The position numbers were made by a program, and so were the translations under genes. This document shows, in pieces, positions 1-37,623 of a DNA stretch of 37,623 nucleotides. Positions within the stretch are counted from its first letter, which is position 1. Each line of letters starts with the position of its first letter. This stretch comes from Campylobacterales bacterium (GTDB lineage Bacteria; Campylobacterota; Campylobacteria; Campylobacterales; JALSKU01): contig JALSKU010000200.1 in assembly GCA_026988685.1 (NCBI GenBank), positions 1 to 37,623 of the forward strand, in the 5' to 3' direction. The notes under the pieces were generated by a model that worked only from the letters and a program-made list of their open reading frames with translations, ran no database searches and had not been told where the DNA came from.

Positions 1-175
1 AAGCATTATCTTTATCCAAAAAATTCATTAAGTTACTATCAAGTAGCTCTCAGAATTTTTTGAACAAATCTAACACTTTCTCTATTTGTTAAGGTGTGCT
101 TTGGGTGCGTAACATCAGTTTTATAACTATATAATCCAACTTTAGATAGAATACTGCAAAAACAAAAGGGATTAT

Positions 176-802
176 ATGGGATTTTTATCAAATATAAATA
201 TAGAGTTCTATCTGTTGGCATACTTTATAGGGGGTATTCCCTTTGGATATCTGCTTGCAAAATATATAGGCAAAGTTGATATAAAAAATGAAGGAAGCGG
301 AAGTATCGGGGCTACAAATGTTTTAAGAGTATTAAAGAAAAAAGACCCCAAGCTAGCTAAAAAGCTAGGCGCCTTAACACTTTTACTTGATGCCTTAAAA
401 GGTATAGCTGTTTTGCTTTTGGCTACACTTGTCGGAGTTAGCGAAGAGACAAAATGGGCAGTAGCGGTTTTGGCCGTTATCGGCCACTGTTTTAGTCCCT
501 ATTTAAAGTTTGAAGGAGGAAAAGGAGTGGCTACCGGTGTCGGGGTAATGCTCTATATGCTACCTATCCCTACTATTATAGCGGTAATTGTTTGGGCAAT
601 TTCGGCAAAAACCATAAAAATATCTTCAGTCTCATCACTGCTTGCCGTTACAACATTTTTGCTAGCCTCATTTATTATATATCCTGACATTAAGCTTATC
701 CATACTCATGCGCCTATCGTTATCATAGTTTTTATAATTTTTTACAAACATATACCAAATATCATCGGACTCTTTGAGGGAAAGGAGAAAAGAGTAGTAT
801 GA
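176..802 (+). CDS. plsY: Glycerol-3-phosphate acyltransferase PlsY
   Basis: 208-aa polytopic membrane ORF with the hallmark PlsY motifs 'GSGSIGATNVLR' and 'HCFSPYLKFEGGKGVATGVG'. Its stop overlaps the next start (ATGA at 799-802). Confidence 0.9.
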   Translation: MGFLSNINIEFYLLAYFIGGIPFGYLLAKYIGKVDIKNEGSGSIGATNVLRVLKKKDPKLAKKLGALTLLLDALKGIAVLLLATLVGVSEETKWAVAVLAVIGHCFSPYLKFEGGKGVATGVGVMLYMLPIPTIIAVIVWAISAKTIKISSVSSLLAVTTFLLASFIIYPDIKLIHTHAPIVIIVFIIFYKHIPNIIGLFEGKEKRVV

Positions 803-1134
803 ATAGATTTAATATCACTATAAAAGATTTGACTCTGGATGTTATCATAGGTGTTTTAAAAGAGGAGAGAAACAAAAGACAAAGAGTTGTAGTCAATGCA
901 GAGATAGAGTATGACTTGGAAGAGCATTTTTTGGATTATGTCCAGGTGGTAGAGGCTATAACAAACCTGCTCGAATACAAACTGTATGACACACTTGAAA
1001 ATGCCATTGATGGTATCATAAAAGCTTTAAAAGTTGACTTTCCGGAAATTACAAAGATAAATTTACAGATTCAAAAGCCTGAAGTTTTTAATAACGCACT
1101 AATTGGTCTCTCTAAAGAGAAGATATTTTTATAA
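799..1134 (+). CDS. folB: Dihydroneopterin aldolase-like protein (FolB family)
   Basis: 111 aa. The N-terminus 'ITIKDLTLDVIIGVLKEERNKRQRVVVNAEIEY' fits the FolB beta-strand/ER..Q pattern. It is translationally coupled to plsY, as in other Campylobacterota (from memory). Confidence 0.65.
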   Translation: MNRFNITIKDLTLDVIIGVLKEERNKRQRVVVNAEIEYDLEEHFLDYVQVVEAITNLLEYKLYDTLENAIDGIIKALKVDFPEITKINLQIQKPEVFNNALIGLSKEKIFL

Positions 1135-1200
1135 AACTTATGGTTTTATAAAAAAAATATTAATTTTTTATTAAAAAAACTTTAAATCTCGCTAAAATTA

Positions 1201-1209
1201 TGATATAAT
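1201..1209 (+). promoter_or_regulatory. Candidate extended -10 promoter (TGATATAAT) for the two-component operon
   Basis: TGnTATAAT match lies 35 nt upstream of the ATG at 1244, preceded by an A/T-rich tract. The SD-like AAGGAAA lies at 1232-1238. Confidence 0.35.
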
Positions 1210-1243
1210 TCCGCTTAAACATTACAAAACAAAAGGAAACAGT

Positions 1244-1915
1244 ATGAGAATATTGATTGTAGAAGATGAGGTTACTCTCAATAAAACGATAGCAGAGGGT
1301 CTTCAAGAGTATGGTTATCAAACAGATAGCTCTGAGAATTTCAAAGATGCCGAGTATTTTATAGGTATCAGAAATTATGACTTGGTTTTGACTGATTTAA
1401 TGTTGCCTGATGGTGACGGTATGGATTTGGTAGCTCTTGTCAAACAAAAGTCTCCAAGAACAGCCTGTGTGGTTATCTCGGCTAAAGATGATAAAGAGAG
1501 TGAGATAAATGCTCTTAAAAACAGTGCCGATGACTATATCAAAAAACCTTTTGACTTCGATATCCTACTAGCAAGAATTGAAGCGAGGCTTAGATTTGGC
1601 GGAACAAATGTCATAGAGATAGATGATCTAGTAATTGACCCGGATGAAGAGAAGATAACTTATAAAGGTCAAGAGATAGAGCTAAAAGGCAAGCCTTTTG
1701 AAGTTTTGACACAACTTGCAAGACACAGCGATCAGATAGTTTCAAAAGAGCAGTTGCTTGATGCTATCTGGGAAGAACCGGAGCTTGTAACTCCAAATGT
1801 TATAGAAGTTGCTATCAATCAAATAAGACAAAAAATGGACAAGCCTCTTAATATCTCTACTATAGAGACTGTTAGAAGAAGAGGTTATAGATTTTGCTAT
1901 CCAAAAAAATCTTAA
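1244..1915 (+). CDS. OmpR/PhoB-family response regulator
   Basis: 223 aa. The receiver domain shows 'ILIVEDE', 'DLVLTDLMLPDGDG' and 'SAKDD...KKPF'. The C-terminal winged-helix shows 'LKGKPFEVL...VRRRGYRF'. Confidence 0.9.
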   Translation: MRILIVEDEVTLNKTIAEGLQEYGYQTDSSENFKDAEYFIGIRNYDLVLTDLMLPDGDGMDLVALVKQKSPRTACVVISAKDDKESEINALKNSADDYIKKPFDFDILLARIEARLRFGGTNVIEIDDLVIDPDEEKITYKGQEIELKGKPFEVLTQLARHSDQIVSKEQLLDAIWEEPELVTPNVIEVAINQIRQKMDKPLNISTIETVRRRGYRFCYPKKS

Positions 1916-3204
1916 CAAAAAACAGTATAAGAAATAAATTTATATTGCAATTAGTGGTCGCTTCGGTGGCCCTGATTGTGATATTTTCTACTATATTATT
2001 TAACTACATAAAGATATCCATTTACGAAGATATAGCCGGAGATTTACAGCAAACTGCCAGGTTTTTTTCAAGTTCTTTACGCAATAGCAATGACATTGAT
2101 ATATTTAGAATAGATCAAAATATCCCAAATGCAAAGGTTTCTGTAACTGTTAGACCAGATTTGCCTAAAAAGATATCGTATGAGCAGTTTGAGAGGTACG
2201 GCAGACACTTTATAAAGTTATACTATCCTCTAAATCCCAAAAACTTTACCTTTGTATCAGTTGTCAAAGATATCTCTTCAACGGATGTGCTTTTGCAAAA
2301 AATTTTAAAAAACATCTTCATTATCAACTTGATTACGATGGTTTTTATAATTTTTTATGCACTATTTTTATCTCAAATTCTTCTAAATCCTATAAGAGCA
2401 CTCTCAAACAGACTTTCAAGGTTGAATGAGAATTTTTTAGAGCATATCGACATAGATGATTTGCCATCGGAATTTATGCCACTAGGACAGAGTATAAACA
2501 GGCTAATTGACAGGATAAAAACCTTTGTAAAATATCAAAAAGAGCTTTTTATAGGTATAGCTCATGAGCTAAAAACGCCTCTGGCAGTTATGAAAACCAA
2601 GAATGAAGTAACCCTGATAAAGCAAAGAGAGCCAGATAGATATATAGAGGCTTTAAAACTTAGCAATAAAACTATAGATGATATGAATAAAATGATAAGC
2701 AACATTTTAGAGATTGGCAGGCAAGAGGGAGCTCAATTTGAAAAACCTACCGAGGTTGACCTTGTGGCTTTCATAAAAGAACATGCCAATAACTTTAAAC
2801 TTTTGGCTAAAAATGAAAAAAAAGAGCTTGAGATAAACCTAAAACCTGAGAGTTATGTCGTAAAAACCCAAACTACTCTTCTTCTACATATACTTCAAAA
2901 TTTTGTTCAAAATGCTATAAAATTTACTCCGGAGGGGAAAAGAGTTACTATAAAAACATACAATAAAGATAACGGTTTTATTATAGAGGTTATTGATGAA
3001 GGTGATGGTATAGATGAGAGCAAAGACCTTTTCGCTCCATTTAAGAGATTTGGCAAAAAAAGCGGGACAGGGCTGGGGCTCTTTTTGGCAAAAGGCGCAG
3101 CTGATGCTATAGGCGCTACTATAGAGATAAAAAACAGAAAAGATGCCAAAGGTGCAAAAGCTACAATTTTTCTTCCTTTTGTAAATTTTTGCGAAATTGT
3201 GTAA
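1894..3204 (+). CDS. Sensor histidine kinase (two TM segments, HisKA + HATPase_c)
   Basis: 436 aa with H-box 'AHELKTPL', N-box 'QNAIKFTP', G1 'DEGDGI' and G2 'GTGLGL'. It overlaps the regulator gene by 22 nt. Confidence 0.9.
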   Translation: MLSKKILTKNSIRNKFILQLVVASVALIVIFSTILFNYIKISIYEDIAGDLQQTARFFSSSLRNSNDIDIFRIDQNIPNAKVSVTVRPDLPKKISYEQFERYGRHFIKLYYPLNPKNFTFVSVVKDISSTDVLLQKILKNIFIINLITMVFIIFYALFLSQILLNPIRALSNRLSRLNENFLEHIDIDDLPSEFMPLGQSINRLIDRIKTFVKYQKELFIGIAHELKTPLAVMKTKNEVTLIKQREPDRYIEALKLSNKTIDDMNKMISNILEIGRQEGAQFEKPTEVDLVAFIKEHANNFKLLAKNEKKELEINLKPESYVVKTQTTLLLHILQNFVQNAIKFTPEGKRVTIKTYNKDNGFIIEVIDEGDGIDESKDLFAPFKRFGKKSGTGLGLFLAKGAADAIGATIEIKNRKDAKGAKATIFLPFVNFCEIV

Positions 3205-3265
3205 CAAATTTATCACATTTAAATTTATCTAAAGCTTTTTTAATGTATAAACTACTTTTAAAAAA

Positions 3266-3327
3266 AACTGCCCATATTGTAGATTGTTTTTTAGATGTAG
3301 TATGAGGTGGTCTCAATATGGGCAGTT
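3266..3327. promoter_or_regulatory. Perfect 14-bp inverted repeat (AACTGCCCATATTG / CAATATGGGCAGTT) with a 34-nt spacer
   Basis: The arms at 3266-3279 and 3314-3327 are exact reverse complements. The repeat sits between the kinase stop (3204) and the ferredoxin start (3351). It could be a terminator/attenuator hairpin or an operator. Confidence 0.3.
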
Positions 3328-3350
3328 GAACTTTATAAAAAGGCTAAAAA

Positions 3351-3602
3351 ATGTCATTGATGATAACTGATGAGTGTATTGCTTGTGATGCTTGTAGAGA
3401 TGAGTGTCCAAATATGGCGATTGAAGAGGCTGATCCGATATACATAATAGATCCTGATATTTGCACGGAGTGTGTGGGCTCATATGATGAACCGGCTTGT
3501 ATAGCTGTTTGTCCGGTTGATTGTATAGTTCCGGACCCTGATAACCTCGAATCCTTTGAAGAGTTAAAGTTAAAGTATAAGCAACTTCAAGAAGAAGAGT
3601 AG
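3351..3602 (+). CDS. 2x[4Fe-4S] ferredoxin (YfhL-like)
   Basis: 83 aa with two Cys clusters, 'CIACDACRDECP' and 'CTECVGSYDEPACIAVCP'. Confidence 0.85.
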   Translation: MSLMITDECIACDACRDECPNMAIEEADPIYIIDPDICTECVGSYDEPACIAVCPVDCIVPDPDNLESFEELKLKYKQLQEEE

Positions 3603-5072
3603 ATGGCAAAAAGAACTGCCGTTATCGATATAGGCTCAAATTCGGCTCGCATGATAGTTTGCCAAAAAAGCAGTAGGTATGCTTTTCATATCATACACGA
3701 GGCAAAAAGCAGAGTAAGAATTTCACAAAACTCTTATGAAAATGGTGGTGTTTTACAAGAAGCTGCAATATCAAGAGCCTTAAAGGCTCTAAAAGATTTT
3801 CATAGAATTGCTAAAAACTTAAAATGCACAAAACTGCTTTGCGTAGCTACTTCAGCTGTTAGAGATGCACCAAATAGAGCAGAATTTTTAAGAAGAGTTA
3901 GACAAGAGACAGAGATAAACATAAAAGTAATAGATGGGAAAAAAGAGGCTTACTTTGGCGCTTTGGCGGCAGTTAATCTACTTCCCAAAGAGAGTGATGC
4001 CATTACTATCGATATAGGGGGAGGTTCCAGTGAATTAGCTCTCATTGGAGATGGCAAAATTATCCAAACTTTATCTTTAAACCTCGGGACAATCAGACTC
4101 AAAGAGCTTTTTTATGATAAAAAATCAGATTATAAAAAGATAAGAGATTTCATACAAAATGAGCTTAAAAACTTGCCGACAAATTTTAAAACCAAAAAAG
4201 TGATAGCCATAGGCGGAACAGCACGAGCCATAGCAAAAATAGTAATGCCAAAAGATTACCCCCTAAAAGCACTGCATGCTTATGAATATGATATGGAAAA
4301 AGCCCGTATAATTTTAAAAAAAATTTCAACTTCCGAAGTTTTGAAGCTTAAAAAATATAATATAAAAAAACACAGGGTAGACACCATAAGAGAAGGAAGC
4401 GCTATACTTCTTAATATATTGGAATTTATCGGTGCCCAAAAGATCGTCACAAGTGGTGTTGGAGTTAGAGAGGGTGTTTATTTACATGATCTTTTAAGGA
4501 GCTCAGCTTACAAATTTCCTCAAAATTATAATCCGAGTGTCAGAAGCTTGTGCGATAGGTTTTTGATAAATGAAAATTATGCAAATTCTCTTACAAAAAA
4601 TGTATTGAAACTTTTTGATGTTTTAAGCAAACTTCATAAGATAGACAACTCTTACAAAAAAGAGCTATTTTATGCTGCAAAACTCTCTTCCATAGGTGTA
4701 TCCATAGGATTTTACAGGCATAATGAGCATACATTTTATATGCTATTAAACGGTTTAAATTATGGATTTACGCATCCTCAAAAACTGTTGATAGCCTTTG
4801 TGTCGTTATATCAAAATAAAAAACTTCCAAAAGAGGAAGAGCTAGCTAATTATCTCTCGCTTTTACCTGATCTAGGGGTGATTGAATGGCTTAGTTTTAT
4901 ACTGGCACTCGGAAAGTGCTTGCATAAAAACCAAGGCAGAAATGAGTTTGATTTTAGTTTTGAAAATTCTACTTTGCATATAATAAGCGATAAAAAGAGC
5001 GAAGTTTATCTATCGGCAGAGTGTATAAAAGAACTATATAAGCCATTTCCCATTGCTATAGCTATATCTTAG
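3603..5072 (+). CDS. Exopolyphosphatase / guanosine pentaphosphate phosphohydrolase (Ppx/GppA family)
   Basis: 489 aa. ASKHA-fold motifs 'AVIDIGSNSARM', 'ATSAVRDAPN' and 'IDIGGGSSEL' are followed by an HD-like C-terminal domain. The start directly abuts the ferredoxin stop. Confidence 0.85.
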   Translation: MAKRTAVIDIGSNSARMIVCQKSSRYAFHIIHEAKSRVRISQNSYENGGVLQEAAISRALKALKDFHRIAKNLKCTKLLCVATSAVRDAPNRAEFLRRVRQETEINIKVIDGKKEAYFGALAAVNLLPKESDAITIDIGGGSSELALIGDGKIIQTLSLNLGTIRLKELFYDKKSDYKKIRDFIQNELKNLPTNFKTKKVIAIGGTARAIAKIVMPKDYPLKALHAYEYDMEKARIILKKISTSEVLKLKKYNIKKHRVDTIREGSAILLNILEFIGAQKIVTSGVGVREGVYLHDLLRSSAYKFPQNYNPSVRSLCDRFLINENYANSLTKNVLKLFDVLSKLHKIDNSYKKELFYAAKLSSIGVSIGFYRHNEHTFYMLLNGLNYGFTHPQKLLIAFVSLYQNKKLPKEEELANYLSLLPDLGVIEWLSFILALGKCLHKNQGRNEFDFSFENSTLHIISDKKSEVYLSAECIKELYKPFPIAIAIS

Positions 5073-5078
5073 ATCTTT

Positions 5079-7286
5079 TTAAAATCTTCGCCCCATACTA
5101 AATTCAAAAGTTGATGTTTTATCACCCGGTTTATCACCTATAGGCTTTGCAAAGATAAGCTGGATTGCTCCTAGTGGAGATGCCCACTCTATACCAAGCC
5201 CTGTTCCTGCCCTGCTTATATCAAAGGATTCTTCGCCTATTGCGCCATAGTCAAAAAATAGCAATCCTCTCATTTTTATAGACTCTATAAGGGGTATGCT
5301 TGCTTCAATAGAGTTGGCAAACATCCTTTTTCCACCTATGAGCGTTCCCGCACTGTTCTTCGGTGCTAAAGAACTACTCTCATAGCCTCTTACTGTCGTT
5401 AAGCCACCCATATACAGCTTTTCATTTATAGGTAGGTAGCCGTTATCAAATGCAAGTCTAAGTTGAGCTTTGTATCTAAGGATGATATCATAATCTATCA
5501 GATCATCAAGCCCATAAAAATAGGCAAACTTATAAACATTTTTCACATATTTTTGATCTCCGCCGACTCCTGCAAACTCTACTCCTACGCTTGCATCCAT
5601 GCCATGCCTTGGCAGGTAGTAGTCATCTGTAGTATCATACTTAGCTGAAACCGAGATAGCACTTTTTATAGTCTTTCCGGTTGGATATAGTAGTGGATTT
5701 AAAGAGCTGTCAAGATCACTTAATTTACTACTTTCTATGGTATATCCAACACTTCCACTTATGTGTCTCGTAAATTTTTTACCTACATTTAGATTTGCAC
5801 CTTTTTTATCCTCAGTATAAGCATAGTAGTCATTATTCGTGCTATAAATTGAACCGCCTAGACTATATTGTGTGTCAAATACTCTAGGGTTAAAAAATGA
5901 TATAGAACCTTTTAAACTTTTTGAAGAGTAGTCTACAGTTGTAGAAAGATCAATTCCACTACCAAAAACATTTCTATCGCTTACACTTGCACTTAGAAGT
6001 AGTCCGTCATAACTACCGTAACCTATACCACCGGAGATACTGCCGGTCTGAGCCTCTTTTACTTTTACAAGCAGTTTTATTTTATTATCACCTACTCTTT
6101 TTTTCTCTATTTTCACATCTTCAAAATAGCCTGTTTTTTTGAGTTCAACGATTGAGTCTTGATAATCGGTATAAGAGTATTTATCTCCTGGGGCCAAATA
6201 GACGCTTCTTCTTACGACTCTATCTATAGTTCTGGTGTTTCCTGATATCTCTACATCATCTATATAGACAATTTCTCCCGGATTTATATGATATATTATA
6301 GAAGCGGTATGTTTTTTCTTATCTTGCTTTATATCGGGATAGACTCTAACATAAGCATAACCCAGATCAGCTACCAGATTTTTTATATGCTTCATATCCT
6401 TTCTTAGTTTTTCAACATTGAAAGTTTTTCCTGCTCTTAGTTTCAGGTCCTCTTTTAGCTTGGATACTTTTATAACAGGTTTGGAGAGGATAAATTTTAC
6501 AGATTTTATAGTATAAATTGACCCCTCGTTTACCAGGTATGAGAGATCTGCCGTATAATTTTCAAAATATGCTCTTAAAAAAGGAGTGCTTACTTTTGCA
6601 TCTAAAAACCCTTTTCTCATATAGTAGTCTTTGATCCTTTCGCTGTCATATGCCAATTGATCAACTTTAAGCTCTCCGTTATCTCTTCCCCAAAGCCAGC
6701 CCATAAACTGTTTTTGCCTGTTTACAATGTTTGATTTTATATCAGAGTAGTCAAGTTTTTTACTTCCATAAAGGTGGACTTTTTGTATAATGATCTCACT
6801 TCCTTTGCTTATGACAAAGGTTAGCTTTAAGCTGTTTTTATTTAATTTGTCGGTTTGGGTCTCTACTATACTATCGTAATACCCCTTTTTTTCAAGGTAA
6901 TTTAAAATCTGCTCTTTTGCTTTTTGGATACTATCTTCATCATAAATATCACCCTTTTTCACACTTAAAAACTCTTTTATATCATCTTTTTTATCTTCGT
7001 ACCCTTTTATATCAACTTTGGCTATAACCGGTTTTTCAACGAAGTGATAGATCAAGACCCCATCTTTCTCACTAACCCATATATCTTTAAAGTAGTCCTG
7101 ATTGAAAAATCTTACTATCGATTTATCTATCTTTTTTATATCCATCTCATCCCCAACACCAAAACCTATCATCTCCTTGGCTATACCTTTTGATATATGG
7201 ATGAGCCCGTCAAATTTGATATCTTTTATAGTCGTAGCATTTGCGTATAGTGTAAAAAACAGCGAAAAAATCAGTATAAATCTCAT
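5079..7286 (-). CDS. bamA: Outer membrane protein assembly factor BamA (Omp85)
   Basis: 735 aa with a signal peptide, repeated POTRA-like modules and a C-terminal beta-barrel rich in G/Y/S alternation that ends in '...FSMGRRF' (terminal Phe). Confidence 0.9.
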   Translation of the reverse strand: MRFILIFSLFFTLYANATTIKDIKFDGLIHISKGIAKEMIGFGVGDEMDIKKIDKSIVRFFNQDYFKDIWVSEKDGVLIYHFVEKPVIAKVDIKGYEDKKDDIKEFLSVKKGDIYDEDSIQKAKEQILNYLEKKGYYDSIVETQTDKLNKNSLKLTFVISKGSEIIIQKVHLYGSKKLDYSDIKSNIVNRQKQFMGWLWGRDNGELKVDQLAYDSERIKDYYMRKGFLDAKVSTPFLRAYFENYTADLSYLVNEGSIYTIKSVKFILSKPVIKVSKLKEDLKLRAGKTFNVEKLRKDMKHIKNLVADLGYAYVRVYPDIKQDKKKHTASIIYHINPGEIVYIDDVEISGNTRTIDRVVRRSVYLAPGDKYSYTDYQDSIVELKKTGYFEDVKIEKKRVGDNKIKLLVKVKEAQTGSISGGIGYGSYDGLLLSASVSDRNVFGSGIDLSTTVDYSSKSLKGSISFFNPRVFDTQYSLGGSIYSTNNDYYAYTEDKKGANLNVGKKFTRHISGSVGYTIESSKLSDLDSSLNPLLYPTGKTIKSAISVSAKYDTTDDYYLPRHGMDASVGVEFAGVGGDQKYVKNVYKFAYFYGLDDLIDYDIILRYKAQLRLAFDNGYLPINEKLYMGGLTTVRGYESSSLAPKNSAGTLIGGKRMFANSIEASIPLIESIKMRGLLFFDYGAIGEESFDISRAGTGLGIEWASPLGAIQLIFAKPIGDKPGDKTSTFEFSMGRRF

Positions 7287-7310
7287 ATAAAGCCTTGTTT
7301 ATTTAATAAA

Positions 7311-7325
7311 GTGGTATAATACCAC
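7311..7325 (+). promoter_or_regulatory. Palindrome GTGGTAT-A-ATACCAC containing an extended -10 (TGGTATAAT)
   Basis: 7-bp arms flank one base inside the divergent bamA/tyrA intergenic region. The TGnTATAAT match at 7312-7320 lies about 60 nt upstream of the tyrA ATG (7381). Confidence 0.35.
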
Positions 7326-7380
7326 ATAAATTTTAAAAAGATTATAAACCGGTATCTTTTTGAGATAAAAAAGGGGTAAA

Positions 7381-8208
7381 ATGACTGTAGGTATTGTAGG
7401 ACTTGGACTAATGGGTGGCTCTTTGGGGCTTGACTTGCAAGATAAAAAGATAGCAAAAAGAGTTTTGGGAGTAGATCACAACATCTCTCACTGTGAAGAT
7501 GCCTTGGAGTATGGTTTAGTTAACGAGATAGCAAGAGTTGAAGATATAAAAAAGTGTGATATGATATTTTTGTGCGTTCCGGTTAATGCTATCGTTAAGA
7601 TAATGCCCGAGCTTAAAGATGTAGATAAAAATACAACTATAGTAGATATGGGCAGTACCAAGCAAAAAATAGTAGAAAAAACCCCAAAAGAGATAGTTGA
7701 AAATTTTGTAGCATCCCATCCTATGTGCGGGACTGAAAAGTATGGACCGAGTGCAGCTTTCAAAGGGCTTTATGAGGGCAATACCGTAGTATTGTGCAAT
7801 ACCGAAAGAAATAGCCAAATGCACAAAGAAAGAGCAGAAGAGCTTTATAAGGCTCTTGGTATGCAGCTTTTTTATATGGACGCAAACGAGCATGATAAAC
7901 ATGCCGCTTTTATATCGCATCTTCCTCACGCCATTAGCTACTCTTTGGCAAATACGGTAATGAGCCAAGAAGACCCTATAAGTATATTGGCGCTTGCCGG
8001 AGGTGGTTTTAAAGATATGAGTAGAGTTGCAAAAAGTTCACCAAAGATGTGGAGCGATGTCTTTAAACAAAACAGATCCAATCTCTTAACTTCCATAGAT
8101 CTTTTTGAAAAAGAGATGCAAAAGATAAAAGAGTTAATAGAGCACGAAAATTGGGAAGCCATAGAGATATGGATGCAAAAAGCAACAACGCTACATAAGA
8201 TAATTTAG
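7381..8208 (+). CDS. tyrA: Prephenate dehydrogenase
   Basis: 275 aa with the Rossmann motif 'GIVGLGLMGGSLG' and the conserved 'SHPMCGTE' and 'HDKHAAFISHLPH' blocks. Confidence 0.85.
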   Translation: MTVGIVGLGLMGGSLGLDLQDKKIAKRVLGVDHNISHCEDALEYGLVNEIARVEDIKKCDMIFLCVPVNAIVKIMPELKDVDKNTTIVDMGSTKQKIVEKTPKEIVENFVASHPMCGTEKYGPSAAFKGLYEGNTVVLCNTERNSQMHKERAEELYKALGMQLFYMDANEHDKHAAFISHLPHAISYSLANTVMSQEDPISILALAGGGFKDMSRVAKSSPKMWSDVFKQNRSNLLTSIDLFEKEMQKIKELIEHENWEAIEIWMQKATTLHKII

Positions 8209-9479
8209 CTTGTTAGATTTTCTAAATAGGGTAGCTCAAAAGCAAACTTCCAAAATGGCACAATTTTTATATCTTTAGAGTTATCCTCTTGGTTGTATGT
8301 GATGATATATTTTTCATCGCAATTAAAAGGGAGTTTATTCAAGCCCCTTATCTCTCTTTTTAAATTTTTTTCATTTAGTTCGTAACAAACCTGCAGGGCG
8401 ATTAATTTATCCTCTTTTTTAGCTATAAAATCACACTCAAAATCTTTATTGTAAAAATAGAGTTCAAATCCACTCTTTAAAAGTTCGCTAAAAACTAAAT
8501 TTTCTAAAAGTAGACCTAAATTAGATGAAAATTTCAACCCTAAAAGCATAAAACCATTATCACTTAAATATATCTTTTTTTTGCTACTATTTTGCTCTTT
8601 TAGCGAATATGAAAACTGCTTTACTTCATACAGCATAAAACTATCTTCCAAATATCTTATATACTCTTTTGTGCTTGTATCGTTTATGCCAACGCTCTTT
8701 GCAAGCGATAGATATGAGTACAACGATGATGCATTATTTAAGATATAAAAACTTAAATCTCTAAAGCTCTTAACCTCTCTAATGGAGTTATTCAATACAC
8801 AATCTTTAAATAAAATAGTCTCATAATAGTGCTTTACAATATCTCTTTTTGCAAAGTTCGGTGCATCAAAAACCTCTACAAATGATCCATTTTGCATCAT
8901 GTCATCAACAATAGACAAAGATTTTGCTTTTTGTTCAACCAAATCGATATAGCTATCTATTTTATTAATTTGAAGTATCTCTTTAAAGGTTAGCGGATAG
9001 ACCATAGTTGATAGATATCTACCTGTTAGCAGTATTGATAGTTTGCTATTTAAAAAACTACTATTTGAACCTGTGACAAAGATTTTTTTAAATAATTCAC
9101 TATCATAAGCACTCTTTACAAACCTCTCCCAGCCATCAATTGCCTGAATCTCATCTAAAAAGAGATATTTAACCTCTCTACCGGTTAGTTTTTTTGCATA
9201 CTCAATTACATCATAAAATTTAGTAGCATCTTTAGAAAAAGGCACAAAAAACGGATCATCTAAATTGATATATAAAATCTCTTTCGGATTAATATTTTTA
9301 CTTAAATAGTTGATCAGTAGCTTAAAGATAGTAGATTTTCCACTCCGTCTAATACCTTGCAAAACCTCAATTTGACGCAAACTTAATCTATCTATAATTT
9401 TAGTTAGTATGCTTCTGCTATATAGATTTTTATACCTTTGTTTCCAGTGTATATTTTGAGAAATTATCAATTTTTCCAT
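8205..9479 (-). CDS. AAA+ ATPase with C-terminal DUF4143-like domain
   Basis: 424 aa with Walker A 'GIRRSGKST' and Walker B 'LFLDEIQ'. The overall layout is typical of the AAA_14/DUF4143 'ATP-binding protein' family. Its stop overlaps the tyrA stop convergently by 4 nt. Confidence 0.8.
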   Translation of the reverse strand: MEKLIISQNIHWKQRYKNLYSRSILTKIIDRLSLRQIEVLQGIRRSGKSTIFKLLINYLSKNINPKEILYINLDDPFFVPFSKDATKFYDVIEYAKKLTGREVKYLFLDEIQAIDGWERFVKSAYDSELFKKIFVTGSNSSFLNSKLSILLTGRYLSTMVYPLTFKEILQINKIDSYIDLVEQKAKSLSIVDDMMQNGSFVEVFDAPNFAKRDIVKHYYETILFKDCVLNNSIREVKSFRDLSFYILNNASSLYSYLSLAKSVGINDTSTKEYIRYLEDSFMLYEVKQFSYSLKEQNSSKKKIYLSDNGFMLLGLKFSSNLGLLLENLVFSELLKSGFELYFYNKDFECDFIAKKEDKLIALQVCYELNEKNLKREIRGLNKLPFNCDEKYIITYNQEDNSKDIKIVPFWKFAFELPYLENLTS

Positions 9480-9587
9480 ATTGTAACCTGAACTTTTATA
9501 TAATTTATAACATTATAATAGAAAAAATTACAAAAGTCAATATTTTAGTAACTGACCTTGCGCACTTTTTATCAGCTAAAGTGCATT

Positions 9588-10490
9588 TTACCTAACGGAC
9601 GGTAATTTCGCATAAAAGTTTCTAACTAGCTCTCTTGCTTTATTAAGTGAGACCTCTTTAAAGGTAATCTTTGTGTTGGCTCCGCATTGAGAGAGTTTGA
9701 AACAATCCATTGGTAAAACAGAGCCGATTTTCGGGTATCCGCCTATCGTTTGTCTATCTTTTAGAAGTATGATGGGTTGCCCGAGAGCGGTTATCTGGAT
9801 AGCGCCGTAAGCTATAGCCTCACTTATTAGCTCTCTTTTTTTGGGGATTATCTCATCTCCGGTTAATTGATAACCCATCTTGTTGTATCTGTTTGAAACT
9901 TTGAAGCTTTTTTTGCAAAAATTATCCACATCAAACCACTCGCTTTGGTAGCCTCTAGTAAATCTTAAAACCAACTCTTTTTTTGCAAGATCGGGGATTA
10001 TCTTTGGGGATAGAAAAGCTCTTTGTTTATTAGTGCTTATTTTTCCTTTTAAGATATCACCCTTTTTTATAGCTCTTCCCAAATGTTTACTAACTGAGAC
10101 AGAGCCTAGTATCTTCTCTGCCTCAAAGCCACCCTCTACAGCCAGATATGTTAATTGTCCGTCTATTGCATATCCCAACTCCAATATATCATCTTTTTTC
10201 ATAGGAAAAGCGCTCCAGTTTTTTACTATTTTGCCATTTAGTTTGGCCCTGGTATTTGCTCCACCTATGGCAATGCGACAACTATTTAGTGCTTTTAGTT
10301 TTAGCTTTCCTATAGTTAGTTCGATAGTAGCACAATTTTTGGGATTGTTTATCAGCTTGTTTGTAAGAGTATAAGATAGTTCATCACTTGCACCGCTGTT
10401 TGATACCCCTATATCATCATACCCAAATCTACCTAGATCTTGAAAAGTGGCCACCACTCCCTCTTTTAAAACTTCAAAAAGAGGAGTCAT
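9588..10490 (-). CDS. pxpC: 5-oxoprolinase subunit C (biotin-dependent carboxyltransferase-like; KipA/allophanate hydrolase subunit 2 family)
   Basis: 300 aa with the 'FQDLGRFGY...GVSNSGASD' N-terminus and the 'DRQTIGGYPKIG' block. It overlaps pxpB by 4 nt. Confidence 0.85.
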   Translation of the reverse strand: MTPLFEVLKEGVVATFQDLGRFGYDDIGVSNSGASDELSYTLTNKLINNPKNCATIELTIGKLKLKALNSCRIAIGGANTRAKLNGKIVKNWSAFPMKKDDILELGYAIDGQLTYLAVEGGFEAEKILGSVSVSKHLGRAIKKGDILKGKISTNKQRAFLSPKIIPDLAKKELVLRFTRGYQSEWFDVDNFCKKSFKVSNRYNKMGYQLTGDEIIPKKRELISEAIAYGAIQITALGQPIILLKDRQTIGGYPKIGSVLPMDCFKLSQCGANTKITFKEVSLNKARELVRNFYAKLPSVR

Positions 10491-11170
10491 ATCTCTCCTC
10501 CTATCTCTAAAAACTTCTCTTTTGATATGGGCTCAAACTTAACCTTATCGCCTATCGAAAAAGGAGACAACTCTTTTGTGGCAGGATCAAAAAGTTCCAA
10601 AGGGGTTCTTCCGATGATATTCCAACCCCCCGGACTCTCCTTGGGATATACTGCTGTTTGAGTATCTGCAATGGCTAAACTTCCTTTTGGAATAAGATCT
10701 CTTGGGTGTTTTAGCCTTGGAGTTGCAATCTTTTTATCAACCTTTGCCAAGTAAGCGTATCCCGGGATAAAACCTACCGCATAGACAAGATAGGTTTTTT
10801 TGGAGTGAAGAGCAATTATCTCTTCGATGGCTAAATTTTTCTCTTTTGAGAGCCTCTTTAGATCAAGTCCTACACTTGTATCGTAAAATGTGGGTATTTT
10901 TATAAGTTTACTTTCAAATCCATTGCCTCTTTTTTTGTCAAAATCTTTCAAAAGCTTTTTGAGGTAACTTATAATAGATTTTTCGGAAAACTTTACTAAA
11001 TTGTATCTGATATAGATAGATGTATATGAGGGGATGATGCTAATGATGTCAGGATCATTTAGACTCTTTAGAGATTTATAGTAAAATGAGATCTCATCAA
11101 GCAACTTCTCATCTATCTCATCTCCAAAGTATATAACTATACTATCGACTGAAGCGGTTTTGAAAATCAT
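10487..11170 (-). CDS. pxpB: 5-oxoprolinase subunit B (KipI/allophanate hydrolase subunit 1 family)
   Basis: 227 aa with 'GFIPGYAYL' and 'YPKESPGGWNIIGRTP' blocks. It overlaps pxpA by 4 nt. Confidence 0.85.
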   Translation of the reverse strand: MIFKTASVDSIVIYFGDEIDEKLLDEISFYYKSLKSLNDPDIISIIPSYTSIYIRYNLVKFSEKSIISYLKKLLKDFDKKRGNGFESKLIKIPTFYDTSVGLDLKRLSKEKNLAIEEIIALHSKKTYLVYAVGFIPGYAYLAKVDKKIATPRLKHPRDLIPKGSLAIADTQTAVYPKESPGGWNIIGRTPLELFDPATKELSPFSIGDKVKFEPISKEKFLEIGGEI

Positions 11171-11907
11171 TTGATACTATCTAAATATCTTCTTATAGCT
11201 TTAGCTATCTCTAAAGCTTCGCTGTTATCCCCATGAACGCAGATGGTATCAACTTTTAGAGCTAATTTTTTTCCATTTATACTTCTTATGTAGCCAAACT
11301 CTACTAACTCTTGCACTCTTTTTAATATATCTTTGACACTATGTAAAAGCGCACCTTTTTCTTTTCTTAATACCAGAAATCCATCATCACTATATGCCCT
11401 ATCTGCAAATGCTTCATAGATAACTCCTATCTCGAACTCTTTTGCCAAAGAGCTGTATTGTTCATTTTTTGATGATGAAAGGATCATAAGTTTTAAATTT
11501 TTATCATAAGAGCTTATCGCTTCAAGAATGGTTTTGTAAATCTCTTCATGCTTCATCATATCATTATAGAGTGCGCCATGAGGCTTAACATAGTTTATAT
11601 CATAGTTTAATGATTGTGCCAAGGCTCTTAAAGCTCCTATTTGATAAATAATGAGTGCTTTAAGCTCCTCAAATTCATGCTCTATGCTTCTTCTGCCAAA
11701 GCCTAAAAGGTCTTGATATCCGGGATGCGCACCTATCGTTATAGAGTTCTTTTTTGCCTCACTTATTGCTTTTGTCATTGTCATAGGATCACCTGCATGA
11801 AAACCGCAGGCCAAATTTGCCATATCGATATATGGCATTATTTTACTATCGCTATCATTACTCCAATTTCCAAATCCTTCGCCAAGATCGCTATTTAACT
11901 TTATCAT
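11167..11907 (-). CDS. pxpA: 5-oxoprolinase subunit A (LamB/YcsF family)
   Basis: 246 aa with the 'LNSDLGEGFGNW...ANLACGFHAGDP' signature. It abuts the TRAP large permease gene with no gap. Confidence 0.9.
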   Translation of the reverse strand: MIKLNSDLGEGFGNWSNDSDSKIMPYIDMANLACGFHAGDPMTMTKAISEAKKNSITIGAHPGYQDLLGFGRRSIEHEFEELKALIIYQIGALRALAQSLNYDINYVKPHGALYNDMMKHEEIYKTILEAISSYDKNLKLMILSSSKNEQYSSLAKEFEIGVIYEAFADRAYSDDGFLVLRKEKGALLHSVKDILKRVQELVEFGYIRSINGKKLALKVDTICVHGDNSEALEIAKAIRRYLDSIK

Positions 11908-13245
11908 CTATTTTCCTATCATTTGATTTGGCAGATAAAAAGCAATATCCGGGAAAATCGTGATAATCGCAACTGCAAGCAGCATAATAAAAAAGAATGG
12001 AAGCGTAGCTTTTACGATATACTCTATCTTCTCTCCCGAGATGGACTGTATCACAAAAAGCGAAAAACCAACGGGCGGAGTTACCTGTGATAACTCAACC
12101 ATAAATACCAAAAATATACCAAACCACAGAGGATTGAACCCCGCAGCAGTAACTATCGGTAAAACTATGGGCAGGGTCATAACGACTATAGAGATACCAT
12201 CGAGTATCATACCTAAAAATATATACATTATCCCTACAACTATGATGAGGTGATACGGTGAGAGATGGAGTGAGGCTATGTATTCACTTATAGCTCTGGC
12301 AATTCCTAAAAATCCCACAACTTGAGATAAAAATCCAGCCCCCGCTATAATGAAACTTATCATAACGGTTGTCTTCACCGAGTTAAAAAGAGACTCTTTA
12401 AATAGCTTCAGACCAAAAGTTTTAAAATAGATAGCTAAAATAATCGAGCCCACTACTCCAAGAGCTGCAGCTTCGGTAGGAGTAGCAAAACCCCCGTAAA
12501 TGCTTCCTAAAACCAAAGCTATAAGCAAAAAAGTAGGGATCAAATCTTTTAGCGACTTTACTTTGTCACTCCAACTAAACTCTTCATCGCTCTTTGGAAC
12601 CGCACTTTTGTCAAGTGATGAGACTATCATGATATATCCGGAGTATAAAGTTGCCAGTAAAATTCCGGGTAAAATTCCGGCTATAAAAAGTTTGCCTATG
12701 GAGACATCAGCCAAAACTCCATAGATGATCATGATAAGACTAGGAGGTATCAAAAAGCCTAAAGTTCCGCTTCCTGCAAGTGAACCAATGGCTAAAGACT
12801 TTTTATAACCTCTCTTTTTTAGCTCGTTTAGAGTTATCTTTCCAACGGTTGCAGTAGTTGCTGCTGATGAGCCTGATACTGCTGCAAAAAGTGAACAGGC
12901 TGCGACATTTATATGTAAAAGTTTCCCTGGGATCTTTCCCAGCCATGGCATAAGTCCGGTTAAAAGTTTATCGGATATTGAGCTTCTATAAAGTATCTCT
13001 CCCATCAGGATAAAAAGAGGCAGCGCTGCTAATGACCAGGAGTTTAAAGAGTCATACAAAGATGAACTTATAAGATCACCTATCTTGTCAAATATACTGA
13101 TAGAGGGAGGAAGATGCACCTTGTATATAAGCATCCCGGCAACCCCGGTTAGCATTAATGATACTGCTATCCAGATAGATGAGAGTAAAAAAGCAAACAT
13201 TATAACCATTAAAACTATGGTTAGCACTAAAGGATCACTGATCAC
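11908..13245 (-). CDS. TRAP transporter large permease (DctM type)
   Basis: 445 aa, about 12 TM segments. It overlaps the small-permease gene, and its size and composition are typical of DctM. Confidence 0.9.
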   Translation of the reverse strand: MISDPLVLTIVLMVIMFAFLLSSIWIAVSLMLTGVAGMLIYKVHLPPSISIFDKIGDLISSSLYDSLNSWSLAALPLFILMGEILYRSSISDKLLTGLMPWLGKIPGKLLHINVAACSLFAAVSGSSAATTATVGKITLNELKKRGYKKSLAIGSLAGSGTLGFLIPPSLIMIIYGVLADVSIGKLFIAGILPGILLATLYSGYIMIVSSLDKSAVPKSDEEFSWSDKVKSLKDLIPTFLLIALVLGSIYGGFATPTEAAALGVVGSIILAIYFKTFGLKLFKESLFNSVKTTVMISFIIAGAGFLSQVVGFLGIARAISEYIASLHLSPYHLIIVVGIMYIFLGMILDGISIVVMTLPIVLPIVTAAGFNPLWFGIFLVFMVELSQVTPPVGFSLFVIQSISGEKIEYIVKATLPFFFIMLLAVAIITIFPDIAFYLPNQMIGK

Positions 13246-13720
13246 CTTTTATCCTTTTTAGTATAAAAGTCAAAATAGCTATACAAAATATCAAAAGACC
13301 TATGGGAAGTGCCAGTTGAGTTAGATATATAGGAGTCTCGCTAACAGTTTCACTTACCATATCAAAGTCATAAGACTCTTTTACCATCAAGATGGTTCTA
13401 TAAAAGATAAAAGTGATAAGCAAAAGTGTTATAGTTCCGGCAAATATATCAACCGCACGCCTTTTTGGAGGTGAGAGCTTTGAGGTTAGTATAGTTATCC
13501 TTATATGACCATCTTCTTTAAATGTATATCCAAGCCCGAAAAATACAGAAGCGAGATAGAAGTATCCGCTATACTCTCCAGCAATCATAGTAGATACATT
13601 GAAAAAAGATCTCAAAATGATTTCGCTCATTATAAGCACCACTAAAGCTAAAAATAAAAATGAAGAGAGATAAGCTCCAAAATTTTGGAGCTTATCGTTA
13701 AAACTGTATAGAAATTTCAT
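13235..13720 (-). CDS. TRAP transporter small permease (DctQ type)
   Basis: 161 aa, 4 TM segments, positioned between the substrate-binding and large-permease genes. Confidence 0.8.
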   Translation of the reverse strand: MKFLYSFNDKLQNFGAYLSSFLFLALVVLIMSEIILRSFFNVSTMIAGEYSGYFYLASVFFGLGYTFKEDGHIRITILTSKLSPPKRRAVDIFAGTITLLLITFIFYRTILMVKESYDFDMVSETVSETPIYLTQLALPIGLLIFCIAILTFILKRIKGDQ

Positions 13721-13724
13721 CTCT

Positions 13725-14681
13725 TTACTTTCTATACTCCTTAAATATCTTCTTTATCGTAGGAGATGCATCTTTTAGATAATTTTTAAGCATTTTATCT
13801 GCTATCTTATCAAGGCTCTTTTTAAGCTCAGGTGTTGCTTCGCTTATCTTCATGCCATGTTTAGCCAAAGTTTTAAGAGCTATCTTATCCTCATCTTTAG
13901 CAGCTTGCCATTGAGCTTTTTCCATCTCTTTAGCCGCTTTTAGCATAGCTTGTTGTTGAGATTTGCTAAGTGAGTTCCAGTAGTCTAGGTTTATAGTAAC
14001 CGCTTGCAATGGGTATGCATAGTGTATCTTTGTAAAGTGTGTTAAAACTTCCCAAAATTTTCCATCTTTTCCTGAAGCAGAAGATGTAACAACAGAGTTG
14101 ATCATGCCGGTTCTTAAAGCTGAGTAAACCTCTCCCCAAGCCATAGCTATCGCATTTCCACCTGCCATATTGATAAAAGTTGCAGAGTTCTTGTCGTAAG
14201 TTCTTGTCTTTAAACCTTTAAAATCCTCTATCTTTTTTATAGGTTTTTTTGTGTAGATTCCGCTTGGTGGCCAAGTCACTGCGTATAGAAGTTTTTGATT
14301 CCACTTTTTAAATGTTTTTATATATGCAGGTTTTGAGATTTGATAAAGCTTAAAAGCATCACTGTAAGAGTTTGCTATAAAAGGAAGAGCCGAGATACCA
14401 AAAACTTTTCCACCGCCTGAAGTGAAAGGGATAAACATATCTGTCATGGCAACAGTTCCGTCTTTGACGGCTTTTAGGGGGTTGCCTTTTACGAGAGAAC
14501 TTCCTGCATGGACTGTTATCTTCACAGTTCCATTTGTATATTTGTCAACAAGTTTGGCAAACTTTACCGCACCTTTTGTATGAAAGTTGTTTGCACCATA
14601 TTTTGCATTTAAGTCCATTTTGACGACACTAGCCATCAGTCCAGCCGAAACGGCAGCTGTAAGTAATACCTTCTTTAGCAT
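13725..14681 (-). CDS. TRAP transporter substrate-binding protein (DctP type)
   Basis: 318 aa with a signal peptide. It is the first gene of the P-Q-M order and is preceded by the SD AAGGAG. Confidence 0.85.
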   Translation of the reverse strand: MLKKVLLTAAVSAGLMASVVKMDLNAKYGANNFHTKGAVKFAKLVDKYTNGTVKITVHAGSSLVKGNPLKAVKDGTVAMTDMFIPFTSGGGKVFGISALPFIANSYSDAFKLYQISKPAYIKTFKKWNQKLLYAVTWPPSGIYTKKPIKKIEDFKGLKTRTYDKNSATFINMAGGNAIAMAWGEVYSALRTGMINSVVTSSASGKDGKFWEVLTHFTKIHYAYPLQAVTINLDYWNSLSKSQQQAMLKAAKEMEKAQWQAAKDEDKIALKTLAKHGMKISEATPELKKSLDKIADKMLKNYLKDASPTIKKIFKEYRK

Positions 14682-14713
14682 ACTTTCTCCTTTGGTTTAA
14701 TTTTTCAAAAACG

Positions 14714-14722
14714 AGTATAGCA
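14714..14722 (-). promoter_or_regulatory. Candidate extended -10 (TGCTATACT on the minus strand) for the TRAP-pxp operon
   Basis: The reverse complement of AGTATAGCA is a TGnTAnnnT extended -10. It lies about 33 nt upstream of the dctP-type ATG (14681). Confidence 0.3.
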
Positions 14723-14751
14723 TAAAAATTTTAAAATTGTTTTAAAGTGAA

Positions 14752-15024
14752 ATAACCTGAGTTCGACAGTATATCATACCCATAGAAGGCAAAGAAGGCA
14801 TAAGATTTCGTCAAGAGAAATTCGCAGGACTACCCAAAGGTAATTCAAGAATTTATCTTGTGAAAGATTGTGCCTTATTTGCTTTCCCCTCGGGCTTTAT
14901 TTGCTTGTCCATATGCTTCGTTGCAACTCCTCGACTATGCTTTGGCATAGACTTCGTCATTGCGCCTCGCCTATGAACAAGCAAAGAAAGCTATGGGTAT
15001 GATATATTGTCAAACTCAGGTTAA
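14752..15024. mobile_element. ~270-bp nested-palindrome element with 32-bp terminal inverted repeats (MITE-like or structured ncRNA)
   Basis: 14754-14785 is the reverse complement of 14991-15022 at 30/32 positions. Inner stems: 14786-14803/14868-14885 (15/18), 14812-14823/14849-14860 (11/12) and 14895-14913/14972-14990 (17/19). There is no credible ORF. A hand count of line 14881-14940 gives 30/60 G+C, well above the surrounding intergenic DNA. Confidence 0.5.
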
Positions 15025-15047
15025 TAATAAACAATTAATATTTTTTT

Positions 15048-15056
15048 TGATAAAAT
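15048..15056 (+). promoter_or_regulatory. Candidate extended -10 (TGATAAAAT) for alaS
   Basis: TGnTAnAAT is preceded by a T8 tract. It lies 30 nt upstream of the alaS ATG, with the SD AGGA at 15076-15079. Confidence 0.35.
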
Positions 15057-15085
15057 CGTTGACTACTTTGTAATAGGAATGAAAT

Positions 15086-17647
15086 ATGGATATAAGAGCT
15101 GAGTTTTTAAGGTTTTTTGAGGATAAAGGACATAAGATATATGAGAGTGCGCCTTTGGTGCCTGATGATCCTTCATTGCTTTTTGTAAATGCGGGAATGG
15201 TGCAGTTTAAGTCGATATTTACCGGAGAAGTTCCGGTACCCAATCCGCCAAGAGCTACTAGTAGTCAAACTTGCATAAGAGCCGGTGGTAAACATAATGA
15301 CTTGGAAAATGTCGGCTATACAAACAGACACCATACCTTTTTTGAGATGCTTGGAAACTTCTCCTTTGGGGATTACTTTAAAGATAAAGCGATAGAGTAT
15401 GCCTGGGAGTTTGTGACTGAAGTTTTAAAACTTCCCAAAGAGAGGCTCTGGGTTACGGTTCATACGAGTGATGATGAGGCTGAAGAGTTATGGAAGAGAT
15501 TTGTTGATGCTGACAGGATAAAAAGATTTGGTGATAAAGATAATTTTTGGCAGATGGGTGATACAGGACCTTGCGGACCTTGTAGCGAGATATTTTATGA
15601 TCAGGGTTCGGAGATGTTTAACTCTGATGAGGATTATTTAGGAGGCGACGGGGACAGATTTTTGGAGATTTGGAATCTTGTCTTTATGCAGTATGAGAGA
15701 TCAAGTGATGGAACTTTAACACCTCTTCCAAAGCCCTCTATCGATACCGGAATGGGACTTGAGAGAGTTGCTGCGGTGTTAGAGGGAGTTCCTAGCAATT
15801 ACGATACCGAACTGTTCATGCCGCTTATCAATAAAGTGAGCAAGATTTGCTCAAAACCTTATGTATATGAAGAGGGAGCAAGCTTTAGGGTCATAGCTGA
15901 TCATATAAGAAGCGTAACTTTTTTACTAGCCCAGGGGGTTACCTTTGACAAGGAGGGAAGAGGTTATGTTTTAAGAAGGATACTAAGAAGAGCGGTTCGA
16001 CATGGCTACCTGCTTGGTATAAAAGAGCCGTTTATGTATAAACTTGTCGATACTTTATGTGATATAATGGGCAAAGCATATCCATACATCGTAGAAAAAA
16101 GTGATAGCGTTAAAGAGATGATAAAAAATGAAGAAAATAACTTTCTCTCAACCATAGCAAGTGGGATGGAGCTTTTTGAAAAAGAGTTAAAAACTACCAA
16201 AGATATCTTTAGTGGTGAAGTGGCCTTTAAGCTTTATGATACTTACGGATTTCCACTTGATTTAACTGCCGATATGCTAAGAGAAGTTGGCAAAAGTGTG
16301 GATATCAAAAAGTTTGAAGAGCTTATGGGTGAACAAAAAAGAAGATCCCAAGCCTCTTGGAAAGGAAGTGGAGATAAGGCTAAAGATGGCGACTTTAAGG
16401 CGTTAATAGAGAAGTTCGGACTAAATGAGTTTGTAGGTCATGAGAGTTTAAAATCCAAAGCAAAGATCCTTGCTTTGTTATATGAAAATTTTAAGATAAC
16501 CAATGAGTTAAAAGAGGGCGAAACAGGTTGGGTATTTTTAGATAAGAGTCCGTTTTATGCTGAAAGTGGCGGGCAGTGTGGAGATGAGGGAGTTATAAAA
16601 AAAGATGAAGATACAGTAGCTAAAGTTTTGGATACTCAGAAATTTTTTGACCTTAATCTCTCAAAAATCAAGCTTACAAGAACTCTAAAAGAGAGTGAAG
16701 AGGTTGAGTGCGAGGTTGATGAGAGTAGAAGTGAGATAAAAAAACACCACTCTGCAACCCACCTCTTGCAATCTGCACTAAAGAGCGTGCTTGGAGATCA
16801 TGTCCAACAAGCCGGAAGTTTAGTGCTAAAAGATAAGCTTAGGTTTGATTTTTCTCACCCAAAAGCATTGAGCAGTGATGAGTTAGAGAGAGTTCAAAAC
16901 TTTGTAAATAGTATCATCCAAAGAGCAGTGCCGTCTAAAACTGAAATCTTACCTATAGATGAGGCTAAAAAAAGCGGAGCTACCGCACTTTTTGGCGAAA
17001 AGTACGGCGATGAGGTAAGAGTTGTCTCTTTTGGTGATGCTAGCATTGAGTTTTGCGGTGGAACTCATGTAAAAAACAGTAGTGAGATAGGAAGTTTTTA
17101 TATCACCAAAGAGAGTGGAGTGAGCGCTGGAGTTAGAAGGATAGAGGCAGTTTGCGGGGAGAGTGCATATAACTACTCCAAAAGATTTATGAGGGATTTT
17201 GCTAAAATTTGCGAAGAGGTTAAAAACAAAGATCCTTTTATGGGTATAAAAAGATTAAAAGATACGATAACTAAACAAAAAGCGGAAATTGATCGGCTTC
17301 TAAAAAGCAGTAAAAAAGAGATAGATATAAAAGAGGTAGATGGTATCAAGCTCATCGTAGATGAAGTTGAAGCAGGAGATATAAAAAGTTTGATAGATGA
17401 GTATAAAAACAGGTTTGATAAAGTCGCCGTTATGCTCTTTCAAAAAAGAGGAGATAAGGTTATCATAGCTAGTGGCGTTAAAGGTGCCAAGATAAAAGCC
17501 GGAGCTTGGGTAAAAGAGATAGCTCCAATTCTTGGAGGTAACGGCGGAGGAAGAGATGATTTTGCCCAAGCTGGAGGTAAAGATGCCTCAAAAATAGGCG
17601 AAGCTAAAAAAGAGGCTATAAAATATGTGGAGAGAGTTAAGAGTTAA
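15086..17647 (+). CDS. alaS: Alanine--tRNA ligase
   Basis: 853 aa with the class II motifs '[12 protein letters not shown]' and '[13 protein letters not shown]', the editing-domain 'HSATHLL' and 'CGGTHV' zinc motifs, and a C-terminal DHHA1-like '[12 protein letters not shown]'. Confidence 0.97.
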
Positions 17648-17668
17648 GAATTAAGAGTTAAGAGTTAA
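17634..17668 (+). repeat. Heptanucleotide tandem repeat (GAGTTAA x5, one unit GAATTAA)
   Basis: Units lie at 17634, 17641, 17648 (variant), 17655 and 17662. The repeat spans the alaS stop codon (17645-17647). Confidence 0.85.
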
Positions 17669-17682
17669 GGAATGGGGGTTTT

Positions 17683-18180
17683 ATGAGTAATTTTTTTACG
17701 GAGTTTTTTGCGAGTTACGGGAGATTTTTAGTATTTATACATATTGTTTCAGCTGTTATATGGATAGGCGGGATGATAGTTGTTAAGTTTGTCGTTGCAC
17801 CTTCCGTGGCAAAGATACAGGATGTTAAACTAAGACTTTCAAGAACTTTGGAGATTATGCAAAGACTTCTTAATTTTGCGATGCTGTTTATGATACTTTT
17901 GGCAATTACCGGTACATTTATGAGCCTTGGGGTTGATTTTAAACACTCTTCGCCATCGCTTTATATACTTGTGCATATAAAAGAGGCGGTTTGGACATTG
18001 ATGGCACTTAACTTTATCTACATATACAGAAAAAGAAACAGTGCCGAGAGACAATTTGTAAGCGGTGATGATGAAGGTGCCGCAGAGAGTATATTTACCA
18101 TCAGCAAATATCTTTTACCGCTAAATATCTTTCTTGGTTTTGTGGCCATCTACTTTGGTGTGATATTAAGGGGTCTTTAA
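17683..18180 (+). CDS. Integral membrane protein, 4 TM (CopD/HemJ-like topology; family not assignable by eye)
   Basis: 165 aa with four hydrophobic segments. It has a His in TM1 followed by W.GG ('FIHIVSAVIWIGG'). Its stop overlaps the maf start (TAATG). Confidence 0.6.
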   Translation: MSNFFTEFFASYGRFLVFIHIVSAVIWIGGMIVVKFVVAPSVAKIQDVKLRLSRTLEIMQRLLNFAMLFMILLAITGTFMSLGVDFKHSSPSLYILVHIKEAVWTLMALNFIYIYRKRNSAERQFVSGDDEGAAESIFTISKYLLPLNIFLGFVAIYFGVILRGL

Positions 18181-18728
18181 TGTTGATATTAGCTTCAAAA
18201 TCTAAAACAAGAGCAAAAATTTTAAAAAACTTTGGAGTGGAGTTTAAACAAGTTGGTTGTGATTATGACGAAGATAGCATAAAAAGCAGCTCGCCAAAAA
18301 GCTTTGTCTATCTTAGCTGCAAAGGAAAGATGGATGCTTGCGAAGAGAAACTAGGACTAAAAACTCCGCTACTTTGTGCAGATACCGTCGTAAGTGCAGA
18401 CTCAAAGATACTAAGAAAAGCAAAAGATAAAGATGAAGCTAGAGAGATACTTTTAACTCAAAGTGGAGGGAGCGTATCGATACTAACTTGCGTTATATAC
18501 AAAAGCATCGATCTAAGCTTTACTGATATATCGAAAACAACCTATCTTTTTAGTGAGTTTGATAGAGACGATCTTGAAAAATATCTAGATAGCAATGAGT
18601 GGAGAGATAAAGCCGGAGCTTGCATGGTAGAAGGGTTTTGTAAAAAGTATATAAAAGAGGTTATAGGGCTTGAGAGTTGCGCAATGGGTTTACAGATAGA
18701 AAAATTGCTCCCTTTTTTGGAAAGATAG
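18180..18728 (+). CDS. maf: Maf-like nucleoside triphosphate pyrophosphatase (septum formation protein Maf family)
   Basis: 182 aa with 'LILASKSKTRAKIL', 'CADTVV' and 'DKAGACMVEG' blocks matching the Maf pattern. Confidence 0.85.
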   Translation: MLILASKSKTRAKILKNFGVEFKQVGCDYDEDSIKSSSPKSFVYLSCKGKMDACEEKLGLKTPLLCADTVVSADSKILRKAKDKDEAREILLTQSGGSVSILTCVIYKSIDLSFTDISKTTYLFSEFDRDDLEKYLDSNEWRDKAGACMVEGFCKKYIKEVIGLESCAMGLQIEKLLPFLER

Positions 18729-19418
18729 GTGAAATTTTATCTAAAAAAGCTAAAGATATATGATATTGATAAAACTCTTGTCGATATATCTTTCTCTTTT
18801 AATGACTCTTTCGCACTAGTCGGTCAAAGTGGCAGTGGAAAAAGTTTAACTTTGAAGTCTCTTTTGGGCTTGATGCCTTCAAATCTGCAATATAAACTTG
18901 ATTATGAGTGGGAGCATAAGTTACAAAGAGGAATAACTGTCTCTTTAGTCCCTCAGAACCCCTTTACCTCATTATCACCTTTAACAAAGATAAAAGATAA
19001 CTTTTTTAGCGATGATTATGATGAACTTTTAGAGATGGTTGGTTTGGATAGTGCTTTGGCAAAGAGATTTCCAAGCGAGCTTAGTGGTGGGCAGCTTCAA
19101 AGAGTGATCATCGCTATAGCACTCTCTCACAATCCAAAACTACTTCTACTCGATGAGCCTACAACTGCACTAGATGGTGATACAAAAGAGCAGATACTGC
19201 AACTCATAAAGGAACTACAAGCCAAGCAAGGCTTTAAGATACTCTTTGTAACTCATGATATAAATGCAAGCCAAGTAGTTTGTAAAGAGATAGGCATTAT
19301 CAACGAAGGTAAAATTTTAGAAACAGGTAAAATTGACGATATACTACAAAATCCAAAAACAAGCTATACAAAAAAACTGATAGAGGCAAATTTTAAAAAC
19401 AGAGAGTTTAGATGTTAA
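18729..19418 (+). CDS. ABC transporter ATP-binding protein (GTG start)
   Basis: 229 aa with Walker A 'GQSGSGKS', signature 'LSGGQLQRV', Walker B 'LLLLDEP' and an H-loop 'VTHD'. No permease gene is adjacent. Confidence 0.85.
   Translation: MKFYLKKLKIYDIDKTLVDISFSFNDSFALVGQSGSGKSLTLKSLLGLMPSNLQYKLDYEWEHKLQRGITVSLVPQNPFTSLSPLTKIKDNFFSDDYDELLEMVGLDSALAKRFPSELSGGQLQRVIIAIALSHNPKLLLLDEPTTALDGDTKEQILQLIKELQAKQGFKILFVTHDINASQVVCKEIGIINEGKILETGKIDDILQNPKTSYTKKLIEANFKNREFRC
19389..19418 (+). repeat. Left copy of a perfect 30-bp direct repeat (AATTTTAAAAACAGAGAGTTTAGATGTTAA)
   Basis: Identical to 26052-26081 at all 30 positions. It covers the last 10 codons (the stop included) of the ABC ATPase gene. 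Confidence 0.95.
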
Positions 19419-19445
19419 CTGATGTTAAGAAAAGTTTATAGTTTT

Positions 19446-19468
19446 TTGTATATAATGACAATATACAA
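19446..19468 (+). promoter_or_regulatory. Candidate island promoter/operator: inverted repeat TTGTATAT-N7-ATATACAA overlapping a TATAAT -10
   Basis: The 8-bp arms at 19446-19453 and 19461-19468 are exact reverse complements. TATAAT sits at 19451-19456, about 21 nt upstream of the brnT start. Palindromes overlapping the promoter are typical of RHH-antitoxin autoregulation. Confidence 0.4.
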
Positions 19469-19476
19469 AAAAGGTT

Positions 19477-19800
19477 TTGATTTTGCAGTTTGATTGTTTG
19501 GATATAGAAAATATAAATGGTTTTGAATGGGATAGCGGAAATATTTTAAAAAATGAGGTAAAACATGGGCTGAAGTGGCAAGTAATAGAAGAGCTGTTTT
19601 TCAATGAGCCATTGGTTGTAATAGAGGATAAAAAACATTCAAGTGAAGTTGAGTGTAGATGTGCTGCTCTTGGACATATAGACAATGGTAGGTTAATAAG
19701 TGTAATATTTACCATAAGAAACAGAAAGATTAGAGTTATCTCCGCAAGAGATATGAGTAAAAAAGAGAGGAGGTTTTATGAAGAGTTTACCAAAGTTTAA
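19477..19800 (+). CDS. brnT: BrnT-family toxin (DUF497 ribonuclease toxin), TTG start
   Basis: 107 aa with 'FEWDSGNILKNEVKHGL' and 'IRVISARDMSKKERRFY', the two signature blocks of BrnT/DUF497. It overlaps brnA by 23 nt. Confidence 0.85.
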   Translation: MILQFDCLDIENINGFEWDSGNILKNEVKHGLKWQVIEELFFNEPLVVIEDKKHSSEVECRCAALGHIDNGRLISVIFTIRNRKIRVISARDMSKKERRFYEEFTKV

Positions 19801-20029
19801 TAATCAAAAAGATGAGATGGATTTTTGGGACAAAAATGATATTAATGACTATTTTGATCTTAAAAGTGCAAAGCTTGTAAAATTTCCAAAGTTAAAAAAA
19901 AGCACCAAAACTATATCGCTAAGACTACCTGAAGATATGATAGAGAAGTTAAAAGTTAGAGCAAATGCTCTTGATGTGCCCTATCAGTCTCTTATAAAAA
20001 TTTTATTGCAAAAAGAGTTAAGTGCTTAA
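19778..20029 (+). CDS. brnA: BrnA-family antitoxin (CopG/RHH-like)
   Basis: 83 aa with 'EMDFWDKNDINDYFD' and 'ISLRLPEDMIEKLKVRANALDVPYQSLIKILL', matching the BrnA pattern. Confidence 0.85.
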   Translation: MKSLPKFNNQKDEMDFWDKNDINDYFDLKSAKLVKFPKLKKSTKTISLRLPEDMIEKLKVRANALDVPYQSLIKILLQKELSA

Positions 20030-20032
20030 AAA

Positions 20033-23000
20033 ATGATAACGAAAACAAATTTCAAATCACTTCTTAAAAAATTAGATTTTACTCAAAATGGTGACATTTT
20101 TATAAAAAAATTTGAAGAGTTTGATTGTGAGCTAAGAGTTGATTTTAAAAACCAAAAGTTGATCTATCCGGAAAACAAAGGTTTAATAGTAAATGATAAA
20201 ACCACTTCAAACTTCTCAAGCCATGAAAATTTTGTAGTTTACGAAGCGGTGCATAGACTACTTACTCAAGGGTATAAGCCAAACCATATAGAGCTTGAAA
20301 AGAAGTGGCAATTAGGTCATACTCAAAAAAGCGGTAAAGCTGATATAGTTATAAAAGATAATGCTGATAAAATTATACTTATAATTGAGTGTAAAATAGC
20401 AGGAAATGAATATAAAAAAGCTATAAATATACTTGAAAATGATTCAAGAAATCAACTCTTTTCATACCTTCAACAAGCTCCAACTACTAAATTTTTAGCC
20501 TTGTATTCGAGTGATTTTTGTGATGGAAAAGTAGAGTATGATTATTATCTTGTAAATGTAACAGACAATAAAGAATTACTCCAAAACAATCCTAAACTAA
20601 AATCATATAAAGAAGCAAAAACTGTAGAAGAAAAATATAGAGTATGGATAGAAACTTACGGTAAAGAGTATGCAACTATAGGGCTTTTTGAAGATAATAG
20701 AGCTTATGAAATTGGTAAAAATAGGTTTAGTATAAAAGATTTAAAAAGTGTTAGCATCAAAGATATACAGGGTAAATACCACCAGTTCGCAACTATTCTT
20801 AGGCAACATAACATTTCAGGTCGTGAAAATGCTTTTGATAAGCTCATTAATCTTTTTTTATGTAAAGTAACTGATGAGATGGAAAATCCTAATGATCTAA
20901 AGTTTTACTACAAAGGCATGGCCTATGATGACCCTTTTAGTTTCCAAGATCGACTCCAACAACTTTATAAAATAGGAATGGAGAAGTTTTTAGAAGATAA
21001 GATAACTTATATAGAAAACAAAAAAATTGATGAAGCTTTTGGAGTTTTTAAAGATAAGCCAAATGTTACAAAAGAGCTTATAAAGAACTATTTTAAAGAG
21101 CTAAAATTTTTTACAAATAGTGACTTTGCTTTTATAGATGTACATAATGAAAAACTTTTTTACCAAAACTTTGAAGTTCTTTTGAAAGTTGTTAAAATTT
21201 TTCAAGATATGAGGTTAACAGGAAGTGAAGAGAATCAATTTTTAGGAGATATGTTTGAAGGTTTTTTGGATCAAGGAGTCAAACAAAGTGAAGGGCAGTT
21301 TTTTACACCACTTCCAATAGTAAAATTTATAATCAACTCTTTACCAGATTTAGAAAAACCAAATGTCATTGACTATGCTTGCGGAGCGGGACACTTTTTA
21401 AATGAGTATGCAAATCTAAACAAAGATAGTTACATAGTAGGAGTTGAAAAGGAGTATCGTTTAAGTAAAGTAGCAAAAGTTAGCTCTTTTATGTATGGGC
21501 ATAACATAGAGATAGTTTATGCCGATGCTCTAAGTTCTCATAACAAGATAAAAGAGAAGAGTTTTGATTGTCTTGTATCAAATCCACCATATAGCGTAAA
21601 GGGTTTTTTAACAACATTAAGTAAAAAGGATAGAGAAAATTACGAGTTAATAGACGATGTAGATGTAAAAAGCTACTCTAAAACAGGAGCCATAGAGTGC
21701 TTTTTTCTTGAAAGAGTTTGTCAACTTTTAAAAGAAAATGGGATTTCTGGAATTATAGTGCCAAGCTCCATACTCAACAAAGATACTCCAAAACTATACA
21801 CTACAACAAGAGAGATAATTTTAAAATATTTTGATATAGTTGCCATTGTTGAGTTTGGAAGCGGTACATTTGGAAAAACCGGCACAAATACAGTAACACT
21901 TTTTTTAAAGAAAAGAGAAGAGGAGTATCTCTTTGAACACTATGAAAATATGATAAATGAGTGGTTTAATGGTGATTTTAAGATAAATGAGATTTTTAGA
22001 GATGAAGATAAACTAAAAGAGTATTGCAAATATCAACAAATTGATTTTAGTGCTTACAAACAGTTACTTTGTAATGAGCTTAATAGTGAGCTTTTTAAAA
22101 ATGAAACTTTTAGCGAATATAAAAAAGCTTTTGAAAAATCGAGCCTATTAAAAGAGCTAAAAAAGAAAAGATATTTTAAAGAGTTAGGCAAAATTGAGCA
22201 AGAAGAGAGAATAGAAAAAGAGCTTATAGCTTTTATAAAAACAATCGAAAAAGATAAACTACTCTACTTTATGTTGGCAAGTTTCCAGAGAAATGCAGTT
22301 GTGATAGTAAAATCTCCAACTTCTAATAGTGAGATAAAAAAATTCTTAGGATATGAGTGGAGCGGTAGAAAAGGGGATGAGGGGATAAAGTATATAACAA
22401 AAGAGAGTATAAGAGTCGATGAGAACTTAGATGAAGATGATAAAAGAGTGCTTGAAAACCTACAAGGTATAAAATATATAGATACTCCACTTTATAATCC
22501 ACAAAATTTAGATGATAACTTGAAAATAAATAAGATCATAAAAGATAATTTCGAATATGGAAAGTTTAATATACCAGATAGTTTAAAAAAATATGTAAGC
22601 AGTGCAAAGCTCGTTGATATGCTGGATTTTAGCAGGGTAGAGTTTAACAAGGCTATAAATTTAAACCCTACTAAAAAGGTGGAAACAGAAAGTAAGTGGG
22701 AGTTGGTTAGACTTGGAGATGTAGCTGATATATTGATAGTAGGAACACCGTCAAGAAATAAACCAGAATATTTTAATGGTAATCATCTTTGGGTTTCAAT
22801 AGCAGAAATAAATAATCAAATTATAACTAATACTAAAGAAAAGCTTTCAGATGATGGTGTAAAAAATTCAAATGTTAAACTTATACCTAAAAACACTACA
22901 TTATTGAGTTTTAAACTATCAATTGGAAAAACTGCTATTGCTGGTAAAGATTTATATACAAATGAAGCTATAGCTGGACTTGTTATAAAACAAGAAATAA

Positions 23001-23791
23001 AAGAAAAATTAACTGATAAATATTTATTTTATTTATTTAGTTCTGGAATTATTAATTTAGATAAAAATAACTTTAATGCTTTTGGAAAAAGTTTAAATAG
23101 CAAATTTCTGAAAAATGAAGTAAAAATCCCACTTCCGCCACTTAATATCCAAGAAAAGATAGCAAAAGAGTGTGAAGAGATAGACAAGATTAGCGAAAGT
23201 TTAAGAATTGAAAATGTTGAGTTAAAAGAGAAGATAGAAAGAAGTTTTAATGAGATTTATAATATTGCAACTGAAACCGTAAGATTAAGCGACGAAGAGA
23301 GTTTTGAAGTTTTCATAGGAAAAAGAGTGCTTTCAAAAGATATAGGCCAAAACCAAAATGATGGTATTCCTGTATATAGTGCAAATGTTTTTGAACCATT
23401 TGGATATACCAAAAAAGAGTTTTTAAAAGATTTTTCAAAACCTTCTGTATTGTGGGGTATAGATGGGGATTGGATGGTAAATATATTGCCAAAAGATACT
23501 CCATTTTATCCAACCGATCATTGTGGAGTTATAAGAGTTAAGAGTGATGAAATTGAACCAATTTATCTTAAATTTGTACTATATAAAGAGGGCTTAGAGC
23601 AAAGATTTTCAAGAAGTAACAGAGCATCTACTGCAAGAATAAAATCACTTACTATAAAAATACCATCAAAAGATATACAATATAGTTTTTCTAAAAAAGT
23701 CAATGAATTTGAAATAAAAATTAACCAAAACCAAAAAATTATAGAGAGTAGCAAAGCAAAAAAAGAGGAAGTTTTAAAAAAATGGCTATAA
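20033..23791 (+). CDS. Single-chain restriction-modification-specificity enzyme: N-terminal PD-(D/E)xK nuclease (HsdR_N-like) + gamma-class N6-adenine methyltransferase (HsdM-like) + two HsdS-type TRDs. AloI/CjeI-like Type IIB/IIG architecture, no ATPase motor
   Basis: 1252 aa. Nuclease motif 'GKADIVIKDNADKIILIIECK' (D104...E119-x-K121; nt 20342-20395). Methylase motif 'GQFFTP' (aa 421-426), motif I 'DYACGAGHF' (aa 447-455) and motif IV 'NPPY' (aa 517-520; nt 21581-21592). HsdS-like TRD1 starts 'KWELVRLGDVADI' (aa ~888) and is followed by the conserved spacer 'IPLPPLNIQEKIAKECEEID'. TRD2 runs from aa ~1081 to ~1205 with the second conserved spacer 'IKIPSKDIQYSFSKKV'. No helicase/Walker motifs are seen. 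Confidence 0.85.
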   Translation: MITKTNFKSLLKKLDFTQNGDIFIKKFEEFDCELRVDFKNQKLIYPENKGLIVNDKTTSNFSSHENFVVYEAVHRLLTQGYKPNHIELEKKWQLGHTQKSGKADIVIKDNADKIILIIECKIAGNEYKKAINILENDSRNQLFSYLQQAPTTKFLALYSSDFCDGKVEYDYYLVNVTDNKELLQNNPKLKSYKEAKTVEEKYRVWIETYGKEYATIGLFEDNRAYEIGKNRFSIKDLKSVSIKDIQGKYHQFATILRQHNISGRENAFDKLINLFLCKVTDEMENPNDLKFYYKGMAYDDPFSFQDRLQQLYKIGMEKFLEDKITYIENKKIDEAFGVFKDKPNVTKELIKNYFKELKFFTNSDFAFIDVHNEKLFYQNFEVLLKVVKIFQDMRLTGSEENQFLGDMFEGFLDQGVKQSEGQFFTPLPIVKFIINSLPDLEKPNVIDYACGAGHFLNEYANLNKDSYIVGVEKEYRLSKVAKVSSFMYGHNIEIVYADALSSHNKIKEKSFDCLVSNPPYSVKGFLTTLSKKDRENYELIDDVDVKSYSKTGAIECFFLERVCQLLKENGISGIIVPSSILNKDTPKLYTTTREIILKYFDIVAIVEFGSGTFGKTGTNTVTLFLKKREEEYLFEHYENMINEWFNGDFKINEIFRDEDKLKEYCKYQQIDFSAYKQLLCNELNSELFKNETFSEYKKAFEKSSLLKELKKKRYFKELGKIEQEERIEKELIAFIKTIEKDKLLYFMLASFQRNAVVIVKSPTSNSEIKKFLGYEWSGRKGDEGIKYITKESIRVDENLDEDDKRVLENLQGIKYIDTPLYNPQNLDDNLKINKIIKDNFEYGKFNIPDSLKKYVSSAKLVDMLDFSRVEFNKAINLNPTKKVETESKWELVRLGDVADILIVGTPSRNKPEYFNGNHLWVSIAEINNQIITNTKEKLSDDGVKNSNVKLIPKNTTLLSFKLSIGKTAIAGKDLYTNEAIAGLVIKQEIKEKLTDKYLFYLFSSGIINLDKNNFNAFGKSLNSKFLKNEVKIPLPPLNIQEKIAKECEEIDKISESLRIENVELKEKIERSFNEIYNIATETVRLSDEESFEVFIGKRVLSKDIGQNQNDGIPVYSANVFEPFGYTKKEFLKDFSKPSVLWGIDGDWMVNILPKDTPFYPTDHCGVIRVKSDEIEPIYLKFVLYKEGLEQRFSRSNRASTARIKSLTIKIPSKDIQYSFSKKVNEFEIKINQNQKIIESSKAKKEEVLKKWL

Positions 23792-24663
23792 ATAAGTTTG
23801 GTGGGAATTGGACAGAAACTAAACTAAATATTCTTGGAAAATATTTAAGTGCATACACCACTATACTAAAAAAGTATAATTTTAAGATAGCTTTTATAGA
23901 TGCTTTTGCAGGAACAGGGTATATTGAAAACAAACAAAATACCGATGAAAATCTATTGTTTGAATTTGAGGAAACTAAAGAGTACATAAAAGGTTCAGCA
24001 ATAGTTGCATTAGAAACAAAGCCTTGTTTTGATAGATATATTTTTATAGACTTGAATAAAAATAATTTAGATAATTTAAAACAAATAATTAATGAAAAAT
24101 TTTCAAATAAAAAAGATAATTGCATATTTTACAATGATGATGCTAATATAGTTTTAGAAAAATTGTGTAATAAAAATTGGCAAAGACATAGAGCTATAGT
24201 ATTTTTAGATCCTTTTGGAATGGAAGTAAAATGGCAAACAATAGAATCTATAGCTAAAACTAAAGCAATTGATTTATGGATTTTATTTCCATTTGGTATA
24301 GGTGTTAATAGATTACTTACAAATGATATATCAAAAATGCCTTCATCTTGGGAGAAGAAATTAAATGATATATTTGGAACAGATGAATGGAAAAATACTT
24401 TTTATAAAACTACTGTAGAGCCTTCTTTATTTGGTGAATTTGAGAAAACAAGAAAAGTTACAAATTTTAATAAAATAGCTCAATTTTATATTGACAGATT
24501 AGAGTCTATTTTTGTAGGAGTTATTGACAAACCTATGTATCTTTGTAATTCAAGAAACAATCCTTTATTTTTATTCTGTTTTGCTTCGGGAAATGAAAAA
24601 GGAAGTAAAACTGCTATTAAAATAGCAAAAAATATAATGGTTAAAGAAATGGGGTTAAAATAA
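23782..24663 (+). CDS. tcmP: Three-Cys-motif partner protein TcmP (TIGR04474-like); Rossmann/methyltransferase-like motifs
   Basis: 293 aa. The N-terminus 'FGGNWTETKLNILGKYLSAY...IAFIDAFAGTGY' matches my recollection of the TcmP family. It sits next to a DUF5131 gene, the family's defining context. The ATG overlaps the R-M-S stop by 10 nt. Confidence 0.7.
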   Translation: MAINKFGGNWTETKLNILGKYLSAYTTILKKYNFKIAFIDAFAGTGYIENKQNTDENLLFEFEETKEYIKGSAIVALETKPCFDRYIFIDLNKNNLDNLKQIINEKFSNKKDNCIFYNDDANIVLEKLCNKNWQRHRAIVFLDPFGMEVKWQTIESIAKTKAIDLWILFPFGIGVNRLLTNDISKMPSSWEKKLNDIFGTDEWKNTFYKTTVEPSLFGEFEKTRKVTNFNKIAQFYIDRLESIFVGVIDKPMYLCNSRNNPLFLFCFASGNEKGSKTAIKIAKNIMVKEMGLK

Positions 24664-24664
24664 A

Positions 24665-25369
24665 ATGAATAAAACAAAAATAGAATGGACTGAGAGCAGT
24701 TGGAATCCGATTACTGGATGTACTAAAATAAGTGATGGATGTTTAAACTGCTATGCTGAAAAAATGGCATATAGACTTAAAACAATGGGAACAAAAGGAT
24801 ATGAGAATGGTTTTGAGGTAACATTACAATACCATCAATTAGAAAAACCGCTTAAAATGAAAAAACCTCAAATGATTTTTGTAAATTCTATGAGCGATAT
24901 ATTTCATGAAGATGTTCCAGATGATTATATATTAAAAATCTTTGAAATTATGGATCAAGCTTCTTGGCATATTTTTCAAGTATTAACAAAAAGACCAGAA
25001 AGACTGAAATCACTAAAAGATAAAATAGTATGGACGGATAATATTTGGATGGGAACTACTATTGAAAGTAATAAATATATAAATAGAGTAGATTTTATTA
25101 AAAACACTAATGCAAAAATAAAATTTATATCTTTCGAACCTTTATTAAGTAGTGTTAAAGATGTTGATTTAAGTGGAATTGACTGGGTAATTGTAGGGGG
25201 TGAGAGTGGAAGCGGAGCAAGAATTATAAAAAAAGAGTGGGTATATGAGATAAGAGATAAGTGTGAAGAACTAAATATTCCTTTCTTTTTTAAACAGTGG
25301 GGTGGAACAAACAAAAAGAAAAATGGAAGATTGCTTGATGGAAAAATTTATGATAAGATACCTTTGTAA
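24665..25369 (+). CDS. DUF5131 (Pfam PF07505, 'phage Gp37/Gp68') family protein with a three-Cys motif
   Basis: 234 aa with 'KIEWTESSWNPITGCTKISDGCLNCYAEK' (C19-x6-C26-x2-C29), 'DWVIVGGESGSGAR' and 'FFFKQWGG', the characteristic blocks of this family. It starts 1 nt after the tcmP stop. Confidence 0.85.
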   Translation: MNKTKIEWTESSWNPITGCTKISDGCLNCYAEKMAYRLKTMGTKGYENGFEVTLQYHQLEKPLKMKKPQMIFVNSMSDIFHEDVPDDYILKIFEIMDQASWHIFQVLTKRPERLKSLKDKIVWTDNIWMGTTIESNKYINRVDFIKNTNAKIKFISFEPLLSSVKDVDLSGIDWVIVGGESGSGARIIKKEWVYEIRDKCEELNIPFFFKQWGGTNKKKNGRLLDGKIYDKIPL

Positions 25370-25387
25370 ATATTTATATTATAATAA

Positions 25388-25458
25388 CCACTGCCTTAAA
25401 TTCTCAGCAGTCTGTAGTCAGTAATCACTATGTAGTTAAGTGGAATTTAAAGAAGTGG
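25388..25458. terminator. Imperfect 16-bp inverted repeat downstream of the DUF5131 gene (possible terminator, processing site or structured leader)
   Basis: CCACTGCCTTAAATTC (25388-25403) pairs with GAATTTAAAGAAGTGG (25443-25458), 14/16 complementary, with a 39-nt loop. There is no clear U-tract. Confidence 0.25.
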
Positions 25459-25539
25459 GATGTAAAAGTAGGGAGTTGAATTTATGGATGAGATATTACA
25501 GATAAAAATTTTAAAATTATCAAAAAAAGTAAAAAAATT

Positions 25540-26034
25540 GTGATAGATAATTTTGAAAGTGAAAGTATAATAGATAAAAATATTGATCCGGAAGTTGTTA
25601 TTGGAGAGCTTATAAATCTAACTGAAAAGCTATCCTCTGCTATTCAAACGCGAGCAGAGACTTTTGATAAAAGATATAATAATGAAGATGAGATGTTACA
25701 TGAAATTAAAATATTTTTTGAAAAGCTTAATTCATATATTGAAAAAATTACAATGATATTTATTGATATCAAAACCAATTTGGATGATACTTTATCTAAA
25801 TTATTAGCATTAAAATATGTTGAGAAAATTTTATGTGATTATTTAATTTGGTGTGAAAAGTTAGAAAATGCGATATTGGGGTTAGGTAGCACTGAAGTTA
25901 TATTTAAACCAGATGTTAAGATAGAAAACAGAATTTTTAGCTATGCCTCAGAGAGACTAATCAAACATAATGATTCTTGGCTTTTGCCATTTGTTGGCGG
26001 GATAGGATTGGGATTTTTATTGGATGATGGCTAA
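25540..26034 (+). CDS. Hypothetical protein, predicted helical with a C-terminal hydrophobic tail anchor
   Basis: 164 aa with a GTG start and no SD. No recognisable family. The C-terminus 'WLLPFVGGIGLGFLLDDG' looks like a single TM/tail anchor. It lies inside the island, just before the right direct repeat. Confidence 0.45.
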   Translation: MIDNFESESIIDKNIDPEVVIGELINLTEKLSSAIQTRAETFDKRYNNEDEMLHEIKIFFEKLNSYIEKITMIFIDIKTNLDDTLSKLLALKYVEKILCDYLIWCEKLENAILGLGSTEVIFKPDVKIENRIFSYASERLIKHNDSWLLPFVGGIGLGFLLDDG

Positions 26035-26051
26035 TTTTGCAGTATCAAGGT

Positions 26052-26081
26052 AATTTTAAAAACAGAGAGTTTAGATGTTAA
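26052..26081 (+). repeat. Right copy of the perfect 30-bp direct repeat
   Basis: Identical to 19389-19418. It contains the SD-like AGAGAG and the mrcA ATG (26075). Confidence 0.95.
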
Positions 26082-27991
26082 AATATATCATTTCATTTAT
26101 CTTTATAGTTGTTATCGGAGTTTTTGCTTTTTTGCTTAAAACTTACTCGGATATAAGGTTTGAGGCTTATAAGGTTATCAACTATGAGCCCGATTTGACT
26201 ACCAGGATCTTTGATAGAAACGGAAAGCTTATAGCCAATATTTTTGGAAAACATAATAGAGTATATGTCAAATACAAAGATATACCCCCAAGAGTGATAG
26301 AGTCTTTGGTGGCTATAGAAGATACTCTCTTTTTTGAGCACAGCGGGATAAATCTTGAGGCGATTTTTAGAGCAGCTATAAAAGATATAAAGGCTATGAA
26401 GTTTGTCGAGGGTGCCAGTACTCTTACTCAGCAACTTATAAAAGATACCTTGCTAACTAGAAACAAGACGATCTTGAGAAAGATAAAAGAGGCGCTCTTA
26501 GCCATTAGGGTTGATAGCGCTTTAACAAAAGAGCAGATCATAGAGAGGTATCTAAACCAGGTATACTTTGGTCATGGTTATTATGGTATCAAAACTGCGG
26601 CTTTAGGCTATTTTCATAAAGAGCTAAATGAACTTAGTTTAAAAGAGATAGCCATACTTGTTGGTCTTCCAAAGGCCCCAAGTGCCTACAATCCTGCCAA
26701 ACATATGGATCTTTCACTTGCCAGAGCAAATATGGTGCTTGATAGGCTCTACAAGCTTGGCTGGATAGATGCAAAACAGTATGAAAAATCACTAAATGAA
26801 CGACCGTTAGTATATGACGATACCCTAACTCAAAATGTTGCTCCCTATGTTACGGATGAAGTTGTCAAGAGACTATCAAAAAAGTATAAAGATTTAAAAA
26901 CCGGTGGCTATAAGATATATACAACTATAGATCTTGATGAGCAGTTTTTGGCAAAAAAAGCTTTGAAGTTTGGGTATGACGGTATCATTAAAAGAGATAA
27001 AGATATAAACTCTACATTAAATGGCGCTATGGTTGTGATGGATAATCATACCGGAGAAGTGTTGGCAATGGTTGGCGGGGTTGACTATAAAAAGAGTAGT
27101 TTTAACAGGGCTACTCAAAGCAAAAGACAACCGGGATCCAGCATAAAACCTTTCATATATCAGATAGCGCTAAACTATGGCTACAGTGAGGCAACCAAGA
27201 TAGCCGATATATCAAGAGTTTATGAAGATAAGATAAAAAATAAAGATTGGAAACCAAGAAATTATGAGAATAACTTTGAAGGATTGATAACACTTGAAGA
27301 CGCACTTGTTCACTCAAGGAACTTGGCCACTATAAATCTTGTAAATGATTTGGGTCTTGAAAATGTCTATAAAAATCTAAAATTTTTAGGTTTTAAGGGA
27401 GTTCCCTATGACCTTTCAATCGCTCTTGGTAGTTTTGGCGTCTCTCCGTATGAGTTTGCCGGTAAATACACTCTCTTTTCCAACTATGGAGAGATGATGA
27501 AGCCACTACTTATAAAAAAGATTGTAAACAGGTTTAGAGATATGGAGATTTACAAGCCTCAGGGCAAAAAGATAAATGAGCCTAAACAGGCGTATTTGAT
27601 GATAGATATACTAAAAAATGTTGTTTTAAGGGGTACGGGAAGAAATGCCAGGATAAAAGGTATAGAAACAGCAGGAAAAACGGGAACCACCAATAACTAT
27701 ATAGATGCTTGGTTTTGCGGTTTTACTCCTGATATAGAAGTGATCACCTGGTATGGACATGATGACAATACACCGATGAAAAGAAGAGAAACAGGTGGAA
27801 GAGCTGCTGCTCCGGCTTTTAACTACTTTGTCTCAAACTATCTTGCAATCCACCCTGAAACAAAAAGAGAGTTTAAGATACCAAAAGGTGTCGATAAATT
27901 TGTTAAAGATGGAAAAACATACTACTTTACGGATATTTCAAAACCTCCAAAAGAGGGCAACGGTGATAGTAGCAGTAAACTTATATTTTAG
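26075..27991 (+). CDS. mrcA: Penicillin-binding protein 1A (bifunctional glycosyltransferase/transpeptidase)
   Basis: 638 aa with an N-terminal TM segment. GT51 motifs are 'EDTLFFEHSGIN', 'GASTLTQQL' and 'RKIKEA'. Transpeptidase motifs are 'SSIKPF' (SxxK), 'SRN' and 'KTGTT'. Confidence 0.92.
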   Translation: MLKYIISFIFIVVIGVFAFLLKTYSDIRFEAYKVINYEPDLTTRIFDRNGKLIANIFGKHNRVYVKYKDIPPRVIESLVAIEDTLFFEHSGINLEAIFRAAIKDIKAMKFVEGASTLTQQLIKDTLLTRNKTILRKIKEALLAIRVDSALTKEQIIERYLNQVYFGHGYYGIKTAALGYFHKELNELSLKEIAILVGLPKAPSAYNPAKHMDLSLARANMVLDRLYKLGWIDAKQYEKSLNERPLVYDDTLTQNVAPYVTDEVVKRLSKKYKDLKTGGYKIYTTIDLDEQFLAKKALKFGYDGIIKRDKDINSTLNGAMVVMDNHTGEVLAMVGGVDYKKSSFNRATQSKRQPGSSIKPFIYQIALNYGYSEATKIADISRVYEDKIKNKDWKPRNYENNFEGLITLEDALVHSRNLATINLVNDLGLENVYKNLKFLGFKGVPYDLSIALGSFGVSPYEFAGKYTLFSNYGEMMKPLLIKKIVNRFRDMEIYKPQGKKINEPKQAYLMIDILKNVVLRGTGRNARIKGIETAGKTGTTNNYIDAWFCGFTPDIEVITWYGHDDNTPMKRRETGGRAAAPAFNYFVSNYLAIHPETKREFKIPKGVDKFVKDGKTYYFTDISKPPKEGNGDSSSKLIF

Positions 27992-28028
27992 GAGTAAAGG
28001 TAAAGAGGTGTAAAGCAGTAAAGAAGTT

Positions 28029-28050
28029 AGGAGGAACTCTCGTTCCTCCT
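28029..28050. terminator. GC-rich hairpin between convergent mrcA and glnA (candidate bidirectional terminator)
   Basis: AGGAGGAAC-TCTC-GTTCCTCCT forms a 9-bp perfect stem with a 4-nt loop, located between the stops at 27991 (+) and 28075 (-). The flanking U-tracts are weak. Confidence 0.4.
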
Positions 28051-28074
28051 CTCTCACATCTCGTCTCTAGAAAA

Positions 28075-29505
28075 CTAGCAAGAGTAAGTTGACTTAAACT
28101 CAAAAGCTGTTGGTCTGGCTTCGTCTGGCCAAACTTGGGTTTCAAATTTGTAGTGTTGATATGTATCTATGAAAAGGTCACTCATAACAGGCTTTAAGAA
28201 GTCATTGTCTGCTATAAGTCCCTCTAATGCTTCTCTTAGAGTGTGTGGCATTTGAGGTATACCTTTTTCTCTAATTTCTGCTAAGCTTAACTCAAAAAGG
28301 TCTTCATTCATAGGACCTACAGGTTCATATTGATTTTTTATACCGTCAAGTCCTGCAAGTAGCATTGCACTAAAAGCAAGATATGGGCAAGCAGTTGAAT
28401 CAGGGAATCTTAACTCTATCCTTGTAGCGGCTTCTCCTGCACCATAAGGTATCCTGCAGCTTGCAGATCTGTTTTGGCTTGAGAAAGTTAGTATGCTTGG
28501 AGCTTCGAAGCCAGGTATTAATCTCTTGTAAGAGTTTGTCGATGCGTTTGTAAATGCCGCAACTGCATGAGCGTGTTTAAATACACCACCAATATACCAT
28601 CTTGCTTCATCACTCAAGTTCGCATAATTTCCCTCTTTGTAGAAAAGGTTTTTGCCATCTTTCCAGATTGACTGGTGAGTGTGCATTCCGTTTCCATTGT
28701 CTCCGTAGAGTGGTTTTGGCATAAATGTTGCAGTTTTGCCGTTTAGATGCGCAACCATTTTCACAACATATTTATACTTTTGGACATTATCTCCGGCTTC
28801 TATGATATCGCCATATTTAACACCTATCTCGCCTTGAGCCTGGGCAACTTCGTGGTGACCCAAAGCAACTTCCAAGCCAACCTCTTCAAGAACTTGCATC
28901 ATTTCCGCTCTTAGGTCAACCATAGAGTCGATTGGTTGAATAGGAAAGTAACCGCCTTTTGTTCTTGGTCTGTGTCCGGTGTTCATATCATCTATAAAAG
29001 TGGTAGGGTCATTCCACTCGCCCTCGCTTGAATTTACCTCATAATAAGCAGAGTTTATCTCATCTTTTATCTTAACATCATCAAAGATGAAAAATTCATT
29101 TTCAGGACCAAAATATGCTTCATTGCCTATACCAGACTCTTGAAGGTATTTTAGAGTCTTTTTGGCTATACTTCTTGGGCACTTCTCGTAAAGCTCGCCT
29201 TTATATATATCAAATACATCGCAGATAACTATAACAGTAGGATCAGCCGTAAAAGGGTCTAAAAATGCTGTCGGGACATCCGGCTTTAAAATCATATCAG
29301 ACTCATTTATAGGCTGCCAAGCCTCTATGGAACTACCGTCAAAAGGGATACCGGAAACTAGCATATCCTCATTAACCGCACTTAGGTTATATGTTATATG
29401 ATGCCATGTACCTTTGATATCGGTAAATCTAAAATCGATAAATTTTACCTCATTCTCTTCGCAAAATTCATAGAATTCTACAACACTGTTAACAAATTTT
29501 CCCAT
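28075..29505 (-). CDS. glnA: Glutamine synthetase, type I
   Basis: 476 aa with '[10 protein letters not shown]', '[10 protein letters not shown]', '[16 protein letters not shown]' and '[13 protein letters not shown]' blocks. Confidence 0.95.
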
Positions 29506-29574
29506 ATATTCTCTCCTTGCTTAAATTTTTCATTATGATAGCATATTTATTTTAAGAGGGTGATGAAAAAGTGA

Positions 29575-30354
29575 TTAAAAATTAATCAATTCTCTATCTC
29601 TATTTTTAAAAACTGCACATTTTTTATATCCGAATCTTTTAACTACTTGTAGGAGTTCTTTAGCTCCAGCTCCTATATCTTCAGGCTTGTGAGCATCACT
29701 TCCAAAGGTTATAGGTATCTCGTATTCGCTTATAAGTTCCATAAGTTTTTCTCCCGGATATATCTCTTTGCAGGGTTTTCTAAGCCCGGCGCTATTTAAC
29801 TCCACAACCATATCGGCATCTTTTATAGCCTTGATGGCATCTTGTGCTATAACTCTTATATCTTTTTTAGGCAAGAAATTAAAAAGTTTCATAAGATCTA
29901 TATGACCTACTATATCAAACAGTCCACTTTTTGCCATATCTTTTATAGCATCAAAATAGTCTCTCCACAAAAGATCTAAGTCTCTGTTTTTATAATCTTT
30001 TATAAATTCCGGGTTGTCAAAACCCCATCCATCTAAAAAGTGAACTGAACCTATCAGATAATCAACCTTAGCTTTCAACACTCTTTTATCCATATAACCG
30101 GGTAGATAATCAACCTCATATCCAAGAAGAATATCTAAATCTTTACTATATCTCTCTTTCAATATTAAAACTTTTGACTCATACAAGGGCATCTCATCAA
30201 AGCTCATCCTGTACTTCTTGTCAAAATCCATAGGAGCATGATCGCTAAAACCAAAATATTTTGTCCCGTTTTTTATAGCTTTGAGCACAAACTCATCCAT
30301 CTCACCGCTGGCGTGATTGCAAAGTTTTGTATGGTTATGAATATCTACTAACAT
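29575..30354 (-). CDS. PHP-family histidinol-phosphatase (HisJ/HisK type)
   Basis: 259 aa with 'DIHNHTKLCNHA', 'FSDHAP', 'GSVH', 'GHIDL' and 'GSDAH' metal-binding blocks characteristic of PHP histidinol phosphatases. Confidence 0.8.
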   Translation of the reverse strand: MLVDIHNHTKLCNHASGEMDEFVLKAIKNGTKYFGFSDHAPMDFDKKYRMSFDEMPLYESKVLILKERYSKDLDILLGYEVDYLPGYMDKRVLKAKVDYLIGSVHFLDGWGFDNPEFIKDYKNRDLDLLWRDYFDAIKDMAKSGLFDIVGHIDLMKLFNFLPKKDIRVIAQDAIKAIKDADMVVELNSAGLRKPCKEIYPGEKLMELISEYEIPITFGSDAHKPEDIGAGAKELLQVVKRFGYKKCAVFKNRDRELINF

Positions 30355-30428
30355 CTATACATCCAATTTTAATTTAATACAAATTATATTATAATATAGC
30401 AAATATTTTTATAAAACGGGAGAAAGGT

Positions 30429-31136
30429 ATGACTCAGGAAGAACTTGATGCTCTTATGGCAGGAGGGCTTGATGATGACGATATGGAAGAGGATGTTGTA
30501 GAAGATGAAGAAGAAAATGGCAACAATGTAGATAAAGAGAGTGAAAAAAGCAACGAATCCACTTCTGAAGATTACAAACTAGAAGGCGCCAAAACCTGGC
30601 CTCCACCGCCACCTACCGAAGATCACAAGGTAGTTGAACAACTTGATGATGTTACAAGAGACTCCGAGGTAAAGGCTACGGAGATATTTGATAAGCTTGA
30701 AGCTATCAGTGACTTTACCATGCAGGTTGAAAACGATGCTAATGATGTATTGGATATTGCTAAAAAAGATATAGAGGTATTTAAAAAACTGACAGATAAA
30801 TTTCCTCATGTTCAAGTTTTCAAAGAGAGACTTGAAGCAAATGAGGAGGCCACGGAAAAGATAGAAAATCTTATAAGCAATGCCCAAATGTCAAGTGACG
30901 AGATCATGATGATAATGGATATAATGCAGTATCAAGATATCCACAGGCAAAAGATAGAGAGGGTTATAAATGTTATAAGAACTTTGGCAAGTTATATGAA
31001 CTCACTCTTTTCGGCCAGTAAAGAGGATGACAAGAGGGTAGGATCTGCTGTTCATATAGCAGGAGATACCTCTACTGAAGATGTTGTAAGCAATGATGAT
31101 ATAGAGGCTCTTATAGAACAGCTTGGTAAAAAATAG
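30429..31136 (+). CDS. CheZ-like chemotaxis phosphatase (remote epsilonproteobacterial CheZ type)
   Basis: 235 aa with an acidic N-terminus. 'YQDIHRQKIERV' gives a D170-x3-Q174 spacing like the catalytic D143/Q147 of E. coli CheZ. The acidic amphipathic C-terminus 'DDIEALIEQLG' resembles the CheY-binding tail. Family membership is inferred and not verified. Confidence 0.55.
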   Translation: MTQEELDALMAGGLDDDDMEEDVVEDEEENGNNVDKESEKSNESTSEDYKLEGAKTWPPPPPTEDHKVVEQLDDVTRDSEVKATEIFDKLEAISDFTMQVENDANDVLDIAKKDIEVFKKLTDKFPHVQVFKERLEANEEATEKIENLISNAQMSSDEIMMIMDIMQYQDIHRQKIERVINVIRTLASYMNSLFSASKEDDKRVGSAVHIAGDTSTEDVVSNDDIEALIEQLGKK

Positions 31137-31146
31137 AGGAAAATTT

Positions 31147-32415
31147 GTGGATAAAAAAGTAGAGCTTTTGGCTCCTGCCGGCAATTTTGAGAAGCTAAAA
31201 ATCGCTCTTGAGTATGGAGCGGATGCCGTTTATGGCGGAGTAAGTCATTTCTCTTTGAGGATCAGAAGCTCCAAAGAGTTTAGTTATGAGAGTTTTAAAG
31301 AGGCAGTTAGCTATACTCATAAAAAAGGTAAAAAGATATATGCAACGATTAACGGATTTCCTTTTAACTCTCAGATACCTCTTTTAGAAAAACATATAAA
31401 AAAGATGGCTGATTTGGGAGTCGATGCTTTTATAGTTTCAACTCCGGGAGTTGTTAGACTCTCAAAAGAGATAGCACCCAAGATGCCAATCCATCTTTCA
31501 ACTCAGGCAAATGTCATGAACTATCTTGATGCACTTTTTTATAGAGAAGTTGGTGTAAAAAGAATCATAGTTGCCAGAGAGGTGGGGCTTAAAGATTTAA
31601 AAGAGATAAAAAAGAGAGTTCCCGATATGGAGTTTGAGATATTTGTCCATGGCTCGATGTGTTTTGCATATAGCGGCAGATGTCTTATAAGCTCACTTCA
31701 AAGCGGAAGGGTGCCAAACAGGGGGAGTTGTGCCAATGATTGTAGATTTCCTTACACTTTGTATGCCAAAAATGAGGAGAGCGGAGCACTTTTGAAGATA
31801 GAAGAGGATGAAAACGGCACACATATAATGAATGCCAAAGATTTAAACCTCTCCTCCTATGTGGATGAGATACTAAAAAGTGGAGTTGTGGACTCATTAA
31901 AGATAGAGGGTAGGACAAAAAGCCCCTACTATGTTGCTGTAACAACAAGAGCTTATAGAATGGCTATAGATGATTTTTACAAAGGAGAGTTTGAAGCCAA
32001 AAAGTATGAAAAGGAGCTTCTAACTACAAAACATAGAGGTTTTAGTGATGGCTATTTGGTTAAAAGACCTTTTGAAAAAGATGGCACTCAAAATCTTGAA
32101 GAGTCTATAAGCGAAGGAACTCACCAGGTATATGCCATAGTTGATGAAGAGGGTGAGCATTTTTTTGCAAGGGACAGGGTAGAGCCCGGTGTTGGTTACG
32201 AAATAGTAACGCCTTTAAATGCCAAGATAGTTAGGTGTAAAAATGAGATAGGGGAAATTTTTAAAAAAGAGGGACTATGGCAGATAGTTTTTAATAAGAT
32301 AGAGACAAAAAATGGAAAAGTACTTGAAGCAATTCACAGCGGCAATACAAATCCGGTAAAATTACCTTGTAAACTACCGGCATTTAGTTTTTTTAGAAGA
32401 GAGGTAAATGTATGA
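31147..32415 (+). CDS. Peptidase U32 family protein (collagenase-like; YegQ/TrhP-like)
   Basis: 'ELLAPAGN' at the N-terminus, 'E.FVHGSMCFAYSGRCLIS' and 'RGSCANDCR' Cys-rich blocks, and 'LKIEGR'. I prefer the GTG at 31147 (SD AGAGGA at 31134-31139) over the ORF-track TTG at 31123, which overlaps the upstream gene. Confidence 0.8.
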   Translation: MDKKVELLAPAGNFEKLKIALEYGADAVYGGVSHFSLRIRSSKEFSYESFKEAVSYTHKKGKKIYATINGFPFNSQIPLLEKHIKKMADLGVDAFIVSTPGVVRLSKEIAPKMPIHLSTQANVMNYLDALFYREVGVKRIIVAREVGLKDLKEIKKRVPDMEFEIFVHGSMCFAYSGRCLISSLQSGRVPNRGSCANDCRFPYTLYAKNEESGALLKIEEDENGTHIMNAKDLNLSSYVDEILKSGVVDSLKIEGRTKSPYYVAVTTRAYRMAIDDFYKGEFEAKKYEKELLTTKHRGFSDGYLVKRPFEKDGTQNLEESISEGTHQVYAIVDEEGEHFFARDRVEPGVGYEIVTPLNAKIVRCKNEIGEIFKKEGLWQIVFNKIETKNGKVLEAIHSGNTNPVKLPCKLPAFSFFRREVNV

Positions 32416-32906
32416 AATTTGTATCTATTATAATGGGTAGCAAAAGTGACTTTGAAGTTATGAATGAGTGTATAAAAATACTCGAAAAGTTTTATGTGCC
32501 TTATGAGATTATCATCTCTTCGGCTCACAGAAGTCCAAAAAGGACTTATGACTATGTGAAAAATGCCGAGTTAAAAGGTGCCAGGGTGTTTATAGCCGGA
32601 GCCGGTATGGCAGCGCATTTGGCTGGAGCAATTGCGGCAAATACTACTAAACCGGTCATCGGAGTGCCTTTAAAAGGCGGAGCTTTAGATGGGCTTGATG
32701 CACTTTTAAGCACCGTTCAAATGCCGGCAGGTATGCCTGTAGCAACTCTTGCTATGGGTAAAGCCGGAGCTATCAATGCAGCGTATCTTTCTATGCAGAT
32801 TTTAGCTTTGGAGGATGAAGACTTAAGAGCTAAACTGCAAGAGGATAGAGTTTTAAAAGCCAAAAAGGTTGAGATAGACTCCCAATCCGTAGAAAAATTT
32901 ATATAG
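32412..32906 (+). CDS. purE: N5-carboxyaminoimidazole ribonucleotide mutase
   Basis: 164 aa with 'IMGSKSD', 'SAHRSP', 'AGMAAHLAG' and 'PVIGVP' blocks. It overlaps the U32 stop (ATGA). Confidence 0.93.
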   Translation: MKFVSIIMGSKSDFEVMNECIKILEKFYVPYEIIISSAHRSPKRTYDYVKNAELKGARVFIAGAGMAAHLAGAIAANTTKPVIGVPLKGGALDGLDALLSTVQMPAGMPVATLAMGKAGAINAAYLSMQILALEDEDLRAKLQEDRVLKAKKVEIDSQSVEKFI

Positions 32907-32914
32907 GGGTTTTT

Positions 32915-33397
32915 ATGCAGAACTGGCTGGAGTTTGATGATTTTTGTAAACTTGTAGATCTTGATAAGAGTGTTGTTAAAGATATGATAGAAAGAGGTGT
33001 TCTTGTAAGTAAAAATGAAGGTGAAAAGATCTATATAGAAGCTACAAAAGGTGCTGTCGCAGTTATGCCTAAAGAGAGCAGGGAGCTAAATAAAGAGGTC
33101 TCTTTAGGGCTAGGTGCTGAGTTTGTGGAGAAGACTATAGGAACTATCTTGGAGCTTCATAAAGAGGTACTTGACAGCAAAGATGAAACCGTTGAAGTTT
33201 TAAAAGAGGAGAACAATTTTTTAAAAGAGGCTCTTTTATCTTTGCAAACTCTTTATGATGAAGATAGAAAAACCATAGAGGCTTTACAGGCTCAAGTAAA
33301 AGATGTGCAAAAAGAGCTTGAATTTTGTCGAAGAAAGTATAAAATGATGTGGAATAAGGCGATAGAAAATTATAACAAAGGAGGGAAAAATGGATAA
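32915..33397 (+). CDS. Hypothetical protein: N-terminal HTH-like segment + coiled coil
   Basis: 160 aa. No family recognised with certainty. The central and C-terminal region is heptad-rich ('LKEENNFLKEALLSLQTLYDEDRKTIEALQAQVKDVQKELE'). It overlaps the next gene by 8 nt. Confidence 0.5.
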   Translation: MQNWLEFDDFCKLVDLDKSVVKDMIERGVLVSKNEGEKIYIEATKGAVAVMPKESRELNKEVSLGLGAEFVEKTIGTILELHKEVLDSKDETVEVLKEENNFLKEALLSLQTLYDEDRKTIEALQAQVKDVQKELEFCRRKYKMMWNKAIENYNKGGKNG

Positions 33398-33641
33398 AAA
33401 AACTCAAAAAAGAGTAGTTTTGTTTACTGCTCCCGGATGTCACTGGTGTACAACTGCCAAAAACCACTTCAAGCAACACGGTATAAAATTTAGAGCCATA
33501 GATATAAGCAGAGATAAAGCTGCTGCCAAAGATTGCGAAAGACATGGATGCAGAGGTGTTCCTGTAGTGATGATAGGAAGCAGATGGATTTGCGGATTTG
33601 ATAAAAACAAAATAAACAGAGAATTGGGATTGAAAGGATAA
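33390..33641 (+). CDS. Glutaredoxin-like protein (YruB-type, CxxC thioredoxin fold)
   Basis: 83 aa with the 'VVLFTAPGCHWCTTAK' active site and 'GVPVVMIGSRWICGFD'. Confidence 0.75.
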   Translation: MDKKTQKRVVLFTAPGCHWCTTAKNHFKQHGIKFRAIDISRDKAAAKDCERHGCRGVPVVMIGSRWICGFDKNKINRELGLKG

Positions 33642-33644
33642 TAT

Positions 33645-34514
33645 GTGTTAAATTTTTCACAAATGCTGCTCAAACTGCAGGAGTTTTGGGCAAATGAGGG
33701 TTGTAATGTGGTGCAGCCTTATGATCTTCCTGCAGGTGCGGGAACTTTTCACAATGCAACTTTTTTAAGAAGTCTCGGCAAAAAACCTTGGAGTGCAGCT
33801 TATGTTGCACCATCAAGAAGACCGACTGACGGTAGATACGGTGAAAATCCAAACAGGCTTGGAAGTTACTATCAGTTTCAAGTTATCATAAAACCTAGCC
33901 CTGATAATATCCAGGAGCTTTATCTAAAGAGTTTGGAGTTTTTAGGATTGGATTTGAAAAAGCATGATGTTAGGTTTGTCGAAGATAACTGGGAGAGTCC
34001 GACTCTTGGAGCTTGGGGGCTTGGTTGGGAGGTTTGGATAGATGGTATGGAAGTGACCCAGTTTACCTACTTTCAACAGGTAGGTGGCTTTGCCTGTCAT
34101 CCGATTTCAGTCGAGATAACTTATGGGGTTGAGAGACTTGCTATGTATCTACAAAACAGAGATAGTGTCTTTGATATAGTATGGAGTGAGAATGAAAATG
34201 GAGTAACTACATACGGCGATGTTCACAAAGAGAGCGAGTATGAATTTAGCAAATACAACTTTGAAGTAGCTGATGTTGATATGCTTTTTAGGCAGTTTGA
34301 AAGTGCTCAAAAAGAGTGTAAAAACTGTCTTGAGGCTAACTTGCCTCTGCCGGCTTATGATCAATGCCTTATAGCATCTCATACATTCAATGTCCTGGAT
34401 GCCAGAAAAGCTATCTCAGTAACAAGCAGACAAAACTATATACTAAAGATAAGAGAACTTGCTAAGGGTTGTGCCGGAAAATATCTTGAAGTCATAGAGG
34501 AAAAAGCATCTTGA
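33645..34514 (+). CDS. glyQ: Glycine--tRNA ligase alpha subunit (GTG start)
   Basis: 289 aa with '[12 protein letters not shown]', '[17 protein letters not shown]' and '[21 protein letters not shown]' near-invariant GlyQ blocks. Confidence 0.95.
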
Positions 34515-35233
34515 AGATAGCTGAAATTTATGAGATATTAGATAGTATAGCACCTTTTGAGCTTCAAGAAGAGTGGGATAATAGCGGCATCATAATAGGT
34601 GCAAAAAGTAGTGAATTTGATAAAGTGTATCTAAGCTTAGATGTAGATAGTGAGCTTTTGGATAAAATTGAGGAAAATTCACTTCTTATCACCCATCATC
34701 CGCTTATCTTTAGAGGGGTAAAAAAGATAGATTTTGATAGTTACCCTACAAACCTTGTGCAGAAAATGGTAAAAAAAGATATAAAGCTTATAAGTTTGCA
34801 TACTAACTATGACAAAGCAAAGCTCAACAGATTTGTTGCGGAAGATATTTTGGGTTATAAGGTGATAGAGTGTGATGAGTTTATCTGCTACTTTGAAGTT
34901 GAGGATAGATTTGCAAATTTTTACCAAGATATTACAAAAAGGTTAAAGCTACCTTGTGTGAAGATTGTTGAGTCAAAGGATTTTATAAAAACTGCAGCAT
35001 TGACAACCGGAAGTGGGGCTGAGTTCATATCAAAAGTAGAGGCTGATTGCTTTTTAACGGGAGATATAAAATACCATCAAGCTTATGAAGCTAAAGAGAA
35101 TGGTTTGAGTCTTATTGAGATAGGACATTTTGAGAGTGAGATATTTTTTGCTGAAAGTCTGAGTAAAAATTTGAAAAATTTTGATATTCAGGCTATAATT
35201 GCAAATTCAAAAAACCCATTTACATATAAATAA
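34511..35233 (+). CDS. Nif3-like dinuclear metal centre protein (GTP cyclohydrolase I type 2 homologue), TTG start
   Basis: 240 aa with 'WDNSGI', '[11 protein letters not shown]', 'LHTNYD' and 'LTGDIKYHQ...IEIGHFESE' blocks. Confidence 0.85.
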
Positions 35234-35241
35234 GGAAAAAG

Positions 35242-35961
35242 ATGAACAGATATTTAGAACAGCTAATCGAGTTATCCAAAATCGATAAGGAGATAGACTC
35301 TTTTGAGCCAAAAATTGAAGCTATAAAAAAAGAGCTCTTTTTGGTTCAGAAAAAAGAGGACGAATTGGTTCAAAAAAAAGATACTCTTTTGGAAGAGAAA
35401 AAAGAGAATGAGCTAAAGATAAGACAACACGAGCTTCATATAGCAGAACTCAGTGAAAAGCTAAACGATATAAACAAAAAGAGCGCTGCTGTAAAAAGTG
35501 AAAAAGAGATGAAAGCGCTTCAGCTTGAAGAAGATATAACAAAAGAGCAACTTGACTTTGCAAACGAAGAGATAGAGAGGCTACAAAAAGCAAATGAGCT
35601 TAAAGATGAGTTTGTTTTGGAGATAGAAGAGGAGCTTAAAGAGGTTCAAAAAGTAGTAGAAGCTACGAAAGCAGAAGTTGAAGAGAAACTTGCCAACTTG
35701 GAAAAAGAGCGAGCGGAAGTTTACGCAAAAAGAGAGAAGCTTCTTGGCAAAATCAACCAAAAAATACTCGAGTTTTATCACAAAGTTAGAAAGTGGGCCG
35801 GCAATACAACCGTTGTGCCTGTAAAAAAACAGGCATGTTATGGATGCTACATGAGAATAAATGATAAAACTTATGCTGCAGTTATAAAGAGTGAAGATAT
35901 AGTTACCTGCCCGCACTGTGGCAGGATCCTTTATGTAGAAGAGACTACCGAAGAAGAGTGA
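35242..35961 (+). CDS. Coiled-coil C4 zinc-ribbon protein (DUF164; H. pylori HP0958-like)
   Basis: 239 aa with a long coiled coil followed by 'CYGCYMRI...CPHCGRILY'. Its position downstream of nif3 matches H. pylori HP0959/HP0958 (from memory). Confidence 0.8.
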   Translation: MNRYLEQLIELSKIDKEIDSFEPKIEAIKKELFLVQKKEDELVQKKDTLLEEKKENELKIRQHELHIAELSEKLNDINKKSAAVKSEKEMKALQLEEDITKEQLDFANEEIERLQKANELKDEFVLEIEEELKEVQKVVEATKAEVEEKLANLEKERAEVYAKREKLLGKINQKILEFYHKVRKWAGNTTVVPVKKQACYGCYMRINDKTYAAVIKSEDIVTCPHCGRILYVEETTEEE

Positions 35962-37100
35962 TAGCACTTCTTTACTATCTTTTGGCAGTGCTTGTTTATA
36001 TAGCGGCACTGCCGTATCTTATCTTTCTCTCATTTAAAAAGAAGTATAAAGACGCAATCCCCGCTAGATTTTTTTTATATAAAAATCCTTTTTTTAAAAG
36101 TAGCAATATATGGTTTCATGCCTGCTCTTTAGGAGAGGTAAAGTCTCTAGAGTCTGTTGTAGAAGCTTTGAAGCAAGATGTAAATATAAGCGTTATCACT
36201 GATACCGGTTTTAAAGAGGCAAGCAGGCTTACTAAAAGTGTAAGATATCTTCCATTTGAGATATTTCAACCCTTCTGGCAAAAAAAGAGTCCGGTTTTGG
36301 TTGTTTTGGAAGCTGAACTATGGTATATGCTCTTTCTTGTAGCAAAAAGAAGAGGCGATAAGACTATACTTTTAAATGCAAGGATTTCAGATAACTCATA
36401 CAAATCATATAAAAGATTTGCTTTTTTTTATAAGAAAATTTTTGAAAATATTGATGAGGTTTTTGCCCAAAGCATCAAGGATAAAGAGAGACTCCTTGAG
36501 CTAGGAGCAAAAGAGGTTAAAGTGTTGGGCAATATCAAAAATGCGATGAATTTTAAAATAACAAAGAGATACAAAAAACCGGAAGATAGAAGAGTGATAA
36601 TCTTCGCAAGCACTCATGAGGGTGAAGAGGAGTTAATACTCTCGCATCTAAAGAAAGAAAAAAATGATACTCTCATAGTTGTGCCAAGACATCCTGAGAG
36701 ATTTAAAAAGGTGGATGATCTGCTATTAGCTTATGCAAGCACAAACTCTCTAAAATATAAAAAGATTGATGAGGGTTTGGAAGCAGATATAATTTTATGT
36801 GACAAAATGGGCGAACTTATCAATCTATATGCAATTAGTGATATAGTTTTATTATGCGGCTCTTTTGTAGATGGTATAGGCGGGCATAACCCTTTGGAGC
36901 CGGCTAATTTTAACAATATTATAATAAGTGGCAGATACACATTTAACCAAAACGCACTTTTTGATAAAGTTGAAAATATCTATGTATGCGATCTGAAAGA
37001 GATAAACACTCTACTGAAAGAGAGTCTTCAAAAAGCTTATATAAAAGAGAAGTTTGACCTATCGCCACTAATAGATAGTATAAAATTAACCCAATCTTAA
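35958..37100 (+). CDS. waaA: 3-deoxy-D-manno-octulosonic acid (Kdo) transferase
   Basis: 380 aa with an N-terminal TM segment and the blocks 'WFHACSLGEV', 'VPRHPERF' and 'GGHNPLEPA'. It overlaps the upstream stop (GTGA). Confidence 0.9.
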   Translation: MIALLYYLLAVLVYIAALPYLIFLSFKKKYKDAIPARFFLYKNPFFKSSNIWFHACSLGEVKSLESVVEALKQDVNISVITDTGFKEASRLTKSVRYLPFEIFQPFWQKKSPVLVVLEAELWYMLFLVAKRRGDKTILLNARISDNSYKSYKRFAFFYKKIFENIDEVFAQSIKDKERLLELGAKEVKVLGNIKNAMNFKITKRYKKPEDRRVIIFASTHEGEEELILSHLKKEKNDTLIVVPRHPERFKKVDDLLLAYASTNSLKYKKIDEGLEADIILCDKMGELINLYAISDIVLLCGSFVDGIGGHNPLEPANFNNIIISGRYTFNQNALFDKVENIYVCDLKEINTLLKESLQKAYIKEKFDLSPLIDSIKLTQS

Positions 37101-37109
37101 AAATCCACC

Positions 37110-37124
37110 CGAGGCAAGGCCTCG
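37110..37124 (+). terminator. Short GC hairpin after waaA (weak terminator candidate)
   Basis: CGAGG-CAAG-CCTCG is followed by AAAATATTTT. The stem is only 5-6 bp. Confidence 0.2.
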
Positions 37125-37138
37125 AAAATATTTTAAGT

Positions 37139-37456
37139 TTGGCAAAAGGATCGAAATTGTTTTATGAGATAAAAGATGGATTTGTTATCATTAATGTTAA
37201 GGCATTGCCAAACTCCAGCAAGAATGTTATAGCTGAAGTTTTGGATGATACCCTGAAAGTAAAAATAAAAGCACCGGCAGTTGAAGGAGCAGCCAATAAA
37301 GAGCTTGTAAAATTCTTTTCAAAAGAGTTTAAAGTAGCAAAGAGTGATGTTGAATTTATAGGAGGAGCGACCAGCAAAAGAAAAAGGATAAAACTTCCTA
37401 TAAATGAAAAGATAAAAAAATTTTTAGAGGAAAAATATGAAAGCCAAAGCGTATAA
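37139..37456 (+). CDS. DUF167 (YggU) family protein, TTG start
   Basis: 105 aa with 'ALPNSSKN', 'LKVKIKAPAVEGAANKELVKFFSKEF' and 'GATSKRKRI' blocks typical of YggU/DUF167. Confidence 0.8.
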   Translation: MAKGSKLFYEIKDGFVIINVKALPNSSKNVIAEVLDDTLKVKIKAPAVEGAANKELVKFFSKEFKVAKSDVEFIGGATSKRKRIKLPINEKIKKFLEEKYESQSV

Positions 37457-37623
37457 ATTGCTCTCAAAGCAAGAAGATATATCAAACAGAGCGGCAAAAG
37501 AGTTGATAGATAGAGGATTGGTGTTTGTTGGGGGTAAAAAGATTACGGTTGCCAGAGGTGAAGTAGATGTAAAAACGAGATTTAAAATCCAAAAAATTCA
37601 AAAATCAAAGGTAATCTTTGAGG
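37437..37623 (+). CDS. Pseudouridine synthase (RluA/RsuA superfamily), N-terminal S4 domain only; truncated by the window end
   Basis: This open frame from the ATG at 37437 is not in the ORF track because it has no stop. It translates as 'MKAKAYKLLSKQEDISNRAAKELIDRGLVFVGGKKITVARGEVD...', an S4 RNA-binding pattern. It overlaps the DUF167 stop by 20 nt. Confidence 0.55.
   Translation, partial: MKAKAYKLLSKQEDISNRAAKELIDRGLVFVGGKKITVARGEVDVKTRFKIQKIQKSKVIFE

Follow-up and report, generated by a model that had tools for sequence, protein, structure and literature searches.

Restriction-modification (RM) systems of Types I to IV are known to enter genomes by an event called insertion with long target duplication, with duplications of 25–423 bp and mostly in naturally competent species; Helicobacter pylori and Campylobacter jejuni are among the hosts (Furuta, Abe & Kobayashi 2010, PMC2853133). 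Haemophilus, Neisseria and others have also yielded such insertions (Nobusato et al. 2000, Gene 259:99; PMC2853133). Furuta et al. set the repeat limit at more than 20 bp in a repeat screen and more than 30 bp in a stricter one, their Table 3 includes cases of 25–29 bp, and they suggest that what these cases have in common is DNA broken on both strands by RM enzymes (PMC2853133). Long target duplications, of 19–26 bp, are also left by IS1630-type transposons (PMC2853133). Here, we analyzed a 37.6-kb stretch of DNA (the window) from an uncultured Campylobacterales bacterium, in which a low-G+C islet of 6,633 bp (19419–26051) separates abc, a gene for an ABC transporter ATPase, from mrcA; the islet and all features given below lie on the forward strand. 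It is a new example of the rare, already described route by which RM genes enter a genome without an integrase or transposase. We consider it likely that the segment, a defence/addiction islet without a recombinase, was acquired horizontally and inserted at the abc/mrcA junction with long target duplication. A first-pass annotation of the same DNA had named the event as an RM insertion of the H. pylori type, and the locus indeed fits the published class.

The islet is bounded by a direct repeat of 30 bp, AATTTTAAAAACAGAGAGTTTAGATGTTAA (hereafter T), with copy 1 at 19389–19418 and copy 2 at 26052–26081. An exact-match search of the window found the two copies identical at 30/30 positions (0 mismatches), as the first-pass annotation had claimed, and no other; the pair is the sole long perfect repeat present, and no third copy occurs in the window at up to three mismatches (0 expected from shuffles). 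The layout of the junctions given in that annotation was confirmed. Copy 1 closes abc (18729–19418; ORF and Pfam ABC_tran), as the final 30 nt of the gene are its last nine codons and TAA (…NFKNREFRC*), and it also carries a non-functional copy of the Shine-Dalgarno (SD) sequence and ATG of mrcA. From this ATG (19412) a nine-codon ORF runs as a remnant of the mrcA start. Copy 2 is the source of the AGAGAG and the ATG (26075) of the working mrcA (26075–27991), which encodes the class A penicillin-binding protein PBP1A (TIGR02074, E = 1e-179; Transgly and Transpeptidase domains). The gene junctions upstream are equally tight (TAATG at 18178–18182, and 18728/18729). An extra GATGTTAA at 19421–19428 was likewise verified, and the 10 nt at 19419–19428 as a whole (CTGATGTTAA) repeat the end of T (TAGATGTTAA) imperfectly and in tandem. 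Two other short repeats, GATGTTAA with six occurrences in the window where about 2 are expected and a 9-nt direct repeat, ATTTTGCAG, near both islet ends, are within chance once the two copies of T are discounted. Two further assemblies made independently, ENA ERZ27262649 and Logan SRR7968110, contain both junctions at 99.96–99.98% identity, which makes three assemblies in all.

Empty sites are available from about 14 related Campylobacterales loci (metagenome-assembled genomes, MAGs), all without the islet and with abc adjoining mrcA. Relatives lacking the island had been expected to show this direct abutment, and the overlap of the abc stop with the mrcA start that had been postulated for the uninterrupted ancestral locus is found in two of them. 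In L003, the two codons overlap as ATGTTAA and the exact 30-mer is present once; in L004, the overlap reads ATGCTAA and the single copy has one mismatch (29/30). The C-terminus of the ATPase (…EANFKNREFRC) is identical in both. The two genes also adjoin in L005, L143, L144 and about 10 more loci, and other junction forms are seen here, namely TAAATG in L143 and L144 and ATGA in L005. No stretch of the entire abc-mrcA region is more conserved than the 34 nt that contain T: the run GCA-T-A is the longest perfect one in a 2.6-kb abc-mrcA alignment that is 73% identical overall.

The composition of the islet is foreign. A drop in G+C that had first been noticed in hand-counted lines amounts, on full computation, to 28.3% in the islet compared to 35.8% in the remainder of the window, where equal-sized windows range from 33.8% to 37.8%. 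Similarly, GC3 is 14–28% in the islet genes and 29–35% in core genes. Four HMM libraries (Pfam, NCBIfam, PHROGs and PADLOC) gave no match to a recombinase, transposase or integrase for any islet ORF, in line with the first-pass annotation, nor was a mobility domain found in the ORFs scanned across the rest of the window. None of the islet ORFs matched a tyrosine or serine recombinase, and with about 245 bp of non-coding DNA in total the islet has no coding space left for one. The window contains no tRNA or tmRNA gene as a target for integration of that kind, and no Rfam family was found in it. Terminal inverted repeats are absent as well, as the two islet ends, compared in inverted orientation, are no more alike than shuffled sequences (p about 0.75), and the 30-bp duplication exceeds the 2–15 bp typical of DNA transposons, insertion sequences and MITEs. 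The islet ends might also resemble the DNA around the target, whether from a longer original duplication or from Campbell-style entry with donor flanks; this was rejected, as similarity to the window's own flanks is not significant (p = 0.13 and 0.57). One marginal, non-colinear match was seen to L005.

The six genes of the islet all point in the same direction as abc and mrcA. The first two, brnT (19483–19800; PF04365, E = 1.7e-22) and brnA (19778–20029; PF12441, E = 4e-31; NF047399), are adjacent and overlapping and encode the ribonuclease toxin and CopG-type antitoxin of a type II toxin-antitoxin pair; gene calls for L001, L002 and L142 include brnT, with a length of 105 aa. They are followed by an ORF of 1252 aa (20033–23791), matched over its full length by the PADLOC profile REase_MTase_IIG (E = 0). 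Its domains are HSDR_N_2, N6_Mtase and two Methylase_S stretches (Pfam), and its motifs are intact (D104..E119xK121, DYACGAGHF, NPPY517). A nuclease, an N6-adenine methyltransferase (NPPY) and two target recognition domains (TRDs) are thus combined in one polypeptide, so that the protein is a predicted single-chain Type IIG/IIB RM enzyme. We take the single-chain Type IIB enzymes of the AloI/CjeI/PpiI/TstI type to share this architecture, with about 1250 aa and two HsdS-like TRDs; unlike these, the window enzyme is filed as Type IIG by PADLOC, and its likeness to Type IIB is a matter of predicted domains and motifs. Matches in PDB are to HsdS and to the Type IIB enzyme RM.BsaXI (8w0p), which has the same N-terminal PD-(D/E)xK nuclease, gamma-class N6-adenine methyltransferase and HsdS-like TRDs but carries its S subunit as a separate chain.

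Downstream of the RM gene lie TcmP, a three-Cys-motif partner protein (PDC-M41A; 23782–24663; TIGR04474, E = 1.8e-59; PDLC04635, E = 5e-111), and a DUF5131 or Gp37-Gp68 radical-SAM-like protein (PDC-M41B; 24665–25369; PF07505, E = 2e-96; PDLC04639, E = 7.5e-114). Adjacent and on one strand, the two make up the PADLOC candidate system PDC-M41. PDC-M41 and PDC-M30 are phage defence candidates defined by guilt by embedding (Payne et al. 2024, bioRxiv 10.1101/2024.01.29.577857), and as in their definition the pair stands here beside an RM system, albeit a Type IIG/IIB enzyme rather than the BREX, DISARM and Type I RM systems of the original definition. The last gene, orf164 (25540–26034, 164 aa), has no family match in Pfam, NCBIfam, PADLOC or PHROGs and a single homologue, at 40% identity, among 5.8 billion proteins. 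A role for orf164 as a hidden mobility factor was rejected: it is an orphan, and its lone homologue lies in an operon of little-annotated or unannotated genes.

Measured against the survey of Furuta et al., the insert provides for restriction as well as modification (predicted from the intact motifs of the fused nuclease-methyltransferase-specificity ORF) and spans less than 20 kb, with 6,633 bp between the repeats. Where the site is empty, a single T corresponds to both copies (exactly in L003, 29/30 in L004), and there is no mobility gene in the insert or in the neighbours scanned (Pfam). Dispersal of T over many loci would have spoken against this reading; across the window, the relatives and the viral contigs searched, no such spread was seen. 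The 30/30-bp repeat passes the 20-bp screen and lies exactly at, not above, the 30-bp limit. The insertion may have begun with breaks about 30 bp apart that opened the target, either staggered between the strands of one chromosome or at offset positions in a pair of sister copies. Linear DNA of foreign origin, which probably arrived via transformation, would then have been joined between the broken ends, and through repair synthesis each side would have ended up with the 30-bp junction. Selection may have acted on the site as well, as only an insertion that duplicates the terminal codons and stop of abc together with the ribosome-binding site and ATG of mrcA would keep both genes working. The addictive nature of the toxin-antitoxin pair and the RM enzyme would favour persistence of the islet. 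The first-pass annotation had suggested that the insertion cut mrcA off from its former operon promoter. Since the islet genes run in the direction of mrcA and terminator prediction gave nothing convincing, read-through transcription into mrcA is plausible, and mrcA would still be transcribed; a putative promoter near 25544–25571 or 26055–26084 may serve it instead.

The closest relative, L142, sheds light on the age of the insertion, as its PBP1A is 96% identical to that of the window. It shares brnTA and the left junction of the window, which is homologous except for the 10-nt tandem copy; the latter is missing from L142 and peculiar to the window lineage. The brnT and brnA genes of the two loci are 87–88% identical at the nucleotide level, compared to 79–90% for core genes. 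Of the RM gene, L142 retains a remnant of four codons, fused in frame to nt 16–30 of T (the last 15 nt of copy 2). This remnant, ATGATAACTAAA, is identical to the RM start of the window at 11/12 positions and, with the two upstream nucleotides and the following GA, matches three other RM starts at 16/16. The fusion leaves an ORF of eight codons, again ending on the mrcA start codon. L142 is best read from these remnants as a decayed intermediate of the full locus, whose lineage would later have lost 6,022 bp, from RM codon 5 through nt 15 of copy 2, while keeping brnTA. The shared left junction, the core-gene-like divergence of brnTA and the RM remnant all argue that the insertion is older than the split between the window lineage and L142. 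With such an age, the perfect identity of the repeats may stem from functional constraint and need not imply a recent event.

L142 also bears on whether the islet came in one piece. The spacer between brnA and the RM start has 95 nt with a TATAAT box in L142 and only 3 nt in the window, and similar leaders with a TATAAT box precede close RM homologues. Moreover, brnTA and an RM gene of this family are adjacent only at this locus, as none of about 90 other RM loci shows the arrangement. Given this unique adjacency and the 95-nt stretch, the islet may have been assembled in two steps, only one of which made the repeat. One possibility is that the junction is a hot spot at which brnTA and the block of RM, TcmP, DUF5131 and orf164 arrived separately; another is that earlier cargo was exchanged for the RM block when brnA and T served as the tracts for homologous recombination. 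In either form the 30-bp repeat would stem from the first event only, which makes this a variant of the insertion favoured here and compatible with it. There is, however, no second repeat pair around either module, and the RM start lies downstream of brnA in both lineages, so that both modules were together in the common ancestor. Taken jointly, the two forms seem possible but rather unlikely, and the islet as a whole need not stem from a single acquisition event.

The search was extended to homologous RM loci in metagenomes. Direct repeats of 21–118 bp flank the homologous RM gene at 8 of 78 loci, compared to none of 42 control loci, so this Type IIG/IIB family recurs between long direct repeats. 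The TRDs of these homologous enzymes all differ, being just 30–60% identical. The cargo ORFs scanned in five repeat-flanked inserts carry defence or toxin-type domains; in the L102 insert, whose ORFs were scanned in part, one ORF of 824 aa had no domain match. The TcmP/DUF5131 pair was rejected as a mobility module because it is present at only one of the eight repeat-flanked loci. A search for the donor found no near relative of the islet in plasmids or phages: viral contigs gave three distant RM matches, and the nearest RM proteins (75–78% identical) lie in unrelated contexts.

Some of these homologous RM genes reside on integrase-bearing elements with 43-bp att-like repeats (e.g., L139), and T coincides with an unusually conserved block. 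Both observations would suit a non-autonomous integrative element, with the 30-mer as the att site of a recombinase encoded in trans (trans-mobilised or of the Xer type). Such an origin is nevertheless improbable, as the roughly 245 bp of non-coding DNA hold no integrase or pseudogene remnant, no tRNA is present and, by inspection, the 30-mer is without dyad-symmetric arms. No other element occupies the junction in the about 14 relatives, and the 30-mer, with two copies in the window and one per relative, is missing from 2.9 million viral contigs.

Type IIB enzymes cleave on either side of their recognition site, with cuts 27–40 bp apart. Conceivably, the incoming enzyme itself made such offset cuts, about 30 bp apart, on the unmethylated host junction, which would define the duplication and allow its own DNA to be captured. 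The predicted single-chain Type IIB architecture of the cargo agrees with this, as do the perfect, sharp-edged repeats of 30, 34 and 37 bp and the one imperfect repeat of 31 bp around homologues, and Furuta et al. point to RM enzymes as the source of double-strand breakage (PMC2853133). Yet other homologues are flanked by repeats of 52, 68 and 118 bp, and the published class covers 25–423 bp and all RM types (PMC2853133); we regard self-insertion as even less probable than a trans-acting recombinase. If true, the RM gene would be its own integration machinery, which would explain the long target duplications for this enzyme class. Least credible of all is an ancestral islet repeatedly lost by recombination between the repeats: this would restore exactly the overlapping junction seen, and L142 proves that deletions happen at the locus, but the islet is missing from every one of the about 14 lineages that are more distant (among them those with the different junctions TAAATG and ATGA), the G+C and GC3 are foreign, and the sole observed deletion, that of L142, did not use the repeats.

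With insertion by long target duplication as the preferred reading, the locus is among the cleanest natural cases of recombinase-free defence-gene insertion, and the 30 bp that were duplicated are exactly what two overlapping genes need to stay alive. The comparison of its three recovered states, i.e., the empty site of many relatives, the full one of the window and the decayed one of L142, indicates that the perfection of a repeat can reflect functional constraint instead of recency. Integrase-borne genomic islands and IS1630-type transposons share with the islet direct repeats that are longer than the usual transposon duplications, but they have an integrase or transposase, att sites or inverted ends, all of which the islet lacks. 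The RM insertions of the published class resemble it most: an RM insert below 20 kb without a mobility gene, a repeat with one counterpart at the empty site of a relative and a length inside the 25–423 bp range, and a host within the Campylobacterota. The window locus differs from them in its multi-system cargo (a toxin-antitoxin pair, an RM enzyme and a candidate system), in its uncultured host, in the recovery of empty, full and decayed sites for one and the same locus, and in a duplication that coincides exactly with an overlapping stop and start, so that both genes survive.

A 30-bp direct repeat, AATTTTAAAAACAGAGAGTTTAGATGTTAA, occurs at positions 19389–19418 and 26052–26081 with no mismatch between its copies. 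It is the sole long perfect repeat of the window, in which no third copy is found at up to three mismatches (chance expectation is likewise none). The ABC ATPase gene abc (18729–19418, + strand; ...NFKNREFRC-TAA) ends in copy 1; copy 2, on the same strand, supplies the PBP1A gene mrcA with the AGAGAG motif and the ATG (26075). The first-pass annotation had also pointed out a 9-codon remnant ORF that starts at 19412 and a second GATGTTAA at 19421–19428; both are present as described. Both junctions are found at 99.96–99.98% identity in independent assemblies (L001 and L052, ENA ERZ27262649; L002, Logan SRR7968110), so the structure is not an assembly artefact.

The 6,633-bp islet between the copies has a G+C content of 28.3% versus 35.8% in the remaining window, in line with the low value claimed earlier from spot counts; equal-sized windows outside it range from 33.8 to 37.8%. 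Similarly, GC3 is 14–28% for the island genes versus 29–35% for core genes. Six closely packed genes, all on the + strand, make up the islet. The first two, brnT (PF04365) and brnA (PF12441, NF047399), encode a type II toxin-antitoxin system. The restriction-modification (RM) protein of 1252 aa matches the PADLOC REase_MTase_IIG model end to end and carries an HSDR_N_2-type nuclease region (D104...E119-x-K121), two methyltransferase motifs (DYACGAGHF, NPPY517) and a pair of TRDs of the HsdS type. Among its relatives by sequence in the PDB are HsdS subunits and RM.BsaXI, a Type IIB enzyme. Its architecture is that of a single-chain Type IIB/IIG enzyme. Downstream of it lie the genes for TcmP (TIGR04474) and then for a DUF5131/Gp37-Gp68 protein (PF07505, given as a radical-SAM subgroup; PMC9477430), which jointly match PADLOC PDC-M41, a candidate system only. 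The last ORF, orf164 (25540–26034; 164 aa), has no family match and only one homologue (40% identity) among 5.8 billion proteins, making it essentially an orphan; this homologue belongs to an operon of four genes, barely or not at all annotated by family, on a 3.3-kb contig (L133). Domains of an integrase, transposase, relaxase or resolvase were found neither in the islet nor in the ORFs scanned elsewhere in the 37.6-kb window, and the islet, with about 245 bp of non-coding DNA in total, has no space for a decayed recombinase gene. Neither terminal inverted repeats of the islet nor any tRNA, tmRNA or Rfam family in the window were found.

A PBP1A scan of GTDB species genomes placed the window in an uncultured Campylobacterales lineage. 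L003 (82% PBP1A identity) has one exact copy of the 30-mer, and its mrcA begins at 2104, inside abc, which runs to 2110; the resulting ATGTTAA is the stop/start overlap that the first-pass annotation had predicted. L004 is alike except for one mismatch in the 30-mer (ATGCTAA), L005 has an ATGA overlap, the abc TAA of L143 and L144 is immediately followed by the mrcA ATG, and in nine further loci (L006–L012, L014, L016) mrcA directly follows abc. Thus, abc and mrcA are adjacent in ~14 related loci, none of which has an insert at the junction, as the earlier reading demanded of relatives without the island. On its other weak point, a dispersed 30-mer, the sequences searched speak for the claim, with two copies in the window, a single one in L003 and none in 2.9 million viral contigs. 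Upstream of abc, a BioF-like aminotransferase gene (363–395 aa) separates maf from abc in relatives whose PBP1A is 68–82% identical (L003:231–1418; L005:1577–2668; L143:4208–5308); the window (18728/18729) and L142 lack this gene, and abc adjoins maf.

In the protein database, P0123 is the PBP1A nearest to that of the window (96% identical; GCA_054021235.1, locus L142); it comes from the closest relative, in which the INTERMEDIATE state of the locus is seen. Here the order is abc, exact 30-mer, brnT, brnA, a 95-nt spacer with a TATAAT box, ATGATAACTAAA, GAGTTTAGATGTTAA and mrcA. By blastn, L142 4–3925 aligns to window 16139–20027 and L142 4036–10332 to window 26066–32342, and no counterparts of the RM, TcmP, DUF5131 or orf164 genes are detected. 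The 12-nt ATGATAACTAAA matches the first four codons of the window RM gene (20033–20044) at 11/12 positions and, extended by two upstream and the next two nucleotides (GA), agrees at 16/16 with three other RM homologues at their starts. At L142:4025–4051 it is fused in frame to nucleotides 16–30 of repeat copy 2 (compare window 26067–26081), yielding an 8-codon ORF, MITKEFRC*; its stop and the mrcA ATG overlap in the way seen for the abc stop at empty sites. Nucleotide identity between window and L142 is 87–88% for brnT and brnA and 79–90% for the flanking core genes. The simplest reading of these alignments is that brnTA and the RM gene already resided at the abc–mrcA junction in the common ancestor of both lineages, in which case the insertion is not recent, and that the L142 lineage later deleted ~6,022 bp, equivalent to window 20045–26066. 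The extra CTGATGTTAA 3′ of copy 1 would then be a tandem copy specific to the window lineage and no part of the original joint, as it is absent from L142.

In the 2.6-kb abc–mrcA alignment of the window with L003 (73% identical), the longest perfect run is GCA, the 30-mer and A (34 nt; window 19386–19419, L003:2078–2111). Because the same 30-mer is unchanged in L142 and L003 and lies within this run, the 30/30 identity of the copies reads as constraint: synonymous sites in the last abc codons are presumably frozen by the mrcA translation-initiation signal. The MITKEFRC* ORF may preserve translational coupling to mrcA, and, since it ends on ATGTTAA, selection may be acting on coupling by termination-reinitiation at the mrcA start. 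The islet genes and mrcA all share one orientation, only one, weak, terminator-like hairpin is predicted (within the RM gene; fewer than in shuffles), and several promoter-like sites are predicted near the right end of the islet; read-through into mrcA is therefore plausible, and its transcription may have persisted.

With the RM protein as query, 80 metagenome loci were obtained at 43–59% best-segment identity, plus L079 at 75%. Flanking sequence extends to either side of the RM homologue in 78 loci, and in 8 of these a direct repeat of at least 20 bp brackets it (best repeat per locus: 21, 23, 31, 34, 37, 52, 68 and 118 bp), compared with 0/42 control loci centred on mrcA. Those of 34–118 bp come from unrelated metagenomes (L129:9845–9912 / 13852–13919; L097:172 / 7122; L102:8393 / 20914; L105:2677 / 13735; L055:55 / 5383); in L129, the 3′-terminal part of the gene upstream serves as the repeat, and the insert consists solely of the RM gene. 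In five repeat-bounded inserts (L055, L096, L097, L102, L105), the scanned cargo ORFs encode defence or toxin-type domains (GmrSD, Fic, helicase-nuclease, RhuM family, PDC-S11, PDC-M30 with PDC-S19, PDC-M29A/AriA-like ATPase), and no recombinase was seen among them; in L102, the scan covered part of the ORFs, of which one of 824 aa and one of 460 aa gave no match. Classical elements carry the RM family too: in L139 there are an integrase, a relaxase and a 43-bp att-like repeat, and near the RM homologues of L140 and L141 lie a resolvase and an integrase. The exact islet was not found elsewhere, with no near match in plasmids or phages. The closest RM proteins (75–78% identical) have unrelated contexts, and brnTA accompanies none of the other RM homologues. 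A DUF5131 gene lies 1.1–1.3 kb downstream of the RM homologue in five of the 80 metagenome loci (L096, L088, L099, L117, L063) as well as in the window. A TcmP-like partner (PDC-M41A or PDC-M30A) is confirmed for the gene pairs at window 23782–25369 and L096:13940–15810; in L096, the intervening gene encodes a PDC-M30A protein. This suggests a functional link between the candidate radical-SAM-like pair and the RM enzyme.

The islet is foreign DNA that was inserted with duplication of 30 bp of its target and has no recombinase of its own. We propose that the target would have been opened at positions 30 bp apart and the foreign DNA joined between the opened ends with fill-in synthesis. At this site, only products duplicating the whole abc-stop/mrcA-start block would be viable, which would account for the match between the repeat and the stretch of highest conservation. 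Integration at the 30-mer by a site-specific recombinase acting in trans is improbable, as no relative carries other cargo at the abc–mrcA site, the 30-mer shows no dyad symmetry by inspection, and nothing speaks in its support. Characterised Type IIB enzymes make two-sided cuts 27–40 bp apart, and the idea that the enzyme's own cutting set the duplication length has appeal where the repeats are perfect and measure 30, 34 and 37 bp, but it fits neither those of 52–118 bp nor the published range and is improbable.

The AAA_14/DUF4143 ATPase gene (8205–9479, – strand; 28.9% G+C, neighbours 38%) is probably another acquired gene, although a search of its flanks gave no direct repeat of more than 9 nt. 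In L145, pdh lies directly beside alaS, so the whole 8.2–14.7-kb stretch is variable; it contains the ATPase, CT_A_B and CT_C_D carboxyltransferase-domain genes, a LamB/YcsF gene and a DctPQM TRAP transporter. Between dctP and alaS, an inverted repeat (14753–15023; 33-nt arms, 94% complementary, 205 nt apart) with an interior apparently more G+C-rich than neighbouring intergenic DNA looks like a MITE; among the fetched loci, its only further copy is in the same-lineage contig L001.

Taken together, the observation made in the first-pass annotation is confirmed and its assignment of the locus to insertion with long target duplication is supported, with three refinements: an old insertion, a possibly composite origin of the islet and its partial decay in a sister lineage. 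The locus is useful as a clean three-state example. The class was first reported by Nobusato et al. 2000. Furuta, Abe and Kobayashi delimit it by an insert of <20 kb with R and M genes, no mobility genes, and flanking direct repeats that align to a single copy at the empty site (PMC2853133). Published cases span 25–423 bp and Type I–IV systems; many of them come from H. pylori and C. jejuni, and the hosts are mostly naturally competent. The mechanism is stated as unknown, and double-strand breakage by the RM system is suggested as the common factor (PMC2853133). The window agrees with each of the criteria tested, with copy number of the repeat covered for the window, its relatives and viral contigs, and therefore belongs to this known, mechanistically unexplained class, of which it is a well-documented further instance.

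Follow-up and report, generated by a model that had tools for sequence, protein, structure and literature searches.

The closest described relatives of the gene pair reported here are PDC-M41 and PDC-M30, two anti-phage candidates of Payne, Hughes, Fineran and Jackson (2024; bioRxiv 10.1101/2024.01.29.577857). These candidates were found as adjacent same-strand genes beside a methylase-based defence gene, and in the same study the logic of embedding in restriction-modification (RM) loci gave validated defence systems for other genes. All 145 PDCs are presented there with candidate status only, and membership in PDC-M41 or PDC-M30 carries no information on function. A pair of this kind, tcmP followed by a gene for a DUF5131 (Gp37-Gp68) protein, lies in the window, which is the whole 37,623-nucleotide stretch of a Campylobacterales contig that was analysed. 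Its genes are adjacent on the same strand beside a methylase-based defence gene, match both component HMMs of PDC-M41, and align over their full length with the PADLOC candidates PDC-M41 and PDC-M30. The defence gene in this instance encodes a single-chain Type IIG enzyme, and the 3′ end of that gene overlaps the pair by 10 nt. A preliminary description of this DNA had not recognised a three-component system of this kind from the standard defence catalogues; the pair itself is catalogued, and because PADLOC already lists it as a candidate (PDC-M41/PDC-M30; Payne et al. 2024), the association of the pair with defence is no new discovery. The statement that neither TcmP nor DUF5131 has an assigned biochemical function agreed with the literature searched, in which we found none published. 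To our knowledge, TcmP and DUF5131 have been a named gene pair without a function for over a decade.

PrrC, in Type I RM, is a comparable case, an independent second line of defence housed within or joined to an RM operon, as the window pair would be, and has no homology to it. Precedent for anti-phage radical SAM effectors comes from the prokaryotic viperins and Ophion. The viperin pVip is not homologous to the window pair and has just a weak fold resemblance to our DUF5131 model; nor is there homology to Ophion, whose radical SAM enzyme comes together with PHP and PRTase domains. If the pair is anti-phage or DNA-modifying, it would add to prokaryotic immunity a radical-SAM chemistry distinct from viperins and Ophion, and it could reveal a new nucleic-acid modification. 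Our best explanation, which we believe about as much as we doubt it, is that tcmP-DUF5131 is an autonomous mobile two-enzyme defence cassette (PDC-M41) that modifies nucleic acids and is co-expressed with the RM enzyme. The cassette would occupy a variable cargo slot 3′ of the RM gene and would be expressed with it by translational coupling.

The island and its Type IIG enzyme

The pair belongs to a 6.6-kb island (19419–26051) with a GC content of 25–30%, compared with 36–40% in the flanks. It is bracketed by a perfect 30-bp direct repeat, AATTTTAAAAACAGAGAGTTTAGATGTTAA, whose left copy (19389–19418, no strand assigned) is 100% identical to the right copy (26052–26081, likewise). Judged by its sequence, the island is a set of defence genes gained horizontally, because its GC is low relative to the flanks and the repeat brackets it. 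The left copy coincides with the 3′ end of an ABC-ATPase gene, and the right copy includes the PBP1A start codon at 26075; the island may have inserted, with a 30-bp duplication, at an overlap junction between the ABC-ATPase stop and the PBP1A start. It contains brnT-brnA, the Type IIG gene, the tcmP-DUF5131 pair and the small orf164. The toxin-antitoxin pair that had been placed on the island is BrnT/BrnA, directly upstream of the Type IIG gene (19477–20029). The type II toxin, a predicted ribonuclease, is encoded by brnT (19477–19800, forward strand; PF04365 BrnT_toxin, 79.9 bits) and the antitoxin by brnA (19778–20029, forward strand; PF12441, 107.9 bits), which scored 53.8 bits against NF047399, under that model's cut-off of 60. 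The two genes overlap by 23 nt, and brnA ends 3 nt upstream of the Type IIG ATG. At the other end of the island, orf164 (25540–26034, forward strand; GC ∼27%) encodes a protein with a hydrophobic C-terminus that had no match in Pfam, NCBIfam, PADLOC or PHROGs; gene calling on an independent assembly picked it up as well.

Single-chain Type IIG/IIB enzymes, among which we take the AloI/CjeI/TstI-like enzymes to be the kin of the window enzyme, are ∼1250 aa long and share one layout: the PD-ExK nuclease is N-terminal, the NPPY gamma-class N6-adenine methyltransferase is central, and two target-recognition domains lie towards the C-terminus. The window gene (20033–23791, forward strand; 1252 aa) encodes a single-chain restriction-modification-specificity (R-M-S) enzyme of this Type IIG (IIB-like) class. 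It matched PADLOC PDLC03624 (REase_MTase_IIG) at 1374.6 bits over its full length (residues 1–1252) and contains the Pfam domains HSDR_N_2 and N6_Mtase/Eco57I together with two Methylase_S stretches. A nuclease motif (D104...E118-x-K120), NPPY at residue 517 and the specificity domains lie on one polypeptide, and the predicted parts are a PD-(D/E)xK nuclease, a gamma-class N6-adenine methyltransferase and two target-recognition domains, matching the nuclease, m6A methylase and specificity parts described before. Full-length homologues number in the thousands, and the protein is apparently a standard, self-sufficient Type IIG enzyme. Its sole difference from other Type IIG enzymes is a C-terminal Tyr-to-Trp change, which makes the overlapping start codon of the downstream gene.

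The closest R-M-S homologues (77–78% identity) have other 3′ cargo or none, and the TcmP-DUF5131 pair was absent beside all four close homologues examined. The 3′-flank cargo seen in R-M-S relatives is a P-loop NTPase, a 303-aa protein, SMODS+SLATT or a DUF5131 pair.

The junction of the R-M-S gene and tcmP

Open reading frame positions confirmed the layout of the R-M-S, tcmP and DUF5131 genes, including the 10-nt overlap and the 1-nt gap. At the coupling junction (23765–23791, forward strand), the R-M-S protein ends in ...LKKWL, and the tcmP ATG (23782) lies inside the Trp codon, 10 nt within the R-M-S gene, whose TAA stop is at 23789–23791. A Shine-Dalgarno-like GAGGAA stands ∼11 nt upstream of this ATG. 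The DUF5131 gene starts at 24665, 1 nt past the tcmP stop (24661–24663). The three genes are likely co-transcribed and translationally coupled, as had been proposed.

The R-M-S-partner-DUF5131 trio recurs in a DUF5131 sub-clade of at least 83% identity, comprising the window and the loci L094/L093 and L095. The junction AAA-AAA-TGG-CTN-TAA with its embedded ATG is common to all of them, and because it is kept while the R-M-S proteins of L094/L093 and L095 are only 40–58% identical to that of the window, the 10-nt overlap is not due to chance. R-M-S proteins with the pair terminate in KKWL (TGG codon) and those without it in KKYL or RKYL (TAT codon); in the window, L094/L093 and L095 the Tyr-to-Trp change creates the ATG of the partner.

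The retention of overlap and Trp codon at such divergence argues for a true three-component RM-like system, in which the pair is a functional accessory of m6A-type RM enzymes; its role might be to place a further mark on the DNA, to read or convert N6-methyladenine, or to protect the RM enzyme from anti-restriction. We consider this explanation unlikely, as enzymes of this R-M-S family are known to be self-sufficient, the PADLOC IIG profile is matched over the full length, and the closest R-M-S homologues lack the pair. Within the lineage of the window, L094/L093 and L095, where the trio keeps the identical overlap and Tyr-to-Trp change, the independence of the pair is not clear.

Predicted folds of TcmP and DUF5131

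TcmP (23782–24663, forward strand; 293 aa) matched TIGR04474, the three-Cys-motif partner protein family, at 201.9 bits (cut-off 53; profile positions 1–261 of 263) and PDC-M41A at 369 bits (E 5e-111); it matched no Pfam family. Its motifs are IDAFAGTG (39–46), NDDAN (118–122) and FLDPFGM (141–147), and in the alignment IDAFAGxG, FI[DE] and FLDP[FY][GA] are invariant or nearly so. The AF2 model (pLDDT 85) has the motif I GxG, the acidic residue after β2 and the motif IV of the class-I methyltransferase fold, to which TcmP is predicted to belong. Foldseek gave 126 PDB matches at E ≤ 1e-3; almost all of the matches listed are class-I methyltransferases, and the top ones are RlmJ/DUF519 (the 23S rRNA m6A2030 methyltransferase; PDB 4blv, 6qdx, 2oo3) at E ∼1e-6 and TM ∼0.5. 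Motifs I and IV of TcmP align with those of RlmJ and RsmD. In the RlmJ alignment motif I (hAGxG) lines up, as does motif IV (IDPPYE in RlmJ, FLDP-FGME in TcmP), where TcmP has one Pro fewer and is variable among paralogues, the aromatic residue being His in M30A and Cys in P0241. The best PDB sequence match of TcmP was weak (RsmD-like 2ift, E 0.16), and hhalign to RlmJ gave a probability of only 5%. For TcmP and DUF5131 alike, the fold matches are modest (TM 0.45–0.56) and the profile-profile probabilities low (2.5–5%). RlmJ acts alone, whereas TcmP comes with a radical-SAM partner.

The RlmJ and RsmD-like methylases at the top of these matches would fit a pair that acts on rRNA or tRNA, as an abortive-infection effector or a translational modifier, and the radical SAM enzymes RlmN and Cfr, which act on rRNA, are precedents. 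However, the fold of DUF5131 is nearest to a DNA enzyme, the gene context is one of DNA-methylation systems, and the sporadic mobile distribution is unlike that of housekeeping RNA modification; we regard an RNA target as distinctly improbable.

The DUF5131 protein (24665–25369, forward strand; 234 aa) also belongs to the family assigned before, PF07505 (322.6 bits, cut-off 28.9), and matched PDC-M41B at 377 bits (E 7.5e-114) and PDC-M30B at 374 bits. Its three-Cys motif is C19-x6-C26-x2-C29, followed by GGESG (178–182) and C200; the three cysteines, as anticipated, and GGESG are invariant in a 20-sequence alignment. The AF2 model (pLDDT 84) is radical-SAM-like, with a partial TIM barrel, a GGE-type motif and homology to radical SAM families. 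Its best natural PDB match is spore photoproduct lyase (SplB; PDB 4fhg/4fhc; TMq 0.51–0.56), and viperin and NifB are among the other matches listed. In the RadicalSAM.org classification DUF5131 falls in Megacluster-5-2, a neighbour of spore photoproduct lyase, which belongs to megacluster 5 too and likewise has a Cys triad in its N-terminal part and a GGE-like motif. DUF5131 is ∼100 residues shorter than the lyase, has CX6CX2C in place of the canonical CX3CX2C, and matched neither PF04055 (at E ≤ 1e-3) nor, at the sequence level, any PDB chain. Variant Cys spacings are known in the radical SAM superfamily, and the spacing of DUF5131 is therefore compatible with radical SAM chemistry.

DUF5131 is also homologous to protein A of the radical SAM mobile pair (TIGR04471, rSAM_mob_pairA; E 1.3e-28, 100 bits, below that model's cut-off of 355). 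That pair and TcmP-DUF5131 are both sporadic two-gene modules, but the partner of protein A is a second radical SAM enzyme (protein B, TIGR04470), whereas that of DUF5131 is a methyltransferase-fold protein. In cyanobacteria a canonical SplB/PA0069-like radical SAM protein, which weakly matches protein B, replaces DUF5131 beside TcmP. Mean column identity is 80% for DUF5131 versus 61% for TcmP.

Fold resemblance and gene context suggest that the pair may act on DNA, and how it may work as a modification machine. TcmP would be an RlmJ-like class-I SAM-binding protein, retaining methyltransferase motifs I–IV, that binds the nucleic-acid target and presents a flipped-out nucleotide. DUF5131 would be a [4Fe-4S]/SAM radical enzyme of the spore-photoproduct-lyase clade, carrying out radical chemistry on the presented nucleotide or on a methyl group put there by TcmP. 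The result would be a covalent nucleic-acid modification, a second, independent anti-phage layer beside the m6A-based restriction enzyme. The catalytic core would be DUF5131, which is strongly conserved, and its fast-evolving, exchangeable partner (TcmP or the M30A paralogue) would be a specificity or sensor subunit.

Distribution and neighbours of the pair

A profile search found ∼4,900 TcmP cluster representatives at E ≤ 0.001. The pair occurs in bacteria, in at least one archaeal genome and in phages; of 80 genome loci, which span very diverse phyla and include an archaeon, 71 have DUF5131 immediately downstream of TcmP. A homologue of the window R-M-S enzyme was present at none of the 83 TcmP loci (L001–L083). 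The closest TcmP homologue (63% identity; its DUF5131, 81%) is in a prophage, where it follows an S24/HTH repressor gene with a 4-nt overlap, and in Gordonia phage BaxterFox the TcmP gene follows the immunity repressor. Since no R-M-S homologue accompanies the 83 loci and TcmP homologues stand beside phage repressors, the pair, as far as gene neighbourhoods tell, is a module that moves independently of the window R-M-S enzyme. Thus, of the three-gene interpretation put forward in the preliminary description, families, coupling, island and RM association held up, while catalogue novelty and an obligate trio did not, the latter in view of the 83 loci and of the four close R-M-S homologues. A phage morphogenesis remnant, which it had thought an unlikely origin for the pair, was rejected.

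The phage loci bear on another explanation, namely that the pair is not a defence system but a DNA-modification or repair module that serves mobile elements and hitchhikes in defence islands, for example by shielding element DNA from restriction or by radical-SAM lesion repair like that of spore photoproduct lyase. DUF5131 occurs in 181 phage records, mostly without a nearby TcmP, and in mycobacteriophage TChen its gene is in the early/replication region, not far from those for a DNA methyltransferase and an HNH endonuclease. A DNA-repair lyase as the nearest solved fold of DUF5131 points the same way, as does the lack of a nuclease or other toxic effector domain in either protein by Pfam, NCBIfam and PADLOC. 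Against it, two unrelated temperate phages have tcmP directly downstream of the repressor gene with a 4-nt overlap, an arrangement that suggests expression in lysogens; the pair is repeatedly embedded in RM, Hma or DrmD operons, the logic that gave validated systems in Payne et al.; and quick turnover of the partner around a conserved enzyme is a typical arms-race pattern. We hold this explanation to be rather improbable.

The statistical association with RM and defence genes that the preliminary description had made a touchstone was found. Among the neighbours of 75 unrelated pairs, genes of Type III, Type IIG, DrmD and Hma systems are over-represented. Comparing ±1 neighbours with genes at least six away (138 proteins each), ResIII was seen 9 versus ≤1 times, N6_N4_Mtase 6 versus ≤1 and Eco57I 2 versus ≤1, in sum 17 near and ≤3 far (Fisher p = 0.002), and neighbours matched 194 PADLOC families near versus 8 far; these counts come from a crude ORF caller and from loci partly dependent on one another. 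The systems adjoining the pair include Type III Mod/Res, HmaABC, an MmeI-like Type IIG enzyme and a DrmD-like SNF2 helicase. All of these hosts encode DNA methyltransferases of adenine-methylase or N6/N4 type, a point in favour of the three-component system. So is a unit in which the pair is flanked by a ResIII helicase on one side and a Type III Mod on the other; its four genes have co-diverged (53–74% identity) across four phyla (Blastocatellia, Omnitrophota, Thermodesulfobacteriota and Acidobacteria). This unit and the conserved trio junction fit functional integration with RM enzymes. However, no RM-like gene lies within four genes of ∼80% of the 75 pairs, and the pair also stands beside prophage repressors without an RM gene. 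The host RM types (AloI-like IIG, MmeI-like IIG, Type III, Hma) are mutually unrelated, and a specific protein-protein partnership of the pair with all of them is therefore unlikely.

We speculate, with low confidence, that the pair is a new radical-SAM nucleic-acid modification machine wired to methylase-based immunity (Type IIG, Type III, Hma and DrmD-like). If so, radical chemistry on methylated or flipped-out adenines could yield a second epigenetic mark or damage to invader DNA, the trio, with its overlapping start codon, would form a genuine composite system whose specificity the exchangeable TcmP/M30A subunit determines.

Natural comparison loci exist within the R-M-S family, with an M30A partner, with other cargo or without cargo. 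The window provides a compact, cleanly bounded 6.6-kb island suited to cloning, and because of this island and the comparison loci the function of the pair is directly testable.

Gene array and island boundaries

ORF calling on the forward strand placed the gene for the 1252-aa single-chain restriction-modification-specificity enzyme (R-M-S) at 20033–23791, tcmP (293 aa) at 23782–24663 and the DUF5131 gene (234 aa) at 24665–25369. These ORFs, the 10-nt overlap that puts the tcmP ATG inside the 3′ end of the R-M-S gene, and the 1-nt gap between the tcmP stop and the DUF5131 start are those of the preliminary description. Its family assignments were also confirmed, as TcmP matched TIGR04474 with 201.9 bits (cut-off 53) and DUF5131 matched PF07505 with 322.6 bits (cut-off 28.9). 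A Shine-Dalgarno-like GAGGAA lies upstream of the tcmP ATG. The toxin-antitoxin pair that had been placed on the island is brnT-brnA, directly upstream of the R-M-S gene; only 3 nt separate the end of brnA from the R-M-S ATG, so that five genes form one tight array. Scans of the AT-rich island DNA for promoter-like sites (50 found vs 38 expected) and for terminators (none between genes and none after the DUF5131 gene) were both uninformative. Every ORF is intact and DUF5131 is 81–87% identical to relatives in distant contexts, on which grounds we rejected pseudogenes or passenger debris. A 96-aa ORF on the reverse strand (19425–19715), antisense to the start region of brnT and matching no family, is probably spurious.

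The array lies in a segment of 25–30% GC between ∼19.5 and 26 kb of the window, with flanks of 36–40%. This low-GC segment is bracketed exactly by two perfectly matching copies of a 30-bp direct repeat, AATTTTAAAAACAGAGAGTTTAGATGTTAA, at 19389–19418 and 26052–26081. The ABC-ATPase gene upstream has its stop codon inside the repeat, and the PBP1A gene downstream has its start codon there; a 6,633-bp element thus seems to have inserted into the overlapping stop/start junction of these two genes, leaving a target duplication. The island is mobile, and no recombinase gene was found among the genes it encodes. It holds no structural phage genes, so we rejected a phage morphogenesis remnant as the source of the pair, an origin already thought unlikely. 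The island also encodes orf164 (25540–26034; 164 aa with a hydrophobic C-terminus), which matched no family in Pfam, NCBIfam, PADLOC or PHROGs; gene calling on an independent assembly picks it up as well (L090; L numbers denote comparison loci, with coordinates of their own).

Predicted folds and catalogue status of TcmP and DUF5131

Predicted structures of the single proteins, which had been proposed as a check, gave matches that were modest for both. The AF2 model of TcmP (mean pLDDT 85) matched class-I SAM methyltransferases, with RlmJ/DUF519 as the best hit (E ∼1e-6, TM ∼0.5), and the model of DUF5131 (mean pLDDT 84) is a partial TIM barrel whose best natural match is spore photoproduct lyase (SPL; TMq 0.51–0.56), with viperin and NifB also among the matches. 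The predicted folds are thus RlmJ-like for TcmP and SPL-like for DUF5131. TcmP has the invariant motifs IDAFAGxG (motif I), an acidic residue after β2, NxDAN and FLDP[FY][GA]. Weak alignments set its FLDP-F opposite FLDPPF of the RsmD-like structure 2ift, and its IDAFAGTGY and FLDP-FGME opposite LDTHAGAGRY and IDPPYEMK of E. coli RlmJ. The hhalign probabilities were low, both for TcmP against E. coli RlmJ (5%) and for DUF5131 against a cyanobacterial radical SAM protein (2.5%), and we used the motif register alone. DUF5131 carries an invariant C19-x6-C26-x2-C29, together with GGESG and C200. The protein shows homology to “radical SAM mobile pair protein A” (E 1.3e-28), and RadicalSAM.org assigns it to Megacluster-5-2, beside spore photoproduct lyase. 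PDB sequence searches with single proteins and profiles returned nothing significant for either protein; TcmP matched no family in Pfam or PHROG, and DUF5131 belongs to phrog_2045, of unknown function.

From these features we suggest that TcmP would bind SAM and a nucleic-acid target, on which DUF5131 would carry out radical chemistry. That this target is RNA we consider very unlikely. Sequence comparisons show much stronger conservation for DUF5131 than for TcmP (mean column identity 80% vs 61%; best outside matches 87% vs 63% identical), and a conserved catalytic subunit whose partner is exchangeable and evolves faster fits a design of enzyme plus specificity subunit. No TcmP-DUF5131 fusion was present in the five unusually long or two-stretch proteins inspected among the best 150 TcmP representatives; in P0241 the sequence is duplicated in tandem, which is probably due to an assembly artefact, and P0243 is a TcmP match with an unrelated N-terminal extension.

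The system had not been recognised from the standard defence-system catalogues, but the pair is in one of them. TcmP matches the PADLOC phage-defence candidate component PDC-M41A (369 bits) and, more weakly, PDC-M30A, and DUF5131 matches PDC-M41B (377 bits) and PDC-M30B (374 bits). PDC-M30 and PDC-M41 are two cassettes with one family in common, found 104 and 75 times, respectively (Payne et al., bioRxiv 10.1101/2024.01.29.577857). The pair is therefore a conserved mobile module matching an existing defence candidate. No functional study of TcmP, DUF5131 or PDC-M41/M30 came up in literature searches, which also covered radical-SAM defence, in agreement with the earlier view that neither protein has an assigned biochemical function. 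Ophion is a radical SAM system different from TcmP-DUF5131. Sinorhizobium meliloti has a TcmP gene, SMa2243, that is listed together with hna (SMa2245), a defence gene, in one putative transcriptional unit.

Genomic neighbourhood of the pair

A scan of one genome per species yielded at least 588 TcmP loci, and 80 loci from very diverse phyla, one archaeon included, were kept for analysis. In 71 of these 80 loci, the gene that immediately follows TcmP is DUF5131. Most of the loci lacking DUF5131 there are cyanobacterial, and in most of them the gene adjacent to TcmP instead encodes a canonical SplB/PA0069/Rv2578c-type radical SAM protein. This gene is divergently oriented in six cyanobacterial loci (L010, L012, L020, L021, L024 and L025), whereas in a Pedosphaera MAG (L026) it directly follows TcmP on the same strand. 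TcmP therefore partners SPL-clade radical SAM enzymes generally.

The RM and defence genes that the preliminary description expected around the pair were found when genes at ±1 were compared with genes at least 6 positions away (138 proteins per set). Pfam counts, taken from the best 25 families per set so that far-set numbers are upper bounds, were 9 near and at most 1 far for ResIII, 6 and at most 1 for N6_N4_Mtase, and 2 and at most 1 for Eco57I/MmeI. RM-like neighbours numbered 17 near vs at most 3 far (Fisher p = 0.002), with genes called by a crude longest-ORF method and some loci related to each other (e.g., those from Poribacteria and Blastocatellia). PADLOC families matched were 194 in the near set vs 8 in the far set. 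The pair is thus found preferentially next to methylase-based defence genes; ∼14 of 75 loci have a gene of RM, Hma or DrmD type within four genes of the pair, and the rest have none.

Several arrangements recur. In four phylum-level lineages (L018, L047, L061 and L076), the order is ResIII helicase (∼1000 aa), TcmP, DUF5131 and Type III Mod (∼900 aa), with the pair at ∼10000–11600 in three of them. The ResIII-like helicase matches REase_III weakly, and all four genes are similarly diverged (53–74% identity), indicating that the block travels as a unit across phyla. A DrmD-like SNF2 helicase, the pair, Mod and Type III Res follow one another in L039 and L048, and HmaA-HmaB-HmaC precede the pair in two Bdellovibrionales loci (L030 and L036). 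In Sulfuricurvum (L004), the gene directly upstream of the pair encodes an MmeI-like Type IIG enzyme; in L008 such an enzyme is encoded two genes upstream. In L030, the pair is followed by a PDC-S28 gene, which makes this a locus with several defence candidates in a row.

The Type IIG enzyme and its link to the pair

The window R-M-S is an ordinary, standard Type IIG enzyme. The PADLOC REase_MTase_IIG profile covers it end to end (1374.6 bits), its Pfam domains are HSDR_N_2, N6_Mtase/Eco57I and two Methylase_S stretches, its motifs include NPPY at residue 517 and D...ExK, and its full-length homologues number in the thousands. This single-chain enzyme type is apparently self-sufficient. Homologues at 77–78% identity are followed by a P-loop NTPase gene or nothing, and those at 63% by an unknown 303-aa gene or SMODS+SLATT, which marks the 3′ flank of R-M-S as a variable cargo slot. 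Its contents include a Walker-A-containing protein of at least 622 aa (L086, 4046–5911), another, unknown one of at least 303 aa (L088, 7746–8654) and a SMODS+SLATT pair (L089, 7806–9067); an NCBIfam search with the first two gave no match.

The preliminary description had proposed a three-component RM-like system, and within one lineage the three genes are linked. The DUF5131 proteins closest to that of the window (83–86% identity) occur in L093/L094 and L095, each preceded by a 371-aa, PDC-M30A-like TcmP paralogue (motifs DIFCGIG and FIDPHGY), and this in turn by an R-M-S of the same family (40–58% identical to the window R-M-S), with the identical 10-nt overlap at the R-M-S/partner junction. 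R-M-S homologues carrying the pair end in ...LKKWL* (codons AAA TGG CTN TAA; window 23777–23791, L094 3364–3378, L095 1521–1535), whereas those without it (compare L086–L089) end in ...KKYL* or ...RKYL*, with a TAT codon. The overlapping ATG of the partner gene thus arises from a Tyr-to-Trp change (TAT to TGG) in the R-M-S C-terminus. The L094 trio occupies a chromosomal site different from that of the window, indicating that the trio moved as a block and that the partner gene was swapped. An apparent disruption of the L093 R-M-S gene beside an intact pair is a scaffold gap with a duplicated TRD and is uninformative.

Other findings speak against obligate linkage. A homologue of the window R-M-S was found in none of the 83 TcmP loci L001–L083, and the 77–78% and 63% identical R-M-S homologues carry other cargo or none. 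The TcmP homologue closest in sequence (63% identical, with a DUF5131 that is 81% identical) is in a P2-like prophage, where tcmP comes after an integrase gene and two S24/HTH repressor genes and has a 4-nt overlap with the second of these; a TcmP gene in Gordonia phage BaxterFox (175 bits) likewise overlaps the immunity repressor by 4 nt. Of the proposal, the families, positions and RM association stood, and obligate linkage and absence from the catalogues did not. A true composite of the pair and the RM enzyme is unlikely, and a role outside defence, in modification or repair for mobile elements, somewhat more so. We give about an even chance to the pair being an autonomous cassette co-expressed with R-M-S, in which case it may form a second defence layer alongside the restriction enzyme. 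The window pair is a new member of a catalogued, unvalidated candidate system, joined to a Type IIG enzyme by a conserved, adapted overlap, and the locus offers a good starting point for experiments, not a new class of system.

In the BaxterFox record (L084, NC_031226), we noted an unannotated full-length DUF5131 ORF on the plus strand at 32206–32928. Genes 39–41, annotated on the opposite strand, overlap this ORF and are probably a misannotation; the adjoining gene 42, which overlaps the gene for the immunity repressor, belongs to the TcmP family.

Follow-up and report, generated by a model that had tools for sequence, protein, structure and literature searches.

The DUF5131 protein and its upstream neighbour TcmP, encoded side by side in a Campylobacterales genome, probably form a mobile two-gene module in which DUF5131 is a radical SAM enzyme and the target is most likely a DNA base. 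We analysed a window of 37,623 nucleotides (contig JALSKU010000200.1 of assembly GCA_026988685.1), following an earlier note that had proposed a radical-SAM-like function for DUF5131 from its sequence. DUF5131 is a radical SAM clade whose sister is the spore-photoproduct-lyase/COG1533 group. Its place in the superfamily has been published before: at RadicalSAM.org the family is Megacluster-5-2, characterised by a CX6CX2C motif and adjoining the spore photoproduct lyase clade Megacluster-5-3 (PMC9477430). Our literature search found no functional study of DUF5131, TcmP, Gp37/Gp68, the mobile pair families or PDC-M41/PDC-M30. The pair is encoded as follows.

23782..24663, forward strand: TcmP (three-Cys-motif partner protein), the PDC-M41 A component; 293 aa; TIGR04474 E 1.8e-59, PDC-M41A E 5.2e-111
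24665..25369, forward strand: DUF5131 gene (phage Gp37/Gp68 family); open reading frame of 234 aa; PF07505 E 2e-96, PDC-M41B E 7.5e-114

The downstream open reading frame does code for the 234-residue protein quoted in the earlier note, and PF07505 matches it at 322.6 bits (gathering threshold 28.9), with residues 3–233 corresponding to positions 1–243 of the 243-position profile. Judged by its sequence, the window protein is an intact, full-length PF07505 member with all family-invariant residues. Its closest database relative is 87% identical, nothing sets it apart from PF07505 and the locus contributes no novelty to the family. The cysteine triad on which the earlier proposal was built is likewise real: C19, C26 and C29 lie within ITGCTKISDGCLNCYAEK (residues 16–33) with C-x6-C-x2-C spacing, which fits the CX6CX2C variant of Megacluster-5-2. 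To measure conservation, we took the 38,270 clusters (50% identity) that matched at E ≤ 1e-3 and used their 150 best representatives, which are 42–59% identical to the query. C19 is present in 146/146 representatives and both C26 and C29 in 147/147, and of the 146 with a recognisable motif, 140 keep the x6 spacing. Radical SAM enzymes are expected to carry an aromatic residue between the second and third cysteines (CxPhiC). This aromatic is absent from the window protein, which has N28; of 147 representatives, 92 have Asn at this position, 38 His, 8 Phe and 4 Tyr.

Several placements in the earlier note did not hold. Exactly one cysteine exists besides the triad, as the note had said, but it is C200 and not C145. 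C200 is present in 128/139 representatives, with V, A, S or T in the 8% without it, and lies near the C-terminal end of helix 190–203 in the AlphaFold2 model. We rejected C200 as a fourth cluster ligand because it is variable, is replaced by Ala in the sister family and sits near the far end of its helix. DWVIVGGESGSGAR, the stretch said to hold a glycine motif at residues 163–176, spans residues 173–186, and FFFKQWGG, described as the protein terminus, occupies residues 207–214 and is followed by 20 more residues, so the protein ends beyond that motif. The conserved elements of DUF5131 map to the window as follows.

24719..24751, forward strand: codons of C19-x6-C26-x2-C29, predicted [4Fe-4S] ligands; loop between strand 11–13 and helix 30–40
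24887..24898, forward strand: S75-M76-S77-D78; just after strand 70–73; probably the counterpart, by position, of the radical SAM GGE
24986..24994, forward strand: T108-K109-R110; end of strand 103–108; K109 aligns with spore photoproduct lyase K174 and may share its role
25196..25204, forward strand: G178-G179-E180, the GGE of the earlier note; end of strand 174–180, the sixth strand; conserved, off the canonical beta2 place

The predicted fold of DUF5131 resembles that of a radical SAM enzyme. Its AlphaFold2 model (pLDDT 90, pTM 0.87) alternates strands and helices into a beta/alpha barrel that runs from strand 11–13 through the Cys loop at 14–29 and helix 30–40 to six more strand–helix units, placing the cysteine loop after the first barrel strand as in the radical SAM superfamily. 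Foldseek searches of the PDB with this model returned spore photoproduct lyase for all of the top five matches (E 8e-4 to 1.4e-3, probability 1.0), at TM-scores of only 0.45–0.53, and NifB and DesII were also among the fold matches. At least a dozen of the best 50 viral fold matches are named radical SAM or Fe–S proteins; weak matches include generic TIM barrels, phosphodiesterases and AP endonuclease 2 proteins. By hhalign, the similarity to spore photoproduct lyase is not significant: alignments of the DUF5131 profile with the lyase PDB sequence and with a 34-sequence lyase alignment gave a probability of ~1% and P ~0.05. The 34-sequence alignment is of low diversity (Neff 1.7), and hhalign was used solely as a motif map, which agrees with MAFFT. 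A PDB sequence search with the window protein and a DUF5131 profile search gave chance-level matches only and no radical SAM enzyme.

A homologous family supplies the sequence link to the superfamily. The Pfam Radical_SAM profile (PF04055) has no match to the window protein at E ≤ 0.01. By contrast, a Bacteroides radical SAM mobile pair protein A (L094:3465-4130) matches both PF07505 (E 2.8e-33) and Radical_SAM (33.2 bits, cut-off 29.5). This protein is 29% identical to the window protein (BLASTP E 7e-28), with GCT---IGCPYCYA opposite GCTKISDGCLNCYA. As only the homologue passes the Radical_SAM threshold, the PF04055 link is transitive only. The mobile pair protein A family (TIGR04471; Bacteroides plasmid WP_004329299.1) is homologous to the window protein over ~200 residues at 29% identity, and the two share the GMSD/SMSD, LTKRP, WMG, FEPL and IDW..G.E.G motifs. 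Unlike the window protein, it has the canonical CX3CX2C spacing, GTE for GGE and Ala in place of C200, and it is paired with mobile pair protein B, also a radical SAM protein, rather than with TcmP. The TIGR04471 model matches the window protein with E 1.3e-28 and 100 bits against an equivalog cut-off of 355; the window protein is therefore a non-member that belongs to a related sister family. The CX3CX2C homologue that passes the Radical_SAM threshold, the barrel model and the published classification together support the earlier note's view of DUF5131 as a radical-SAM-like protein; the second half of its interpretation, which took GGE for a GGEP-type SAM motif, fared less well.

The canonical GGE motif of radical SAM enzymes follows beta2, about 45 residues past the triad, and binds the SAM amino group. 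In DUF5131 the GGE is well conserved (G178 in 146/148 representatives, G179 in 143/149 and E180 in 146/149), but it stands ~150 residues past the triad on the sixth strand and is therefore not the canonical beta2 motif; residues 178–180 were rejected on position as the SAM amino-group motif, and the GGEP-type assignment is not supported. No canonical GGE follows strand 2 (70–73) of the DUF5131 model, where the invariant SMSD 75–78 sits (S75 in 145/151 representatives, M76 in 146/151, D78 in 151/151). The next conserved element is TKR (T108 in 151/151, K109 in 150/151, R110 in 149/151). A MAFFT alignment of DUF5131, mobile pair proteins A and B and the lyase has G18, C19, C26, C29, D78, T108, K109, R141 and P159 invariant. 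In this alignment, the triad corresponds to lyase C90/C94/C97, SMSD aligns with lyase S142/D143 (D78 with D143) and GGE 178–180 aligns with lyase Q271-H272-R273. The lyase crystal structure showed that S142/D143 bind the SAM amino group in place of GGE and that K174 orients the SAM carboxylate, and is also the source for the role of A234 (PMC3467042). We assigned the DUF5131 pocket from alignment and strand order alone: the triad C19/C26/C29, in the loop that follows barrel strand 1, would coordinate a [4Fe-4S] cluster and leave its fourth iron to bind SAM, and S77/D78, K109 and E158-P159, which follow strands 2, 3 and 5 respectively, would line the SAM pocket as counterparts of the lyase residues. 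G178-G179-E180, after strand 6, may also line this pocket.

Spore photoproduct lyase (PDB 4FHC and related entries), the best solved structural match, thus resembles DUF5131 in that its Cys triad, the S/D after strand 2, the T-K after strand 3 and the x-P after strand 5 align, and in that neither protein has a strict GGE motif. The lyase acts on DNA, as is proposed for DUF5131. It has CX3CX2C spacing where DUF5131 has CX6CX2C, is 341 residues long with an extra N-terminal domain (PF20903) that the DUF5131 protein lacks, and shows no significant sequence or profile similarity to it. The window protein is not a spore photoproduct lyase: PF20903 and PF04055 are both unmatched, it has no CX3CX2C motif and S75 stands at the position of C140, the hydrogen donor of the lyase.

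The upstream gene encodes a protein with a predicted class I SAM methyltransferase fold. TIGR04474 matches this protein, which adjoins the PF07505 gene, at 201.9 bits (cut-off 53), and the TcmP stop codon ends at 24663, leaving one base before the DUF5131 start at 24665. Foldseek searches with the TcmP AlphaFold2 model (pLDDT 85) found 49 methyltransferase chains at E ≤ 1e-3; a sequence and profile search of the PDB gave chance-level matches only and no solved methyltransferase. Two motifs can be placed in the gene.

23899..23919, forward strand: TcmP motif I, D40-A-F-A-G-T-G46; SAM-binding glycine loop of class I methyltransferases
24202..24222, forward strand: TcmP motif IV-like F141-L-D-P-F-G-M147; compare amino-methyltransferase (D/N)PP(Y/F)

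Across 66 homologues, D40, A41, F42, A43, G44 and G46 of motif I are invariant and T45 is conserved in at least 90%; the pattern recurs in 119/119 close TcmP homologues and in 52/61 partners encoded at other loci. Some phage TcmP copies, such as PantheRoc gp41, have a degenerate motif I. In the motif IV-like element, F141, L142, D143, P144 and M147 are invariant and G146 is conserved in at least 90% of the same 66 homologues. Its pattern is found in 112/119 close homologues and, by hhalign, is common to a longer partner type of ~370 residues that has a wHTH domain and is homologous to TcmP (hhalign probability 98.3%). TcmP shares its predicted Rossmann fold with class I amino-methyltransferases of the RlmJ/DUF519 and RsmD types (2oo3, TM-scores 0.43/0.46; 6qe5, 0.41/0.43; 2fhp), and it resembles them in its D-x-F-x-G-x-G motif I and in having D-P-x-G at the site of (D/N)PP(Y/F). 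It differs by a low-confidence insert of 27 residues after motif I, and its sequence similarity to RsmD is weak (E 0.003). The predicted methyltransferase fold, the conserved motif I and a DUF5131–TcmP fusion indirectly support the earlier suggestion that TcmP is a SAM-binding partner.

That fusion (P0267, E 1.6e-69) joins in one protein what is usually encoded by neighbouring genes: a TcmP-superfamily gene lies within two genes of DUF5131 at 55/78 genome loci. About 16 of the 78 loci have no TcmP-type partner, and none is detectable for most phage copies; TcmP is therefore not obligatory. At one locus (L001) a SIR2-like protein occupies the place of TcmP, and at another (L007) the pair is followed by a gene for an HhH-GPD glycosylase. 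DUF5131 is distributed across many bacterial phyla, archaea, 180 phage genomes and 443 plasmids, and the phage genes often stand beside DNA methyltransferases. ParB_N+HTH_ParB+DUF5131 fusions also occur, and at several loci the pair adjoins or sits within Type IIG, Type I or Type III-like systems. Restriction-modification neighbours were counted at 9/78 loci with ten seed proteins, a lower bound and not a frequency. The ParB and wHTH fusions and the restriction-modification context suggest a nucleic-acid substrate, in agreement with the earlier proposal of an enzyme acting on DNA or nucleotides.

In the window, the pair lies in a compact group of genes whose composition departs from that of its surroundings.

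19400..26050, no strand: low-GC island, 25–30% GC against 36–41% in the flanks; BrnT to DUF5131 genes and an orphan 164-aa open reading frame
19477..19800, forward strand: BrnT toxin, PF04365 E 1.7e-22; head of the island
19778..20029, forward strand: likely BrnA-type antitoxin open reading frame, 83 aa; so called from position and sequence alone
20033..23791, forward strand: Type IIG restriction-modification enzyme, 1252 aa, with nuclease, N6 methylase and specificity domains

Housekeeping genes flank the island (alaS, maf, an ABC ATPase, PBP1A and glnA). The Type IIG protein matches PADLOC REase_MTase_IIG (E 0, profile positions 1–1269 of 1271) and the Pfam families N6_Mtase, Methylase_S, Eco57I and HSDR_N_2, and its gene overlaps the TcmP start by 10 nt. 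Type IIG, TcmP and DUF5131 genes apparently form one operon. A terminator scan of 23782..26200, from the TcmP start to past DUF5131, found none, and a promoter scan found 50 promoter-like sites against 38 expected; both scans are uninformative in this AT-rich DNA. The PADLOC PDC set comprises 145 phage-defence candidates (Payne et al., bioRxiv 10.1101/2024.01.29.577857), and both components of one of these, PDC-M41, are present here, adjacent and co-oriented, with the window TcmP and DUF5131 matching the A and B models end to end. By sequence, the window pair is the same module as PDC-M41. PDC-M41 and PDC-M30 were defined as candidates by embedding in BREX, DISARM and Type I systems; the window neighbour is a Type IIG gene, and a pair beside a restriction-modification gene follows the same embedding logic. 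We infer that the pair and the Type IIG gene lie in a small acquired defence island, in which the pair may serve a defence role.

The spacing of the DUF5131 triad equals that of the first three cysteines in the cluster loop of endonuclease III and MutY, which has four cysteine ligands (C-x6-C-x2-C-x5-C). On this model the triad would be a structural or DNA-sensing metal site, holding Zn or a [4Fe-4S] cluster as in those enzymes, and the barrel a nucleic-acid hydrolase, lyase or glycosylase that works without radicals. The window protein's want of a direct Radical_SAM match, the missing CxPhiC aromatic and post-strand-2 GGE, and the weak fold matches to generic TIM barrels, phosphodiesterases and AP endonuclease 2 all fit such a site. 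We nevertheless consider it unlikely: residue A35 stands where the endonuclease III/MutY loop has its fourth cysteine, five residues after C29, and C200, which 8% of relatives lack and the sister family replaces with Ala, probably lies away from the barrel mouth, to judge from the model topology. Moreover, a clear homologue with CX3CX2C passes the Radical_SAM threshold, and the best solved fold match is a radical SAM enzyme.

That same match, together with the neighbouring RadicalSAM.org clades, could instead point to a radical SAM DNA-repair lyase in the style of spore photoproduct lyase, which would reverse a lesion or adduct in a damaged base flipped out by TcmP. The database record of phiE125 gp37 notes a similarity to Mycobacterium tuberculosis Rv2734, a link by record annotation, and Rv2734 is induced by mitomycin C and clustered with recX and recA (PMC5057432); the HhH-GPD glycosylase gene at L007 also fits repair. 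However, DUF5131 has S75 for the lyase hydrogen donor and lacks PF20903, and its genes lie among mobile elements, restriction-modification systems, toxins and prophage immunity regions and not in repair operons, which makes dedicated repair rather improbable. Type I, IIG and III systems all use SAM, and both DUF5131 and TcmP are predicted SAM binders. With the status of the pair as a PADLOC defence candidate and the SIR2-like replacement of TcmP at L001, these features would suit a defence effector acting on a small molecule and not on DNA, either making a viperin-like modified nucleotide or sensing or consuming SAM upon its depletion by phage. Such an effector seems very improbable given the fusions to ParB/HTH and wHTH DNA-binding domains, a TcmP fold nearest to nucleic-acid amino-methyltransferases (RlmJ, RsmD-like), the lack of similarity to viperin and the occurrence of DUF5131 in 180 phage genomes, often beside DNA methyltransferases.

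Radical chemistry on DNA is our best guess for the function of the pair. In the mechanism that we favour, the DUF5131 enzyme would work with TcmP, whose gene ends one base before its own. The probable part of TcmP is to bind SAM and to offer up the substrate, most likely a DNA base, for radical modification or repair-type chemistry. The two genes would travel together as a mobile module; in this low-GC island they point the same way as the Type IIG gene and follow it closely. A more specific version is less probable: TcmP may recognise a DNA base and flip it out for DUF5131 to attack by radical chemistry, giving an undescribed DNA modification or purposely damaging foreign DNA. The module would then be a portable accessory, taken up again and again by SAM-dependent Type I/IIG/III systems and borrowed by phages.

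DUF5131, at 38,270 clusters, is among the largest radical-SAM-type clades lacking a known reaction; it has a dedicated methyltransferase-fold partner and recurs in restriction-modification operons. The window locus is a compact, intact example in which the Type IIG, TcmP and DUF5131 genes could be cloned as a unit. If the pair does modify or damage DNA by radical chemistry, it would represent a new reaction for DNA epigenetics or phage defence.

Within a known family, for which our literature search found no paper reporting a function, the DUF5131 protein of the window is intact and ordinary. Its Pfam match (PF07505) is full-length (E 2e-96). The family has very many members: of 1.84 billion cluster representatives searched, 38,270 match at E ≤ 1e-3 and 7,462 at E ≤ 1e-30. 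Counting positions confirms the C-x6-C-x2-C triad described in the earlier note, with C19, C26 and C29 lying within ITGCTKISDGCLNCYAEK (aa 16–33); exactly one further cysteine exists, as had been claimed, but at C200 and not at C145. By the same count, 'DWVIVGGESGSGAR', formerly assigned to aa 163–176, spans aa 173–186, and 'FFFKQWGG', described as the end of the protein, occupies aa 207–214 and is followed by 20 further residues. The triad observation is correct but already published: the RadicalSAM.org paper gives a CX6CX2C motif for DUF5131 as Megacluster-5-2, a radical SAM superfamily subgroup whose neighbours are spore photoproduct lyase (5-3) and MJ0683-like proteins (5-1) (PMC9477430). 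The NCBI name of the neighbouring gene product, 'three-Cys-motif partner protein', reflects the same observation.

Across the best 150 of the 38,270 representatives (42–59% identical), mapped onto the window protein, C19 is present in 146 of 146 and C26 and C29 in 147 of 147; of the 146 representatives where the motif could be located, 140 keep the x6 spacing. Likewise conserved are G178 (146/148), G179 (143/149) and E180 (146/149), and D78, T108, K109, R110, E134, R141, E158, P159, R186 and K210 are near-invariant, demonstrating that these motifs are real family signatures and not chance. C200 is present in 128 of 139. A role for C200 as a fourth cluster ligand seems unlikely to us, since 8% of relatives lack it, the sister family has Ala there, and it sits near the C-terminal end of helix 190–203, an end that in a beta/alpha barrel is directed away from the mouth. 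Ala at residue 35 rules out an endonuclease III-type C-x6-C-x2-C-x5-C loop. Separately, ten DUF5131 representatives (P0287, P0299, P0311, P0331, P0343, P0353, P0357, P0358, P0361 and P0362) carry insertions of 50–190 aa that recur at two places in the profile (about 120–125 and 166–170) and could be inteins or inserted domains.

DUF5131 is probably a [4Fe-4S]/SAM radical enzyme of a clade related to spore photoproduct lyase (hereafter lyase). A rival reading takes the triad as a non-radical metal site. Several results limit the radical SAM reading: the window protein has no direct match to Pfam Radical_SAM (PF04055), PDB sequence and profile searches with the protein and its family returned nothing relevant, hhalign of DUF5131 against lyase was not significant, and 130 of 147 representatives have Asn or His at the aromatic position of the CxPhiC pattern. 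The radical-SAM-type class proposed in the earlier note is nevertheless supported by a homology bridge, by the predicted fold and by lyase as the best PDB match. Against the NCBIfam model TIGR04471, 'radical SAM mobile pair protein A', the window protein reaches E 1.3e-28, with a score that falls short of the equivalog cut-off. A TIGR04471 member on a Bacteroides plasmid (L094:3465-4130) is hit by PF07505 (E 2.8e-33) as well as by PF04055 (33.2 bits, cut-off 29.5), and its BLASTP alignment with the window protein (E 7e-28) sets 'GCT---IGCPYCYA' against 'GCTKISDGCLNCYA', indicating that the window triad is the canonical CX3CX2C with a three-residue insertion. An AlphaFold2 model built with 120 homologues (mean pLDDT 90, pTM 0.87) predicts a short strand (11–13), the Cys loop, a helix (30–40) and then six strand-helix units. 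In Foldseek searches of the PDB with this model, the top five matches are all lyase (E 8e-4 to 1.4e-3, probability 1.0, TM 0.45–0.53), followed by designed TIM barrels, NifB and DesII, and at least 12 of the top 50 matches among viral models are named radical SAM or Fe-S proteins.

The reading of the glycine element as a GGEP-type motif did not hold. In canonical radical SAM enzymes GGE follows strand 2, about 45 residues past the triad, whereas G178-G179-E180 closes the sixth strand of the model (174–180), about 150 residues past it; at the canonical place stands the invariant S75-M76-S77-D78. When four DUF5131 proteins were aligned by MAFFT with mobile pair proteins A and B and with two lyases, the columns of G18, C19, C26, C29, D78, T108, K109, N126, R141 and P159 were invariant, with lyase counterparts including C90/C94/C97, D143, T173-K174 and P235. 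The lyase itself lacks a strict GGE motif; its SAM is bound at the amino group by S142 and D143 and oriented at the carboxylate by K174 and S195, with further contacts from the A234 and R273 backbones to adenine and ribose (PMC3467042). Window residues 178–180 align with lyase Q271-H272-R273, and mobile pair protein A has GTE where the window protein has GGE. On our reading of these distant alignments and the strand order, SMSD would be the GGE equivalent, and GGE 178–180 may flank the SAM pocket from strand 6.

DUF5131 and TcmP close a co-oriented, tightly packed run of genes:
19477..19800, + strand, BrnT toxin, first gene of the run
19778..20029, + strand, probable BrnA-type antitoxin, second gene
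20033..23791, + strand, full-length Type IIG restriction-modification enzyme, overlapping the TcmP start by 10 nt
23782..24663, + strand, TcmP (TIGR04474 score 201.9 bits, cut-off 53), ending one base upstream of the DUF5131 ORF
24665..25369, + strand, DUF5131 ORF (234 aa), matching the protein quoted in the earlier note
25540-26034, + strand, orphan ORF (164 aa) downstream of the run, starting at GTG and hydrophobic towards its C-terminus
about 19.4–26.05 kb (19400-26050), low-GC island holding these six genes, 25–30% GC against 36–41% in the housekeeping flanks

This difference in GC marks the stretch as a small acquired island, inserted between maf/ABC-ATPase genes and PBP1A. No entry of Pfam, NCBIfam, PADLOC or PHROGs matches the orphan ORF, which is not conserved 3′ of DUF5131 at other loci; a 74-aa ORF lies there in three comparison loci (L002-L004). 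In Gordonia phage PantheRoc, where the pair lies between integrase and immunity repressor genes, a BrnT-like toxin (L091:933-1169) is also near the DUF5131/TcmP-like pair, as the window BrnT is within a few kb; the recurrence may be chance or a habit common to defence islands.

TcmP matches no Pfam family, and a PDB search found no sequence relative of solved structure. At E ≤ 1e-3 its AlphaFold2 model (pLDDT 85, disordered insert 43–69) retrieves 49 chains of class I SAM-dependent methyltransferases, with the best TM-scores in the RlmJ/DUF519 group and an RsmD-like protein also matched. Across 66 homologues, motif I (D40-A-F-A-G-T-G46) and the motif IV-like F-L-D-P-F-G-M (141–147) show little or no variation, and both patterns are widespread in partner proteins of other loci. 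In one 558-aa protein (P0267), DUF5131 and TcmP are fused (TcmP profile E 1.6e-69). Among 78 genome loci sampled from many phyla, including Methanoregula, 55 carry a TcmP-superfamily gene at most two genes from DUF5131 (27 of TcmP type and 28 of a ~370-aa type), and about 16 have no partner; none was detected beside most phage copies. By hhalign the ~370-aa type is a homologue of TcmP (probability 98.3%, E 1.6e-14), and it carries an extra C-terminal GMT-like wHTH domain. Given the predicted fold, conserved motif I, fusion and linkage, the earlier suggestion that TcmP is the SAM-binding partner is plausibly right.

Elsewhere the pair follows Type IIG/MmeI-type enzymes (L003, L005, L008, L048) or an N6/N4 methylase (L007), adjoins Type I HsdR (L016, L040, L085), or lies between Res helicase and Mod methylase (L066, L084 and likely L063). 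L066:1774-9365 and L084:3848-11515 encode, on one strand, a ResIII helicase (~1000 aa), TcmP-like/DUF5131 and an N6_N4 DNA methylase (~900 aa). A reverse transcriptase-domain protein (985 aa) lies 8 nt upstream of TcmP-DUF5131 in L042:1038-5602, and the pair is sometimes alone among housekeeping genes (L006). In two representatives (P0284, P0293) a fused ParB_N+HTH_ParB precedes DUF5131, a type of fusion that phage and plasmid DNA methyltransferases also show. PADLOC PDC-M41A/B match both window proteins end to end; the PDC systems come from genes nested within BREX, DISARM and Type I systems, and their authors call them untested (bioRxiv 10.1101/2024.01.29.577857). Other arrangements also occur. 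In L001:6971-8732 a DUF5131 protein 71% identical to that of the window is preceded by a SIR2-like protein instead of TcmP, and three more unannotated genes complete a tightly overlapping operon. On the Bacteroides thetaiotaomicron plasmid (L094:2692-5005), mobile pair protein A, a canonical-motif sister of DUF5131, is paired with radical SAM protein B, which has lyase/COG1533-like motifs, with an MBL-fold hydrolase gene upstream; this is another partner solution for the same enzyme core.

We propose that DUF5131 would use [4Fe-4S] and SAM as a radical enzyme of the lyase-related clade, acting together with methyltransferase-fold TcmP, and that the pair would be a mobile module associating with restriction-modification systems. 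With less confidence than the enzyme class, we suggest that its target would be nucleic acid, most likely DNA. Two rivals concern what the enzyme does: it could be a small-molecule defence effector or a lyase-like repair enzyme. A lead towards repair comes from the phage phiE125 record (L093), in which the depositor's note calls gp37 similar to M. tuberculosis Rv2734, a candidate family member; Rv2734 is reported to be induced by mitomycin C in a cluster with Rv2735c, recX and recA (PMC5057432). On the sequence evidence, the preferred radical enzyme might modify, repair or damage DNA. The question of interest is the reaction catalysed by the pair, and it belongs to the whole family, not to this window.
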